Source of the DNA: a virus
Taxonomy: Duplodnaviria; Heunggongvirae; Uroviricota; Caudoviricetes
Length of the DNA: 50,568 nt
IMG/VR virus record: IMGVR_UViG_3300047548_001036
Span: 64,001-114,568 of that record
Strand: one strand, 5' to 3'
Positions within the stretch are counted from its first letter, which is position 1. Each line of letters starts with the position of its first letter. Of this stretch, positions 1-50,568 are shown one piece after another. The notes beneath the pieces are model-generated. The model worked only from the letters and a program-made list of their open reading frames with translations. It was not told the DNA's origin and ran no database searches. The position numbers and the translations under genes were made by a program.

Positions 1-423
1 GCAGTTACTGATAACGGCAACACAACCAACGATGACATACAGCTAAATGGATCTTCGTTAGCTCTTGCACCAGCTACTACCGCCAAGATTTGGAAAAAAG
101 CAATTGCGTTTACATTGAACGTAAACGATGGCAGTCTTGCTGCTGATACGTGGGATAAAACAGTATATCGCTCTGCCAAGTATTATATTCAGGCCACACA
201 GGGTACCAAGTATTATTCATCAGAAATTAACGTCATACACGATGGTACAACTGCATATATGACTGAGTTCTCTGTTCTTGAAAATAATGCAATGTCATGG
301 GATGCAACCACATGGTGGGCTGCTACGATTAGTGGAAACAATTTATCAATATATCCGAAGATTACCGATGCTGCTTCAACAAATGTATCGTTCATCATAG
401 AAAGAACTTTATTTGCTGTCTGA
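1..423 (+). CDS. C-terminal part of a phage virion/tail-fibre-like protein (5'-truncated by the window edge)
   Basis: Frame 1 is open from base 1 (AVTDNGNTTNDD...) to TGA at 421-423. The VTDxGNTT motif and the C-terminal 'YRSAKYYIQATQGT..YSSEINVIHDG' domain resemble phage fibre proteins. Confidence 0.7.
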   Translation, partial: AVTDNGNTTNDDIQLNGSSLALAPATTAKIWKKAIAFTLNVNDGSLAADTWDKTVYRSAKYYIQATQGTKYYSSEINVIHDGTTAYMTEFSVLENNAMSWDATTWWAATISGNNLSIYPKITDAASTNVSFIIERTLFAV

Positions 424-446
424 ACAGTCTAATAACAACTAAATAC

Positions 447-472
447 AAGGGAGTCAGAGCACTCCCTTTTTT
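447..472 (+). terminator. Intrinsic terminator
   Basis: AAGGGAGT-cagagc-ACTCCCTT stem-loop followed by a T run. Confidence 0.8.
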
Positions 473-504
473 ATTGGGTACTAACGTATAAGGCAATTTT
501 ATAC

Positions 505-1203
505 ATGGGAATTTCATACAATACAACTACAGTACGATCTGGATTAGTACTGCACCTTGATGCCGCAAATCCAAAGAGTTATACTGGATCTGGAACTACT
601 TGGAAAGATTTGAGCGGTCAAGGTAATAACAGTATCTTAGTCAACGGTGTTGGATATACCACATCTAACAATGGTAGCATGGTGTTTGACGGGGCCAATG
701 ATTATGCCACTATTAGCAGACCTAGCTCCATTGTTACTGGGGGGTCTTTGACAGTTTGTGTAATGGCTAAATGGACAACCGTTGGGACTAGCGTCAGTAA
801 TATTCAAGCCTTAGTAGATAATAATCATAGTGCGGCACCTATGCAGGGGTTTATTCTACAGGATAGACCAGATTTAAATAAAGCACTGACCTTTTCCGTG
901 CGACCGTCCTCAAGTGGCACAGTTATTTCCACATTTCAAGTAGGGGATGGAAAATGGCATTACATAGTTGGTACAAATGATGGCGCCATGTCTAAACTAT
1001 ACATAGATGGTGTATTTAACGCGCAATATGCAGAAGCCGGATTGGCAAGTGTGCAGCCGGTTGTATCAATAGGGTATTGGCAATTTGCTCCTGGTAGATA
1101 CCTAACCGGTAACATACCACTTGTACAGCTTTATAATCGAGCGCTCACTGCTCAAGAAGTACGACAAAACTTTGAAGCAGTTCGCGGGAGGTATTCGATA
1201 TGA
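505..1203 (+). CDS. LamG-like jellyroll (ConA-like lectin/glucanase) virion protein
   Basis: 'GLVLHLDAANPKSY.GSGTTW.DLSG..NN..L.NG', 'FDGANDY', 'W..IVGT', 'LYIDG' and 'YNRALTA.EV.QNFEA.RGRY' motifs. Confidence 0.85.
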   Translation: MGISYNTTTVRSGLVLHLDAANPKSYTGSGTTWKDLSGQGNNSILVNGVGYTTSNNGSMVFDGANDYATISRPSSIVTGGSLTVCVMAKWTTVGTSVSNIQALVDNNHSAAPMQGFILQDRPDLNKALTFSVRPSSSGTVISTFQVGDGKWHYIVGTNDGAMSKLYIDGVFNAQYAEAGLASVQPVVSIGYWQFAPGRYLTGNIPLVQLYNRALTAQEVRQNFEAVRGRYSI

Positions 1204-1892
1204 GTTTAGGTCACGGATCCAGTATAGTGCGAAACGGACTCGTCTTGCACCTTGACGCTGCCAATCCAAAGAGCTATACTGGCAGTGGCACAGCTGTAAC
1301 AGATATAAGCTCTAATAACAACAATAGTGTTCTAACAAACGGCGTAGCATACTCGTCTGCAAATAGGGGGTATTTTGTGTTTGATGGAACGAATGACACC
1401 ATTGACTGCGGACCAGTCCCTCAAATAGGCGCATCTCTTACAGGATTAACTGTGTCAGTGTGGTTGAATTCAACCACTAGAGCCGTAAAATGTATATTAG
1501 AAAACGGAACCGCTCATACAACAAATACGTTCTATATGTTTCAGGAAAATACAAACTATTTTACGTTTGAAGTTTTTGGTGACGGCAATTATGATGCAGT
1601 TTTTGCTAATTATGTGTATCAATTAAATGTTTGGTACAACCTAGTGGGAGTATGGTCTAGTGGGAATCGAGTAGATATGTACACCAACGGAGTGTTATCT
1701 AACGGTTCTAGGATTGGCGCCGTTAGAAATAATGTAATAAGTGGAAACACCAACATGTTTGTAGGTGCTAGAGCTGGCACAAGTTATCAATTTGCCGGGA
1801 ATATTAGCGATGTCAAATTATACAATAAAGCGCTATCTGCAGCAGAAATCCAGCAAAACTTCGAAGCCCTGCGCGGGCGTTACGGGATCTAA
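1200..1892 (+). CDS. LamG-like jellyroll virion protein (paralogue 2)
   Basis: Same motif set as 505..1203; ATGA overlap with the upstream gene. Confidence 0.85.
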   Translation: MSLGHGSSIVRNGLVLHLDAANPKSYTGSGTAVTDISSNNNNSVLTNGVAYSSANRGYFVFDGTNDTIDCGPVPQIGASLTGLTVSVWLNSTTRAVKCILENGTAHTTNTFYMFQENTNYFTFEVFGDGNYDAVFANYVYQLNVWYNLVGVWSSGNRVDMYTNGVLSNGSRIGAVRNNVISGNTNMFVGARAGTSYQFAGNISDVKLYNKALSAAEIQQNFEALRGRYGI

Positions 1893-1894
1893 CA

Positions 1895-2533
1895 ATGGCA
1901 ATATATTCTGGTATTACAAAGCAATGGATGCAGCAAGAACCTGATGGTCGAAGGCATATGACAAAAAAACTAATAGTTCAGGACGGTCTTATTGCAAGTT
2001 ACGACATGGGTGCTACTACGAGTGCTATCTCGAACACTATACCCGATATAGTAAACGGACAATATAATGCGACTGTATATAATGGACCGCAGTACCAAGA
2101 ATCCCAAAACGGGAACCTAACGTTTGATGGTACAAATGACTTCATGAAGACTCCTTCGATAAGCAATTTCAGAATGATCTGCATATTCGGGATGAAAAAC
2201 GACTCGGGAATGTCGCAATGGCGATACTTAGTTGATGCTAGACCAGGTAAGTCCGATGGATATATTGCAAATGGCATGGGCGGATGGACCTTATATCTAA
2301 ATGGTGGGAATTTAGTAACTAATAGCTGGGGTAGTATACCGACAGATCAATGGTTTTATTTGTGCGCCGATGCAAATGCAACCTATACGTCCACTATCAA
2401 TTTCATGAGCCGGGTAAGTGACAATGAGTGTTTACCGGGGAAGATTGGAAGTATCCAGATATACAACAGAGCGCTCACCGTATCTGAAATGAACATTAAC
2501 TATAAAGCAATACGAGCAAGACACGGAGTATAA
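1895..2533 (+). CDS. LamG-like jellyroll virion protein (divergent paralogue 3)
   Basis: 'IVQDGLIASYD', 'FDGTNDF' and 'IQIYNRALTVSEMNINYKAIRARHGV' motifs. Confidence 0.75.
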   Translation: MAIYSGITKQWMQQEPDGRRHMTKKLIVQDGLIASYDMGATTSAISNTIPDIVNGQYNATVYNGPQYQESQNGNLTFDGTNDFMKTPSISNFRMICIFGMKNDSGMSQWRYLVDARPGKSDGYIANGMGGWTLYLNGGNLVTNSWGSIPTDQWFYLCADANATYTSTINFMSRVSDNECLPGKIGSIQIYNRALTVSEMNINYKAIRARHGV

Positions 2534-2536
2534 CAA

Positions 2537-2797
2537 ATGTACGAAAATAGAACCTACGTAATTTTTGATGTTGCAGAACTAGACAAAATCAATTTCAACG
2601 AAGTGCTAGAAACCTCAGCAGAAACCGTAAGAAAATCAGTAGATGGAACAAAAACTTTCGTCAAATGGGAAGATGGCGGATCAGTACCTGCATCCGTCGA
2701 AACATTGATGACAAAGGGCGCATATCTAACCCATGAAGAGATACTTGATATACTTGCAACACCTGCTTGGGCTGCGCCGCCCGAATCCATGGTTTGA
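2537..2797 (+). CDS. Small conserved phage hypothetical protein, typically next to LamG genes
   Basis: 86 aa; 'INFNEVLETSAETVRKSVDGTKTFVKW' and 'THEEILDILAT.AW'; tightly packed in the operon. Confidence 0.7.
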   Translation: MYENRTYVIFDVAELDKINFNEVLETSAETVRKSVDGTKTFVKWEDGGSVPASVETLMTKGAYLTHEEILDILATPAWAAPPESMV

Positions 2798-2803
2798 TAA
2801 ATA
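2798..2803 (+). promoter_or_regulatory. TAAATA late-promoter-like element upstream of fibre gene 2846
   Basis: Intergenic TAAATA directly after a stop codon; one of about 20 such intergenic copies. Confidence 0.55.
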
Positions 2804-2845
2804 ACATAATTAGAACTTTTTAAAGCTTACTGGGGAAAGTGAACC

Positions 2846-5800
2846 GTGGCAAACAATAAATTCGTAGTCAAGAATGGACTACTAACTCAAGACATTGAAT
2901 TCGTATCACCGAATCGTCAACATACTATTTCAATCGACATGCTGGACACCGATACGCTTAGTATATCTGGCAACAGCGGTCAATTATTTTCAATTACCGA
3001 TAATTTAACTGGCACAATTTTTGCAGTTAACGATATATCCGGGGTTCCTAGTATTGAAGTATTCGATACTGGCAAAATTCAGCTAGCCGAAACATTCGGT
3101 AATGTGTTAATCGGCACCAGCACAGATAATGGTACTGATAAACTTCAGGTAAATGGATACATTTCGGCAACTGGGTATATCGGTACTGGCACAGGGTTAA
3201 CGAACCTTAATGCATCAAACTTAACCACTGGTACGGTTTCTACTGCACGACTAGGCTCTGGTACCGCAAACACTACTACTTGGCTTCGTGGAGACGGTAC
3301 TTGGCAAGTAGGACCATTAGGATATACCGGGTCTCAAGGTACTACAGGGTACACCGGATCCACAGGGTATACTGGCAGTCAAGGTGTAATCGGTTATACT
3401 GGATCTACTGGCTATACCGGATCAAAAGGAGATATTGGCTACACTGGATCTACTGGCTATACCGGATCAAAAGGCGATGTTGGATATACTGGTAGCAAGG
3501 GCGACATAGGATATACTGGTTCAAAAGGCGATATTGGTTATACTGGGTCTGTTGGCTACACTGGATCAAAAGGCGATATTGGATATACTGGTAGCAAGGG
3601 AGATATTGGTTATACTGGATCTACCGGCGCTGGCTATACAGGTAGCAAGGGAGATATTGGTTATACTGGATCAAAAGGCGATATAGGCTACACTGGGTCC
3701 ACCGGTGTTCAGGAAATTGCACGGATTGGTAGAAATATTTACAGCAGTCAAGCAGGCACTGGAGGAACTGGTCTAGATAACTTCTTTGCTGGAAAGTATG
3801 CTGGACTTTGCAATACTACCGGCAGCAACAACTTTTTTGTAGGGTTATATGCAGGAGTCTGCAACACACACGGATCCAATAATACATTTATAGGAACGCG
3901 GGCCGGTCAGACTAATACTACCGGGTGTCATAATAATTTCATTGGCAATCAAGCCGGTCGGTATAACACATTTGGTAATGGTAATAACTTCTTCGGGCAG
4001 TTTGCTGGGATTTTTAATACGACAGGATCCCACAACTTCTTTGCCGGATCTTATGTCGGATATTGCAATACTACTGGCAGCAACAACTTCTTTGCTGGAC
4101 GATGTGCTGGTTACAAGAATACCACCGCTACTAATAATATTTTTATAGGAGACGGTGCAGGCTATTCGAACACTACCGGTAACCATAATTTCTTCGCTGG
4201 ATCGGTTGCAGGGTATTGCAACACTACCGGGCGTAATAACGTTTTTATCGGTTCGAGCGCAGGTTGTGCTAACACTACCGGTACTTGCAATATTTTTATC
4301 GGTCCAGGCGCAGGCGAAAGAAATACACGCGGCTCGCAAAACATATTTTTAGGTAGAGCCGGGCTGTATAATAGCACTGGTAACGACAACATTTTCTTTG
4401 GTTGTTATGCAGGGCGTAGCAACACTACCGGAACTAACAATATTTTCTTTGGTCCAGAGTCAGGCTGCCTTAATACAGTCGGATCTTGGAACCATTTCTT
4501 TGGAGCACATGCTGGTCGCGCAAACCTTACTGGTGATGCCAATATTTTCATCGGAGGATGTGCTGGATGTTCTAACGTTTCTGGTAATGCTAACGTCTTT
4601 ATTGGAATACGTGCAGGATGCTGCAATACAGCCGGATGTTATAACGTATTCATTGGACAGGACACCGGGATATCAAATACTACAGGTAAAGATAATACGT
4701 TCATCGGTCGTAGTGCTGGTCGATGCAATACTACCGGCATTGATAATACATTCATCGGCCGCAGTGCTGGATTTTTCAATACCACCGGGTCTAATAATAC
4801 TTTTATTGGTGGACAGGCTGGCGCTTCTAACACCTCCGGACAAGACAACTTCTTTGCCGGACAGTGTGCCGGTTATTCGAACACCACAGGCGGAGGTAAT
4901 AATTTCTTTGGGTATCAAGCCGGTCTATGTAATACTTCCGGTTACTATAACAATTTCTTTGGATATCGAGCTGGATGCAGCAATACTACCGGAAATAATA
5001 ACACCTTTATCGGTGTCAATGCCGGTCGTTGTAATACTATAGGATGTAGTAACACATTTATAGGCTTGAGCGCCGGTTTTAAAAATGTCAGCGGAAAATA
5101 TAACACATTTATCGGAGAATCTGCAGGCCGCGGAAATATTAACGGTAATAGCAATATAGCGGCAGGGTACGCTGCTTTATATCTAAACACTACTGGTAGC
5201 TGCAATATAGTATTTGGAGAGAGCGCAGGATTTTCAAATACTACCGGATCTCACAATTTCTTCGCCGGGCTGTGTGCCGGATATAGTAATACTGTTGGCA
5301 GCAACAACTTCTTTGCTGGATCTTGTGCTGGTTACTCGAACACCACCGGCAACTACAATAACTTCTTTGGCAACTTCGCAGGATATGCAAACACCACCGG
5401 CAACAATAACACCTTCTTTGGTTGTAATGCAGGCTGTGCAGTAACTACAGGATCAAATAACATTATTATCGGTTCTGTAAATGGAACCAGTAATTTAACC
5501 AGCACAGTAATTTTAGCGACTGGTACAACTGAAAGACTAAAAGTTGACGCCGTAGGACTTACTGTTAACTCCTCATTGTACGGAGTATCTGTACTTAAAG
5601 CATCGACTACTAACGGTACCGCAACAGTACTAACCACAGATGGCGCAGCTGCAGGTGCTGATAATCAAATTATACTACCTAACGACTCTACTTATGCATT
5701 TAAGGTTTTAGTTGCAGCACGCAGAACCGATGCAGACGGAGAATCAGCGGGTTATGAGTTCAGCGGTGTTATAGATCGTAATACCAACGCTGCATCCACA

Positions 5801-5971
5801 GCTGTAGTCGGCTCTGTTACAAAGACTTTATTAGCTGAAGATTCTGCTGCGTGGGATGCGACAGTTACAGCAGATACAACTAACGGTGGAATAAAGATTG
5901 AAGTAACAGGTGAAACATCTAAAACTATTAGCTGGGTGGCAACTATATGGACTTCTAGAGTTACAGGATAA
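2846..5971 (+). CDS. Long tail-fibre/adhesin-like protein with collagen-like and 14-aa beta-roll repeats
   Basis: GTG start; 1041 aa. N-terminus 'NKFVVKNGL', then a Gly-X-Y (GYT/GSK/GDI) block, tandem 'G..N.F[FI]G..AG..NTT' repeats and a C-terminal beta domain. Confidence 0.85.
3311..3708 (+). repeat. Collagen-like Gly-X-Y coding repeat (GYTGSKGDI-type units; 16 GYTGS copies)
   Basis: 18/27-bp imperfect tandem units that differ mainly at third codon positions. Confidence 0.9.
3775..5475 (+). repeat. Tandem 14-residue (42-bp) Asn/Gly/Cys-rich repeats, likely a beta-roll
   Basis: Recurring G-x-x-N-x-F-[FI]-G-x-x-A-G-x-x-N-T-T consensus with period about 14 aa; boundaries approximate. Confidence 0.85.
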
Positions 5972-6003
5972 TACACTATGATTTTTAAACAATATGTTTT
6001 AGT

Positions 6004-6009
6004 TAAATA
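6004..6009 (+). promoter_or_regulatory. TAAATA late-promoter-like element upstream of fibre gene 6042
   Basis: Intergenic TAAATA; an AGGAG Shine-Dalgarno follows before the ATG at 6042. Confidence 0.55.
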
Positions 6010-6041
6010 CTACAGTAATCTTTCTTTTGTAGGAGTAGTCA

Positions 6042-9000
6042 ATGGCGATTAATTTTGATCATAGTGGTGCCGGTAATGTAACTTTAAAATCCCCTGCTAA
6101 CGGTAACGCTATAATGGTGTTACCTGCTGACAACGGAAGTGCAGGGCAAGCATTAATCACTGATGGTTCTGGAAATTTATCTTACTCGTCCAACGTTGGC
6201 TATACCGGATCAAAAGGTGATATTGGATATACTGGCAGTCGTGGTGATACTGGATATGCTGGGTCAAAGGGGGATGTAGGATACACCGGATCTACTGGTG
6301 CTGGTTATACTGGTTCAAAAGGAGATATTGGTTATACTGGGTCAAAAGGAGATATTGGTTATACTGGCTCTACTGGTGTACAGGAAATTGCACTTAATGG
6401 TACTACGATCTACAGCAGCCAGGCAGGAAATGGCGGTACCGGAAACTTCTTTGTTGGAGAGCTAGCCGGGGCCGTGACCACCAGCGGTACGAATAACGTA
6501 TTTTTTGGATGTCGGACAGGATGGGCTAATATTTCAGGATCTAACAATATGTTTATTGGCTACCAAGCCGGATATTGTAACTCATTTGGAAGTAATAACT
6601 TCTTTGCTGGATTGTGTAGTGGTTATAAAAATACCACTGGTTCAAACAACGTTTTTATAGGTTGTTGGTCTGGGTATAACAACACTGTTGGATGTAAAAA
6701 TATTTTAATTGGTGATGGTTCCGGTGCTGAAGTATCCACCGGATCAAACAACGTCATCATTGGAAGTGTTGCTGGATCTGCTGGGTTGTGTAATACGGTT
6801 ATTCTTGCAGCAGGTGCTACCGAGAGATTAAAAGTTGATGCTACTGGACTGTTTATCAACGGTGTTGCATTTACTGCCGGAGTAGGCTATACTGGTAGTA
6901 TTGGATATACAGGCAGTCAAGGTGCAACTGGTTATACTGGATCAAGTGGAGACATTGGATATACCGGTAGTATTGGCTATGCAGGTAGTGTAGGGTATAC
7001 TGGATCCGTTGGATATACTGGTAGCCAAGGAGTAATTGGTTATACTGGATCTACTGGTGCTGGATATACAGGCAGTCAGGGTGTAATTGGTTATACTGGC
7101 AGTAAGGGAGACATTGGTTATACTGGATCTGTTGGTGTACAAGAAATTGCACGTACTGGTACTAATATCTACAGCAGTCAAGCAGGCACTGGTAGTACTG
7201 GTACTTATAATTTCTTTGTTGGGTGTCGAGCAGGTGCATGTAACAGCACTGGAGCATATAATAACTTTTTCGGAAGATGCGCTGGATTCAAAAATACTGC
7301 AGGAAGCAGCAATAACTTTTTTGGTGATCGATCCGGGTTTTGCAATACTACCGGATGTCATAACTTCTTTGCTGGAGATCGAGCGGGTAGAGCAAATACT
7401 ACAGGTGGTTATAATACTTTCATCGGATATCAGGCCGGCGACTCGAACACTACTGGTAACTTCAATACATTCATTGGAAGATGGACCGGATATTCAAATA
7501 CTTACGGTAATAACAATACGTTCATTGGACGTAGTGCCGGGTTCATAAATGGTACCGGTAGCAATAACTTATTTTTCGGTTATTATGCCGGCCATTTAAA
7601 TAGCACAGGATCTTATAATTTATTCTTAGGATCACAATCCGGATATAGTAATACTTCTGGATGTGGTAACATCTTTACTGGTCGATGTGCTGGATACAGT
7701 AACATTTCCGGATGCCATAACTTCTTTTCTGGCGCCAATGCCGGATTATGCAACATTAGCGGCAGCTACAATACATTCATTGGAGTGGGTGCTGGTATGT
7801 GCAATACCACTGGAAATCACAACATATTTGTTGGAATGTGGTCCGGGTGTTCGAACACATTTGGTAGCAATAATACTTTCTTTGGATGTTGTGCAGGTGC
7901 ATGTAACACTACTGGTACCGGTAATACATTCATAGGACAACTTGCTGGGTCATGTACCACATTTGGTAATAACAACTTCTTTGCTGGAACCAGTGCAGGA
8001 ACTAGTAATGCTACGGGTAATAACAATACATTTATCGGCAACCTCGCCGGCTGGGCCAACCGTAGCGGATGTAACAATACCTTTATAGGATGCCAATCAG
8101 GATATGCTAATCAAGCTGGATGCGACAATACCTTTATCGGACTTTGCTCTGGACAACTAAACTCTGCCGGAAATAACAACACATTTATTGGGAGATGTGC
8201 TGGCAGATCAAATACAACTGGAAGTAACAACACATTTATCGGACAACATGCTGGATACAATAACACGACTGGAGTTCAAAATATATTTATTGGATGCTAT
8301 GCCGGTTATAATTCTACCTACGGCAATTATAATTTCTTCCTCGGTTATAAGTCTGGATGTACAAGTAGCAACAGTTATAGTAATATCTTCATCGGAAAGT
8401 ATAGTGGAAAGGCAGTTACAACCGGTAGCTATAATATATTCTTCGGAAATTCTTCCGGTGCATTAACTACAACCGGTAATAACAACATATTTTTTGGGTG
8501 CGGCGCCGGTTATTCTACAAACACTGGAGTTCATAATACTATCTTTGGCAGCGCTGCTGGATTTTCGAATACTACTGGCAGTCATAATACATTCTTTGGC
8601 TGGTGCGCCGGAGTATCAAATACTACTGGATCCAATAATACATTTATCGGATGCAGGGCAGGATGTGCAGTAACTACTGGATCAAACAACATCATTATAG
8701 GAAGTGTGGTTGGATCATCTGACTTATCTAATACAGTTATTCTTGCTGCTGGTACCACCGAAAGATTAAAAGTTAATGCAACTGGGTTGTTTATCAACGG
8801 AACTGCATTTACCGGTGGAGCAGGTGTATTTAGTGTTTGTAATACCACAAGCATTGTTAGTTGTCTAGGTGGCACCAGTGGAACTGGCACACATAACTTC
8901 TTTGCTGGGTATTGCTCGGGTCGATCAAATACTACTGGTAATTACAACACTTTTATTGGAGCCGAAGCAGGATGTTCAACTACATTCGGACATAATAACT

Positions 9001-9788
9001 TTTTTGTCGGAAATAAATCTGGATTCTGTAACGTTACCGGGGAACATAATACCTTTATAGGATACTATTCAGGACTAAGTAACACTGGCGGTGCATTTAA
9101 TACATTTATTGGACAACGTGCTGGGTTCAGTAATACCACAGGAAGTTACAATATTTTTAACGGGGCGTGCGCGGGTCGAGCAAATACTACCGGTAATACG
9201 AACATAATGCTTGGCACCAGGGCAGGGTTTAACGCAACCACAGGGTCTTCTAATATTCTCATTGGATATAACTCAGGATGTTCGATAACTACCGGTGCTA
9301 ATAACGTTATTATAGGAAGTATAGTCGGTTCAGCTGGCTTATGTGATACCGTTATTATTGCAGCGGGTACAACTGAGAGAATAAAAGTTGATACCACTGG
9401 ATTATACATTAACGGTTCTCCATTTACAGGATCTCAATCATCTGCTGTGCCTACTGTATTAAACGACATTTCTACGCAGTTTGATGGAGAGAAAACTGTC
9501 TTTAATTTATTGGTAGACCAAACAAGTATAAATACTATAGTTGATTCAAAGGATTTAGAAGTAATCGTCAATGGACGGAGGTTAACACCGTATGTAGATA
9601 CCTTACATTATCCATGGATTTCTGTCTACGATTCTTTTAAAGGATTCAGAGTAGTAGGCGATAAAATTTTAATTTATAACGCACCGGAGGCTGGTGATTC
9701 TGCATTTATTTCACTAACACAAGTCTCTACCACAAGACAAAAAAGAAAATACCCGTTTAGTGCAACAACAATTGCATTAGGAGATTAA
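6042..9788 (+). CDS. Second long tail-fibre/adhesin-like protein (three beta-roll modules, two collagen blocks)
   Basis: 1248 aa; same repeats as 2846..5971. Each module ends in 'G.NN..IGS..G...L..TVI.AAG.TER.KV..TGL.ING'; the C-terminal domain is distinct. Confidence 0.85.
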   Translation: MAINFDHSGAGNVTLKSPANGNAIMVLPADNGSAGQALITDGSGNLSYSSNVGYTGSKGDIGYTGSRGDTGYAGSKGDVGYTGSTGAGYTGSKGDIGYTGSKGDIGYTGSTGVQEIALNGTTIYSSQAGNGGTGNFFVGELAGAVTTSGTNNVFFGCRTGWANISGSNNMFIGYQAGYCNSFGSNNFFAGLCSGYKNTTGSNNVFIGCWSGYNNTVGCKNILIGDGSGAEVSTGSNNVIIGSVAGSAGLCNTVILAAGATERLKVDATGLFINGVAFTAGVGYTGSIGYTGSQGATGYTGSSGDIGYTGSIGYAGSVGYTGSVGYTGSQGVIGYTGSTGAGYTGSQGVIGYTGSKGDIGYTGSVGVQEIARTGTNIYSSQAGTGSTGTYNFFVGCRAGACNSTGAYNNFFGRCAGFKNTAGSSNNFFGDRSGFCNTTGCHNFFAGDRAGRANTTGGYNTFIGYQAGDSNTTGNFNTFIGRWTGYSNTYGNNNTFIGRSAGFINGTGSNNLFFGYYAGHLNSTGSYNLFLGSQSGYSNTSGCGNIFTGRCAGYSNISGCHNFFSGANAGLCNISGSYNTFIGVGAGMCNTTGNHNIFVGMWSGCSNTFGSNNTFFGCCAGACNTTGTGNTFIGQLAGSCTTFGNNNFFAGTSAGTSNATGNNNTFIGNLAGWANRSGCNNTFIGCQSGYANQAGCDNTFIGLCSGQLNSAGNNNTFIGRCAGRSNTTGSNNTFIGQHAGYNNTTGVQNIFIGCYAGYNSTYGNYNFFLGYKSGCTSSNSYSNIFIGKYSGKAVTTGSYNIFFGNSSGALTTTGNNNIFFGCGAGYSTNTGVHNTIFGSAAGFSNTTGSHNTFFGWCAGVSNTTGSNNTFIGCRAGCAVTTGSNNIIIGSVVGSSDLSNTVILAAGTTERLKVNATGLFINGTAFTGGAGVFSVCNTTSIVSCLGGTSGTGTHNFFAGYCSGRSNTTGNYNTFIGAEAGCSTTFGHNNFFVGNKSGFCNVTGEHNTFIGYYSGLSNTGGAFNTFIGQRAGFSNTTGSYNIFNGACAGRANTTGNTNIMLGTRAGFNATTGSSNILIGYNSGCSITTGANNVIIGSIVGSAGLCDTVIIAAGTTERIKVDTTGLYINGSPFTGSQSSAVPTVLNDISTQFDGEKTVFNLLVDQTSINTIVDSKDLEVIVNGRRLTPYVDTLHYPWISVYDSFKGFRVVGDKILIYNAPEAGDSAFISLTQVSTTRQKRKYPFSATTIALGD
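6198..6378 (+). repeat. Collagen-like GYTGS block 1 of fibre 6042
   Basis: 6 GYTGS plus 1 GYAGS in Gly-X-Y register; the last about 38 aa are identical to the end of the block in fibre 2846. Confidence 0.85.
6883..7138 (+). repeat. Collagen-like GYTGS block 2 of fibre 6042
   Basis: 10 GYTGS plus 1 GYAGS in Gly-X-Y register. Confidence 0.85.
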
Positions 9789-9793
9789 AAAAA

Positions 9794-12700
9794 ATGGCAA
9801 AAAAAGTAGTCGAAGCACAATACACATTTACTGCGAGCACTCGCACAATAGTAATTAATAGATTTATTAGACAAGAAAATCTTCTACTAATTACCAACGT
9901 CACTAAAGGGACCGTAATCTTCAATTTTAGCGATCCTGACCTTAAAGCAACTAGCTATGTGACTAACTCAGCAAACGTACAGCAAGGTGCTACACCTCAA
10001 ACTACCACAGTTGTATTAAACTATAATACTACAGCAATGAGTAATACTGATAAATTACTCATAATGGTAGAAGAAGAATCAGAAACGTTTACTCCGTCGG
10101 ATGTATTTACAGACCCAGTACAAAAATTACGTGTAAGTCAGCCGCAGGCACTAATTGATACTGACTTTGAATACTCTCTACAACCTAGTAAATGGGAATT
10201 TTTACCGCTAGTTCAATACTACCCTAGTTTTTATAGCAGGGGAACCGGAGGTAACAGCCTAGCAATTTCTACAATTAGCGGCGGTGGACAAAGTCCTAGA
10301 TCTACCATAACAGTCACTACAAGTGCCACCCATTCTCTGGTACTAGGAGATATTGTAACTGTTCAAGAAACTACCAATCAATTGGCAGACGGTACTTTTG
10401 CAGTAACTAGCGTACCTAATACTAACACATTTACCTACGTTGCCAAAGGCGTAGTTAGCGGTAGTATCTTAGATTCAGGTTCTACAGCTAGCTATGGCGG
10501 GGGGCTTTATGATTTTTCTTCCATTGCAGTATCTGGAATAACATCTAACGGAGCTACCCCATCAGTTATTACAGTGACCACTGGTAACACACACGGCCTA
10601 TTACCAGGTACTCCTGTTGTTATTGCCGGTGCAACAATCTCTACATCATTAAACGGAAATTGGGTTATTACCACTGTCCCAACTCCTACCACATTTACGT
10701 TTACCGCATCTGGATTGATTACAACTGGTTCCCAGAACATATCGGGTGTAAGATTAACAGTAAGCCCAGAAGCTTACGCAATTCATAGGTCTACTGACGG
10801 CGGGGTTTCTATTACTCCGGGTGGTAACTTTGTCGGAGTCCAAGCAATTCGTCAAACACGTCGCTACTTCCGTTATCAATCTGGCAAGGGAATCCAATTT
10901 TCAACCGGCGCAAAATTTACTCCAACCCATGACATTGATATTGCGACATCTTCGGGCACAACTTGCACCATTACTACACAGCAGGATCATAACTTGCAAG
11001 TAGGAGCAACTATTTTGGTTGAAGGACTAACTGTTACTAGCGGCACAAACTTTTATAACGGGTCATTCGTTGTAGCGAGTGTAACTGGAACAAAGACATT
11101 TACTTATACGATGTCCGGAATTCCTTCGGATACTGCTCCGGTTGGGTATGCAGTAGTGACTTCTACTGCATGGAGAGGTGCTAGCTGCCGCCTCGGGCTG
11201 TTTGATGATCAAAATGGATTCTTTTTTGAGTACGACGGAAAAACATTATTTGCTTGCCGTAAACAGGGAATTAAAGAACTGTACGGAAAAATTTCAGCAA
11301 CTAATAACAGCAATACTATCACGGGAACTAGTACTAGATTTAGACGTCAGCTAGTGGTTGGAGATAAAATAATTATTAAAGGATCAACCTACGAAGTTCA
11401 GCAAATTGATACTGACACACAGATGAGAATTACTCCAGCATTTAGAGGACCCACAACTGCATCAACCAGATATTTAAAAGTTGAAGTTTTTAAAGTTCCT
11501 CAGAATCAATGGAACATCGATAAGCTCGATGGAACCGGTGCTAGTGGGTATAGCCTCGACATTAGCAAAATGCAAATGGCATACATTGATTACACGTGGT
11601 ACGGAGCAGGGCATATACGATTTGGATTCCGAGGTGTCAACGGAGAAATTGTCTACTGCCACAGAATGCCTAATAATAACGTAAACCATTCTGCTTACAT
11701 GCGTTCAGGTAATTTACCTGCAAGATTTGAAATAGAAAATTACGGTTACTATAGCAAACTAGTCGCAGGTGCAGCAGGAACCAAAGGTAGTGCATTGGCG
11801 TCTTCAGATACCACATTATACGTTGAAGATGCTAGCTTATGGCCAACTCCTAGCGCAAGTTTACCAGGTGCAGTGCTTCTTAGAGACGGCACTAATTGCG
11901 AATTAGTTACTTACACTGGCATCGGAGCCTACAATGCCACTGCTGGCGGGTATCCGTTAACCGGGTGTACTCGCAGAACTACCATTGGGATTGCGGGTGT
12001 TAATAGCGTAGGAGCATGGAGTTCATCTGCATATGTTTTGGGGGGAACAACTAGTACCGTTACGTTTACACCTGATCCAAGTGTGGGCGGAAGTGGTACA
12101 AGTCAAGTCAGTGTTCAAGAAATTCGCAACACCTGCGCGCCTATTGTAAGTCATTGGGGAGTTAGCGTAATAATGGATGGGCGATATGATAATGATAAGG
12201 AAATTAGATTTACAGCCGGTATGCTTCGATACCTAACTGTTGCAGCAGGTGCACAGCGCCCTTTACTAATGATACGAATCTCCCCTAGCGTTGATTCTGG
12301 AAATGCCCGTAACTTTGCTATACGTGAATTAGTTAACCGTATGCAACTAACTTTAAAAGAGCTAGGAGTATATAGCCAAGGACAGTTTCTAATAGAAGGT
12401 ATTCTGAATCCAAACACTATTAGCGGTGGAGGGTGGTCAAACGCTTCTAGTTGGACCACAACTGCAGTAGGATCTGGATCGTTGGCCCAGGTATTTTATT
12501 TTGATGGGACTGGTGCTTCAGGAGGTGCGGTATCTGCTTCGGGCACATTTACTGGAGGTGATCGTATTTTTGGTGCGTACACTGAAAACTCTGGAGGCAC
12601 AAACTACTCTACAACAAGAGTTGAATTACAAGAAGTTCGAGATCTGGGCACTAGCATTCTTAGTGGAGACGGGTCTTCGACAAACTGGGGATTCCCAAAT

Positions 12701-12796
12701 GGTCCTGATATATTGTTGATTTCTGCCAGAAGTTTGGCTACAACTGGTACTAATAATATCGCATGTCGAATTTCTTGGACAGAAGCACAGGCTTAA
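9794..12796 (+). CDS. Large virion structural protein
   Basis: 1000 aa, beta-rich. 'DPVQKLRVSQPQALIDTDFEY', 'RQTRRYFRYQSGK' and 'LDISKMQM..IDYTWYGAG' motifs; homologous to 24134..25474. Confidence 0.75.
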   Translation: MAKKVVEAQYTFTASTRTIVINRFIRQENLLLITNVTKGTVIFNFSDPDLKATSYVTNSANVQQGATPQTTTVVLNYNTTAMSNTDKLLIMVEEESETFTPSDVFTDPVQKLRVSQPQALIDTDFEYSLQPSKWEFLPLVQYYPSFYSRGTGGNSLAISTISGGGQSPRSTITVTTSATHSLVLGDIVTVQETTNQLADGTFAVTSVPNTNTFTYVAKGVVSGSILDSGSTASYGGGLYDFSSIAVSGITSNGATPSVITVTTGNTHGLLPGTPVVIAGATISTSLNGNWVITTVPTPTTFTFTASGLITTGSQNISGVRLTVSPEAYAIHRSTDGGVSITPGGNFVGVQAIRQTRRYFRYQSGKGIQFSTGAKFTPTHDIDIATSSGTTCTITTQQDHNLQVGATILVEGLTVTSGTNFYNGSFVVASVTGTKTFTYTMSGIPSDTAPVGYAVVTSTAWRGASCRLGLFDDQNGFFFEYDGKTLFACRKQGIKELYGKISATNNSNTITGTSTRFRRQLVVGDKIIIKGSTYEVQQIDTDTQMRITPAFRGPTTASTRYLKVEVFKVPQNQWNIDKLDGTGASGYSLDISKMQMAYIDYTWYGAGHIRFGFRGVNGEIVYCHRMPNNNVNHSAYMRSGNLPARFEIENYGYYSKLVAGAAGTKGSALASSDTTLYVEDASLWPTPSASLPGAVLLRDGTNCELVTYTGIGAYNATAGGYPLTGCTRRTTIGIAGVNSVGAWSSSAYVLGGTTSTVTFTPDPSVGGSGTSQVSVQEIRNTCAPIVSHWGVSVIMDGRYDNDKEIRFTAGMLRYLTVAAGAQRPLLMIRISPSVDSGNARNFAIRELVNRMQLTLKELGVYSQGQFLIEGILNPNTISGGGWSNASSWTTTAVGSGSLAQVFYFDGTGASGGAVSASGTFTGGDRIFGAYTENSGGTNYSTTRVELQEVRDLGTSILSGDGSSTNWGFPNGPDILLISARSLATTGTNNIACRISWTEAQA

Positions 12797-12809
12797 TAGG
12801 AGAAACAGT

Positions 12810-13535
12810 GTGGCATCCAGGGATTTTTTAAAACACACTGTTTCGTCAGCCGCGCCAATAAACAGCGCAGTTGGTGACGAATGGTATGATCCTATAGCTA
12901 ATAAACTTTATAAGAAAGTTGTAGTTAACGGAACACTTGTTCAATACAAAGAAGTTTCGTTAACTAATATTATATCCGATACCGCTCCAATTTCTCCGAG
13001 TCCAGGAACATTGTGGTGGGATTCTACAAGTGGTAGCCTTAAAATATACTATGTAGATGAAGATTCATCGCAGTGGGTGGAGGCAAATACAGCAACTGGT
13101 CCGGTCGGACCAGTTGGACCAATTGGTCCAACTGGATATACAGGATCTGCAGGACAGGTTGATTTAACTACTCCGCAGACTATGTCAAACAAGACATTTT
13201 CTAATTCAACATTTTTAGGTTACACGGAAACTCAGTATTCTACAAATGCTAGCACTTCAATAACATTAAGTTTAGACAATGGAACAATTCAGTATTTAAC
13301 ATTAACTGGTAATACAACAATTAGTATGCCTACGGTTGCTTCCGGTAAATCTTTTGTTATGTACTTAAAACAAGATGCAACTGGTTCAAGGACAGTTACA
13401 TGGTCGACCGTAAAATGGGCAGGATCCACTGCTCCTACTATTACTGCAACAGCATCAAAGATGGATATATTTAGTTTCTTTTCTGACGGGGTAAACTGGT
13501 ACGGCGCTGTCATAGGACAAAATTATACACCGTAA
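12810..13535 (+). CDS. Short tail-fibre-like virion protein
   Basis: GTG start. 'GDEWYD', 'APISPSPGTLWWDS', a short collagen stretch (GPVGPVGPIGPTGYTGSAG) and a C-terminal 'LKQDATGSRTVTW..VKW..TAPT.T..DIFSFFSDG.NWYG' fibre domain. Confidence 0.75.
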   Translation: MASRDFLKHTVSSAAPINSAVGDEWYDPIANKLYKKVVVNGTLVQYKEVSLTNIISDTAPISPSPGTLWWDSTSGSLKIYYVDEDSSQWVEANTATGPVGPVGPIGPTGYTGSAGQVDLTTPQTMSNKTFSNSTFLGYTETQYSTNASTSITLSLDNGTIQYLTLTGNTTISMPTVASGKSFVMYLKQDATGSRTVTWSTVKWAGSTAPTITATASKMDIFSFFSDGVNWYGAVIGQNYTP

Positions 13536-13548
13536 GGAATTATAGTTT

Positions 13549-14718
13549 ATGTTTTCATCAACTAAAACCGGTACTGTTGTTATTCCACAATCGTTAGCCA
13601 ATGTTGTTATTATTCCCGTTGTTACGATAGCAGGATCTACCACATACTTAATCCTAATAAGCCGCTCGGGAAGTGTTCTTGCAAGGATTGCATTTCCAAG
13701 TAGCATTAGCAACGGGGCAGTAACGTACCATCGATACGGACAATTTTTATATGTAATACCCAGCGGTGCTCTTTCAATTTTTAAATTTGACTTAAGTTCT
13801 CTTACTGCATCGACAATTTCAGCGCCTTATGATCATCGTGCGACGTCTTGGGTAAGATATTCTGCAACTCAACTAATACGTGTAGGAATTCCAGATAGTA
13901 CTTATAAGGTACTAGATATGACTACTGGAAATATAACCAGCACTTCTTACACCGCAGCATCGACTACTGGGTGGACGGGCTCGGTAGGCATAACTGGGTT
14001 TTATGATAAAACCGTGGGTGGCTTAACTAATTTCGGTAATAGACTTTACTGGGAAGGAGCAACCGGAGTTTCTTTTAATGGTGAAGTTAACGTTGCTAGC
14101 ATATCTGGCGGTGCTCTAGGAACAAGAACTGCACTGGTTACTAATATTAGCAACTATTCTAGGTCATGGGGGGCTATTGGTAATAGTTCCACGGCAATGG
14201 TTACAAATAGTTGGGGGATGTATAAAGTGTCTAATGCTAGTAATTCTGCTGCATTGTGGAATCTAGCCAGCAATAACATAACCTATAACTCAAATAGCTA
14301 TGGTCAAAATAATGACGGTCAAAGCCCGTTAACTGCAAGTTGTCTGACTTCTAATTTGCGAATGTACCAATCATTTGGGTGGTACAACAATTCTACATCT
14401 ACCTATCAGTTTGTGTTAGGAACTTACGACTTTTCCCAGAATACAGGAACTCAAACTCCCACGTTTGTATTGGCATTTCCTGTTAAAACTGGTAACTATA
14501 GTTTGCAAACCACTACGTGTGTCCAAGTTTCATCTGACGGTAAGGTGGCAGTGTTATATCAGGACCCGTCAAGTAATTATATATTTAAACTTGCAACAAT
14601 TAGTGGTTCTACAGTGATTTCAACAGTTACCGTAGATGTAGGGTCAGCCTACTCATCTGGTGTTTACGAATTTTGTAGCACTCCGATATCGGAACTTGGT
14701 ATATACGACGCTACTTAG
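13549..14718 (+). CDS. Hypothetical beta-rich protein (possible receptor-binding or beta-propeller domain)
   Basis: 389-aa ORF rich in S/T/N/Y, within the fibre operon; no family recognised. Confidence 0.65.
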   Translation: MFSSTKTGTVVIPQSLANVVIIPVVTIAGSTTYLILISRSGSVLARIAFPSSISNGAVTYHRYGQFLYVIPSGALSIFKFDLSSLTASTISAPYDHRATSWVRYSATQLIRVGIPDSTYKVLDMTTGNITSTSYTAASTTGWTGSVGITGFYDKTVGGLTNFGNRLYWEGATGVSFNGEVNVASISGGALGTRTALVTNISNYSRSWGAIGNSSTAMVTNSWGMYKVSNASNSAALWNLASNNITYNSNSYGQNNDGQSPLTASCLTSNLRMYQSFGWYNNSTSTYQFVLGTYDFSQNTGTQTPTFVLAFPVKTGNYSLQTTTCVQVSSDGKVAVLYQDPSSNYIFKLATISGSTVISTVTVDVGSAYSSGVYEFCSTPISELGIYDAT

Positions 14719-14726
14719 GAAAAAAA

Positions 14727-15344
14727 ATGTTTGTACGTGAAATTAATAATAATATTGTTGAATATAATTTAGCTCAATTAAGTGTAGACTACCCAAATAC
14801 GAGCTTTCCGTTTCCTCTTACTACACAAGCATTAGAAGAGTACGGAATATTTGAATGTGAAGTTGAGCCATATCCTGCATTTAATCAAGTCATTGAAAAA
14901 GTAATTCCTGGACCTATTCTAAAACGTAATAACCTCTATAAACAAACATGGATTGTTACCAGCAAATTTACAGAATATATCGAGGTGGACGGAACTACAC
15001 ATACCGTTGAAGATCAAATACAGGCTGCACTTACTGAAGATGCCAAATATCGTACTAGCTTAGTAAGAGACCAGCTAGTAAAATTAGTTCAATTAAGACT
15101 TGATAATTTTGCGCAAACTCGTAACTACGACGGTATTTTAAGCTTATGTACTTATGCATTAGATCCGTCCTCGGAATTTAGGACCGAAGCTGAATATGGT
15201 ATAAGCATTCGAAGTGCAACATGGTCAAAGTTTTATTCTATTTTAGAAGAAGTTGATAATGGCATTCGCCCACTTCCAACTAGCTTCGCTGACATCGAAA
15301 TGGAATTACCAGCATTAGAATGGCCTTCACAACAACCCGAATAA
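14727..15344 (+). CDS. Tail-fibre assembly/chaperone-like protein
   Basis: N-terminal 'YPNTSFP..L...L.EYGI' and C-terminal 'LDNFAQTRNYDGILSLCTYA...LPALEWP' motifs, typical of proteins next to fibre genes. Confidence 0.65.
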   Translation: MFVREINNNIVEYNLAQLSVDYPNTSFPFPLTTQALEEYGIFECEVEPYPAFNQVIEKVIPGPILKRNNLYKQTWIVTSKFTEYIEVDGTTHTVEDQIQAALTEDAKYRTSLVRDQLVKLVQLRLDNFAQTRNYDGILSLCTYALDPSSEFRTEAEYGISIRSATWSKFYSILEEVDNGIRPLPTSFADIEMELPALEWPSQQPE

Positions 15345-15359
15345 CAAGGAAAATAAAAT

Positions 15360-15878
15360 ATGGCAATCAACTTTCCAAGCTCTCCTGCGATAGGAAGTAC
15401 ATTTAATGCAGGGTCCAGGACATGGCAATGGGACGGGACTGCATGGGTTGGTAGTAGCAGTAGTGGGGGATCGACTACTACCCTAGATAATATGTTTTTA
15501 TTGAGTGGAATTACAACCAACGGAGCCGCTCTAGTCTTAACCACCAACGGCGGTACAGCAGGCGCAAGCAATCAGGTTACACTAAGTAACGATACAACTG
15601 CCACGTTTGATATCTCGATTGTTGCCAGAAGAACTGACGCTGACAATGAAAGCGCCGGGTTTCAGTTTTTTGGTGTGATTGATAGAAATACCAACGAAGC
15701 TAGTACTGCAATTATTGGAAGTGTTGTTAAAAACGTCCTAGCCGAAGATTCGGTAGCATGGGATGCCAATGTGTCTGCAGATACAACTTATGGCGGCATT
15801 AAAGTAGAAGTTACCGGAGAAGCAGCCAAAACTATTAGTTGGTCTGCAACTGTTTGGATAACAAAAATAACAGGTTGA
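15360..15878 (+). CDS. Small virion/fibre protein sharing its C-terminal domain with fibre 2846
   Basis: 'MAINFPSSP..G.....RTWQWDGTAW' N-terminus; C-terminal '[37 protein letters not shown]' is shared with 2846..5971. Confidence 0.75.
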   Translation: MAINFPSSPAIGSTFNAGSRTWQWDGTAWVGSSSSGGSTTTLDNMFLLSGITTNGAALVLTTNGGTAGASNQVTLSNDTTATFDISIVARRTDADNESAGFQFFGVIDRNTNEASTAIIGSVVKNVLAEDSVAWDANVSADTTYGGIKVEVTGEAAKTISWSATVWITKITG

Positions 15879-15896
15879 CTATATTTAAGGATTAAA

Positions 15897-16952
15897 ATGT
15901 CTATTAGTATTAATCATCAAACAAATAACATCACTTCTTCTGGAAATATTGTTATATCCGGTAGTGGGGCTCTGACAATACCGCTAGGAACCACAGCAGA
16001 ACGACCGGCTAGTCCATCAAATGGCATGCTTCGCTATAATACAACATTAAATGTTTATGAAGTATATTCAACAGTAACTAGTAGCTGGAGATTTACCCCA
16101 TTAGGAGATGTTATCGTTCAGGCAGCAACTAACGGTGAGCAAGTATATACTAACCCGGGAAGTTATAGTTGGGTATGCCCTGCTGGAGTCACTGCGGTAT
16201 GCGTGCTAGTAGTCGGTGCAGGGGGAGGAGGCGTTGGATATTCACAATACTCAGGTGCAGGGGGAGGGGGCGGACTAGCATATTTAAATAATATTCCAGT
16301 AACCCCAGGAAACAGCTATACTGTAGTAGTCGGGGCTGGAGGGAATGCGGCCGTAGGCGTTGCCAGCAATGCCGGTAGTGGTGGGACTAGTTATTTTATA
16401 AACACTTCTACAATATATGCCACAGGCGGATCTGGAGGTCAGTACCAAGGTACCGCGGCATCAGGTGGAACTGGATTTTATATTTCAAGCATCTATGGGT
16501 CTGGTGCTGCAAATACCGGCGGAAGTGGTGGGTACGCGGTGGGTACCACCGCTGGCGCGGCAGGCGGCGGAGGGGCTGCAGGCTATAGTGGCCCGGGTGG
16601 AAACGGTGGTAGTATTATTGCATCGGGCAATGGCACCTCCGCTAGCGCAGGATCCGGGGGGGGAGGTGGAGGCGGTGGCTTCACCACCACTAACACTTTA
16701 TCCGGCGGGGGAGGAGGAGGAGTAGGAATATACGGACTCGGTACGAGTGGAGCTGCCGCATCAGCGATGGGCGCCGGTGGTGGTGGTGGAAGCGGTGGAA
16801 GCAGCGGGTCCGGAACTGTACCTGGAGCTTACGGAGGGGGCGGAGGGGCAAGTGATGCTTTAGGGGGCGCCGCGCCTGGTGCCGATGGCGTTGTACGAAT
16901 CATCTGGGGACCAAATAGAGCATTCCCATCAACTAATACAGGAGCACTGTAA
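15897..16952 (+). CDS. Glycine-rich-domain virion/tail protein
   Basis: 'GTTAERP.SP.NGMLRYNTT' followed by 'SWVCPAGVTAVCVLVVGAGGGG...GAGGGGGLAY.NNIPVTPG.SYTVVVGAGG' and poly-Gly tracts. Confidence 0.8.
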   Translation: MSISINHQTNNITSSGNIVISGSGALTIPLGTTAERPASPSNGMLRYNTTLNVYEVYSTVTSSWRFTPLGDVIVQAATNGEQVYTNPGSYSWVCPAGVTAVCVLVVGAGGGGVGYSQYSGAGGGGGLAYLNNIPVTPGNSYTVVVGAGGNAAVGVASNAGSGGTSYFINTSTIYATGGSGGQYQGTAASGGTGFYISSIYGSGAANTGGSGGYAVGTTAGAAGGGGAAGYSGPGGNGGSIIASGNGTSASAGSGGGGGGGGFTTTNTLSGGGGGGVGIYGLGTSGAAASAMGAGGGGGSGGSSGSGTVPGAYGGGGGASDALGGAAPGADGVVRIIWGPNRAFPSTNTGAL

Positions 16953-17329
16953 TGATAGAACTTTATAGTTACAAAGGAGCTTACCCTTACCCGCTTCCCG
17001 AGGATATGTCTAACTATCTACTAGAAGACTTTGTGTTAGCACCAAGTAAACCAGATCTTTTAATTGACGAATTTCTAGACTGGGATGGTAGCAACTGGAT
17101 TGTTCGCAAAGCGAATGCTTCGGAAACCTCAATAAAAGGACAAGAAGTACGAGATTTTAGAAATTTACTGTTAGATAAATCCGACATAGATATTATACAG
17201 TCATACGAAAAGTCCTTAACAGGACAATCCGTAGATGCAACTAGTTTGATTATTTACCGTCAACAGCTAAGAGACATAACAACTCAACCGGGATTTCCTT
17301 GGGAAATAGTTTGGCCTGAAAAACCCTAA
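16952..17329 (+). CDS. Phage tail assembly chaperone-like protein
   Basis: C-terminal 'RN.LL..SD...YRQQLRDITTQPGFPWEIVWPEKP' signature. Confidence 0.8.
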   Translation: MIELYSYKGAYPYPLPEDMSNYLLEDFVLAPSKPDLLIDEFLDWDGSNWIVRKANASETSIKGQEVRDFRNLLLDKSDIDIIQSYEKSLTGQSVDATSLIIYRQQLRDITTQPGFPWEIVWPEKP

Positions 17330-17350
17330 AATTAAAAATAGCAATTAAAC

Positions 17351-17379
17351 TTGACTTCATATTAAACTTGCTGTAAAAT
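17351..17379 (+). promoter_or_regulatory. sigma70-type promoter for the glycosyl/sulfotransferase operon
   Basis: TTGACT - 17 nt - TAAAAT. Confidence 0.75.
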
Positions 17380-17396
17380 GTCAATTTTATACTATT

Positions 17397-18038
17397 ATGA
17401 AGAAGATTTTAATTGCTACACCCTGCCTTGATCAAAAGGTAGATGCGTATTTTGTGCACAGTCTTTGTGAATCAATAAAACTAGGATTAAAGCACAATCT
17501 TGATATAAGGTGTGTGTTCCTAGCCAACGAAAGTATCTTGCCCATGGCCAGAAACGAACTGTTTGATCTTGCCTATAAAGAACAGTACGACGTCATGGTT
17601 TTTATCGACGATGACGAATACTGGAAAGAAGATTACCTAATCGAAATTATTAAATCAGAGAAGGATGTCGTTTGTTTACCCGTTGTTAACAAAGGAGACA
17701 AACAGATTGGATTTAATATTCTTTCGGATCTTACTGATCGAGACCCAGCAGACGGATATTATCAAACAAAAAAGGTAGGTGCCGGGTTCTTAAAGCTATC
17801 AAGAAAAGTTGTGGTCGATCTATGGGAATCAAATACTGAGCTATCATTTCGCAATAAAAAAATAAAAAATATTTGCGAATATACATATGCTAGTGGTTCG
17901 TTTGTGGGCGAAGACATTACATTATCTAATAAGATTAGAGAGCTAGGTTATACAATTTGGATTAATCCAAATCATACCGTTAGCCATATTGGTAATAAAA
18001 TGTATACTGGCGATTTTATCAAATCTCAAAATCTATGA
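17397..18038 (+). CDS. Glycosyltransferase-like protein (GT-A fold)
   Basis: 'ILIATPC', 'MARNEL', 'FIDDD' (DxD), 'GAGFL', 'GEDITL' and 'SHIGNK' motifs. Confidence 0.75.
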   Translation: MKKILIATPCLDQKVDAYFVHSLCESIKLGLKHNLDIRCVFLANESILPMARNELFDLAYKEQYDVMVFIDDDEYWKEDYLIEIIKSEKDVVCLPVVNKGDKQIGFNILSDLTDRDPADGYYQTKKVGAGFLKLSRKVVVDLWESNTELSFRNKKIKNICEYTYASGSFVGEDITLSNKIRELGYTIWINPNHTVSHIGNKMYTGDFIKSQNL

Positions 18039-19318
18039 GTAAAATCGATATAATTATTCCTACCATGTGGGCTCCAGCATCTGCGTTAGATGCAATTACG
18101 CATTACTGCCAATCTACAATAATTAATAAAATAATTATCATAGACAATAATCGAGCAGCTAGACCTAAAGATCCTATCTTTAATCAAGATAAGATAGAAA
18201 TTGTAGATTACGGGAGAAATATCTATGTCAATCCTGCATGGAACGAAGGAGTTGCCCGAGCGACTTCTGACTTAGTGTGCATTTTAAATGATGACATATT
18301 CGTTTCAAATGAAATATTTGAGATGATAGCTCAGCAGAACTTCGATGCCATTGACTTAATTGGTGTGAACCTTAGAGGTGCTCACGACAATTACACCATT
18401 ACCGATCATGAAGATAATACTGATCGGCTTGTTCGTTTAAATTACGATATAAACAGACCCATTGGGGGGCAGGCGTGGGCATTTGGTATTTGCATGTTTA
18501 TGCAGAGGAAAAAGTATTCCATAATTCCCAGTCTATATCAAGTATGGTACGGTGATGACTACATTGCACAGCGATCTACTAATATATACGCACTTAATAC
18601 CAATAAGATCAAAGGTAAAATTTCGGCTACGTTAACAAAACACTCGTCTCCAAACAGCGATATTTCTAAACGTGTCGAACTCGATTCGAAGAATTTTATT
18701 CGCTTCGGTCACTTCAGAAATGGGAACAGCTGGGACATTGCACAAAATACTATCAAAAGACTTGAATCAGAAAGAAAAATGGAATCAATATTTCCTAATG
18801 AATATCATCTAGCAAAAACAACGCCTAGCGATATAAATGAAAACGTACATATTCTTTATGAGTTAGCGACCCAATGCGATTCAGTTGTAGAAATGGGTGT
18901 GAGAACCGGAGTAAGTACCAGAGCATTTTTGAACACCGATGTTAAACTAACCTCTTACGATATTGCATTAGACAACAAAGTCGGGCAATTATTTGGTATT
19001 GCAAAACACCTGGGCAAAAATGTAAATTACATACAAGCAAATGTCTTAGACATCGAAATTGAAGAGTGTGATTTGTTGTTTATTGATACGTTACATACAT
19101 ATAAACAATTAAGCACTGAACTAAAGCTACACGGTAATAAAGCTAAACGATACATTGCATTTCACGATACACACACATTTGGATTAAGAGACGAAGTTAG
19201 TAATGAAAACAACGGACTCTTACCTGCAATAATTGAATTCATGATCATTAATCCTCATTGGCGGTTTAAGATATATAAAACAAATAATAACGGGTTAACC
19301 GTTTTGGAGAGACAATGA
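18035..19318 (+). CDS. GT2 glycosyltransferase fused to a class I SAM-dependent methyltransferase
   Basis: N-terminal 'IIIPTMW..IIIIDNN..VNPAWNEG..ILNDDI..WYGDD'; C-terminal 'VEMGVRTGVST..LLFIDTLHTY.QL..EL..AFHDT'. Confidence 0.8.
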   Translation: MSKIDIIIPTMWAPASALDAITHYCQSTIINKIIIIDNNRAARPKDPIFNQDKIEIVDYGRNIYVNPAWNEGVARATSDLVCILNDDIFVSNEIFEMIAQQNFDAIDLIGVNLRGAHDNYTITDHEDNTDRLVRLNYDINRPIGGQAWAFGICMFMQRKKYSIIPSLYQVWYGDDYIAQRSTNIYALNTNKIKGKISATLTKHSSPNSDISKRVELDSKNFIRFGHFRNGNSWDIAQNTIKRLESERKMESIFPNEYHLAKTTPSDINENVHILYELATQCDSVVEMGVRTGVSTRAFLNTDVKLTSYDIALDNKVGQLFGIAKHLGKNVNYIQANVLDIEIEECDLLFIDTLHTYKQLSTELKLHGNKAKRYIAFHDTHTFGLRDEVSNENNGLLPAIIEFMIINPHWRFKIYKTNNNGLTVLERQ

Positions 19319-20214
19319 AATATAGTATTTTTCACGTACAAGGTGGAATTGGAAAACATGTTGCTGCAACAGCGGTAGCCAAAGCAATCAAAAATAATCA
19401 TCCTGATCGTAAACTAATCGTGGTGTGTGCATATCCGGATATTTTTAATAATTTAGAGTTCGTAGACCGTGTTTACACCATAGGTAAAACTTCATACTTT
19501 TATCAAAATTATATTCAGGATAAGGATTCAGTGGTTTTTCATCACGAGCCCTACTATACCACGGATCATATTCACAAAAGATTGCCATTAATTCAAAACT
19601 GGTGTAAGTTATATGGGTTAACCTATAATAATGAAGCACCGGTTGTTAAATTTAATAAATTGCAGTATGATCTTTCCAAGAAATACTGGGTTAATCAATC
19701 CAAACCCATTATGGTATTACATACTAATGGTGGTATGATGACCACTGACGCTAAACCCTATGCATGGACCCGAGATATGCCGGAAGATATAGCGCAGGCA
19801 TTGGTAGATCATTACAAAAAAGACTATTGTATCTACCAAGTTACGAAAATGAACTCTCCCAAACTTACAGGAGCAAGGCATGTTTTTGCCACCCCCGAAC
19901 ATTCGCTATCCATGATGGAGTTCTTTAGTATACTGCTACACAGTAAAAAGAGAATTTTAATTGATTCTTCTCTTCAGCACGTAGCTGCAGCACTTAAACG
20001 CCCTTCCACAGTTCTGTGGAATGGGACTTCCCCAACAGTGTTTGGTTATGATTTACATACTAATATATGTACAAAAGTACCATACAATTTTAAATTGCCG
20101 GGCAGTTACCTTTTTGACTTTGACTTTAACGGCAATGAAGTTGAATACCCGTTTACAGAAGATCAGAAGCTATTTGATTTAGAAGAAATTATTAAATCAG
20201 TTGATGCACAATAA
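19315..20214 (+). CDS. Glycosyltransferase, GT-B/family 9-like
   Basis: 'GGIGKHV.AT.V..AIK...PDRKLIVV..YPDIF', 'LIDSSLQH.AAAL..PSTVLW..T.P..FGY'. Confidence 0.7.
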   Translation: MKYSIFHVQGGIGKHVAATAVAKAIKNNHPDRKLIVVCAYPDIFNNLEFVDRVYTIGKTSYFYQNYIQDKDSVVFHHEPYYTTDHIHKRLPLIQNWCKLYGLTYNNEAPVVKFNKLQYDLSKKYWVNQSKPIMVLHTNGGMMTTDAKPYAWTRDMPEDIAQALVDHYKKDYCIYQVTKMNSPKLTGARHVFATPEHSLSMMEFFSILLHSKKRILIDSSLQHVAAALKRPSTVLWNGTSPTVFGYDLHTNICTKVPYNFKLPGSYLFDFDFNGNEVEYPFTEDQKLFDLEEIIKSVDAQ

Positions 20215-20223
20215 GGAAAAACA

Positions 20224-21159
20224 ATGAAGAAAAAATATTATTTTATGGCAGGACTGCCGCGTAGTGGCAGCACAATGCTATCTGCAATTCTTAACCAGAA
20301 TCCTAGATTCTACTCGGGACCTAGTTCTCCTGTTGTACCAACTATGTTAGCAATTGAACAATCGCTAGGACAGGATGAACTTTTTAATGCATTTCCAAAA
20401 ATGGAGTTTGCCAGTAACCTTATCAAATCCGTACTGGAGCAATATTATTCCGATACAGATAAACCAGTAATTTTTGAAAAAAATAGAAGCTGGGTTAATA
20501 GAATGGAATACATTCGAGGATATTTTGGTATTGAAAACGCCAAAGTACTATATCCAGTCAGGGATATTTCAGAAATATTGGCATCATTTATATCCATGAT
20601 AAAACGAAACCCAACCATTGTTAATGGAAGGTTAAACTTTATCGACCAAGCACTGGTACAGCAAGGCATTCCATTGACAGACGAAAATCGTTGCAAAGCA
20701 CTGGCAAATGGTGGAATACTAGGACAATCATACGAAGGTTTGAAAAAGGCATTAACTGAAGGGTACCGCAATAACATTCACTTTATTGAATATAAAGATT
20801 TGGTCAATAACCCAAGAGAGACTATGAAAAAAGTCTACGAGTTTCTTGGAGAGTCCTACTATCATCATGATTTTAAGAACTTAAAAAATATTCACCAAGA
20901 GGATGATGCAAGGATTTACGGATTTAACGACATGCACACGGTTAGGCCCTTAGTTAAATCTACTGCAGAATCTCCCGAAGATGTATTGCCTATGTCTATA
21001 ATTGAGGCTTCACGTGGTACTGAATTCTGGAGAGAATTCGTGGATACACCCCTGACCGAAGAAACTGATACTGTGGAGTCTGAAGTAACCAGTACGATAA
21101 ATAAACAGATGTTTTTCGGTGAAGTTATCGAAGACTTAAATGATTCTAGATTTATTTAA
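20224..21159 (+). CDS. PAPS-dependent sulfotransferase, RaxST/TPST-like (Sulfotransfer_3 type)
   Basis: 5'-PSB loop 'FMAGLPRSGSTML', then 'LNQNP', 'SPV', 'KNRSW', 'VRDISEILASF', 'YKDLVNNP..M.KVYEFL..HDF' and 'EFW'. Confidence 0.85.
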   Translation: MKKKYYFMAGLPRSGSTMLSAILNQNPRFYSGPSSPVVPTMLAIEQSLGQDELFNAFPKMEFASNLIKSVLEQYYSDTDKPVIFEKNRSWVNRMEYIRGYFGIENAKVLYPVRDISEILASFISMIKRNPTIVNGRLNFIDQALVQQGIPLTDENRCKALANGGILGQSYEGLKKALTEGYRNNIHFIEYKDLVNNPRETMKKVYEFLGESYYHHDFKNLKNIHQEDDARIYGFNDMHTVRPLVKSTAESPEDVLPMSIIEASRGTEFWREFVDTPLTEETDTVESEVTSTINKQMFFGEVIEDLNDSRFI

Positions 21160-21173
21160 CAAGGAGATTTAAA

Positions 21174-21449
21174 ATGGAAGAAACAAGACAGCGTACTTTA
21201 GAAGAAATTCAAGGAACTATTAGAGCAGCACGAGACAGTGTCTGGGTTGTCAACGATACACTTGCTAAACTTGCTGAAGGTGCCGCATCCAATAACGAAT
21301 TAAAGGGTAACCTTGAGCGTAATGTTGGTCATTTAAAACTAGTAGTAGCTGATCCAGAAATTATCGCGTCAAACGAAGATATAGCAGACTTACATACAGC
21401 TATAGCAGCTGGCGAAGCTAAACTAGCTGAAGCAATTTGGCCTGCATAA
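21174..21449 (+). CDS. Hypothetical helical protein
   Basis: 91 aa with an AAGGAG SD; no family recognised. Confidence 0.65.
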   Translation: MEETRQRTLEEIQGTIRAARDSVWVVNDTLAKLAEGAASNNELKGNLERNVGHLKLVVADPEIIASNEDIADLHTAIAAGEAKLAEAIWPA

Positions 21450-21467
21450 TCATAATTACTTTAATAT

Positions 21468-21980
21468 ATGAGCGAACGAATCTTAATTATGGGGCTGCCC
21501 GGAGCAGGTAAAACTTTTTTTGCAGAAAGGCTCAAGAAGTACATAGAAACATACTCTGTAAACTATGACTTTCCCTTACATTTAAAAGTTACGCAAGAGA
21601 TGCCGGTTTTACATAAATGGGAAGCCACGGTGAAATGGTTTAATGCTGATGAGATTCGTAAAGAGTATAATGATTGGGACTTCAGCAACGAAGGGCGTAT
21701 TCGACAAAGTTTGCGTATGTTTAACTTTGCAATGAAGTCCACCACAGACTACGTCATCTGCGACTTCGTTGCTCCTCTTACTGAGATGAGAAATAATTTT
21801 AAAGCAGATTGGACTATTTGGATTGACACCATCAAACAAAGCCGGTTTGAAGATACGAACAAAGTTTTCGAGCCTCCTTCCAAGTATGACTTTAGAATTA
21901 CTGAACAAAATGCAGATAAATGGGTACCAATCGTAGCCAACTACATATTAAGTAATCAAAGGCCTAACATTCAGAGTTAA
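21468..21980 (+). CDS. Adenylylsulfate (APS) kinase-like P-loop protein
   Basis: Walker A 'IMGLPGAGKT', then 'WFNADEIR', 'DFS.EGRIRQ', 'ICDFVAP' and 'FEPP' motifs of the CysC-like family. Confidence 0.75.
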   Translation: MSERILIMGLPGAGKTFFAERLKKYIETYSVNYDFPLHLKVTQEMPVLHKWEATVKWFNADEIRKEYNDWDFSNEGRIRQSLRMFNFAMKSTTDYVICDFVAPLTEMRNNFKADWTIWIDTIKQSRFEDTNKVFEPPSKYDFRITEQNADKWVPIVANYILSNQRPNIQS

Positions 21981-22032
21981 AAACCTGTACTGATGTTAGT
22001 CTAGATACCTCAACCTATGCTTTAAATACTTT

Positions 22033-22059
22033 AGGACTGCAATGCAGTCCTTTATTTTT
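22033..22059 (+). terminator. Intrinsic terminator closing the modification operon
   Basis: AGGACTGC-aat-GCAGTCCT stem followed by TTTATTTTT. Confidence 0.75.
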
Positions 22060-22075
22060 GGCGTAAGGAATTTCC

Positions 22076-23572
22076 ATGGAGATATTAAAAGAATATGTTA
22101 TAACCCTTTATCATTTGAGCGAATTAGAGGAATTCTATAATGATATGGAAACTCTTCGACCAACTCTTTATAACTGTATGCCCGAAAGGTCAATAGTCAT
22201 AGCCTTAAGAAGGCCCTTAAGTCGAAATACACACTACTGGCTATATGATTACGAAGTAGAAGGACTAAGAAAGGATCCTAGAATTGCTGCGATAAATTTA
22301 AAACCCGTAGAACTAGGAATGAAGGTTCGCCGATTATGGACGGAGACCAGTGACGAGTGGAATAAATCTAGTACCGTCAAAGCCAGTCACAAAAATTGGG
22401 GATTACTGCGAGTAATTGAAGGAGCACAAAGAGAAGGATGGGGTTCCGATAATATCCCAAATCAATCTGCAAGTATATCCCTAACAGAAGAAGGACGAAA
22501 TGTTGATATAATCATTGTCGACGGACACATTGATCCAGAACATCCAGAATTTGATAATCGTGTTAAACAGTTAGACTGGAATACTTTAACGGCAGATGTG
22601 TTAGGCATAGACAATGACTTTGCTGGAGGGTTAAGCAGTAAATATGTGTACGCATTTTATACCGGAAAAGAAGATAATAATCATGCAACACATGTTGCGG
22701 GGATTGCTGCGGGTAATAGCCAGGGGTGGGCAAGAAGTGCAAATATCTATAACATTAGTCCATATGATAGTAATCCCAATAAAGTAAGCGAACTAATCAT
22801 AATGGATTATATACGAGCGTTTCATAGAAATAAAGAAATAAATCCAGACACAGGATATAAAACCCCCACTATTGTCAATAACAGTTGGGGATATAACTAT
22901 GAAATTTACTTGGATAATGATCCTGTTTTAAATGTAATATATCAAGGTAACTATATAGAAGGACCATTTACAGAGTATGAGTTACAAAATTACGGAATAT
23001 TCATAGATAATGGTGTATGTTATGCGCCGGCTTCGTATATTGCTGTCGACGCCGATGTTGAAGATGCTATCTCCGAAGGGATTATTGTGGTAGGGGCAGC
23101 TGGAAACGAAGGTACTAAAATTGATTTACACGGTGGCATTGATTACAACAATTGCTTCACCACCAAAAAAGTAGGCACTGTATTTTATAATAGAGGAAGC
23201 AGTCCCGGTAAAGCAGTAGGTAGCATATGTGTAGGTAGCATCGATGCACTAAGTACAGAATACAAAGCAATATATAGTAATTGCGGTCCTAGAGTTGATA
23301 TATTTGCACCTGGAACAAACATTATTAGCAGTACGATAAGCGGCGGAGTTCCTGACCCTAGAGGTAACGGATTTTTAGACAAATACAGCGGCACTAGCAT
23401 GGCGTGCCCACAAGTATGTGGTCTATTGGCTTGTGCATTAGAACTAAATCCAACTATGACACCTGAAGGCGCATTGAATTATTTAATTGAGCATTCAAAA
23501 CATAATCAAATCACAGACGACACCTATCTCAGAAGCCTTCAAGGTGCACCTAATAGATACCTGGCACGGTAA
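22076..23572 (+). CDS. Subtilisin-like serine protease (peptidase S8)
   Basis: Catalytic triad motifs 'IIVDGHID', 'NHATHVAGIAAG' and 'GTSMACPQV'; oxyanion 'AAGNE'; N-terminal propeptide-like region. Confidence 0.9.
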   Translation: MEILKEYVITLYHLSELEEFYNDMETLRPTLYNCMPERSIVIALRRPLSRNTHYWLYDYEVEGLRKDPRIAAINLKPVELGMKVRRLWTETSDEWNKSSTVKASHKNWGLLRVIEGAQREGWGSDNIPNQSASISLTEEGRNVDIIIVDGHIDPEHPEFDNRVKQLDWNTLTADVLGIDNDFAGGLSSKYVYAFYTGKEDNNHATHVAGIAAGNSQGWARSANIYNISPYDSNPNKVSELIIMDYIRAFHRNKEINPDTGYKTPTIVNNSWGYNYEIYLDNDPVLNVIYQGNYIEGPFTEYELQNYGIFIDNGVCYAPASYIAVDADVEDAISEGIIVVGAAGNEGTKIDLHGGIDYNNCFTTKKVGTVFYNRGSSPGKAVGSICVGSIDALSTEYKAIYSNCGPRVDIFAPGTNIISSTISGGVPDPRGNGFLDKYSGTSMACPQVCGLLACALELNPTMTPEGALNYLIEHSKHNQITDDTYLRSLQGAPNRYLAR

Positions 23573-23585
23573 ATATCGTTAAGTC

Positions 23586-23593
23586 TATAAATA
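23586..23593 (+). promoter_or_regulatory. Perfect T4 late-promoter consensus TATAAATA
   Basis: TATAAATA 5 nt upstream of the ATG at 23599; no SD. Confidence 0.65.
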
Positions 23594-23598
23594 AACAT

Positions 23599-23928
23599 AT
23601 GAGAGCAAACGAAATTATTAGAGGCTTATTGGACCTTTTAGATGCTATTGATGGGACAAATGACCACGAATTAGATTCTGAAAGTGGAATTGCTGTTATA
23701 GAGCCGCAGCCCATGTCGTTAGATTCTGAAATTAACAGATTCAAGCAAATAGCTGGAATATTAAGTCACGAACCAGAGTGTGCAGATTTTGCCAATGAAC
23801 CAGACGAAGTGTACTTAAATATTAGTTCAGTTACAACAAATGCTGGCGGAGGTATTAATGGTCCTAAACATCCCACTGATCTTAGAGTAAAAGATCCTAG
23901 CATTTACCCTAATCAACAGGAGTTTTAA
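23599..23928 (+). CDS. Hypothetical acidic protein with an MRxxEI leader
   Basis: 109-aa ORF downstream of a late-promoter motif. Confidence 0.7.
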   Translation: MRANEIIRGLLDLLDAIDGTNDHELDSESGIAVIEPQPMSLDSEINRFKQIAGILSHEPECADFANEPDEVYLNISSVTTNAGGGINGPKHPTDLRVKDPSIYPNQQEF

Positions 23929-23930
23929 TT

Positions 23931-24134
23931 ATGGCTGCAAATGGCATCAGTACATTGCCTACCAAGCAAGATCGTCAAGAAGCAAAGTTGGCATTGGCTG
24001 CAACCAAGCGTGCAGCAAACGGACGTAGGGCTACCCTTGATCTTACACAATTGCCTACCGTGTATCAAGGCAATACAGTAATAGATAACCCTAATAGTTC
24101 AGGGTTGATAACCGGCAGACCGTGGGTTGAATAA
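23931..24134 (+). CDS. Small hypothetical phage protein
   Basis: 67 aa; AGGAG SD; stop overlaps the next start. Confidence 0.7.
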   Translation: MAANGISTLPTKQDRQEAKLALAATKRAANGRRATLDLTQLPTVYQGNTVIDNPNSSGLITGRPWVE

Positions 24135-25474
24135 TGGGTGTTAGAAATCGTAACTCTACTAACTATGTGCATGTAGATGAATCTAATCTATTGAACCTGC
24201 ACAAGGCCATGGACTATAACGCAGCAGGGCAGCCTATTCTTAGAACATCCAGTCAGTTCAATGGTGCAACAGTAGATGCATTTAATAGATTAAGGGTTAG
24301 TAATCCTGCTACACTTTTTGATAGTCAACAAATTCATGTCGAAAGTCACGAATTTACAACAGTTCTAACTGGTGGCGCTACCAAAGTTTACAATCCAAAT
24401 GAAAGCGCAGTTCTTTTAACAACCGGAACTGCAGTGGGTGATCAAGCAGTTCGCCAAACTGACCGTGTAATGCCTTACCAGCCAGGTAAGAGCTTATTGG
24501 TATTCAATACATTTGTATTTAACACACCTAAATCAGGACTCAGGCAGCGTGCTGGATATTTTGATGAAGATAATGGCATTTATTTAGAATCAGACGGCAC
24601 AACTATTTACATTGTTTTACGTAGTAAAACTTCTGGGACTGTAGTAGAGCGTAGGGTAGAGCAGTCAGATTGGAACGTGGATAAATTTGACGGCACTGGC
24701 TTGAGTGCTAATGCTACTGATAGAGGTAAGGATATTCCTACACTTGACATTAGTAAAACTAATATCATGTGGATGGATATCGAATGGTTAGGAGTGGGCG
24801 ATGTGCGTGTTGGGTTCGTTGTCGATGGTGCACCTATGGTGGCACATATATTCCACAATGACAATCGAAATACCGCAGTTTATATGCAAACAGCCTGTTT
24901 GCCGTTACGCTTTGAAATTACAAATGTAACAGCACAGTCTACATCAAGCACTATGAAACAAATCTGTGCATCAGTGATGTCTGAGGGCGGGTTTAACTTG
25001 CAAGGTCCTATAGCAGGATGCGGTAGGGGATTTACTATAGCAACGGCCTATAACTTATCAGCCGCAGGAACAGAATATCCTGTTATTGCATTTAGACTAA
25101 GAGAAGACAGAAAGTACAGTGTGGTTATCCCTAAATCTTTTACCATATTTGCTCCAGGAAACAAGTCAGTATCTTATCGAGTTTGGATCGGAGCAACAGT
25201 TACCGGCGGAACTTGGGAGTCTAGACCTAGTGATAGTGCTGTAGAATTTAATATAGGTGTAACTGATATGAATACTACTAACGGACGTTTGGTACAAGGC
25301 GGTTTTGTTGTTAATGCATCATCGGAAGCTGTGGGAACTGGAAATATTGACAATTTACACTATCAATTACAATACCATCAAGACGGCACACGGCCTATAA
25401 TACTGTTATCAGCTATACCAACTGAAAACAATGTGGGTATTTTAAGCAAAGCAGATTGGGTAGAATTAGTATGA
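24134..25474 (+). CDS. Virion structural protein, paralogue of the 9794..12796 core
   Basis: 'DAFNRLRVSNP.TLFDS', 'RQT...YQPGK', 'WNVDKFDGTG', 'LDISKTNI.WMDIEWLGVG.VR.GF' and 'YMQTA.LPLRFEI'. Confidence 0.75.
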   Translation: MGVRNRNSTNYVHVDESNLLNLHKAMDYNAAGQPILRTSSQFNGATVDAFNRLRVSNPATLFDSQQIHVESHEFTTVLTGGATKVYNPNESAVLLTTGTAVGDQAVRQTDRVMPYQPGKSLLVFNTFVFNTPKSGLRQRAGYFDEDNGIYLESDGTTIYIVLRSKTSGTVVERRVEQSDWNVDKFDGTGLSANATDRGKDIPTLDISKTNIMWMDIEWLGVGDVRVGFVVDGAPMVAHIFHNDNRNTAVYMQTACLPLRFEITNVTAQSTSSTMKQICASVMSEGGFNLQGPIAGCGRGFTIATAYNLSAAGTEYPVIAFRLREDRKYSVVIPKSFTIFAPGNKSVSYRVWIGATVTGGTWESRPSDSAVEFNIGVTDMNTTNGRLVQGGFVVNASSEAVGTGNIDNLHYQLQYHQDGTRPIILLSAIPTENNVGILSKADWVELV

Positions 25475-25896
25475 CATACAGAAAATACATTACCATTGTT
25501 GAAGCAGCCAACAAAGGATGTCCCATTGCTACCTATGACATAGATATTAATTTAAAGAATAGACAAAAAGCCATAGACGACTATCACTATGGCCCTGCAA
25601 ACCCTGATAAACCTGGAAGCTATTGGAAAGATGCTGCTAAAGTCTGGAGCATTGACGGAAAAACTGCTCAAACAATGCGTTGCGGAAACTGTTCTGCATT
25701 TGATGTTTCAGACAAGATGTGGAAATGTATCGAAGACGGTATCAAAGGCACTGAGGCATCGGTGGACGGTCTGGCTAGTATTCACAAAGCGGATCTAGGA
25801 TACTGTAATTTCTTACATTTTAAATGTGCAGGAACTCGCAGTTGCAAAGCCTGGATACACGGCGGATCAATTGACAATAAGGATCGTACAAAATGA
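25471..25896 (+). CDS. Cys-rich hypothetical protein
   Basis: The more likely start is the ATG at 25471, overlapping the upstream TGA. Motifs 'CGNCSAF', 'GYCNFLHFKCAGTRSC.AW' suggest metal binding. Confidence 0.7.
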   Translation: MTYRKYITIVEAANKGCPIATYDIDINLKNRQKAIDDYHYGPANPDKPGSYWKDAAKVWSIDGKTAQTMRCGNCSAFDVSDKMWKCIEDGIKGTEASVDGLASIHKADLGYCNFLHFKCAGTRSCKAWIHGGSIDNKDRTK

Positions 25897-26447
25897 GACT
25901 GAGAGAACTTATAGAAGGGCAGTTTCGATCAAAAGACATAGAAGAGTTTAAACCTTCTAACAACGATCTAGACGAGTTAAAGTCAAAATACCTGCCAGAT
26001 TGGGAAATGTTAGACCATAGGGATATACAGGCCAAATATGTCGCCAAGGATCATCGCCACGCAGAAAAGTTTGTTATCTGGATCAACAGACTTAGCGAAA
26101 AAATGGATCACTTTGCCGAAGTCACACAAGACGTAGCAGAAGTTACTGTAAAAACTAGTACATTTGATGTTAAAGGGCTAACTATTTTAGATTTTCAACT
26201 AGCTCTATATGTTGATGCATATGCTGAAAAAAATGATATAGAACAAGTTAGAATGTCTGGAAATTTTGGAATGCATGAAAATTTTGCAGACGGCAAGAAA
26301 CCTGGAAGGAAAGGACTAGCAAAGCGTAGCGGAGTGAACTGTAAAGCCAGTGTAACCCAACTTAGAAAAGTTGCTAAAAATAGCAGCGGGGAACGTCAAA
26401 GAATGGCGCACCAGTGCGCCAATATGAAATCGGGGAAAAGAAAATGA
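25893..26447 (+). CDS. Pterin-4-alpha-carbinolamine dehydratase-like domain plus a basic C-terminal domain
   Basis: 'W...I.AKY..KD...A.KFV.WIN.L.EKMDHF..V......V.VKTSTFDV.GLT..DFQLA..VD' resembles the PCD/PhhB fold; C-terminus 'ENFADGKKPGRKG...'. Confidence 0.6.
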   Translation: MRLRELIEGQFRSKDIEEFKPSNNDLDELKSKYLPDWEMLDHRDIQAKYVAKDHRHAEKFVIWINRLSEKMDHFAEVTQDVAEVTVKTSTFDVKGLTILDFQLALYVDAYAEKNDIEQVRMSGNFGMHENFADGKKPGRKGLAKRSGVNCKASVTQLRKVAKNSSGERQRMAHQCANMKSGKRK

Positions 26448-27418
26448 GACTCAGAGATTTAATTCTAGAAGATTGGCAAAAAGCCAATAAAAGCGATAAG
26501 ACTGATGGTATGAGCCAAAAAGCAGTCGATACCTATCGTCGAGAAAATCCAGGTAGCAAACTAAAAACTGCAGTTACCAAAGATCCTAGTAAATTGAAAA
26601 AAGGAAGCAAGGATGCTAAACGTCGTAGTAGCTTTTGTGCTAGATCAAACGGGCAGCGTAAGATGCATAATATCGATTGCTCCAAGACCCCAGACAAAGC
26701 TATATGCAAGGCACGTAGTCGTTGGAATTGCGAAGAAAGTATTCAAATTTCAGAGGGTCCGGATATTAGATCAACCTTGGCTGCAGTATTAAATGATATT
26801 GGTGAACCTGTGCAACTACTGTATGTTACACTAAAAAATATGGCGGAAAAATATGTAGAAAATAACGGAGAACTAGAAGGATTTGGTCTGGTTGCCGGTG
26901 GCGCAGCAAAACGCTGGTACGACCAATTCTACTTTAACAGGTTGGGTAAAGAGCTAAGACACTTAACGCAACAAGCACCTAAATATAGCGCACCACTTAA
27001 CAATTTCTTATCAGGAATGCCTAAAAACTTTTCAGCAATTGCAAAAGAACTGCCGGAAATACTAATGGCCATGGGCAAGAAAATGGGCAATAAAGAGTTA
27101 GAAGAAAAGGCGGCTGCATGGATTCGAACAAAAGCACAATATGAAAGGTTCTTAGCTAATTTAGAAAGCCAGGGAGACGACGACGATAATGTTTCTGCTG
27201 TCAGATCCAAGGAAAAGGATAGTAAAGCAACAGTCGGCGCGCAGGCAGATCAAGCAGAAAAGTTAGTAGCTGATATACTAAAATCTTTACCAGGTAGTGT
27301 TGCTGGCGAAATTAGAAATGCCATAGCCCGTAGTCCGAATAAGTTACTTGCGTTACAACAAGAGCTTGCCAAACGTAAGCTTACTCCTAAATTCGAAGGA
27401 ATTAAACGTTTAAAATAA
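26444..27418 (+). CDS. Hypothetical multi-domain protein (RRxSFCAR...RWNC basic domain)
   Basis: The more likely start is the ATG at 26444 (MRLRDLILE), overlapping the upstream TGA. 'KRRSSFCARSNG...KARSRWNC' resembles a phage DUF (recalled as DUF6321-like). Confidence 0.7.
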   Translation: MRLRDLILEDWQKANKSDKTDGMSQKAVDTYRRENPGSKLKTAVTKDPSKLKKGSKDAKRRSSFCARSNGQRKMHNIDCSKTPDKAICKARSRWNCEESIQISEGPDIRSTLAAVLNDIGEPVQLLYVTLKNMAEKYVENNGELEGFGLVAGGAAKRWYDQFYFNRLGKELRHLTQQAPKYSAPLNNFLSGMPKNFSAIAKELPEILMAMGKKMGNKELEEKAAAWIRTKAQYERFLANLESQGDDDDNVSAVRSKEKDSKATVGAQADQAEKLVADILKSLPGSVAGEIRNAIARSPNKLLALQQELAKRKLTPKFEGIKRLK

Positions 27419-27435
27419 CCTAAATAACTTTTAAA

Positions 27436-28053
27436 ATGTTTAAGAGAAAAGATTATAAATTTATATCTAACCCCACTTGCACAAAAGCAGTTGACAATTT
27501 GGTATCAGAAGACTTCAGATGGTATGATAAAGACGGATTTGAACTCAACGACGCCGAACATCAGTATTATCATGCCATGCATTATCCGGTAGATTATGGC
27601 ATTTTAAATCACACCAGTTGGCAAGAACCATGGTTTGAAATCGAAGAAAACGATCATTTGATATTGGATCATAGTACATTTTTATGTAGATGTAACTATG
27701 GGGGCGCTGCATTAGATCAACTGAGAGAATTAGGCAATACCATACCTAACGCTAAATGGTTATCCAATACGAAAGTTAAATGGGGGTTTGACTTTGCACT
27801 AGATGCAGTCGCTGATAAACAAATATACGAAGTATTACATATCGAATACGATTCTAGAAACTTTGATCAGTTTAGCGAAGAAATTATTAGAACAGAGTAC
27901 GTGATACGCCATACTGACTGGGAAGATGCTGCCGCTAGAGTATGGAATCAACGTAATCACTGGCAAGGATTATCAGGATTTGCGCAAAATCACTGGAAAG
28001 CAAAATACCTACTAGGTTGGAACCTTTCTGAGGTTACTGAAAAATCAATCTAA
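27436..28053 (+). CDS. Conserved phage hypothetical protein
   Basis: 205-aa ORF preceded by TAAATA (27421-27426) and followed by a terminator. Confidence 0.75.
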   Translation: MFKRKDYKFISNPTCTKAVDNLVSEDFRWYDKDGFELNDAEHQYYHAMHYPVDYGILNHTSWQEPWFEIEENDHLILDHSTFLCRCNYGGAALDQLRELGNTIPNAKWLSNTKVKWGFDFALDAVADKQIYEVLHIEYDSRNFDQFSEEIIRTEYVIRHTDWEDAAARVWNQRNHWQGLSGFAQNHWKAKYLLGWNLSEVTEKSI

Positions 28054-28056
28054 GAA

Positions 28057-28083
28057 AAAGGCACTCTTCGGAGTGCCTTTCCT
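28057..28083. terminator. Bidirectional terminator with a cUUCGg tetraloop
   Basis: AAAGGCACTC-TTCG-GAGTGCCTTT between convergent genes; A run before and T run after. Confidence 0.85.
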
Positions 28084-28114
28084 TTATATAAGGCCTTATA
28101 GGCGATAAATTATA

Positions 28115-28408
28115 TTATTTTTTTGTATTTTGATTAACAAATGCATAAAACTTTTCAGCAGCCGCTAGTACCTGGTCAACACCGGGAACAGTCGGCATTT
28201 CAACCTTAGTAACAACTTCTTGACCTTCTTTGCTGATAGAAGTGTAAAATGCACCCCATTTAGCTTGGTAGTCTTGCCAAAGTTGATTCTGAGCCATTTC
28301 AAGCATGTGTGCTCGGATCTCATAACCATTTTTATTAAAACTAACTTGCGGAACAAGCTGCTTCATTTTTTCTGCGGTATCATTAAATTGCTTAGTAAAA
28401 TCAGTCAT
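28115..28408 (-). CDS. Conserved phage hypothetical protein
   Basis: 97 aa with an AGGAGA SD; 'KNGYEIR...LEMA...A.KFY.FVN' motif; last gene of the antisense cassette. Confidence 0.75.
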   Translation of the reverse strand: MTDFTKQFNDTAEKMKQLVPQVSFNKNGYEIRAHMLEMAQNQLWQDYQAKWGAFYTSISKEGQEVVTKVEMPTVPGVDQVLAAAEKFYAFVNQNTKK

Positions 28409-28470
28409 ATTTTTCTCCTATGTGTGTGTATGACATACTGTAATTAGTACAGTATCTATTATATATCCTT

Positions 28471-29031
28471 TTACGCTAAATGTATAGCGGTTTTGAGCAT
28501 TTTATTTGCTCTTTTTGCCATCCAATCTAGTACCGCTAAATTTTGATCGGTGGCTTCGGAAATAAACGTGTCTATTCCGGCATGCTCGAACTCAAACTTA
28601 GCCAAAACTTCCCCATGCGCTTGATTCATTTTCATACCATATTTTTTGCAGAGGTGACGGATAGCTCTGTTAGAGGATAGGCAGATCATATTGCCATGTA
28701 AGACACCATGTGTCCTGCACCATTGTATGCACCGACGCATTAACATGTTACCTATACCTTGACCTTGATGTTGCTTTAGAACACTGAATGCTAGCTCCAT
28801 CTCATCAGACAGTGCAATGTGACCAACTGCTAAAAATTCTAGATCATCTCCTTCTATACAAAATAGAATATGATGGTCTTTATCCGATTCAATGTTATCA
28901 TATATTCGATCTATGGCATCGTCGGTTACAAAAGACCCAAATCTAAGATATTTAGAATCAGTATCTAAAGCTTTCAGATGCGTTCTATATTTTGCGTATT
29001 CGTGCGGTAACACTCTTCGAACAATATGCAT
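28471..29031 (-). CDS. GNAT-family N-acetyltransferase
   Basis: 'YLRFG', 'ELAFSV...HQGQGIGNMLMRR' (acetyl-CoA-binding QxxGxG) and 'N.AI..LC.K.G'. Confidence 0.85.
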   Translation of the reverse strand: MHIVRRVLPHEYAKYRTHLKALDTDSKYLRFGSFVTDDAIDRIYDNIESDKDHHILFCIEGDDLEFLAVGHIALSDEMELAFSVLKQHQGQGIGNMLMRRCIQWCRTHGVLHGNMICLSSNRAIRHLCKKYGMKMNQAHGEVLAKFEFEHAGIDTFISEATDQNLAVLDWMAKRANKMLKTAIHLA

Positions 29032-29032
29032 A

Positions 29033-29134
29033 TTAGTACCAGTATCCTCGATAATTATTTAATCGAGCGTGTCGGGCTCTAAGTTCTCCGGCTTCTTCCA
29101 ATTTATTCCAAATGTAAGTAAAAAACTTTCTCAT
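29033..29134 (-). CDS. Unannotated 33-aa micro-ORF (MRKFFTYIWNKLEEAGELRARHARLNNYRGYWY)
   Basis: AAAGGA SD 7 nt upstream; the stop is 1 nt before the GNAT ATG; fills the gap after the minus-strand TAAATA. Confidence 0.6.
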   Translation of the reverse strand: MRKFFTYIWNKLEEAGELRARHARLNNYRGYWY

Positions 29135-29177
29135 GATAATTATCCTTTAAATACGTAGATCAATGTGTTCTACCAAG

Positions 29178-29199
29178 TATTTATGCTGCGGTGCAACAT
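29178..29199 (-). promoter_or_regulatory. Minus-strand TAAATA element abutting an imperfect palindrome ATGCTGC-N3-GCAACAT
   Basis: TATTTA at 29178-29183; inverted repeat at 29183-29199 with 7-bp arms and one mismatch. Confidence 0.5.
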
Positions 29200-29262
29200 C
29201 AACGGAAATCATATTTTAGTTCATTGGCAAAAATAGGTAAATATAAAAAAGGAACTCTGTAA

Positions 29263-29523
29263 ATGAAAAAGACTACGAGATCTATCTTACAAGAATTAAG
29301 CGAGCTTAGTATTAATCGCAACAAGGATCTTGTGATTGAAAGCCGCGGCACCAACTTAATTGAGAGTGCCATTAACCTGCTGGCGTTAATCAGAGAGCAA
29401 TACGATATAGAAACAGCATCTGAATTGGAACGAAGATTTATAAATTCTATAAGAACGTCAGATACTGCAAAATTTAAACGAAGTATTAAAAAAATACAAG
29501 AGTCTCGAAATGAAAATAAATGA
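29263..29523 (+). CDS. Conserved jumbo-phage hypothetical protein
   Basis: 86 aa 'MKKTTRSILQEL...IESRG.N.IESAINL...ELERR.INSIR..D..KF.R.I'; TAAATA at 29238 and AAGGAA SD. Confidence 0.75.
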   Translation: MKKTTRSILQELSELSINRNKDLVIESRGTNLIESAINLLALIREQYDIETASELERRFINSIRTSDTAKFKRSIKKIQESRNENK

Positions 29524-30289
29524 AATAATAGACCCAACTCTTGAAGAAGGATGGAAAGAAAAGTTAGCAACTTTGGGCCTGGCTGGGGCAATGGGCATTG
29601 GGGGAGCCGCATATGATTATGCAAAGAATCCAGAAACTGGACCCAAGATTATTAAATCTTTAGTGGGCAAGAAGTCAGTTGCCAACACACCAGAACCCGT
29701 ACCAAATACACCACCAAGTGCCAAAGCTGCGCCTAAAATACAAAAGCCCACGGTAGCTGCTAAAAAAATAGACGTATCAAGATTAAGTGAGGTTCTTCCT
29801 AATTCGGCAAAAATATTAAAAAAACATGCATTAGAAGCAGGGATAACTGGAACTGAACTAATACAGTTACTGGCACAGGCGCAACACGAAACTGCAAACT
29901 TTACACGCACAGAAGAAATAGGGAATAAACATCATTTTAAAAAATATGATCCAAAATTTAATCCACGTAAAGCAAAAACACTTGGTAACATAAAGCCAGG
30001 AGACGGAGAAAAATATAAAGGACGGGGGTTCCTACAAATTACTGGACGCTGGAATTATCGAGAGGCTGGAAAGGCATTGGGATTGCCTTTAGAGGCACAA
30101 CCGGAATTATTAAATCGACCGGAGATTGCTGCCAAAGTTAGTATCTGGTTTTGGAATACTGTAGTTAAGCCAAACGTTAATAATTTTAAAGACGTTAAGC
30201 ATGTTACTAAAAAAATTAATCCTGGATTAGCCGGACTCAATGATCGAATTCAAAAGTTCCAAGACTTAATGAAAGCCGCGGTTATATGA
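29510..30289 (+). CDS. Glycoside hydrolase family 19 (lysozyme/chitinase-like) protein with an N-terminal hydrophobic segment
   Basis: 'LAQAQHET', 'GDG.KYKGRGFLQITGRWNY', 'PELL', 'AA..SIWFW' and 'VTKKINPG..GL.DR'. Confidence 0.88.
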   Translation: MKINEIIDPTLEEGWKEKLATLGLAGAMGIGGAAYDYAKNPETGPKIIKSLVGKKSVANTPEPVPNTPPSAKAAPKIQKPTVAAKKIDVSRLSEVLPNSAKILKKHALEAGITGTELIQLLAQAQHETANFTRTEEIGNKHHFKKYDPKFNPRKAKTLGNIKPGDGEKYKGRGFLQITGRWNYREAGKALGLPLEAQPELLNRPEIAAKVSIWFWNTVVKPNVNNFKDVKHVTKKINPGLAGLNDRIQKFQDLMKAAVI

Positions 30290-30879
30290 TGAAGTTTGTT
30301 AAAGAGCTGTACGAAGCACGACTTATCCGCACCAAGGATGACCTAAAGTACAGTTACAGCGAAGTATGTGAATATCTATATCTTACCGTGTTAACTCTAG
30401 ACTTCCTAAGTCGTATAAAAGAAGGCAAAGACATAGCAGAAAAATATGCTCGCCTAACTTCTAGTTATATTAACTATACAGAATTCAGAACAAGTGCAAC
30501 CGATCTATACAATTTAATATATTTTGTTCAAGAAGATCCGGATAATGTAGAGAAAATATTTGGAAGCGAAGATAGTAAAAAGCTTAGACTAATGACTCAG
30601 CTACCTCGTATGGAATTAAATCGTTGGTTAATTAAGCTTAGAGATCCCAATAGTCGAGAGTTATATTTTTTTGTAAAGCTAGAACAAGCACTCAATGTCA
30701 AAAATACCGAACTTAAAGACCTCAGAAGATTACTGTCCGTTAAAAACCCGTCTAATCAAGAGTTAACTATTATCTCTTACCGGATATTAAACTTTTTTAG
30801 ACAAAAAATGCCATTGTTTGATCTTAAGCCTGATATAGAAAATGTATTAAGTCAGGGAAAATACACCTATATCAAATGA
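30286..30879 (+). CDS. Hypothetical protein
   Basis: 197-aa ORF coupled to GH19 by an ATGA overlap; leader 'MKFVKELYEA'. Confidence 0.7.
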   Translation: MMKFVKELYEARLIRTKDDLKYSYSEVCEYLYLTVLTLDFLSRIKEGKDIAEKYARLTSSYINYTEFRTSATDLYNLIYFVQEDPDNVEKIFGSEDSKKLRLMTQLPRMELNRWLIKLRDPNSRELYFFVKLEQALNVKNTELKDLRRLLSVKNPSNQELTIISYRILNFFRQKMPLFDLKPDIENVLSQGKYTYIK

Positions 30880-30940
30880 TTTTGCTAAATAAATGTATGA
30901 AACTCATAATAAAGAGTTCAAAATTCTAAGGAGAAATATT

Positions 30941-31459
30941 ATGCCAAGTTTAATCGGTTCAGTAATCGCAGGTAGCGGCGGTGTTGAGTTAACAGAACAC
31001 TATCTACGTGTTCGTCAAAGCCCAGGTGCTGCTTATGCAGATAAGGACGGTAACGTTATCGTTTCTGCTCCGTTACTAACATTCAACACACCTAACCTAC
31101 AAATGTTCAAAGTTGTAGTTGAAGGTGTTGACCTAACTACTAGCGCAAGCGTTTCTAACAGTGCATGGTCCAAGGCTATTCGTGCTATTCAAGTAACCAG
31201 CGAAGTGTTTGCAGTTTTTGCACCAGCAGAAGCTGCTGGTGATAGCACTTTCTGCTACTTAGCTCCTGACTTCAATACTAACACTGGTGATGTCAGTGCT
31301 AAAGGCGATGTACAAGCCGCTGTTGCAGAGCGTGGTGGTAACTTCAGTATTGTTGAAAAGGCAATTGCTGATGCACTAGGGGTTGCTACTGGTAATGTTA
31401 CTGTTATCCGCGCAATGGTTGTTGGCGGTGCTGTTGTTAACGAAGTTGATCCAGTTTAA
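30941..31459 (+). CDS. Probable abundant virion protein (unknown family)
   Basis: Start corrected to the ATG at 30941 (AAGGAG SD). TAAATA at 30886, strong GCT/GGT/GTT codon bias and its own terminator. Confidence 0.7.
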   Translation: MPSLIGSVIAGSGGVELTEHYLRVRQSPGAAYADKDGNVIVSAPLLTFNTPNLQMFKVVVEGVDLTTSASVSNSAWSKAIRAIQVTSEVFAVFAPAEAAGDSTFCYLAPDFNTNTGDVSAKGDVQAAVAERGGNFSIVEKAIADALGVATGNVTVIRAMVVGGAVVNEVDPV

Positions 31460-31487
31460 TTACTGAAACTAGAAACTACTAGAAACT

Positions 31488-31516
31488 AAAAACCTTGCAT
31501 AATGCAAGGTTTTTTT
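31488..31516 (+). terminator. Intrinsic terminator
   Basis: AACCTTGCAT-a-ATGCAAGGTT inverted repeat followed by a T run. Confidence 0.8.
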
Positions 31517-31567
31517 ATGGATTAATGTAGCCATATTAGTACTAACCCGAATAGTTTAAATAATAGT

Positions 31568-31888
31568 ATGCAATCCAAACAAGATTACTCAGACACCAAA
31601 CTCAAAGAAATTAAGCTGTGGGCATGGGCTGCCACAGTATTGCCTATAACCGGACTTGCCGGTGTATTTTTTGCATGGATTCTAGGATTCGACAACTGGT
31701 TTCATACTATTATTACCATAGGAGCAACGGCCATGTTCGCAGTTGCGGTCTTTTGGTGGTGGTGGGTAATGTGGACCGTAGCAAAAATTATAAAAAAAGA
31801 GCAAAAGGTGGTTAAAGAACTAAAAGATACAAATAGCTACATCAAAGAGTTAAAAACGGTAATTATCAAAAATGTCAAAAACAACTAA
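31568..31888 (+). CDS. Small membrane protein (two TM segments; holin-like)
   Basis: Hydrophobic 'LWAWAATVLPITGLAGVFFAWILG' and 'IITIGATAMFAVAVFWWWWVMW'; basic C-terminus. Confidence 0.65.
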   Translation: MQSKQDYSDTKLKEIKLWAWAATVLPITGLAGVFFAWILGFDNWFHTIITIGATAMFAVAVFWWWWVMWTVAKIIKKEQKVVKELKDTNSYIKELKTVIIKNVKNN

Positions 31889-31938
31889 ATAATTTATTAT
31901 AAAGGTTTACTGTTCCTTTACCCATTCTGGAGATGTTT

Positions 31939-32178
31939 ATGAGTTTGCCAACTACAAGCCTAGAAAAAGAGAGCTTAGAAGCACACGTTGACATGTGTGC
32001 GTTGAGATACGGTCAATTAGATCAGAGATTGACAAATCTCGAAGAAAAAGTCGACAACATTCATAAAGATATTGTCGAAGGTCAAAAAAGTTTAAGTAAA
32101 GTTATTATAGGAACTGCGGGAACCATAATAGCAGGTGTAATTAGTGTAACAGTAACATTATTAATGAAAATGAATTAA
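31939..32178 (+). CDS. Coiled-coil protein with a C-terminal TM helix
   Basis: Start probably 31939 (GGAG SD). 'SLEAHVDMCALRY..LD.RLTNLEEKVD' followed by a hydrophobic tail. Confidence 0.7.
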   Translation: MSLPTTSLEKESLEAHVDMCALRYGQLDQRLTNLEEKVDNIHKDIVEGQKSLSKVIIGTAGTIIAGVISVTVTLLMKMN

Positions 32179-32194
32179 CTCGAATACGTAGAGT

Positions 32195-32217
32195 AAAGGC
32201 TCTCTGAGCCTTTTTTT
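32195..32217 (+). terminator. Intrinsic terminator
   Basis: AAAGGCTC-tct-GAGCCTTT followed by a T run. Confidence 0.8.
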
Positions 32218-32233
32218 GCGAGTTAAATACCGT

Positions 32234-32638
32234 ATGCGTTACAAACTTTATACATTGGTAGATATTACACATACTGGGCAGGCTAGGCCCGAATACGGTA
32301 AAGAAGATCTACATTACAAAGAACAAAATTTCAATACTGTATTACAAACCCTGGGGTTACGAAGTAATATTTGGTATGCTCATGGCCCTATTACCATGGA
32401 AGTTAAGGGCAGATTAGTTGGGTTTAACACCGATCAAATTATCAGAGTATGGAGATTTGACTGGAGCACTGATAGAGAGGACCTGTATCTAAGTAAAGGA
32501 GACCCGTTAGCTTTTTTAAAAGAAGATTTTCACCTAGTTCCTTACATAAAAGGATTGGATGAAAAGATGGAGCAACATTACGCCATGTTTGTGACTAGCA
32601 TTGATAATTCTAATATTGTTTTCCATTTAACGGAATAA
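32234..32638 (+). CDS. Conserved phage hypothetical protein
   Basis: Start at the ATG 32234, 4 nt after TAAATA; 'YKLYTLVDIT.TG...EQNFNTVLQTLGLRSNI'. Confidence 0.75.
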   Translation: MRYKLYTLVDITHTGQARPEYGKEDLHYKEQNFNTVLQTLGLRSNIWYAHGPITMEVKGRLVGFNTDQIIRVWRFDWSTDREDLYLSKGDPLAFLKEDFHLVPYIKGLDEKMEQHYAMFVTSIDNSNIVFHLTE

Positions 32639-32658
32639 ATATTATAAAGGAACGCATA

Positions 32659-32958
32659 ATGAAGTGTAACGAGATTTTAGAAGGTATGGGCAAGCGTAAG
32701 AAGGTTAAGGAAATGACTCCTTCAGGAACAACACAACCTGCCAAAGTACAAAAGGTAAATCCGGATGGGACCGCTGATATTGTAGATACCAAAGGTACTG
32801 TAACTAAAGTAGATCAAAAATCTATAGCGCCCGATGCCAATGATCCCACCAAGCTAACTGTTAACATTCCTAAGCCTAAAATACAACCGGGCACCAGTAT
32901 TAATATGACGGCTGAACAAATAGAATTTAATTATTTAAAGAAGCTGGCAGGCATATGA
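32659..32958 (+). CDS. Hypothetical protein with an MKxxEI leader
   Basis: 99 aa; TAAATA at 32636 and AAAGGA SD; ends 'LKKLAGI'. Confidence 0.7.
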   Translation: MKCNEILEGMGKRKKVKEMTPSGTTQPAKVQKVNPDGTADIVDTKGTVTKVDQKSIAPDANDPTKLTVNIPKPKIQPGTSINMTAEQIEFNYLKKLAGI

Positions 32959-33155
32959 AAATAAATGAGCTACTACAAGGGTTTTCTATATATACATCGT
33001 TAGAAGAAGAACGAGTTCTTAAAAAGTTAACCACTCCAGCCTATCTTAGCGACTTTAATGAAAGAGACCAGGTTATTATCGAAGGCATGGTTAGGAAATC
33101 CTTGGTAATTAAGATCGGGAGTAAAAATCCCAAGGTAGTTGTCAATGAATTTTAA
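32955..33155 (+). CDS. Hypothetical protein (MKINELL leader)
   Basis: 66 aa; ATGA overlap with the upstream gene. Confidence 0.7.
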   Translation: MKINELLQGFSIYTSLEEERVLKKLTTPAYLSDFNERDQVIIEGMVRKSLVIKIGSKNPKVVVNEF

Positions 33156-33576
33156 GAAACAAGCATATCAATTAGAAAAATTTTTAGAAGATGAGCTAAT
33201 AAAAAAGCCTCCAATAACAGTATTATCTAACGGGTCTTTAGTATATAATAATTTTATTATTGATAAAACATCAATAGAATCTTGGTCATTAAAAAGGCGT
33301 GGCGGTAATCTTTTAGATACGTTTAATTTAAAAGCCAGTGCCATTGCTGCTGCAAATTTATACAGTCGCAATAATTTTAAAAACTATAGCAGCCTTAAAA
33401 TATTGGACGAAATGTACTTTAAACATAGTACAGACGCTAACAGATACAAAAATAGATATCAAACAACAAACGACCTAGATCTTAGAGATTTATTTATTTC
33501 AAGATATATGGAATCTAAAGAGCGTGCCGATTATGCTAAACAGCAAATAGTCACTCAGTTCAGAACGATGTTTTGA
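33145..33576 (+). CDS. Hypothetical protein
   Basis: About 143-aa ORF overlapping the upstream stop. Confidence 0.7.
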   Translation: MNFKKQAYQLEKFLEDELIKKPPITVLSNGSLVYNNFIIDKTSIESWSLKRRGGNLLDTFNLKASAIAAANLYSRNNFKNYSSLKILDEMYFKHSTDANRYKNRYQTTNDLDLRDLFISRYMESKERADYAKQQIVTQFRTMF

Positions 33577-33611
33577 TAAATAAAGAATAACAAGTCATTA
33601 GGAACCCTAAT

Positions 33612-34526
33612 ATGCAAATCAGAGATTTATCAGGTAAAATAACCAGTCAAACACTAAATGAAAGTTTAGCTAAAAAGTTCGGCTATCGCTTACAGTTAGA
33701 CAAATTCACCGAATCACAATTATCAAAAGTTCAGCAAAAACTTGCCGAGCAAGTGTCGGAGTTTGAGCGCACTAACAGTTTCGATAGCGTAATCGAGAAT
33801 CACGAATATCAGAAAAATCGTGCAATGCTAGATGTTGTGCGCCAAGCTATTAAAGAGCGTGCTTTAAGCCCTGAAGAAAAAACAAAGCGTGAAAAGTATG
33901 TTAAAGGCATGAAGAAAGCCAAAGGCGAATTTAAAAAGCGTTACGGCAAACGAGGCGAAGAAGTTATGTACGCTACTGCTAGCAAAATGGCTAAGAAAGA
34001 GTCTATCGACGAAGCTATGGCAATTCTGCGTGGGGTATTGAGCGAGCGCACACTAACTGAAGGCGAAGAAGAAAAGGCAGCACTAATCATGTCTTCGAGA
34101 GACATGGTAGATAAGATTACTGGATGGTTGGAAGACGTTTCCAGTATGAAGGCCGAAACGATGTTAGATCTCGTAGACTCTATAAGAGATGAATTAGGCA
34201 GTGAAACAGCTGAGCAATTTTCTAGTACCGTGAAACCTGCGTTAGAAGATTTATATAAGAATTTAGAACAACATCGAACAACAATGGCACAGGCTGTTAG
34301 CATTTTAACAGGCGAAGAAGGCCCGCATGGAGCACCAGGAAACGTTGGCGTTGCAGGAATGCCTAGTGGTGATGAACTTGGTGCTGAAATAGGCGCAGAA
34401 GGTCCTCCCGCAGCAGGTGGAGAAGAGATACCCGAAATGCCACCGGAAGCCGAAGTTCGTATGAAGCGTGAAAGCATTGAGTACAGCCGTAAACTAGGCA
34501 CAATTTTAAGTTCAAAAAAAAGATAA
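33612..34526 (+). CDS. Conserved helical protein, probable prohead core/scaffold-type
   Basis: 304 aa; TAAATA at 33577. Repeated [LI]-x-E sites (LNE, IKE, LSE, LTE), acidic Pro/Gly-rich tail; ends in an A8 run (SKKR*). Confidence 0.75.
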   Translation: MQIRDLSGKITSQTLNESLAKKFGYRLQLDKFTESQLSKVQQKLAEQVSEFERTNSFDSVIENHEYQKNRAMLDVVRQAIKERALSPEEKTKREKYVKGMKKAKGEFKKRYGKRGEEVMYATASKMAKKESIDEAMAILRGVLSERTLTEGEEEKAALIMSSRDMVDKITGWLEDVSSMKAETMLDLVDSIRDELGSETAEQFSSTVKPALEDLYKNLEQHRTTMAQAVSILTGEEGPHGAPGNVGVAGMPSGDELGAEIGAEGPPAAGGEEIPEMPPEAEVRMKRESIEYSRKLGTILSSKKR

Positions 34527-34870
34527 ATGAGAGCGAAGATCCTTTACTGAATCTTTTAGCTTCTCAGCAAGCTCGCGCCTTAAGTAAAAATAGCCCTTCA
34601 AGTTTTTCTTGGAGGGCTATCGCATCTATGTACCGTGACCTCACTGGTCGTAACATTGACGGACAAAACTTATATGCTGAGTTTGAAAGAAAATACAATA
34701 AAAATAAAGAGTCATTCGATAAAATAATTGGAAACTTTGACCAAAACGGCGTTGAGCTTAAAGCAGCCGAAGAGGAAGAAGTGGCTAATCCTGAAAAAGC
34801 TTCTGCTAAGAAAAAAGTTGATAGCATGGCAAAACGTGCAAGTACCAAGCTGCTGAAAAAGAAAACTTGA
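34520..34870 (+). CDS. -1-frame ORF overlapping the end of 33612..34526 (frameshift extension, or an independent gene from ATG 34628)
   Basis: Frame is open 34493-34870 with no ATG until 34628; reads KINESEDPLLNLLASQQARALSKNSPSSFSWRAIASMYRD... Confidence 0.6.
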   Translation, partial: KINESEDPLLNLLASQQARALSKNSPSSFSWRAIASMYRDLTGRNIDGQNLYAEFERKYNKNKESFDKIIGNFDQNGVELKAAEEEEVANPEKASAKKKVDSMAKRASTKLLKKKT

Positions 34871-34895
34871 CACTATACAGAAATAGCTACATAAT
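34867..34895 (+). promoter_or_regulatory. sigma70-type promoter (probably a leaderless transcript)
   Basis: TTGACA - 17 nt - CATAAT; ATG 6 nt downstream; no SD. Confidence 0.7.
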
Positions 34896-34901
34896 AGTAG
34901 T

Positions 34902-35591
34902 ATGTCACTACTAAAACCTAAATTTAAATACGAAAAACTAACTAGGGACGAAAGTTCGGGAAAACGTCTATATGCTACTCCAACCGGACATAAAGTCCCT
35001 AGTGTCACGACTGTATTAGACAAGACCAAACCAGCAGAAGCACGAGAGGCCTTGGCTAATTGGCGTCGAGCAGTAGGGGAACAAAAAGCGCAGGCTATCA
35101 CTACCGAGGCTGCAAACCGTGGAACACGAATGCACAAGTTTCTAGAAGACTATGTAAACGGTATTCCATTAAACGAAAATATCTCCAATCCTTATGCACA
35201 GCAAAGTCTCAAAATGGCTAAAACTGTGATCACCCATGGTATGGCATTCGTTGATGAAGTTTGGGGCAGTGAAGTTCCACTATATTTTCCAGAGCTATAC
35301 GCAGGCACTACGGACTGTGTAGGTGTGCATCAGGGAGAACCTGCTATTCTGGATTTTAAACAAACTAATAAGCCTAAAAAGCGAGAACACATAGACGATT
35401 ACTTTTTACAGCTGACAGCATATGCACTTGCACATAACGAAGTACATGGAACTGATATTCGAAAAGGTGTTATTCTTATGTGCAGTAAAGATTACGAGTA
35501 TCAAGAGTTCATTCTTGAACCAAAAGATTTCGATTACTGGACTGAACGATGGTGCGAACGGGTTAGCCAGTACTACAGACTACCTAATTAA
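34902..35591 (+). CDS. PD-(D/E)XK (Cas4/RecB-like) phage exonuclease
   Basis: 'VPSVTTVL', 'AANRGTRMH..LE', 'EVPL....YAGTTDC', 'ILDFKQ' and 'YFLQLTAYA.AHN'. Confidence 0.85.
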   Translation: MSLLKPKFKYEKLTRDESSGKRLYATPTGHKVPSVTTVLDKTKPAEAREALANWRRAVGEQKAQAITTEAANRGTRMHKFLEDYVNGIPLNENISNPYAQQSLKMAKTVITHGMAFVDEVWGSEVPLYFPELYAGTTDCVGVHQGEPAILDFKQTNKPKKREHIDDYFLQLTAYALAHNEVHGTDIRKGVILMCSKDYEYQEFILEPKDFDYWTERWCERVSQYYRLPN

Positions 35592-35621
35592 TGATAAATA
35601 TCCTATATAGAGGATAATTTC

Positions 35622-37160
35622 ATGGCAGTAGTGCAAATTTCGAAAATTCAAATTAGAAGAGGCAGAAAGAAAACCGATACAGGAATGCCGCAGCTTGCCA
35701 GTGGCGAATTAGCATGGGCAATAGATACGCAAGAATTGTTTGTTGGTAATGGTAGTGTCAGCGAGGGTGCGCCGTATGTTGGAAACACCAGGGTACTAAC
35801 AGAACACGACAATCTTTTAGAGCTGCTAAGACAGTATCAATATAAGGCACTTGACACCAGTGTGCAAACTGGTACTGATCCTAACTTTCCTATAAAACGG
35901 ACACTACAGGATCGTCTGGATGAAGGATCGGTTAATGCACTTAGTTTTGGTATTGTTCCAATTCCCTACCCCGCTGGTGAAACCATTAGTACACAGACCC
36001 AAAGGATTAAGCATGCTCTCACTCAAATTGCAGGGAAGGCAACCTTAGAGTTTGAACCAGGGGTTTATCAATTCAATGATAAAATTGAAGTTTTTTCAAA
36101 TACTATTTTAAAGGGTGCTGGCAAGGGAAGAACTATATTCGAGTTTTTAATCGTAGGCTCCAATATCTCAACAGCTATACAAACAATACCAAATTCATCG
36201 TATATCTCGATAAGTGGAGTCACAGTCAAGCTACCGATTGATTCTATTGGGTTGGGTATAGATAACACTACTGCCTCTACATTTAAAAGCATAGAATTTA
36301 CCTACGGAACCGGAGTCCCTGTTCTTGGGTCTACTGAAAACATTACTGGAATTGTAATAACACAAAACTCAGCATCCAGTACTCTAACATCACAAAACTT
36401 ATTTGAAGATGTTGATTTCCGAGGACTAACTTATGCTGTTGATTCATCCGGAGAAGTTCGTTATAATTTTTTTAAGAACTGTGTTTTTAGAAATTTATTC
36501 CAAGGTGTTCGATTAGGTATCGATACCTTAGCAACATACAACACTATTACAGATAGCGTATTTGATACCATACTAGAACAGGCAATAACCATCAAAGGAT
36601 ACGGTAATAGGTCCAGAGGAAACACGTTTATTAATGTCGGTAACAATAACGGCGGAACTAACGCAACACACAGCATTATTAAATTCTTAACTCCGGGCAA
36701 TAGCAGTTACCAAGATTATTTCGAAAGAACTAGTCAGTTAACCACGGCTGATTTAACGCTTGACTATATTCCAGAGATTGAAGGTCCGGTGTATCGAGAA
36801 GAAGTATTCACGAATGTTATTAGTCTACCTAATACTCTGGTGCCAACAGAGATTATTAGATTGCCGATTTCAGACTCTACTAGCTTAGAAGTAAACTACA
36901 TATTTACTAGCAGTACATTCCAACAAGTAAGAAAAGGTACAATTCACCTAGTAGTAGATAAACTGACAGATAGCCTTCAACTAGTTGACGACTACGAATA
37001 TAGTGGTCCAGACTTAGGAGAAGATGCTATTATCTTTACCGCAGAAGTTAAGGTACCCAACGGTAGCTCGACTGTCAAGTCTGTTGTAATTAGCTACATT
37101 AATCAAAACGTAACAGTTGATACTAACTCATTCACTTATACATTTACCATAACTAGTTAA
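35622..37160 (+). CDS. Virion protein with an Mtd_N-like N-terminus and a pectin-lyase-like beta-helix
   Basis: 'QISKIQIRRG...PQLASGELAWAIDTQELFVGNG', then 'LEFEPGVYQF....V.SNTILKGAG...TI' beta-helix start. Confidence 0.7.
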   Translation: MAVVQISKIQIRRGRKKTDTGMPQLASGELAWAIDTQELFVGNGSVSEGAPYVGNTRVLTEHDNLLELLRQYQYKALDTSVQTGTDPNFPIKRTLQDRLDEGSVNALSFGIVPIPYPAGETISTQTQRIKHALTQIAGKATLEFEPGVYQFNDKIEVFSNTILKGAGKGRTIFEFLIVGSNISTAIQTIPNSSYISISGVTVKLPIDSIGLGIDNTTASTFKSIEFTYGTGVPVLGSTENITGIVITQNSASSTLTSQNLFEDVDFRGLTYAVDSSGEVRYNFFKNCVFRNLFQGVRLGIDTLATYNTITDSVFDTILEQAITIKGYGNRSRGNTFINVGNNNGGTNATHSIIKFLTPGNSSYQDYFERTSQLTTADLTLDYIPEIEGPVYREEVFTNVISLPNTLVPTEIIRLPISDSTSLEVNYIFTSSTFQQVRKGTIHLVVDKLTDSLQLVDDYEYSGPDLGEDAIIFTAEVKVPNGSSTVKSVVISYINQNVTVDTNSFTYTFTITS

Positions 37161-37594
37161 TGTTTAAAACTCCAGAAAAACAAACCGAACATAGACTTGC
37201 TGCCTGGAGACAACTCAGGCAGCATCTAGAAACTAGCAAAACTCCATTTGACGATGTAGTTAACTTTTTTAATCAATTTCCCAAAGCCAAAGTTTATACT
37301 GATCCATACGATCAAACAACTTGGCCAACTGCCTGGGAGTTAATTGAAGAGAATCAATATTGCCCATTTAACTTGATACTAGGCATCTGCTATACGTTGC
37401 AATTATGCGAACGTTTTCAAGATATAAAACCAAAGATTACCATTACAATAGACAAAACTAGTAATTGCGTGTATTATTTACTTATTGTAGACTCTATAAT
37501 CTACGGGTTTGAAGATAGTGCGTGGACCACACTTAAAGACTTACCGAAGTCATTGAAAAATATAAAGATTTATCATATGCCTGAGCTCCACTAA
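37160..37594 (+). CDS. Conserved phage hypothetical protein
   Basis: 144 aa 'RLAAWRQLR..LE...DPYDQ.TWPT.WELI.EN.YC'. Confidence 0.75.
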   Translation: MFKTPEKQTEHRLAAWRQLRQHLETSKTPFDDVVNFFNQFPKAKVYTDPYDQTTWPTAWELIEENQYCPFNLILGICYTLQLCERFQDIKPKITITIDKTSNCVYYLLIVDSIIYGFEDSAWTTLKDLPKSLKNIKIYHMPELH

Positions 37595-37643
37595 ATACTA
37601 CCTAATCCGTAAATTTTAAGAGTTAGTATCGAGAATAAGAAAT

Positions 37644-39974
37644 ATGACCAATATTACAGTAACTAAAAGGAGCGGCAAAAAAGAGCCGCTAATGATCGAA
37701 AAATGGCAGGCTCAAATTGCTAAAGTATGTAGTGGGATCGCCGATGTCAGTCAAAGTATGATTGAAATTAAAAGTCAACCACACTTTTACAATGGTATCA
37801 CTACTAGAGAGGTCGATGAAATCACGCTACGTGCAATCGTAGACCTTATCGATGTAGAATCTAATCCCGAAATAGGTCACACAAACTATCAATTTGTTGC
37901 CGGCAAACAACGTGTTAGCATGTTGCGTAAAGATGTATATGGTGATTATCAACCGTCCCGTCTTTATGATACCGTTAAACGAAATGTAGAAGTAGGATTA
38001 TATACTCCAGAACTTCTAGAATGGTACACCGAATCTGACTGGAATAAAATGGAGGAATTTATTGATCATGAAAAAGATGAACAATACAGCTATGCTGCGA
38101 TTGAACAACTGATCGAAAAATACCTTGTTAAAAATCGTGCTACCAAAGAAATTTATGAAACCCCACAGGTTCGTTATATGGTCGCCGCAGCTACTATCTT
38201 CCACAAAGAAGAGCCTAACAGCGCCCGCATGCGCTACATCAAGGAATATTACAATGCTGCTAGCGACGGCCTCTTTACTCTTGCAACTCCTGTTTTGGCC
38301 GGCCTTGGTACTCCAACTAAGCAATTTAGTTCTTGTGTGCTTATTCGTTCAGACGATGATCTTGATAGCATCTTTGCTAGTGGCGAAATGATGGCTAAGT
38401 ATGCTAGCAAACGTGCCGGCATCGGATTAGAAATTGGGCGTCTACGCCCGCTAGGCGCTCCCATTCGTGGTGGCGAAATCATGCACACTGGTATGATTCC
38501 GTTCCTTAAGAAATGGTTTGGAGACCTGCGTAGTTGCAGCCAAGGTGGCATCCGTAATGCTAGTGCCACTATTACCTACCCGATTTGGCATTATCAGTTT
38601 GAAGATCTTATTGTTCTTAAAAATAATCAAGGTACGGAAGAAACTCGTGTTCGATTTATGGACTACAGTGTTGTGTTGAGCAAGTTCTTCTGGCGTCGCT
38701 TTAAGAATAAGGAAAATATTACGTTCTTTGATCCCAACGAAGTCCCAGACATGTACGAGGCATTCTATCGTGATAGCGCACTATTTGAAAAAATGTATGT
38801 AGAGAACGAAGCTCGATCTGATCTTCGTAAAAAAGTAATGTCAGCAGAAGATGTTTTTAAAGGCGGCATTCTTAAAGAAAGAACTGACACCGGTCGCATT
38901 TACATTGTGTTTATCGATAACGTGCAAAAGCAAGGCCCATTTGACACACTCGTTGACCCCATCTATCAAAGCAACCTTTGCCAGGAAATACTTCTGCCAA
39001 CTCGAGCGTTCAAACGCCTCGACGACGACGAAGGCCGAATTGCATTGTGTACTCTAGGCAGCATGAACTGGGGTGCATTCCGTAATCCTGAAGATATGCG
39101 TCGAGCTTGCCGTATTCTACATCGCAGCCTTAATAACATTCTTGATTATCAGGATTTCTTGAGTATTCAAAGTAAATTAAGTAACGAAGAAATTAGACCG
39201 TTAGGTATTGGTGTTACTAACCTTGCCTATTGGCATGCCAAACGAGGGTTTAAGTACGGAGATAACGATTCACTTGCAGAGGTCAAAAGCTGGCAGGAAC
39301 ACCAAAGCTTCTATCTCACAGAAGCTAGTGTTGAACTAGCCAAAGAACGAGGAAAGTGCTTGCACAGTGATCGTACTCGTTATGGCCAAGGCATATTCCC
39401 CTGGGAACTACGAGCAGAAGGTGTCAATGAACTGGTTGACTTTACTCCCGAACTCGACTGGGAACCACTACGTGCTGAAATGATCAGACACGGGGTACGT
39501 AATGCCACGGTCGGTGCAATTGCCCCTGTCGAATCCAGTAGCGTTGTTATCAATAGTACTAACGGTATTGAAATGCCTATGAGTTTAATTAGTACCAAAG
39601 AAAGCAAAGCAGGATCATTTACCCAAGTTGTTCCAGATTATCAAAATCCTAAGGTACGCAAGAACTATCAACTAATGTGGGAACAAAAAGATTGCGATTC
39701 TTATCTAAAAACTGCTGCGGTTCTAGCTGCGTATACTGATCAAAGTATCAGCACAAACACATTCTACAATCCTGCGCACTTTCCTGGACGTAAGATCCCT
39801 ACTACCCTAATTGCCGGTAATCTAATGAAAGCACATAACTGGGGTATAAAAACCATATACTACAGTCTCGTGAACAAAAAAGGTAGTAAGGCAAATACCG
39901 AAGAAGTACAAGCCACATCTTTAGAAAAAATAGATTTTGACAGCGAAGATTCCTGCGAATCTTGCAAATTATAA
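37644..39974 (+). CDS. nrdA: Class Ia ribonucleotide reductase alpha subunit
   Basis: N-terminal ATP cone 'VTKRSG.KEP'; 'ATPVLAG', 'QFSSCVL', 'QSNLCQEI' (radical Cys), 'CTLGS', 'APVESSS', 'KTIYY' and C-terminal 'CESCKL'. Confidence 0.97.
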   Translation: MTNITVTKRSGKKEPLMIEKWQAQIAKVCSGIADVSQSMIEIKSQPHFYNGITTREVDEITLRAIVDLIDVESNPEIGHTNYQFVAGKQRVSMLRKDVYGDYQPSRLYDTVKRNVEVGLYTPELLEWYTESDWNKMEEFIDHEKDEQYSYAAIEQLIEKYLVKNRATKEIYETPQVRYMVAAATIFHKEEPNSARMRYIKEYYNAASDGLFTLATPVLAGLGTPTKQFSSCVLIRSDDDLDSIFASGEMMAKYASKRAGIGLEIGRLRPLGAPIRGGEIMHTGMIPFLKKWFGDLRSCSQGGIRNASATITYPIWHYQFEDLIVLKNNQGTEETRVRFMDYSVVLSKFFWRRFKNKENITFFDPNEVPDMYEAFYRDSALFEKMYVENEARSDLRKKVMSAEDVFKGGILKERTDTGRIYIVFIDNVQKQGPFDTLVDPIYQSNLCQEILLPTRAFKRLDDDEGRIALCTLGSMNWGAFRNPEDMRRACRILHRSLNNILDYQDFLSIQSKLSNEEIRPLGIGVTNLAYWHAKRGFKYGDNDSLAEVKSWQEHQSFYLTEASVELAKERGKCLHSDRTRYGQGIFPWELRAEGVNELVDFTPELDWEPLRAEMIRHGVRNATVGAIAPVESSSVVINSTNGIEMPMSLISTKESKAGSFTQVVPDYQNPKVRKNYQLMWEQKDCDSYLKTAAVLAAYTDQSISTNTFYNPAHFPGRKIPTTLIAGNLMKAHNWGIKTIYYSLVNKKGSKANTEEVQATSLEKIDFDSEDSCESCKL

Positions 39975-39989
39975 AAATAGTGTTATACT
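39962..39989 (+). promoter_or_regulatory. sigma70-type promoter with an extended -10, upstream of nrdB
   Basis: TTGCAA - 16 nt - TATACT with TG at the extended position. Confidence 0.55.
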
Positions 39990-40065
39990 ATTAAACTAAC
40001 CTTAGCCCGTAAAAATATTTTTGAGTATTTAAGCGGGCTACTTACCCTTATCAACATATCGATCA

Positions 40066-40170
40066 ATGTTAACTATGATACTACCTATTTGCTCTAAATG
40101 CCAAACCAGGCATAGCCCATCCGAGGCATGCCCAACCGATTTCAGCGACGGAGAACAATGCCATGAGTAA
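40066..40170 (+). CDS. Putative Cys/His micro-protein (CX2CX3HX5C) overlapping the nrdB start
   Basis: MLTMILPICSKCQTRHSPSEACPTDFSDGEQCHE*; starts at 40066 or 40075; the stop overlaps the nrdB ATG; no clear SD. Confidence 0.4.
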   Translation: MLTMILPICSKCQTRHSPSEACPTDFSDGEQCHE

Positions 40171-41263
40171 AGCACAATACAATCTCACAACTAAAACAGA
40201 TTATCTTAATCGTAAGATGTTTTTGGATCCCGCTGGACCAGTTACTATTCAGCGTTTTGAAGAATGTAAATATCCAAAAATTGCTGATTTTGAAACTACG
40301 GCTCGTGGATTCTTTTGGGTTCCAGAAGAAATCAGTTTGACAAAAGACGCGCAGGATCACAAAGAAGCAACGGAAGCAATCAAGCACATTTTTACCAGTA
40401 ACTTACTGAGGCAAACTGCTTTAGATAGTTTGCAGGGGCGAGGTCCTAGCCAAGTGTTTACTCCAGTTGTGAGTTTGCCTGAATTAGAAGCGCTAGTTTA
40501 TAACTGGTCATTTTTTGAAACAAATATCCATAGCCGTAGCTACAGCCACATTATTCGTAACGTGTATAACGTTCCTAAAGAAATGTTTAACACAATTCAC
40601 GATACCAAACCTATCATTGATATGGCTGCAAGTATTGGGCGATACTACGATGCATTGCATGTACTCAACTGCATGAAAGAAGCGGGCATTGAAGTTAGTG
40701 AACACGAACATGTTAAAGCCATTTGGTTAGCATTGCACGCAAGTTATGCGCTAGAAGCGTTTCGCTTTATGGTTAGCTTTGCAACTAGTCTTGCTATGGT
40801 TGAGAATAAGATTTATATTGGAAACGGTAATATTATTAGCCTAATTTTACAAGACGAGATATTGCATAAAGGCTGGACTGCGTATATAATTAACCAAGTC
40901 GTTAAGGATGATCCGCGTTTTGCAGCAATAAAGCTTGAATGTGTTGACGAAGTAAATCAAATCTATCGAGAAGTTATTAAAGAAGAAAAAGAATGGGCTG
41001 ACTACTTGTTCCAAAAGGGACCAGTTATCGGACTTAATGCTAATATTCTTAAAGACTTTGTAGATTATACTGCTGTTGGTGCATTAAAGGACATCGGTAT
41101 TAAGTACTGGAATCCTGCTCCTAAAAATACACCAATTCCGTGGTTTAATAAGCATGTATCTACGGATAAAAAGCAAACTGCACTACAAGAATCAGAATCA
41201 ACAAATTATGTTATCGGAATTATGAGCGATCAACTCGACTACGATGCATTACCGAACATTTAA
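40163..41263 (+). CDS. nrdB: Class Ia ribonucleotide reductase beta subunit
   Basis: 'FFWVPEEISL..D', 'LLRQTALDS.QGR', 'ETNIHSRSY', 'LEAFRF..SF', 'DEILH' and C-terminal 'QE.E...Y'. Confidence 0.97.
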   Translation: MSKAQYNLTTKTDYLNRKMFLDPAGPVTIQRFEECKYPKIADFETTARGFFWVPEEISLTKDAQDHKEATEAIKHIFTSNLLRQTALDSLQGRGPSQVFTPVVSLPELEALVYNWSFFETNIHSRSYSHIIRNVYNVPKEMFNTIHDTKPIIDMAASIGRYYDALHVLNCMKEAGIEVSEHEHVKAIWLALHASYALEAFRFMVSFATSLAMVENKIYIGNGNIISLILQDEILHKGWTAYIINQVVKDDPRFAAIKLECVDEVNQIYREVIKEEKEWADYLFQKGPVIGLNANILKDFVDYTAVGALKDIGIKYWNPAPKNTPIPWFNKHVSTDKKQTALQESESTNYVIGIMSDQLDYDALPNI

Positions 41264-41273
41264 GGAAAAGAAC

Positions 41274-41441
41274 ATGGCAAAACTACATGAAGAAGTAATT
41301 ATTTTAAAAGTTACCAAGCTTATTAAAGACACTGATGAAATGTCTGAACCACTAGTTGGTGATAGCTTGTTGTCTGCACTTGAAGATGTAGCTGCAGAAC
41401 TAATCGGCCAAGGTGCCGTAATCGAAACAGAAAGGGCTTAA
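41274..41441 (+). CDS. Small hypothetical protein
   Basis: Start at the ATG 41274 (AAGGA SD); 55 aa 'MAKLHEEVIILKVTKLIKD'. Confidence 0.7.
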   Translation: MAKLHEEVIILKVTKLIKDTDEMSEPLVGDSLLSALEDVAAELIGQGAVIETERA

Positions 41442-41442
41442 A

Positions 41443-41679
41443 ATGAATGCAATTGTTTGGAGTAAAGAAAACTGTATGTTTTGCGATCAAGCCAAAACAT
41501 TACTCAATCAAAAGGGCATTGCGTTTGAAGAACGTAAAATTGGAGGGAATTGGTCTAAAGAACAGCTACTAGAAGCGGTGCCTACGGCTCGCACAGTACC
41601 TCAAATTTTCTTAAACGATCAGTATATCGGAGGATTTACTGAATTAAATAAATATTTAAAAGAAACGAGCACACAATGA
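41443..41679 (+). CDS. Glutaredoxin
   Basis: 'VWSKENCMFCDQAK' (CxxC) and 'ARTVPQIF....IGGFTEL'; next to nrdAB. Confidence 0.92.
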   Translation: MNAIVWSKENCMFCDQAKTLLNQKGIAFEERKIGGNWSKEQLLEAVPTARTVPQIFLNDQYIGGFTELNKYLKETSTQ

Positions 41680-41966
41680 TTATTGACAAAGGGGTTTCCG
41701 CTGGGGAAGTTGTTACATTTAAACTGACTTCAGGAGAAGAGCTAGTTGCTCGATTGGTTGAAGAAACCGATACTCACTATAAAGTATCAAAACCGAATGT
41801 CATAGGAATGAGCCCGAAAGGGCCTGCACTGATGCCCTATTTGTTTACTGTTGATCCCAGTAAAGAAATTAAACTAAACAAAGGTGTGGTTGCAGTTGCA
41901 GTTGCTTCGGATAAAGAATTTGCTAGCCAGTACGTTCAAAGTACAACTGGCATTGCTCTAGCGTAA
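41676..41966 (+). CDS. Conserved phage hypothetical protein (possible Sm-like fold)
   Basis: 'VVTFKLTSGEELVARL'; ATGA-type overlap. Confidence 0.7.
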   Translation: MIIDKGVSAGEVVTFKLTSGEELVARLVEETDTHYKVSKPNVIGMSPKGPALMPYLFTVDPSKEIKLNKGVVAVAVASDKEFASQYVQSTTGIALA

Positions 41967-41978
41967 AGGAAATATAAT

Positions 41979-42287
41979 ATGCCACTGGTTGCACGAGGAA
42001 ATGGTGTCGATATCGTAAATACTGGTCATCCAGTGTGCATATCTCCTGGACAAATAGCTACTGATACATGTTCAGGAAATGTTTTTATAGAAAATGTTGG
42101 AGTTCATCGAGAGTCGGATTTAAATGTGCCTCATACACATTGTCCTCCGGTGTACGGCACACCGGTAGTCACATTTAGTCCGAATGTCTATGTTAATAAT
42201 CTACATGTAGCTAGGCAGGGCGACAAGTATAGCTGCGATGCATTTGTTGAAACTGTAACGCAATCAACCGTCTACGCAAATAGTTGA
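41979..42287 (+). CDS. PAAR-like (T4 gp5.4-like) spike-tip protein
   Basis: 'MPLVAR.GD-like', 'S.NVF.EN.GVHR..D....H', 'S.NVYVN...VARQGD...C'; His/Cys metal ligands. Confidence 0.75.
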   Translation: MPLVARGNGVDIVNTGHPVCISPGQIATDTCSGNVFIENVGVHRESDLNVPHTHCPPVYGTPVVTFSPNVYVNNLHVARQGDKYSCDAFVETVTQSTVYANS

Positions 42288-42312
42288 CTAAGTGTGTATT
42301 CTATGTAATAAT
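42284..42312 (+). promoter_or_regulatory. sigma70-type promoter (probably leaderless)
   Basis: TTGACT - 17 nt - AATAAT with extended TG; ATG at 42319. Confidence 0.6.
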
Positions 42313-42318
42313 AGATAC

Positions 42319-42921
42319 ATGAACAAGCTAATACTTACAGACGCAGACGGCGTTTTACTTAATTGGGAATGGGCATTCCGATGCTGGATGACCGAACACG
42401 GGTACAGGTTCAACGAGGACGGTCGAAAGAGCTACTACCTTACTCATCATTATAAAGACACCGATACTGATGAGATTATTCGGCAAATTAAAACCTTTAA
42501 CGAAAGTGCGGCAATCGGGTTCCTTCCGGCGCTTCGAGATGCAACACATTATGTTAAGCGACTTCACGAAGAACACGGGTATCAGTTTCGTGTAATTACT
42601 AGCTTGAGCACCGATAAAAATGCTGCACGGTTGCGGGAAATGAACCTTAAAAAGATTTTCGGCACTGCAATCGAAAGTGTCATATGCATTGCAACCAATG
42701 CACCAAAAGACGACGTACTTCTACCATATAAAGATAGCCAGTTGTACTGGATCGAAGATAAGGTTGAAAACGCCGATACCGGACACAATCTCGGATTGCG
42801 AACAATACTAATGGAGCATGGGCATAATATGGATCACCAATGCAGTTATCCTATAGTTAAAAACTGGAAAGAGATCTTTGATATCGTAACAACTTCCAAC
42901 TATTCCATCAAAGGAGTTTAA
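42319..42921 (+). CDS. HAD-family 5'(3')-deoxyribonucleotidase-like protein
   Basis: 'ILTDADGVLLNW' (DxDGV motif), 'VITSL' and 'YWIEDK.ENA'; likely start ATG 42319. Confidence 0.82.
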   Translation: MNKLILTDADGVLLNWEWAFRCWMTEHGYRFNEDGRKSYYLTHHYKDTDTDEIIRQIKTFNESAAIGFLPALRDATHYVKRLHEEHGYQFRVITSLSTDKNAARLREMNLKKIFGTAIESVICIATNAPKDDVLLPYKDSQLYWIEDKVENADTGHNLGLRTILMEHGHNMDHQCSYPIVKNWKEIFDIVTTSNYSIKGV

Positions 42922-42922
42922 A

Positions 42923-43006
42923 ATGGGTCGAATTCTTAGAAAACGTGCAGCAAAAACTAAAGCAGCTAGTCGAGCTCGGACCACTAAACGAAGTAAATGT
43001 TACTAA
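42923..43006 (+). CDS. Unannotated 27-aa highly basic peptide (MGRILRKRAAKTKAASRARTTKRSKCY)
   Basis: AAAGGAG SD 7 nt upstream of the ATG; 10 of 27 residues are K/R. Confidence 0.65.
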   Translation: MGRILRKRAAKTKAASRARTTKRSKCY

Positions 43007-43041
43007 TATACAATAAATAAATTGTATATGGATTATTTACT

Positions 43042-43371
43042 ATGAAATACTGGTCTAGAGACGATACTAAAGAGTGGGTGATTCAATTAGAGCACCGTGT
43101 TAAAGATTTACAGTTTTATCTCTCTAGATCAGTTGAATGGTGTGAAGAAAACGAAATACATAACGAGCGTGCTGTACTAATGTGCAGTATTGTTTCTTTA
43201 ATATGGGTAAGCCATCTTCGCAATGAACCAATTAGCATACACGAAATGTTTGAAATATTGGGCATTGTTAATTGGGAAGACGCGAATGATGCAGTATTCG
43301 AATTTAATCCCGAATATGCATCCATGGAGCTTGAAGAACTACTTCGTATCATTGTCGACTCGTTCTTGTAG
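43042..43371 (+). CDS. Hypothetical protein
   Basis: 109 aa; TAAATA at 43014. Confidence 0.7.
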   Translation: MKYWSRDDTKEWVIQLEHRVKDLQFYLSRSVEWCEENEIHNERAVLMCSIVSLIWVSHLRNEPISIHEMFEILGIVNWEDANDAVFEFNPEYASMELEELLRIIVDSFL

Positions 43372-43397
43372 ACTTTGAACTAAAAATACTGTATAAT
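43369..43397 (+). promoter_or_regulatory. sigma70-type promoter
   Basis: TAGACT - 17 nt - TATAAT. Confidence 0.65.
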
Positions 43398-43428
43398 ATA
43401 GTTACTTTCAACTACTGGATATAACTAT

Positions 43429-43821
43429 ATGAGTATGCACCTTCATCACGCTAGTCTGAGTCTTAACGGTAAGAGCAAGGCTAAGAAAAAGTTCCGCAAT
43501 GCAGAAGAAGCAAGACGAGCTCGTGAATTGGAAGATTCTTGGGAAAAGCTCCAAAAGAAATGGGATGTAAAACCTGCTGCTAAAAAAGCAACTCGTACAA
43601 CCTCTAAAGATTCTAATTGGAGTTACAATTTATCGGTTCCCACTGATCGTAACACTAAACATATTCCTAGTTTGAATAGCGGGGCAGGAGTTGCTACTAA
43701 AGCAGAGCCCAAGCAATATACTGGAACTAAAGTGATTGGCGTTACTGTATTGCATAAAAGTTGTCTGCAACCTGTGTTTAACGAACAGGCTGCTAAAGAC
43801 GCAGCTTCTATGCGTAGATAA
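43429..43821 (+). CDS. Conserved T4-like-phage basic hypothetical protein
   Basis: C-terminal 'YTGTKVIGV.VLHKS.L.PVF....A.D.A.MRR' motif. Confidence 0.75.
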   Translation: MSMHLHHASLSLNGKSKAKKKFRNAEEARRARELEDSWEKLQKKWDVKPAAKKATRTTSKDSNWSYNLSVPTDRNTKHIPSLNSGAGVATKAEPKQYTGTKVIGVTVLHKSCLQPVFNEQAAKDAASMRR

Positions 43822-43841
43822 ATAAATTTTATTTTTGATTT

Positions 43842-43872
43842 TTGTACCTCATCGGGTTGAGGTACAATTTTT
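43842..43872 (+). terminator. Hairpin plus U-tract (terminator or 5' leader hairpin)
   Basis: TTGTACCTCA-tcgggt-TGAGGTACAA perfect 10-bp stem followed by TTTTT. Confidence 0.65.
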
Positions 43873-43953
43873 GGCTTTTTGCATAAAGGAGTGTTTTAAG
43901 AGCCGTACAAAGAGGGGCCTAGCAAATCCCTTATCCAGCGTAAAGGAGATTAT

Positions 43954-44475
43954 ATGATACGCATCATAACCAAGGCACGACTAGTGGCCTTATCAATACT
44001 AGTCAGCGTGAGTTGTTTACAGGTGACCAAAGCCGAGGACAATGTAGAAAATTCCGCAACACTAGAAACAACATTGCAAGAAAAGGAAGTTCAGTGTCTT
44101 GCAAAAAATATCTACTTCGAGTCCAGAGGTGAACCTAAAGAAGGTATGGTGGCGGTGGGCATTGTTACTCTTAACAGAGCAGATCACCCAAATTACCCCG
44201 ATTCTATTTGTGGAGTAGTACATCATAAAACTAAGATGTCAAACGGAAAAACTGTTTGTCAATTTAGCTGGGCTTGTAAGAAGTCTCGTCAACCTAAAAA
44301 ATCAGATCCACTTTGGGAAGAATCTGTTAGGATTGCTAAACAGCTACTGACTGGCAAGTTTGAGTTTTGGCAAACAAAGTATGAAAATGCACACTCGTTT
44401 CATAGCACAAGTGTATCGCCTAGATGGAATCTCAAAAGAGTTGCCCGTGTAGGCAGGCATATATTTTATCGTTGA
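43954..44475 (+). CDS. SleB-like cell wall hydrolase (Hydrolase_2)
   Basis: Signal/TM N-terminus; 'CLAKNIYFESRGEP..GMVAVGIVTLNR...YP.SICGVV', 'CQFSW' and 'VG.HIFYR'. Confidence 0.9.
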   Translation: MIRIITKARLVALSILVSVSCLQVTKAEDNVENSATLETTLQEKEVQCLAKNIYFESRGEPKEGMVAVGIVTLNRADHPNYPDSICGVVHHKTKMSNGKTVCQFSWACKKSRQPKKSDPLWEESVRIAKQLLTGKFEFWQTKYENAHSFHSTSVSPRWNLKRVARVGRHIFYR

Positions 44476-44505
44476 TAAATACAAAATAACATAAGGATTG
44501 CGATT

Positions 44506-45102
44506 ATGCCATCAGGATTTCAACAAGATATAAACCAACTACAAACTAACTTTTACAGAGTAGCAATTGACCTAACAGGGTATCCTACTGCTGACGGTAA
44601 TACTAACGGGGGAGTCACACCCAATAGTTCCGATAGCTTTAGCACAGCTAATCTACCGACCACACTGGTCAAAGGTAAGCAACGTGCTCGTGGTAATATG
44701 CGTTTTAGAAACATCATTAACAGACTATCTGGATTAGCAGACTGCCAGCTTCTGGATGTTACTATTACCGAAGCCAACGGAGATGCCCAGGCTACTGCTT
44801 TAGCATTTACTGTTAAATTTGAGAGGGATGCATTCATCGCTCTAACTGGAGCAAAACAGGGATCTGGTACTGTAGGGAACGATGTACAAGGTAATGCCAT
44901 GGATACTATTGCTAAGTGCGTTAAAAATGCAGTAGTACAAGGAATATTAGATCAAACTACTTCTAGCGCCCGCGTCTATAATGGAGATGACGGTACCGAC
45001 AATCAGCTAAGTATTACGGTTGCGGCTCCAGATACACAAGCAAATGTGTATGCTGATGTCACTGTAACTCAAAATACAGATACAACATTAATTAATAGTT
45101 AA
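44506..45102 (+). CDS. Probable virion structural protein (unknown family)
   Basis: 198 aa, T/N/A-rich; TAAATA at 44476 and AAGGA SD. Confidence 0.7.
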   Translation: MPSGFQQDINQLQTNFYRVAIDLTGYPTADGNTNGGVTPNSSDSFSTANLPTTLVKGKQRARGNMRFRNIINRLSGLADCQLLDVTITEANGDAQATALAFTVKFERDAFIALTGAKQGSGTVGNDVQGNAMDTIAKCVKNAVVQGILDQTTSSARVYNGDDGTDNQLSITVAAPDTQANVYADVTVTQNTDTTLINS

Positions 45103-45106
45103 ACAA

Positions 45107-46270
45107 ATGATTTTAGGAATTCTATTGCTCTTGGCAGGGCTCACTATCTCTGCAGTTGCAATCTATTATTCAGTTTTAGGCCTAGCTGCAATATTTGCAG
45201 CTGCAACTATTCCCATATACATTATGGGAGGAGCACTAGAAGTTTCAAAATTAATAGCAGCCAGTTGGCTCAAAGCCAACTGGCATCGAGCCACAGGACT
45301 AATCAAATATTATATGTTAGTCGCGGTGACCATACTAATGATTATTACCAGTATGGGTATCTTTGGCTTTTTAAGCAAAGCTCACTTAGACCAAAGTGTT
45401 CCAGCAGGCGACGTTGCTGCGCAAGTTGCATTGCTTGACGAAAAAATTAAAATCCAAAAAGATAACATAGATTCTGCAAGACGAGCATTAGAGCAGATGG
45501 ATTCTCAGGTTAACCAACGGCTAGCCGGCAATAATGCACAGCAATCCGCAGAGCGTAGTGTTCAAATTCGTAGGGCACAGGCTAAGGAAAGAGCAGCATT
45601 GCAGTCCGAAATTACAACAGCACAACAAACTATTTCAAAACTAAATGAAGAACGTGCTCCTATCGCTAGTCAGCTTCGTAAAGTAGAAGCCGAGGTCGGT
45701 CCGATTAAATACATTGCACAGTTTGTTTATGGACAAGAAGCTGATCAGGGGCTTTTAGAAAAATCTGTAACCTGGGTTATTATTTTAATTGTTTTAGTAT
45801 TTGACCCATTAGCAATTGTTATGCTTCTTGCAGCTCAAATGACATTTAATTGGTATAAAAAGGACAAGGAGCAAAAAAATGATATTATCAATACAATTGA
45901 TGATACTGAGCACAGTGATAATAAAAACGCTGATAGCGGACTTTTATTGGTTCCTGAACCCTCAGCTGAACCCGTTGATGAACCAGTGGTTGAATCCAAG
46001 GTAACAGACATACAACCTGTATCTATCTTGTCTAAACACCCATATTTAGAAAAACCGTTCTCACACTTTAAGAATCTAACACCTTTAGTTAGCAAAACTA
46101 ACAAAAAAGAAGAAATACCTACACCAGAGATTGAAGTGCCGGTAACTGAAGATGTAGATTCTACCGAAGGTAAAAAGTATAAGCTTTTACCCGAACTACA
46201 AGAAGAAACCCAAAAAAAAAAGTTTATAATCAAGACTCAGGGACAACAGTTAACACGAACAACGAAATAG
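45107..46270 (+). CDS. Membrane-anchored coiled-coil protein
   Basis: Three or four N-terminal TM segments, 'FGFLSKAH', a long coiled coil, 'EVGPIKYIA', TM 'VIILIVLVFDPLAIVMLLA' and an acidic linker; A10 run near the end. Confidence 0.82.
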   Translation: MILGILLLLAGLTISAVAIYYSVLGLAAIFAAATIPIYIMGGALEVSKLIAASWLKANWHRATGLIKYYMLVAVTILMIITSMGIFGFLSKAHLDQSVPAGDVAAQVALLDEKIKIQKDNIDSARRALEQMDSQVNQRLAGNNAQQSAERSVQIRRAQAKERAALQSEITTAQQTISKLNEERAPIASQLRKVEAEVGPIKYIAQFVYGQEADQGLLEKSVTWVIILIVLVFDPLAIVMLLAAQMTFNWYKKDKEQKNDIINTIDDTEHSDNKNADSGLLLVPEPSAEPVDEPVVESKVTDIQPVSILSKHPYLEKPFSHFKNLTPLVSKTNKKEEIPTPEIEVPVTEDVDSTEGKKYKLLPELQEETQKKKFIIKTQGQQLTRTTK

Positions 46271-46536
46271 GCTATATACAAAACGCAGAGCAGCAAGAAA
46301 CTAGTCTGTGGAATCAAGTCAGAACTTATGTGTCTGATGAGTTTAAACCAAAAGATTACTTGCTGGTGGTGTTTTCTAAAGGACAGTTTGAAGACTTTCA
46401 ATATGACCCAATAGTAGACATCGAGTTAGATAAATTTATAAAAGACATTAAAGAAGGTAATTCTAGTTTTGGAGATTACCCGCATGAACAACTAAACACA
46501 TTTGCAAGAAGGATATATGAACTTCGGAAAAATTAA
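46222..46536 (+). CDS. -1-frame ORF overlapping the end of 45107..46270 (candidate frameshift extension)
   Basis: Frame is open 46183-46536 with no ATG; reads VYNQDSGTTVNTNNEIGYIQNAEQQETSLWNQVRTYVSDEFKPKDY...; the GTG at 46330 lacks an SD. Confidence 0.6.
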   Translation, partial: VYNQDSGTTVNTNNEIGYIQNAEQQETSLWNQVRTYVSDEFKPKDYLLVVFSKGQFEDFQYDPIVDIELDKFIKDIKEGNSSFGDYPHEQLNTFARRIYELRKN

Positions 46537-46939
46537 CTTAATCACACCACCGGATAGTTTGTTTAATACAAATATTAGCTATCTTTTAGTGAAGCCAAGT
46601 ACTAAATTAAAAATTCAATTTCAAACTATACTGAGTGCGATTGACGAAGAAATTAATGTATACGTTTACGATTCAGATACAATCGATGTACAGTGGATGT
46701 TAAATGCTGCGAATAACGTCGATATTATTATTGTAGATATTGATAACTGCGATCCTGTTACTAAAAATTTCGTTAGCATACTATTATCTCTTCCAATTAC
46801 GCATTGGATTACTGAGGACGAACTCACTCCTTGGGGGTTAATTAGTAGGAATAGGATATATAACTTAGACTGGCTCGTAGACCAAATTAAAGCTGAGCTA
46901 GAATCAGAAGATGACGATGAGGACACCGATGAGGGATAA
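46517..46939 (+). CDS. Conserved phage hypothetical protein
   Basis: Start at ATG 46517 (AAGGA SD); 'KINLITPPD.LFN...LLVKP'; acidic tail. Confidence 0.72.
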   Translation: MNFGKINLITPPDSLFNTNISYLLVKPSTKLKIQFQTILSAIDEEINVYVYDSDTIDVQWMLNAANNVDIIIVDIDNCDPVTKNFVSILLSLPITHWITEDELTPWGLISRNRIYNLDWLVDQIKAELESEDDDEDTDEG

Positions 46940-47177
46940 ACAAGAAAACAAAACAAAGCTATATGGTAGCACAGTATTTTTACGTGAGGGCGAAGACGTT
47001 AATAGAGCATTACGTAAACTCAAAAATAAAATTGAAGACGGCGGAAAGCTTAAAGATCTTCAGAAAAAAGAGTTTTACGAAAAACCTACCACCGCCAGAA
47101 AACGCAAAGCAGGTGCTGCTAAGGCCCGCTGGAAGAAGAAGTTGCGCGACCAAGAGCTTCCCCCAAGGCTCTTTTAA
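46929..47177 (+). CDS. rpsU: Phage-encoded ribosomal protein bS21 homologue
   Basis: 'V.LREGEDVNRALRKLK.KI...GKL.DL.KKEFYEKPT..RKRK..AAK.RW.KK' matches the bS21 pattern; likely start 46929. Confidence 0.85.
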   Translation: MRDKQENKTKLYGSTVFLREGEDVNRALRKLKNKIEDGGKLKDLQKKEFYEKPTTARKRKAGAAKARWKKKLRDQELPPRLF

Positions 47178-47194
47178 TTAAACAACAACTCATT

Positions 47195-47227
47195 AAATAC
47201 AGCAAGATTACTTGCTGTATTTTTTTA
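47195..47227 (+). terminator. Intrinsic terminator
   Basis: AAATACAGCAAG-atta-CTTGCTGTATTT 12-bp stem followed by a T run. Confidence 0.85.
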
Positions 47228-47237
47228 TCTATTGCAG

Positions 47238-47266
47238 TTGCATGTCACTGAAACTTATGTTATAAT
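47238..47266 (+). promoter_or_regulatory. sigma70-type promoter with an extended -10
   Basis: TTGCAT - 17 nt - TATAAT with TG at the extended position. Confidence 0.72.
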
Positions 47267-47290
47267 ATCAAAAATTTAAAGGAACAACAC

Positions 47291-47866
47291 ATGAATTCTG
47301 ACATAATGGTCGACCTTGAGACTCTGGCAACATCATCAGATGCCGCAGTTCTTACCATTGGTGCAGTAAAATTCGATCCATTTGGCGATGAGCTCAACGA
47401 TAACAAAATGCAGAGCTTTTACGCTAAAATCGATGTAGATAGCTGCGATAGGTTGGGATTAGTTACCAGCGACAGTACCATAGAATGGTGGAGTAAGCAG
47501 AGCCCAGAAGCACAAGAAGAAGCATTTAGCACTGATGGCAGAGTTGACATAGTTGATGCTATGAACGACTTTTATAAATTCTGTTGGGGTTCAAAGCGTA
47601 TTTGGAGTCACGGAGCAGGTTTCGACGTAGTTATTTTGGAAACTATTTTCCGAAGAATTAACAAAGCATACCCCTGGCAGTATTGGGGTGTTCGAGACAC
47701 ACGTACTCTATTTGATATGGGCATTGATCCTAAGCGTCCTCCTGTACTAGCACACCATGCACTGCAAGATGCATGGAATCAAGCTGTAGGTGTGCAAAAC
47801 GTATGCCGTGAACTACGCAACCGAGGTGTAGAAATGTTTAAGGATTTACGCAATGAATCCGCATGA
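47291..47866 (+). CDS. DEDD-family 3'-5' exo(ribo)nuclease (Rv2179c/RNase AS-like)
   Basis: 'IMVDLETL', 'LTIGAVKFDP', 'TIEWW..Q', 'WSHGAGFD..ILE', 'RDTRT' and 'HHALQDA..QA'. Confidence 0.85.
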   Translation: MNSDIMVDLETLATSSDAAVLTIGAVKFDPFGDELNDNKMQSFYAKIDVDSCDRLGLVTSDSTIEWWSKQSPEAQEEAFSTDGRVDIVDAMNDFYKFCWGSKRIWSHGAGFDVVILETIFRRINKAYPWQYWGVRDTRTLFDMGIDPKRPPVLAHHALQDAWNQAVGVQNVCRELRNRGVEMFKDLRNESA

Positions 47867-48149
47867 TCAAATGATGGAGGCTCTTAGCATCCTCCAAGAA
47901 GAGTGTGCCGAAACCATCGTTGTTATAAGCAAAATACGTAGATTCGGATTAGACACAGAATACCTTAGGGGAGAGGGCACTAAACGAGATGCACTTGTAC
48001 AAGAACTAGGGGACATGCTGGCTATGATCGGAGTGCTCGTTAAACAAGGTGTTATTGATCCAGAAGCCATGGAAACTGCATCACAAAATAAAATCGAAAA
48101 GCTAAAAGAATTTTCAAATCTTAGAAATTTAGACAACGTTCTGAGATAA
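47853..48149 (+). CDS. MazG-like nucleotide pyrophosphohydrolase
   Basis: 'ILQEECAE....ISKIRRFG' and 'LVQELGD.LAMI' (EExxE...ExGD). Confidence 0.75.
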   Translation: MNPHDQMMEALSILQEECAETIVVISKIRRFGLDTEYLRGEGTKRDALVQELGDMLAMIGVLVKQGVIDPEAMETASQNKIEKLKEFSNLRNLDNVLR

Positions 48150-48157
48150 ATAAATTT

Positions 48158-48230
48158 GTAGAACGCCATACGGGTTTTACATCGGGCAAAGTCCCAAATC
48201 ATAAATCTTGCTTAATAAGGAGAAAAAATC
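48158..48230 (+). promoter_or_regulatory. Structured dnaK 5' leader with a ROSE-like SD-sequestering hairpin
   Basis: TAAATA at 48147-48152. Hairpins GTAGAAC..GTTTTAC (48158-48180) and GGGC-AAA-GTCC, then TCTTGCTT-aat-AAGGAGA (48206-48223). Confidence 0.6.
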
Positions 48231-50102
48231 ATGAGTAAAGTTATCGGTATTGACTTAGGTACCACCAATAGTTGCGTTGCTGTTTTAGAAAATGGCGTTG
48301 CTAAAATTATCGAAAACAGCGAAGGCGCAAGAACTACCCCTTCAATTATCGCATACACTGCCGACGAAGTACTAGTTGGCGCAAGTGCCAAGCGACAATC
48401 AGTTACTAACCCCAAAAATACCATTTATGCAGCTAAACGACTGATTGGTCGTAAATTTAAAGAAGAAGCTGTACAAAAAGACATCGATCTTATGCCTTAT
48501 GAAATCATGGAGGCTAAAAATGGCGATGCCTGGGTTAAAGCACAAGGAAAAGAACTGGCTCCGCCACAAATCAGTGCAGAAGTGTTACGTAAAATGAAGC
48601 AAACTGCCGAGGACTATCTTGGCAATCCTGTTACACAAGCTGTTATCACAGTTCCTGCTTATTTCAACGATAGCCAGCGTCAGGCTACCAAAGATGCCGG
48701 GAAAATCGCAGGGCTAGAAGTTCTTCGTATTATCAACGAACCCACTGCTGCAGCTCTTGCCTACGGTGTGGATAAGACTGACAAATCTGATCGTAAAATT
48801 GCAGTGTATGACCTTGGTGGCGGTACATTTGACGTCAGTATTATTGAAATTGCCAATGTCGACGGAGACAAGCAAATCGAAGTGTTAAGCACTAACGGAG
48901 ATACTTTCCTTGGCGGGGAGGATTTTGACCAACGTATCATGGATTATCTCTGCGACGAATTCAAGAAAGAACAAGGTATTGATCTTAAAAAAGACATGCT
49001 AGCACTTCAGCGCCTAAAAGAGGCTGCAGAGCGTGCAAAAATTGAATTGTCTAGTAGTACGCAAACAGACGTTAACTTACCGTATGTTACAGCAGATGCT
49101 ACGGGTCCCAAGCATCTTAATATCAGGCTAACCCGTGCTAAATTTGAGGCAATGGTGGAAGATCTTATTGAACGAAGCTTGACTCCTTGCCGTACTGCTA
49201 TGAAAGACGCAGGAGTTAGTGCCAGCGAGATCGACGAAATTATTCTTGTCGGTGGTCAAACTCGCATGCCTAAAGTACAAGAGGCTGTGGAAAAGCTGTT
49301 TGGAAAAACTCCACGCAAAGACGTTAACCCAGATGAAGCAGTTGCTGCAGGTGCAGCTATTCAAGGCGCTGTATTAAGCGGAGATCGTAAAGACGTATTG
49401 CTATTAGATGTTACCCCACTAAGTCTGGGTATTGAAACTATGGGCGGTGTCTTTACTAAGATCATTCAGAAGAATACCACTATTCCTACCAAGGCAAGTC
49501 AGGTATTCTCTACAGCTGAAGACAATCAGCCTGCAGTTACAATTAAAGTCGGACAAGGTGAACGAGACATTTTCCAGTATAACAAGCTACTAGGAGAGTT
49601 CAACTTAGATGGTATTGCTCCTGCACCACGCGGTACTCCACAAATAGAAGTTACATTTGACATTGACGCCAACGGCATTATGAATATTAGTGCAAAGGAT
49701 AAAGGTACTGGCAAAGAGAACAAGATTACTATCAAGAGTGATAGCGGTCTGAGTAAAGATCAGATTGAAAAAATGATCCAAGAAGCAGAAGCCAATGCCG
49801 AATCTGATCGAAAACAAAAAGAGCTAATTGAAGCTCGTAATCAGGCTGAAGCAACGATTCATAAGGTAAAAACTGATATGAAAGAAGCTAGTGATGCCCT
49901 AGCAGAGGATGTTAAAATCAAGGTTAACTCTGCAATTTCAGATGTGGAAACTGCGATGTCGGGAGATGATGTATCTGCAATTCAAGAGACTATTGGTAAA
50001 CTGTTTGAAGCCAGTCAGGCGATTTTAGAAGCAAAGTCTAAGTCTACAAAAACTGAAAACAGCGACGATGTAATTGACGCAGAAGTTAAGGAAACTGCTT
50101 AA
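48231..50102 (+). CDS. dnaK: Molecular chaperone DnaK (Hsp70)
   Basis: '[11 protein letters not shown]', '[18 protein letters not shown]', '[14 protein letters not shown]', '[10 protein letters not shown]', 'GGEDFD' and '[13 protein letters not shown]'; 623 aa. Confidence 0.98.
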
Positions 50103-50111
50103 TTTTACTTG

Positions 50112-50165
50112 GTGCAGTGCTTATGTAAGGCTGCACTTTTATTCTTGCTTTAAAGGAGAAATAAA
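50112..50165 (+). promoter_or_regulatory. dnaK terminator-like hairpin followed by a ROSE-like hsp20 SD hairpin
   Basis: GTGCAGT...GCTGCAC stem plus TTTT, then TTCTTGCTTT-AAAGGAGAA (50142-50160). Confidence 0.6.
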
Positions 50166-50568
50166 ATGAATAATTTAACACGTTTTGATCCAAATGCCTT
50201 AAATCGGGCCCTGATCGGATTTGATCGTTTATTCGACGATATCGAACGTCGATTTGCAAACTCTACTAATAACTACCCACCGTATAACATTATCCAGCAT
50301 AATGACAATTCATATGAGATTGAAATCGCAGTAGCTGGGTTTAATCGAGAAAATGTTTCTGTTGAAGTTGACCAAGATCAACTTCGAATTACAGGTAAAC
50401 AGCCAAGCCGTGATGAAACCACTAAGTATATACATAGAGGACTGGCAGCTAGAGACTTTGAGCGAGTGTTTACCCTAGCAGATCACATGGAAGTGGGTGA
50501 AGCAGAAATGACAGATGGCATTTTACGTGTTATAATTACACGTATAATTCCAGAAGAATTAAAACCTC
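50166..50568 (+). CDS. hsp20: Small heat-shock protein Hsp20 (IbpA/B-like), 3'-truncated by the window edge
   Basis: Translated by hand: MNNLTRFDPNALNRALIGFDRLF...NYPPYNII...YEIEIAVAGF...YIHRGLAARDFERVFTLADHMEV..A.M.DGIL...IPEELKP. Confidence 0.93.
   Translation, partial: MNNLTRFDPNALNRALIGFDRLFDDIERRFANSTNNYPPYNIIQHNDNSYEIEIAVAGFNRENVSVEVDQDQLRITGKQPSRDETTKYIHRGLAARDFERVFTLADHMEVGEAEMTDGILRVIITRIIPEELKP

Follow-up and report, generated by a model that had tools for sequence, protein, structure and literature searches.

RaxST of Xanthomonas oryzae, which sulfates a tyrosine in RaxX and is supplied with PAPS by the dedicated RaxPQ, is the only characterised member of its branch of the Sulfotransfer_3 family. 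Glycan sulfation with its own PAPS supply is known from rhizobia, where NodH with NodPQ is the textbook case; the acceptor of NodH and NoeE is lipochitooligosaccharide, i.e. Nod-factor sugars, and fibre genes play no part there. In mycobacteriophages, the chlorovirus PBCV-1 and the Mimivirus fibrils, soluble virus-encoded glycosyltransferases adjoin structural genes, and in the collagen-like glycoprotein BclA of Bacillus the G-x-T repeats are O-glycosylated sites. None of these four glycosylation systems is known to include either a sulfotransferase or an APS kinase.

For mycobacteriophages, it is established that phage-encoded glycosyltransferases glycosylate the virion (Freeman et al. 2023, PMC10527164). 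For sulfation, Iyer et al. 2010 (PMC2938197) predicted that bacterial operons with a sulfotransferase and a PAPS synthetase modify co-encoded tail-collar or collagen-like proteins.

Here, we describe a conserved module located where the tail-fibre gene cluster of an uncultured T4-like aquatic phage ends; the window, i.e. the whole stretch of DNA that was analysed, comprises 50,568 nucleotides. The module follows the same logic as the hydroxylase-sulfotransferase-PAPS synthetase operons of Iyer et al., in that a sulfotransferase is co-encoded with fibre-like substrates, and the cellular sisters nearest to the phage enzyme occur in exactly such contexts; however, glycosyltransferases stand in place of the dioxygenase, and no dioxygenase was found across the 114.6 kb phage contig. 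As in the NodH/NoeE systems with NodPQ, the sulfotransferase lies alongside glycosyltransferases, methyl/carbamoyl tailoring enzymes and a private PAPS supply, and as in the viral glycosylation systems soluble glycosyltransferases are encoded next to structural genes, a parallel in gene position. The phage and Rax systems would share cytoplasmic action and dedicated genes for PAPS supply, on the phage side a predicted APS-kinase-like gene. By contrast, the phage locus has no RaxX-like peptide, C39/ABC exporter or ATP sulfurylase, and has glycosyltransferase and fibre genes as neighbours; profile searches of the operon and its neighbours found neither a RaxX-type peptide nor C39/ABC or HlyD proteins. 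We infer that the most likely substrates of the module are the repeat-rich fibre proteins of the phage itself, which it would decorate with glycan and sulfate, a reading to which we give about an even chance.

Layout and gene content of the module

The first-pass annotation had described a self-contained six-gene operon directly behind the fibre genes, with a sigma70 promoter at 17351-17379 and a terminator at 22033. This layout was borne out: six tightly packed plus-strand ORFs span 17397-21980 of the window, coinciding exactly with the coordinates that it gave, and both flanking elements are present as sigma70-like and terminator-like sequences. The features are:

2846..9788, + strand: pair of long fibre genes (products of 1041 and 1248 aa), presumed substrates (Pfam Collagen, repeats)
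16952..17329, + strand: tail-fibre assembly chaperone, final gene of the fibre cluster ahead of the operon (Phage_tail_APC E 1e-11, PHROG tail fibre assembly families)
17351..17379, + strand: sigma70-like promoter site TTGACT-17-TAAAAT, within the 67-nt gap before the operon
17397..18038, + strand: GT-A fold glycosyltransferase, 213 aa (Pfam, PHROG)
18035..19318, + strand: fusion of GT2 glycosyltransferase and class I SAM methyltransferase (Methyltransf_24), 427 aa (Pfam)
19315..20214, + strand: GT9-like GT-B glycosyltransferase, 299 aa (sub-cut-off Pfam, motif alignment)
20224..21159, + strand: predicted PAPS-dependent sulfotransferase, RaxST-containing branch of Sulfotransfer_3, 311 aa (Pfam, motifs, fold, tree)
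21174..21449, + strand: small conserved helical protein of no known family, 91 aa (Pfam/PHROG, conservation)
21468..21980, + strand: diverged putative APS kinase (CysC-like P-loop kinase), 170 aa (Pfam, motifs, fold of a relative)
22033..22061, + strand: terminator-like hairpin with an 8-bp stem (5 of the pairs G-C) and a T-run behind it, closing the operon

The first three genes overlap by 4 nt and the remaining gaps measure 9-18 nt. The proposed enzyme identities (GT-A, GT2 with SAM methyltransferase, GT9-like GT-B, sulfotransferase and APS-kinase-like) hold. The GT-A protein, which is soluble with no membrane segment and carries a DxD-type motif (DDDE), matches Pfam Glycos_transf_2 weakly (17.3 bits) and phrog_1574 with E 7e-15, and has weak matches to cyanobacterial exopolysaccharide glycosyltransferases. 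The second protein, which resembles A064R of PBCV-1, scores barely above the cut-off for GT2 (23.6 bits) and barely below it for Methyltransf_24 (26.1 bits); in Synechococcus phage S-SRM01, a fusion of the same architecture, with a TylF-like match, adjoins the sulfotransferase. The third protein reaches 19.4 bits for Glyco_transf_9 (cut-off 22), with the match limited to the C-terminal donor-binding region, where its nucleotide-sugar motif aligns with WaaC (E 0.05) and WaaF; PF01075 is present in 45% of one related Atlas cluster. GT9 enzymes are known above all as LPS core heptosyltransferases; this would suit a host-envelope target and counts against the fibres. The 91-aa protein matches no Pfam family and has the motifs ARDSVWV and RNVxHLKLVV.

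It had been proposed that the enzymes are expressed early from a sigma70 promoter and their substrates late from TAAATA. In this phage the two signals are indeed divided in that way, TAAATA lying 38-48 nt upstream of both collagen-fibre genes and being absent before the operon. However, the division is not general: among 34 distinct relatives, a TTGACA-type site occupies the same place before the operon in 11, and in another 11 TAAATA replaces the sigma70-like site before the GT-A gene. Promoter-like sites as such are not enriched in the scanned region (28 versus 25.6 in shuffles). A sigma70-like promoter points to expression of the operon ahead of the late fibre genes, which counts against fibre decoration.

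Conservation of the module beside fibre genes

The sulfotransferase is carried by at least 556 viral contigs, and Synechococcus phage S-SKS1, like S-SRM01, has it as well. In counts over 55 distinct best-matching loci, with those having enough flank as denominators and with gene order drawn mostly from related T4-like phages, such that the counts are not independent events, the GT-A gene was found in 32/38 loci, the GT2-methyltransferase gene in 35/40 (some with the GT2 part only), the GT9-like gene immediately upstream of the sulfotransferase in 44/47, the small helical protein in 36/55, the kinase in 28/52, and a fibre homolog at most 10 kb upstream in 24/28. About half of the loci lack the kinase and a few lack the glycosyltransferases, which speaks against fibre decoration.

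The physical link to fibre genes, which the first-pass annotation had drawn from this phage, is thus conserved across many viral contigs, and it extends to loci that carry none of the glycosyltransferases and to some cellular genomes. In two loci that have none of the glycosyltransferases (L064, L076), the sulfotransferase comes straight after tail-fibre or virion proteins. In L075, fibre genes flank it on both sides. Among cellular genomes, the sulfotransferase follows a Phage Tail Collar domain protein in Roseivirga, and in Saccharibacteria it precedes a 1530-aa endosialidase-chaperone-domain protein that is flanked by a 32% identical homolog of the GT9-like protein, near the sulfotransferase; the neighbours of several Acetobacteraceae homologs were uninformative. 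To judge from these gene neighbourhoods, the association with fibres goes beyond simple synteny. Accessory genes tend to accumulate beside fibre clusters anyway, an observation that tempers any reading of fibre proximity.

The same data bear on whether the operon instead remodels the host envelope (LPS core or exopolysaccharide), e.g. to block superinfection or the adsorption of progeny to lysing cells. The resemblance of the GT9-like enzyme to LPS heptosyltransferases in the donor-binding region, the weak exopolysaccharide matches of the GT-A protein, and an early-type promoter here and in about one third of relatives would all fit such a role. We nevertheless consider it unlikely: all six operon proteins have zero membrane segments, a profile search of them found no flippase, polymerase or lipid-carrier-priming enzyme, the sulfotransferase still adjoins fibre genes where the glycosyltransferases are absent, its cellular homologs adjoin fibre-like or secreted proteins and not polysaccharide clusters, and about one third of relatives have the late-type TAAATA in place of the sigma70-like site.

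The sulfotransferase and the APS-kinase-like protein

The sulfotransferase matches Pfam Sulfotransfer_3 (PF13469) over residues 7-212 with 66.1 bits (cut-off 27, E 7e-18). The 5'-PSB loop P12-R-S-G-S-T17 and R113 and S121 of the 3'-PB motif do not vary among 25 family members and line up with the corresponding motifs of TPST1; K86 is the conserved Lys equivalent to K158 of TPST2. The likeness to RaxST, which had been noted before, is real. As reference we used the sulfotransferase of a located raxX-raxSTAB cluster, whose products include a RaxX-like peptide with the motif HVGGGDYPP and an ABC exporter of the C39-peptidase type; the phage enzyme aligns with this RaxST ortholog over its full length (25% identity and 48% positives over 266 collinear residues, E 7e-32), and all motifs listed earlier, including those of the catalytic domain, are common to both. 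In the tree, however, a split with 100/100 support and a branch length of 1.27 separates the phage enzymes from RaxST. Lying in a different major clade, the phage enzyme is not an ortholog of RaxST but a member of the same family; judged by its sequence, it belongs to the RaxST-containing branch of Sulfotransfer_3.

The AF2 model (pLDDT 79.9) matches many solved sulfotransferases with Z 11-18. The nearest are TPST1 and TPST2 (Z 17.3-18.1, ~236 residues aligned, rmsd 3.1-3.6), with CurM ST at Z 15.7 and heparan sulfate 3-OST at 14.1. Sequence similarity to animal TPSTs is confined to the N-terminal half (E 2e-7), and unlike these the phage enzyme has no type II membrane anchor or hydrophobic segment. 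Where animal TPSTs have GEETR, the phage enzyme and RaxST share [ST]SPV, within the invariant G32-P-S-S-P36 of the phage family. The catalytic Glu that follows strand 2 in TPST2 (E99) aligns with an invariant Ser in the phage family; since the RaxST ortholog also lacks this Glu, its absence is uninformative on the acceptor. The top reviewed structural match is the sugar sulfotransferase NoeE (E 1.6e-8), with TPSTs and NodH also among the closest, and NoeE is the only NCBIfam match, although tblastn did not detect it at E 1e-3. Because NoeE as well as TPSTs are among the nearest reviewed matches, the fold does not fix the acceptor as protein or sugar; the sugar-sulfating NoeE and NodH, and the precedent of NodH with NodPQ, are also what an envelope target would lead one to expect. 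The neighbourhood of the operon also encodes a subtilase.

The kinase matches Pfam APS_kinase (PF01583) with 24.9 bits (cut-off 21.1) over residues 48-113 only, while its relatives reach 43.6-44.7 bits across the full N-terminal domain. It has a P-loop, GLPGAGKT, at residues 9-16, and D61, R64, F72, S73, R77 and R83 are invariant and match CysC motifs, with Q80 replacing N; its motifs read NAD..R, DWDFS and DFVAP versus DGDxxR, LGFS, DRxENIRR and SFISP. The functional roles of these residues would be those known from CysC structures. For a 62% identical relative (L007), which was folded in place of the window protein, most of the top 25 Foldseek PDB matches were APS kinases (best E 5e-6). Most relatives additionally have a C-terminal adenylyltransferase domain, which the window kinase lacks.

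That the kinase supplies PAPS, as had been claimed, gains support from other genomes. On a Nostoc plasmid and on the Ralstonia solanacearum megaplasmid, a canonical annotated cysC lies immediately downstream of homologous sulfotransferases with 30-32% identity. On a 420 kb contig (L094), a short APS-kinase-like gene (138 aa) lies just upstream of a sulfotransferase with 38% identity and overlaps its start. On these genomic grounds, the pairing of sulfotransferase and APS kinase appears to recur independently, and the kinase is supported as a putative PAPS supplier. Phage adenylylsulfate kinase is routinely listed among sulfur-cycle auxiliary genes in viromics papers, and the two genes might accordingly boost assimilatory sulfur metabolism of the host. 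We give this idea almost no credence: the sulfotransferase consumes PAPS and does not feed reduction, neither in the operon nor in related loci does the kinase occur with cysH, cysD or cysN, and phages and bacteria alike link it to sulfotransferases.

Among cellular homologs, the nearest sisters of the sulfotransferase, which come from Burkholderiales MAGs and are 46-51% identical, adjoin an Asp/Asn beta-hydroxylase-sulfotransferase fusion and TonB-dependent receptors, a setting that hints at peptide or metabolite chemistry and so counts against a fibre target. Iyer et al. (PMC2938197) link the beta-hydroxylase-sulfotransferase context to peptide-derived metabolites as well, and the fused kinase-adenylyltransferase of relatives also adjoins a NodU-type carbamoyltransferase and a radical SAM protein. 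Nonetheless, tailoring of a small peptide or secondary metabolite in place of virion or envelope components seems very improbable, given that the operon and its surroundings contain neither a peptide synthetase nor a precursor peptide or exporter and that the position of the module relative to the fibre genes is highly constant.

Fibre repeats and the proposed decoration

Both long fibre proteins match Pfam Collagen, and each consists of an N-terminal part, collagen-like units and ~34 tandem 17-residue repeats (TGxxNxFxGxxAGxxNT); further upstream genes include Laminin_G_3 proteins and a glycine-rich-domain protein. The estimate of about 33 GYT repeats, often with an upstream Asp, agreed with our count: 16 in the protein of 2846-5971, 16 in that of 6042-9788 and one GYTGS in that of 12810-13535. 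The GYT sits in 9-residue units (GYT-GSK-GDI), and GD[IV] precedes ~15.

These tyrosines had been proposed as the sulfation target. A protein-tyrosine sulfotransferase acting on the ~33 GYT tyrosines of the collagen-like stalks would be in keeping with full-length homology to RaxST, with TPSTs as the nearest solved structures, with GYT units that are real and numerous, and with four related loci (L075, L079, L080, L084) that combine GYT/GSK/GDI fibres and a sulfotransferase. However, GYT in collagen runs is present in only 4/43 loci with at least 7 kb upstream, a count in which the 10 kb flank can miss distant fibre genes. Other relatives with a 55-75% identical sulfotransferase have collagen units of GAQ/GAT/GST, GPI/GPQ or GFS/GIS and no Tyr; because they keep the enzyme with Tyr-free repeats, the GYT target is not supported. 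Moreover, the part common to the fibre genes upstream of the operon in relatives is the 17-residue-repeat region and not the collagen stalk, the enzyme belongs to a different major clade from RaxST, and a sugar sulfotransferase tops the reviewed structural matches. In total, sulfation of the GYT tyrosines appears quite improbable.

Decoration of the phage's own fibres with glycan and sulfate, the reading that we prefer, would proceed as follows. Since all six products are soluble, they would act in the cytoplasm of the infected cell. The APS-kinase-like enzyme would turn host-made APS into PAPS, a supply that may matter in hosts that assimilate sulfate via APS reductase and make little PAPS, and the RaxST-family sulfotransferase would spend it. 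The three glycosyltransferases, one of them fused to a sugar-type methyltransferase, would build a short methylated glycan. The fibre proteins would be modified before assembly, yielding fibres that bear glycan and sulfate. Within this reading, we lean slightly towards sulfate placed directly on side chains of the fibre protein, and sulfate on a sugar of the glycan is somewhat short of an even chance; the GYT tyrosines are not specifically favoured. If true, this would be the first sulfated phage particle.

Fibre genes and layout of the operon

The window forms the final 50.6 kb of a 114.6-kb source contig from IMG/VR (~32% complete by the CheckV estimate). The first-pass annotation had placed a six-gene operon, bracketed by a promoter-like site and a hairpin, behind fibre genes, and the ORFs, the gaps and the families bear this out:

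17351-17379, + strand: sigma70-like site TTGACT-17-TAAAAT, inside the 67-nt gap 5' of the operon
17397-21980, + strand: six-ORF operon; the first three ORFs overlap by 4 nt, the others lie 9-18 nt apart
22033, + strand: 8-bp hairpin with a T-run, inside the 95-nt gap 3' of the operon

Upstream lie genes for two Laminin_G_3 proteins, two long collagen-containing proteins (2846-5971 and 6042-9788), further large ORFs, a glycine-rich-domain protein and a tail-fibre assembly chaperone, the gene for which ends at 17329. Because promoter-like sites were no commoner across the scanned region than in shuffles, it is only its position that argues for the site at 17351-17379. The proposal that the enzymes are expressed early and the fibres late does not hold generally: TAAATA lies 5' of both collagen-fibre genes and not 5' of the operon, but a comparison of 34 distinct relatives showed a TTGACA-type site, at times near-perfect, 5' of the GT-A gene in 11 and TAAATA in its place in another 11. 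Moreover, no terminator separates the operon from the chaperone gene, so that read-through from late fibre transcripts is also possible. Just 3' of the operon's terminator, the window encodes a subtilase of 498 aa (22076-23572; Peptidase_S8 E 2e-32; phrog_9158) with weak tail-fibre PHROG matches and with homologs among the fibre genes of three of the compared loci (L075, L080 and L084); a TAAATA motif lies 5' of the hairpin.

The operon proteins were assigned to families using Pfam, PHROGs and NCBIfam. The first gave a weak GT-A match (phrog_1574), the second is a fusion of GT2 and Methyltransf_24 with both scores near the cut-offs, and the third is a GT9-like GT-B protein that fell under the Pfam cut-off and matched at the donor-binding end alone. 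For the GT9-like protein, an Atlas search returned only viral clusters without names, and tblastn against phage records detected the gene in one marine virus only. The fifth, a 91-aa protein, matched no family in the three collections; its complex prediction with the sulfotransferase scored 0.00, from which we drew no inference. A membrane segment was absent from all six operon proteins.

The two long fibre proteins consist of an N-terminal region, a GYT collagen stalk (aa 156-289 in the first) and ~34 tandem 17-residue repeats, TGxxNxFxGxxAGxxNT, in each:

3767-5500: 17-residue-repeat region of the first long fibre protein (~aa 308-885)
7150-9300: 17-residue-repeat region of the second long fibre protein (~aa 375-1100)

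The ~33 GYT repeats reported earlier were recovered (16 + 16 + 1, in GYT-GSK-GDI units). It had been suggested that the sulfotransferase may target their tyrosines, and co-occurrence of the operon with GYT-collagen fibres had been proposed as a check. Among the 43 loci whose upstream flank reached at least 7 kb, collagen-like runs were found in 18 and GYT in only 4, in flanks of 10 kb, which can miss fibre genes as distant as those in the window. Where collagen was present, the stalk units were GAQ/GAT/GST, GPI/GPQ, GFS/GIS/GYS or GYT/GSK/GDI. As the sulfotransferase is conserved at 55-75% identity while the stalk units vary, the stalk tyrosine cannot be a general target, and GYT-specific tyrosine sulfation is improbable. 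The part common to relatives immediately upstream of the operon is the 17-residue-repeat region, not the collagen stalk. This region matched no Pfam family and looks beta-helix or beta-roll-like. The repeats also carry a recurring N-T-T/S, a sequon-like motif.

The sulfotransferase and its relation to RaxST

The sulfotransferase (20224-21159) matched Sulfotransfer_3 (66 bits) and phrog_27463 (E 2e-69). By sequence, its only solved relatives were TPST1 and TPST2 (E 2e-6 alone, 2e-7 with the family profile), with the match confined to the N-terminal half. An AF2 model (pLDDT 80) was compared with solved structures.

Structural similarity of solved sulfotransferases to the model of the window enzyme (Z)
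TPSTs: 17.3-18.1
CurM ST: 15.7
OLS ST: 14.8
Heparan sulfate 3-OSTs: about 14
Cytosolic SULTs: 13 or less

Among reviewed AlphaFold models, the best match was the Nod-factor fucose sulfotransferase NoeE (E 1.6e-8) with the TPSTs close behind, and NodH was also present. With NoeE and the TPSTs both top structural matches, a protein and a sugar acceptor are not separable by fold alone.

A RaxST reference was sought by profile search in 300 genomes from the family of an Arenimonas MAG, 20 of which had homologs. In one genome (G197), the sulfotransferase is followed at 1.5 kb by a 1003-aa ORF that opens with a C39 peptidase domain, and it adjoins a small ORF whose end reads ...HVGGGDYPPSAANDRHDPP..., which we take to be the RaxX sulfation-site motif. 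From the C39-domain ORF and the adjoining small ORF with the RaxX motif, we identified the locus as a raxX-raxSTAB cluster and used it as the RaxST reference:

G197:C308:7505-11134 (locus L208): raxX-raxSTAB-type cluster with a RaxX-like peptide (HVGGGDYPP...), a RaxST-like sulfotransferase and a C39-ABC exporter

The window enzyme had been likened to RaxST from its motifs. All of these motifs are present in the G197 RaxST ortholog, and the alignment of the two proteins is collinear across 266 residues (25% identity, 48% positives, E 7e-32). At the position of the TPST catalytic G-E-E-T-R, the RaxST ortholog reads T-S-P-V and the phage family an invariant G-P-S-S-P. The absent TPST catalytic Glu was considered as an argument against tyrosine sulfation and dropped, as the RaxST ortholog shows the same [ST]SPV motif; the missing glutamate is thus a family trait and no evidence against protein sulfation. 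In an ML tree of 60 sequences, without sugar sulfotransferases because NoeE on rhizobial plasmids was unreachable by tblastn at E 1e-3, the T4-like phage enzymes clustered with those of Burkholderiales and Comamonadaceae MAGs (46-51% identity), and a long branch with 100/100 support set these apart from RaxST, the enzymes of Nostoc and Ralstonia and the majority of the other cellular members. We conclude that the window enzyme belongs to the RaxST family but sits in a separate clade and is not a RaxST ortholog. A peptide or a metabolite as the target appears slightly more improbable still than GYT-specific tyrosine sulfation.

Among cellular sulfotransferases, those of freshwater Burkholderiales came closest, and the RNR large subunit (37644-39974) is closest to those of Xanthomonas, Ralstonia and Stenotrophomonas phages (54-60% identity). 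By these affinities, the phage may infect a proteobacterium and not a cyanobacterium.

Gene neighbourhood and candidate sulfate acceptors

The operon had no megablast match among 50,697 phage records, and tblastn with the sulfotransferase detected only six Synechococcus phage records (S-SKS1, S-SRM01 and S-SCSM1, two records each) and four marine single-cell viruses. The protein collection gave 1984 matches to the family, which is present on at least 556 viral contigs. We examined the 80 best viral loci together with L004, L005 and L008, i.e. 83 loci with 55 distinct sulfotransferase sequences.

Genes at viral sulfotransferase loci (denominators are loci with enough flank)
GT9-like gene directly upstream of the sulfotransferase: 44/47
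GT2: 35/40
GT-A: 32/38
Fibre homolog within 10 kb upstream: 24/28
Small protein at the locus: 36/55
Kinase at the locus: 28/52

These counts are not independent events because the phages are related, and the exceptions and distant cases are more telling. In four loci without glycosyltransferases (L064 and L076-78), the sulfotransferase lies directly 3' of genes for tail-fibre, tail-spike or virion proteins, and in L075 collagen-GYT fibre genes flank it on both sides. In Roseivirga, it lies directly 3' of a gene for a Phage Tail Collar domain protein; in Saccharibacteria, it is followed by a 1530-aa protein with an endosialidase-chaperone domain, on the far side of which lies a 32% identical homolog of the window's GT9-like gene; and in Nostoc, it lies between genes for a calcium-binding protein and a hemopexin-repeat protein. 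The closest cellular sisters of the phage enzyme, in the Burkholderiales and Comamonadaceae MAGs, adjoin a hydroxylase-sulfotransferase fusion and TonB-dependent receptors:

L087:8831-10684 (also L089-L092): 617-aa fusion of an Asp/Asn beta-hydroxylase and a second Sulfotransfer_3 domain, 3' of the closest cellular homolog, between TonB-dependent receptors

Such a context was described by Iyer et al. 2010 (PMC2938197), who proposed hydroxylation and then sulfation of co-encoded tail-collar or collagen-like proteins. Genes for an Asp/Asn beta-hydroxylase or 2OG-Fe(II) oxygenase, as in this route, were not found on the 114.6-kb, ~32% complete contig. Among the isolates, S-SKS1 has a gene 3' of the sulfotransferase (L002:4343-4849) with three repeats containing a tyrosine-rich SYGYFGGG motif and a Kelch-repeat protein gene 5' of it; S-SRM01 has an RCC1-repeat protein in the 5' position.

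Altogether, we give about an even chance to the reading that, in the cytoplasm, the operon enzymes add a short methylated glycan and sulfate to the fibres of the phage itself. The main rival, that they remodel the host envelope, we consider unlikely. If the fibres are tailored, the sulfate would be present as sulfotyrosine, as another O-sulfated residue or on the methylated glycan. We lean slightly towards direct protein sulfation because of the phage loci and the cellular contexts without glycosyltransferases and because RaxST is the only characterised relative; sulfation of a sugar, slightly less favoured, is supported by the near-constant GT9-like neighbour and by the structural match to NoeE.

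The kinase and a proposed supply of PAPS

The sixth gene (21468-21980) encodes a P-loop kinase with APS_kinase as the best family (24.9 bits versus a cut-off of 21.1). A profile of 17 family members matched APS kinases in the PDB (2yvu, E 6e-6, then 2gks, 7yq0 and PAPSS1), and the top 25 Foldseek matches to the model of a 62% identical relative, not of the window kinase, were mostly APS kinases. The aligned core retains Asp and Arg of DGDxxR, Phe-Ser of LGFS and two Arg of DRxENIRR, in which Asn is replaced by Gln, and reads DFVAP at the CysC SFISP position. Moreover, an annotated cysC lies directly 3' of a 30-32% identical sulfotransferase on a Nostoc plasmid and the Ralstonia solanacearum megaplasmid, and on a 420-kb contig (L094) the start of a gene for a 38% identical sulfotransferase lies within an APS-kinase-like gene of 138 aa. 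Thus, profile, fold of the relative and gene pairing, and in part the motifs, support the APS-kinase-like identity. L094 is binned as Planctomycetales; in the stretch examined, every ORF is short, all share one strand and few have a family, and a jumbo phage misplaced in a bacterial bin may be the source of the contig.

Many bacteria assimilate sulfate via APS reductase and make little PAPS. Our reading of the sequence evidence is that the kinase would be a private PAPS supplier for the sulfotransferase; a plain role in sulfur assimilation is highly improbable.

In 35/38 kinase-bearing loci, the kinase ORF is 263-290 aa rather than 170 aa. The extra C-terminal domain of ~115 aa has the nucleotidyltransferase motifs HxGH and ISxTxxR and is nearest to NadM-type NMN adenylyltransferases (2qjt, E 1.6e-6). 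Relatives of the kinase occur in at least 583 viral contigs, and all 80 of the best loci read among these have the fused form:

L007:12197-13054: fused kinase-adenylyltransferase, ~285 aa; also in L009, L012, L016, L019, L023, L030, L031, L049, L057, L067, L072, L081 and L114-L193

The window kinase gene stops just before the position of the adenylyltransferase domain, which was absent from the rest of the 114.6-kb contig, and the isolates S-SKS1 and S-SRM01 have no kinase homolog. Since the kinase would 3'-phosphorylate an adenylylated compound, is joined to an adenylyltransferase and often has a sulfotransferase nearby, the fusion may act as a minimal PAPS synthase, its small domain standing in for ATP sulfurylase; alternatively, it possibly makes an ADP-sugar or NAD. 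The fused kinase does not always lie near a sulfotransferase: a detectable homolog lies within 7 kb in only 28/60 eligible loci. Next to the kinase in the remaining loci are unrelated genes (TctA transporter, carbamoyltransferase, radical SAM, unknowns), and their sulfotransferase gene may lie elsewhere in the genome or be of another family. The neighbours include a TctA/TctC-type transporter on a 383-kb contig (L135:7911-10449) and a NodU-type carbamoyltransferase (L121:5486-6955).

In total, we suggest, tentatively, that the fibres of widespread uncultured T4-like phage virions are sulfated with phage-supplied PAPS, with the fusion as a possible minimal PAPS synthase. Bacteria rarely sulfate proteins or surface glycans, and such sulfation has been little studied. 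In the literature searched, we found no report of sulfated phage particles and no paper linking phage sulfotransferases to fibres; if true, this would be the first sulfated bacteriophage particle. The viromics papers found list phage cysC as a sulfur-cycle auxiliary gene. If the module acts on fibres, this reading of phage cysC and sulfotransferase genes would change: the pair, now counted as auxiliary metabolic genes, here has the look of a dedicated PAPS source serving a tailoring enzyme. The module is common, with the sulfotransferase on at least 556 viral contigs and a kinase relative on at least 583, and the prediction of Iyer et al. 2010 (PMC2938197) gains concrete, testable loci. A large uncharacterised branch of the RaxST family is tied to fibre-like proteins in phages and bacteria alike, and, if the fibres carry sulfate and sugars, these would form a new chemical layer for host recognition, particle stability or escape from defences.

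Follow-up and report, generated by a model that had tools for sequence, protein, structure and literature searches.

The window, by which we mean the whole stretch of 50,568 nucleotides analysed here, forms the final 50.6 kb of a 114.6-kb viral record, a fragment that is approximately 32% complete. Its source is an uncultured giant T4-like phage from water; the complete genome of one relative (G001) measures 364 kb, and no tRNA genes were found within the 50.6-kb window. All features described below lie on the plus strand. Gene A, recognized from its open reading frame and its homologues, occupies positions 33612-34526 and encodes a 304-aa product ending in ...LSSKKR. The 3' end of the gene reads TCA AAA AAA AGA TAA, with the 0-frame stop TAA at 34524-34526. 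Its downstream neighbours encode a PD-(D/E)XK exonuclease, a 512-aa protein with a match to Mtd_N, and ribonucleotide reductase. An ATAAATA box can be read upstream of gene A, at 33576-33582; we take it to resemble the T4-type late promoter TATAAATA, and it suggests that gene A may be expressed late.

The protein collection contains 2398 homologues of gene A; the best 120 of them are 292-327 aa long, nearly all being approximately 300-308 aa, with no fused forms. The first-pass annotation described the product as core/scaffold-like. The predicted model agrees with this description insofar as it is all-helical, acidic and partly disordered, with an acidic disordered stretch at residues 236-277 and a C-terminal helix, but the description finds no support in homology. 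No Pfam family matched gene A, its PHROG matches were weak, and a fold search with its model returned meaningless helical matches only. Among GenBank phage records, no protein matched gene A or a marine homologue, and gene A's only match at the DNA level was a motif of 70 bp that also occurs in a cyanophage gene of unknown function, at a locus where the A-run described next is absent. PDB sequence search, Pfam and Rfam likewise gave no match for gene A, for its extension or for the RNA.

Near its end, gene A contains a run of eight A residues (A8, 34514-34521). As the first-pass annotation pointed out, the heptamer A_AAA_AAA at 34514-34520 is in the correct phase: it fits X_XXY_YYZ, with AAA at 34515-34517 in the P site and AAA at 34518-34520 in the A site, and the 0-frame stop lies one codon past it. 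Upstream of the run, no Shine-Dalgarno-like stimulator was evident on inspection by eye. The -1 frame stays open between 34493 and 34870 and, in agreement with the earlier reading, contains its first ATG only at 34628. GTG and TTG are likewise absent up to that point, so that the frame is start-less over 104 nt; the +1 frame closes within 6 codons. Translation and conservation delimit a trans-frame coding part of 116 codons plus stop at 34520-34870. A -1 shift at the run would join 303 residues of gene A to these 116, and the resulting 419-aa product, reading ...SSKKKINESEDPLL, has the length of about 419 aa that had been predicted for it. The window sequence by itself proves nothing, since the window is A-rich and holds six matches to an A8 run against 11.8 expected, which is not beyond chance. 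The significance of the run therefore comes from the relatives and not from the window alone.

We compared 76 viral loci, 80 metagenome loci and several close relatives, which yielded 105 distinct loci with 30-88% protein identity. An in-phase run of A8-A10 ends gene A in 104 of these 105 loci, with A9 in 87, A10 in 12 and A8 in 5. The commonest ending is TCA AAA AAA AAG TAA in freshwater sequences and NNA AAA AAA AAG GCT TAA in marine ones; twelve relatives end in AAA AAA AAA TAA, and the 0-frame stop of relatives comes directly after the run or one codon on. Among 104 loci, the first Lys codon of the run is AAA in every one, the second is AAA in 102, and the third is AAG in 78, AAA in 12 and AAC in 9. 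The share of AAG at this third codon (75%) compares with 26% for Lys codons elsewhere in gene A. The codon before the run is TCA, GGA, CCA or ACA (Ser, Gly, Pro or Thr), or AAA in two loci, and its last base is A in all 104. Judged from these codons, selection acts on the nucleotides of the run, whose conserved composition would provide either two overlapping in-phase heptamers, A_AAA_AAA and A_AAA_AAG, or a run long enough for polymerase slippage. In E. coli, A_AAA_AAG is the most shift-prone heptamer and the dnaX site, and A_AAA_AAA is less shifty (PMC5009743).

The frame that follows the run is conserved together with it. In 86 complete loci, the -1 ORF reaches 105-109 codons beyond the stop of gene A, and the +1 frame closes at once. 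The -1 translations of the relatives align from the first residue following KKK, with the consensus KKK-V-x-E-x-AD-x-LIR-x-L..L..RADSK......SW.A.S.M..N..G..DY..FK and then a basic tail. The start-less part of the frame is coding: divergence at codon positions 1, 2 and 3 is 0.45, 0.38 and 0.62 over the 34 codons that precede the first Met and 0.47, 0.36 and 0.61 downstream of it. Comparison of the window with L158, its closest relative, gives omega values of 0.04 (gene A), 0.13 (extension) and 0.25 (linker), which point to purifying selection on an intact extension in the window's lineage. No fused form of gene A and extension occurs among the frameshift lineages. The first-pass annotation proposed that the 304-aa protein is lengthened by programmed -1 shifting at the A-run, and suggested that relatives be searched for conservation of the run and of protein similarity upstream of Met-34628. 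Both are kept, the run and the start-less -1 ORF being conserved in 104 of the 105 loci; a normal start combined with an unconserved stretch at 34520-34627 was seen in no relative examined.

The extension is confidently predicted to fold as a winged-helix-like domain (34541-34774), its matches to known winged-helix domains being modest. An AlphaFold2 model based on a 62-sequence alignment has pLDDT 80-93 over extension residues 10-87, where the predicted elements follow in the order helix, strand, helix, helix, short helix and two strands. Every one of the best structural matches is a winged-helix domain (OmpR/PhoB, ESCRT-II, RepA_C, Stn1 and ORC2), and these matches are weak but consistent (Z 4.5-6.3, TM ~0.5). 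No sequence family for the extension was found in Pfam or by PDB sequence search. Two longer proteins from different samples (P0140 and P0141) also hold the extension and are 76% identical there; another match, of 829 aa (P0125), is a Sel1-repeat protein and was discarded as spurious.

Natural variants show other arrangements of the same two parts. In L167 and L170, the two relatives with A10-G that encode P0140 and P0141, the run brings gene A and the extension into a single reading frame. The junction is the predicted SKKKVNE, and the two alternative frames each meet a stop within 0-2 codons, a layout like that of Thermus dnaX, which suggests that both long and short forms may be wanted. In another lineage (L168), gene A ends in ...RILAGR without an A-run, and the domain opens a separate 463-aa gene (P0139) that begins 1 nt after the gene A stop and has its own Shine-Dalgarno sequence, ATG and N-terminus, MKLFEVDSPDSNLVLLL. 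The start of this separate gene confirms the N-terminal boundary of the domain, and the split form shows that covalent fusion is not obligatory for it. At the junction of gene A and the extension, the I-x-E site that had been noticed at first pass is present as K-[LIV]-x-E and is kept in 103 of 104 loci; a motif of this type recurs in the N-terminus of the split lineage, MKLFEV. The junction segment has pLDDT below 50 in the model and is presumably flexible. The T4-type prohead protease (PF03420) is present in the complete relative G001 and was not found in the window's ~32%-complete fragment. The junction motif and the protease gene would fit a putative cleavage in the phage head. The invariant Glu codon of the motif is also part of the base of the RNA hairpin described next, and its conservation may come from the RNA.

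A hairpin downstream of the run (hairpin 1, 34528-34566) is the presumed frameshift stimulator. It had been proposed from the window sequence and is indeed the minimum-energy fold there, but its spacer is 7 nt and not 6, and the hairpin, which is bulged and weak in the window (-11.9 kcal/mol, z -0.2), is no better than shuffled sequences, 76 of 200 of which fold as well. The 55 nt that follow the run in 47 distinct freshwater sequences have a mean z of -3.6, with 81% below -2 relative to shuffles, and fold into a 9-12-bp stem-loop, typically GAUGCGGAU/AUCCGCAUC, that begins 5-8 nt after A_AAA_AAG. The stem covaries. In a 49-sequence alignment, 87% of cells are paired, compared with 39-50% when the partners are slid; double-sided changes number 58 cells versus 25.8 +/- 4.5 in shuffles (0/500 as high), and the covariation score is 0.357 versus 0.242 (0/500). 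One pair, which is U-A in 26 sequences and C-G in 18, couples the synonymous third position of an Asp/Gly codon with position 1 of an Ile/Val codon that lies six codons on, and on this reading of the codons protein constraints do not account for the switch. Four divergent loci (L004, L028, L126 and L159) have hairpins of different sequence at the same place. The marine clade has no significant hairpin after the run (mean z -0.4), which shows that the hairpin is not universal in the family.

Compared with its nearest relatives, the window carries what appears from its sequence to be a weakened version of this device, with A_AAA_AAA, A8 and a degenerate hairpin. Each of the seven sister loci, which are 76-88% identical, shows A9-G-TAA and forms a GCAGAUCC/GGAUCUGC-type hairpin whose energy lies between -11 and -17 kcal/mol, in five cases between -15 and -17 kcal/mol. 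The combination of A8-GA-TAA and a degenerate bulged hairpin occurs only in the window and in L160, an independent assembly from another sample with an identical A8-GA-TAA. At the run, the window differs from its sisters by a substitution, AAG to AGA, with the length at the end of the run unchanged. The window probably shifts less often, and -1 recoding is likely still active in it.

Several explanations that involve no active recoding in the window have to be considered. The downstream frame might be an independent 80-aa gene that starts at ATG 34628, the first ATG of the -1 frame (34628-34630), with GGAGG as its ribosome-binding site. GGAGG does lie 12 nt upstream of this ATG, at 34611-34615 as had been noted, and 78-80-aa ORFs of this kind are annotated by gene callers. 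Such a gene is nevertheless very improbable, and comparison with the relatives and with the predicted fold speaks against this ATG as a credible start, contrary to the alternative of independent initiation raised at first pass. For 35 codons in front of the ATG, right up to the run, the protein is conserved, the codon pattern holds and the length stays constant. The Met is extension residue 39, in the middle of helix 2 of the predicted model, and the predicted helix 1 and strand 1 are encoded upstream of it, so that initiation at 34628 would truncate the domain. Several relatives lack an equivalent Met, their first ATG being at +149 to +293 or missing altogether, and elsewhere the position is a conserved internal residue. 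GGAGG is absent before the Met in relatives outside the window's subclade, and within the subclade it derives from a conserved Trp codon. It is furthermore locked within hairpin 2 (34590-34620), a perfect 13-bp stem with a 5-nt loop that was identified by folding and subclade comparison; both stem arms are unchanged in seven of eight subclade members despite approximately 17% local divergence, and in L164 the changes fall in the loop and the closing pair. Termination-reinitiation at a TAATG overlap was also considered and rejected as a general mechanism, because an ATG at that place occurs in only ~19 of 104 loci (VME/IME junctions) and is absent from the window. That the real genome is one A longer and contains a single 419-aa ORF, the A8 being a homopolymer assembly error, is barely conceivable. 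Homopolymers are error-prone, and the ORF is indeed fused in two relatives with A10, but the second assembly (L160) also reads A8, the difference from the sisters is one of substitution and not of length, and the two-frame layout with its 0-frame stop right after the run is kept in more than 100 loci from many assemblies. This caveat of the first-pass annotation is excluded as far as these data go. It is distinctly improbable, too, that the device is decaying in the window's lineage, with little or no long form made and the extension heading for loss. The window and its twin L160 alone lack the A9-G-TAA and the hairpins that seven sisters keep; against decay, the extension is intact and under purifying selection, A_AAA_AAA remains an in-phase slippery heptamer, and AAA AAA AAA TAA serves as the ending in twelve relatives.

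What these data suggest is that gene A and the downstream frame are one recoded gene with two products, and we consider it very likely that programmed recoding of either kind, ribosomal or transcriptional, operates in this family. Most ribosomes would stop at the gene A stop and release the 304-aa short form. A fraction would slip back by one base, two tRNA-Lys re-pairing from AAA AAA (34515-34520) to 34514-34519, and would then read the -1 frame to 34870, giving the 419-aa long form, which would consist of protein A, a linker with the conserved K-[LIV]-x-E, the winged-helix-like domain and a basic tail. Ribosomal -1 frameshifting is taken as the main process because most relatives combine a dnaX-type A_AAA_AAG with a stable stem-loop 5-8 nt on, and we think that it probably predominates. 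RNA-polymerase slippage on the same run, which is A9 in most relatives, would give the same protein and may contribute. As the main process, with polymerase adding one A in part of the transcripts, it appears somewhat unlikely to us. The runs of A9-A10 in 99 of 105 loci go beyond what a heptamer needs, the codon before them has A as its last base throughout, a downstream hairpin is missing in the marine clade, and the A10 relatives stop at once in both other frames, like Thermus thermophilus dnaX, which uses A9 slippage (PMC5009743). These observations speak for the polymerase; however, the additional A residues are explained also by two overlapping in-phase heptamers, and the run of the window itself is only A8. 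The preference for AAG matters for tRNA re-pairing and shortens the run, and a covarying stem-loop 5-8 nt downstream is a hallmark of ribosomal -1 shifting. We know of no role for such a stem-loop in polymerase slippage.

As to function, one conceivable reading, which we regard as unlikely, is that the slip serves as a device for dosing and delivery. The domain would reach the prohead solely when attached to protein A as its extension and would be cut free at K-[LIV]-x-E by the T4-type prohead protease, and the slip rate would fix the number of packed, and perhaps injected, copies of a DNA-binding protein. On this reading, the winged-helix-like, basic-tailed domain would have no targeting signal of its own, protein A would carry the phage's MxxxD/E-L...LNE leader, and the MKLFEV start of the split lineage would be the domain's own leader and cut site.

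The locus very likely represents a known mechanism, programmed recoding, in a previously undescribed gene family, and the protein is widespread in uncultured giant T4-like aquatic phages. Gene callers report a 304-aa gene and a truncated 78-80-aa ORF at this locus, or overlook the second part, and as a consequence a whole domain is mis-annotated in thousands of metagenomic records. The family also offers a natural series for the co-evolution of slippery site and stimulator, which includes A_AAA_AAG with a strong hairpin, A_AAA_AAA or A_AAA_AAC variants, the hairpin-less marine clade, the in-frame A10 form, and the split two-gene form. In addition, it would add a recoding event in T4-like phages outside the tail-chaperone paradigm; no comparable recoding in T4-like phages outside tail chaperones was found in a review of recoding (PMC5009743) or by literature searches.

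Among known systems, the T4 internal proteins and their (L/I)-x-E processing by the gp21 prohead protease offer a parallel for the junction: K-[LIV]-x-E stands exactly there in nearly every locus, the prohead protease gene is present in the 364-kb relative, and the motif recurs in MKLFEV. The cleavage and the head location proposed here are putative. The tail assembly chaperones G/GT of lambda and most long-tailed phages resemble gene A in that a late gene has a conserved -1 frameshift close to its end, through which part of the product gains a C-terminal domain, at a ratio that presumably matters. Gene A nevertheless adjoins no tape-measure gene, lying instead near the exonuclease and ribonucleotide reductase, and it differs further in its all-helical product of 304 aa and in the type of its slippery site; no chaperone family matched gene A, and its identification as a G/GT chaperone was rejected on both grounds. 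Thermus thermophilus dnaX and Shigella spa13/mxiE, which use transcriptional slippage on A9 or T9, share with this family a homopolymer of approximately 9 bases, A10 relatives with close stops in both alternative frames, and a slipped product that is indistinguishable from the ribosomal one; they are unlike it in that a covarying hairpin and an AAG preference are found here, and the window has only A8. The E. coli dnaX tau/gamma system is similar in several respects: most relatives have A_AAA_AAG, read by tRNA-Lys, with a stem-loop a few nucleotides downstream, and one gene would give two products at a set ratio, as is proposed here from the sequence. The A10 relatives share its layout as well, the long form being encoded in frame while the other frames run into stops. 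The differences from E. coli dnaX are that the shift here would give a longer product instead of a shorter one, that the run has 9 A residues and no upstream Shine-Dalgarno-like stimulator was seen, that the proteins are unrelated, and that the window itself has A_AAA_AAA.

Two marine relatives carry A10-G in place of A9-G at the run that ends gene A, the gene whose A8 run in the window is the candidate -1 slippage site (L167:1220-1229 and L170:1526-1535). As a result, the gene A part and the extension, which is the -1-frame coding part past the gene A stop in the window, form a single ORF of 352-353 aa; in both loci, whose contigs may derive from DNA or cDNA, the two alternative frames reach stops within two codons. 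In the metagenome locus L134, the run is A8 versus A9 in its near kin L032 and L136, so that the extension falls in the +1 frame, and this A8 reflects either a homopolymer error or natural variation in run length. Within coding sequences of the window, the sole further run of at least 8 A is A10 at 46212-46221, located in gene 45107-46270, with an in-phase A_AAA_AAG; it is a second frameshift candidate. The remaining A8 runs of the window (9787 and 14720) both lie at gene junctions.

The coding sequence of the extension also contains a perfect 13-bp hairpin at 34590-34620, 64 nt downstream of the 0-frame stop, with stem arms AUAGCCCUUCAAG and CUUGGAGGGCUAU and the loop UUUUU. Within the window's subclade of eight members, local divergence is about 17%, yet seven have both arms unaltered; the exception is L164, with alterations at the loop and the closing pair. 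The hairpin is missing from the other clades. It contains the GGAGG, and there is no U-tract behind the stem. This structure could influence the processing or the stability of the mRNA, prevent initiation at an internal site, or serve as a distant stimulator. At the end of the extension, and overlapping it, a near-consensus sigma-70-type promoter is predicted at 34867-34895 (TTGACA, 17 nt, CATAAT; 11/12), just upstream of a PD-(D/E)XK exonuclease gene (34902), and may mark a transcription-unit boundary between the late gene A and an early or middle exonuclease gene.

In the lineage of L168 (1680-4392) and L169, the winged-helix-like domain is the N-terminal part of a distinct protein of 463 aa, which has a glycine-rich and hydrophobic middle and a basic tail. 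The second gene downstream encodes a GIY-YIG endonuclease. The gene A homologue of this lineage (439 aa, Pfam DUF3008) lacks the A-run. Gene A of the window has a DUF3008-like basic motif, KYVKGMKK..FKKRYG....VMYATA.KMAKKE, at about residues 92-140 (33880-34000). This motif is an insert in freshwater versions of gene A, whereas marine versions carry unrelated inserts instead. The same motif, over 70 bp, is also present in Synechococcus phage metaG-MbCM1, in a gene of unknown function, and it looks like a mobile module.
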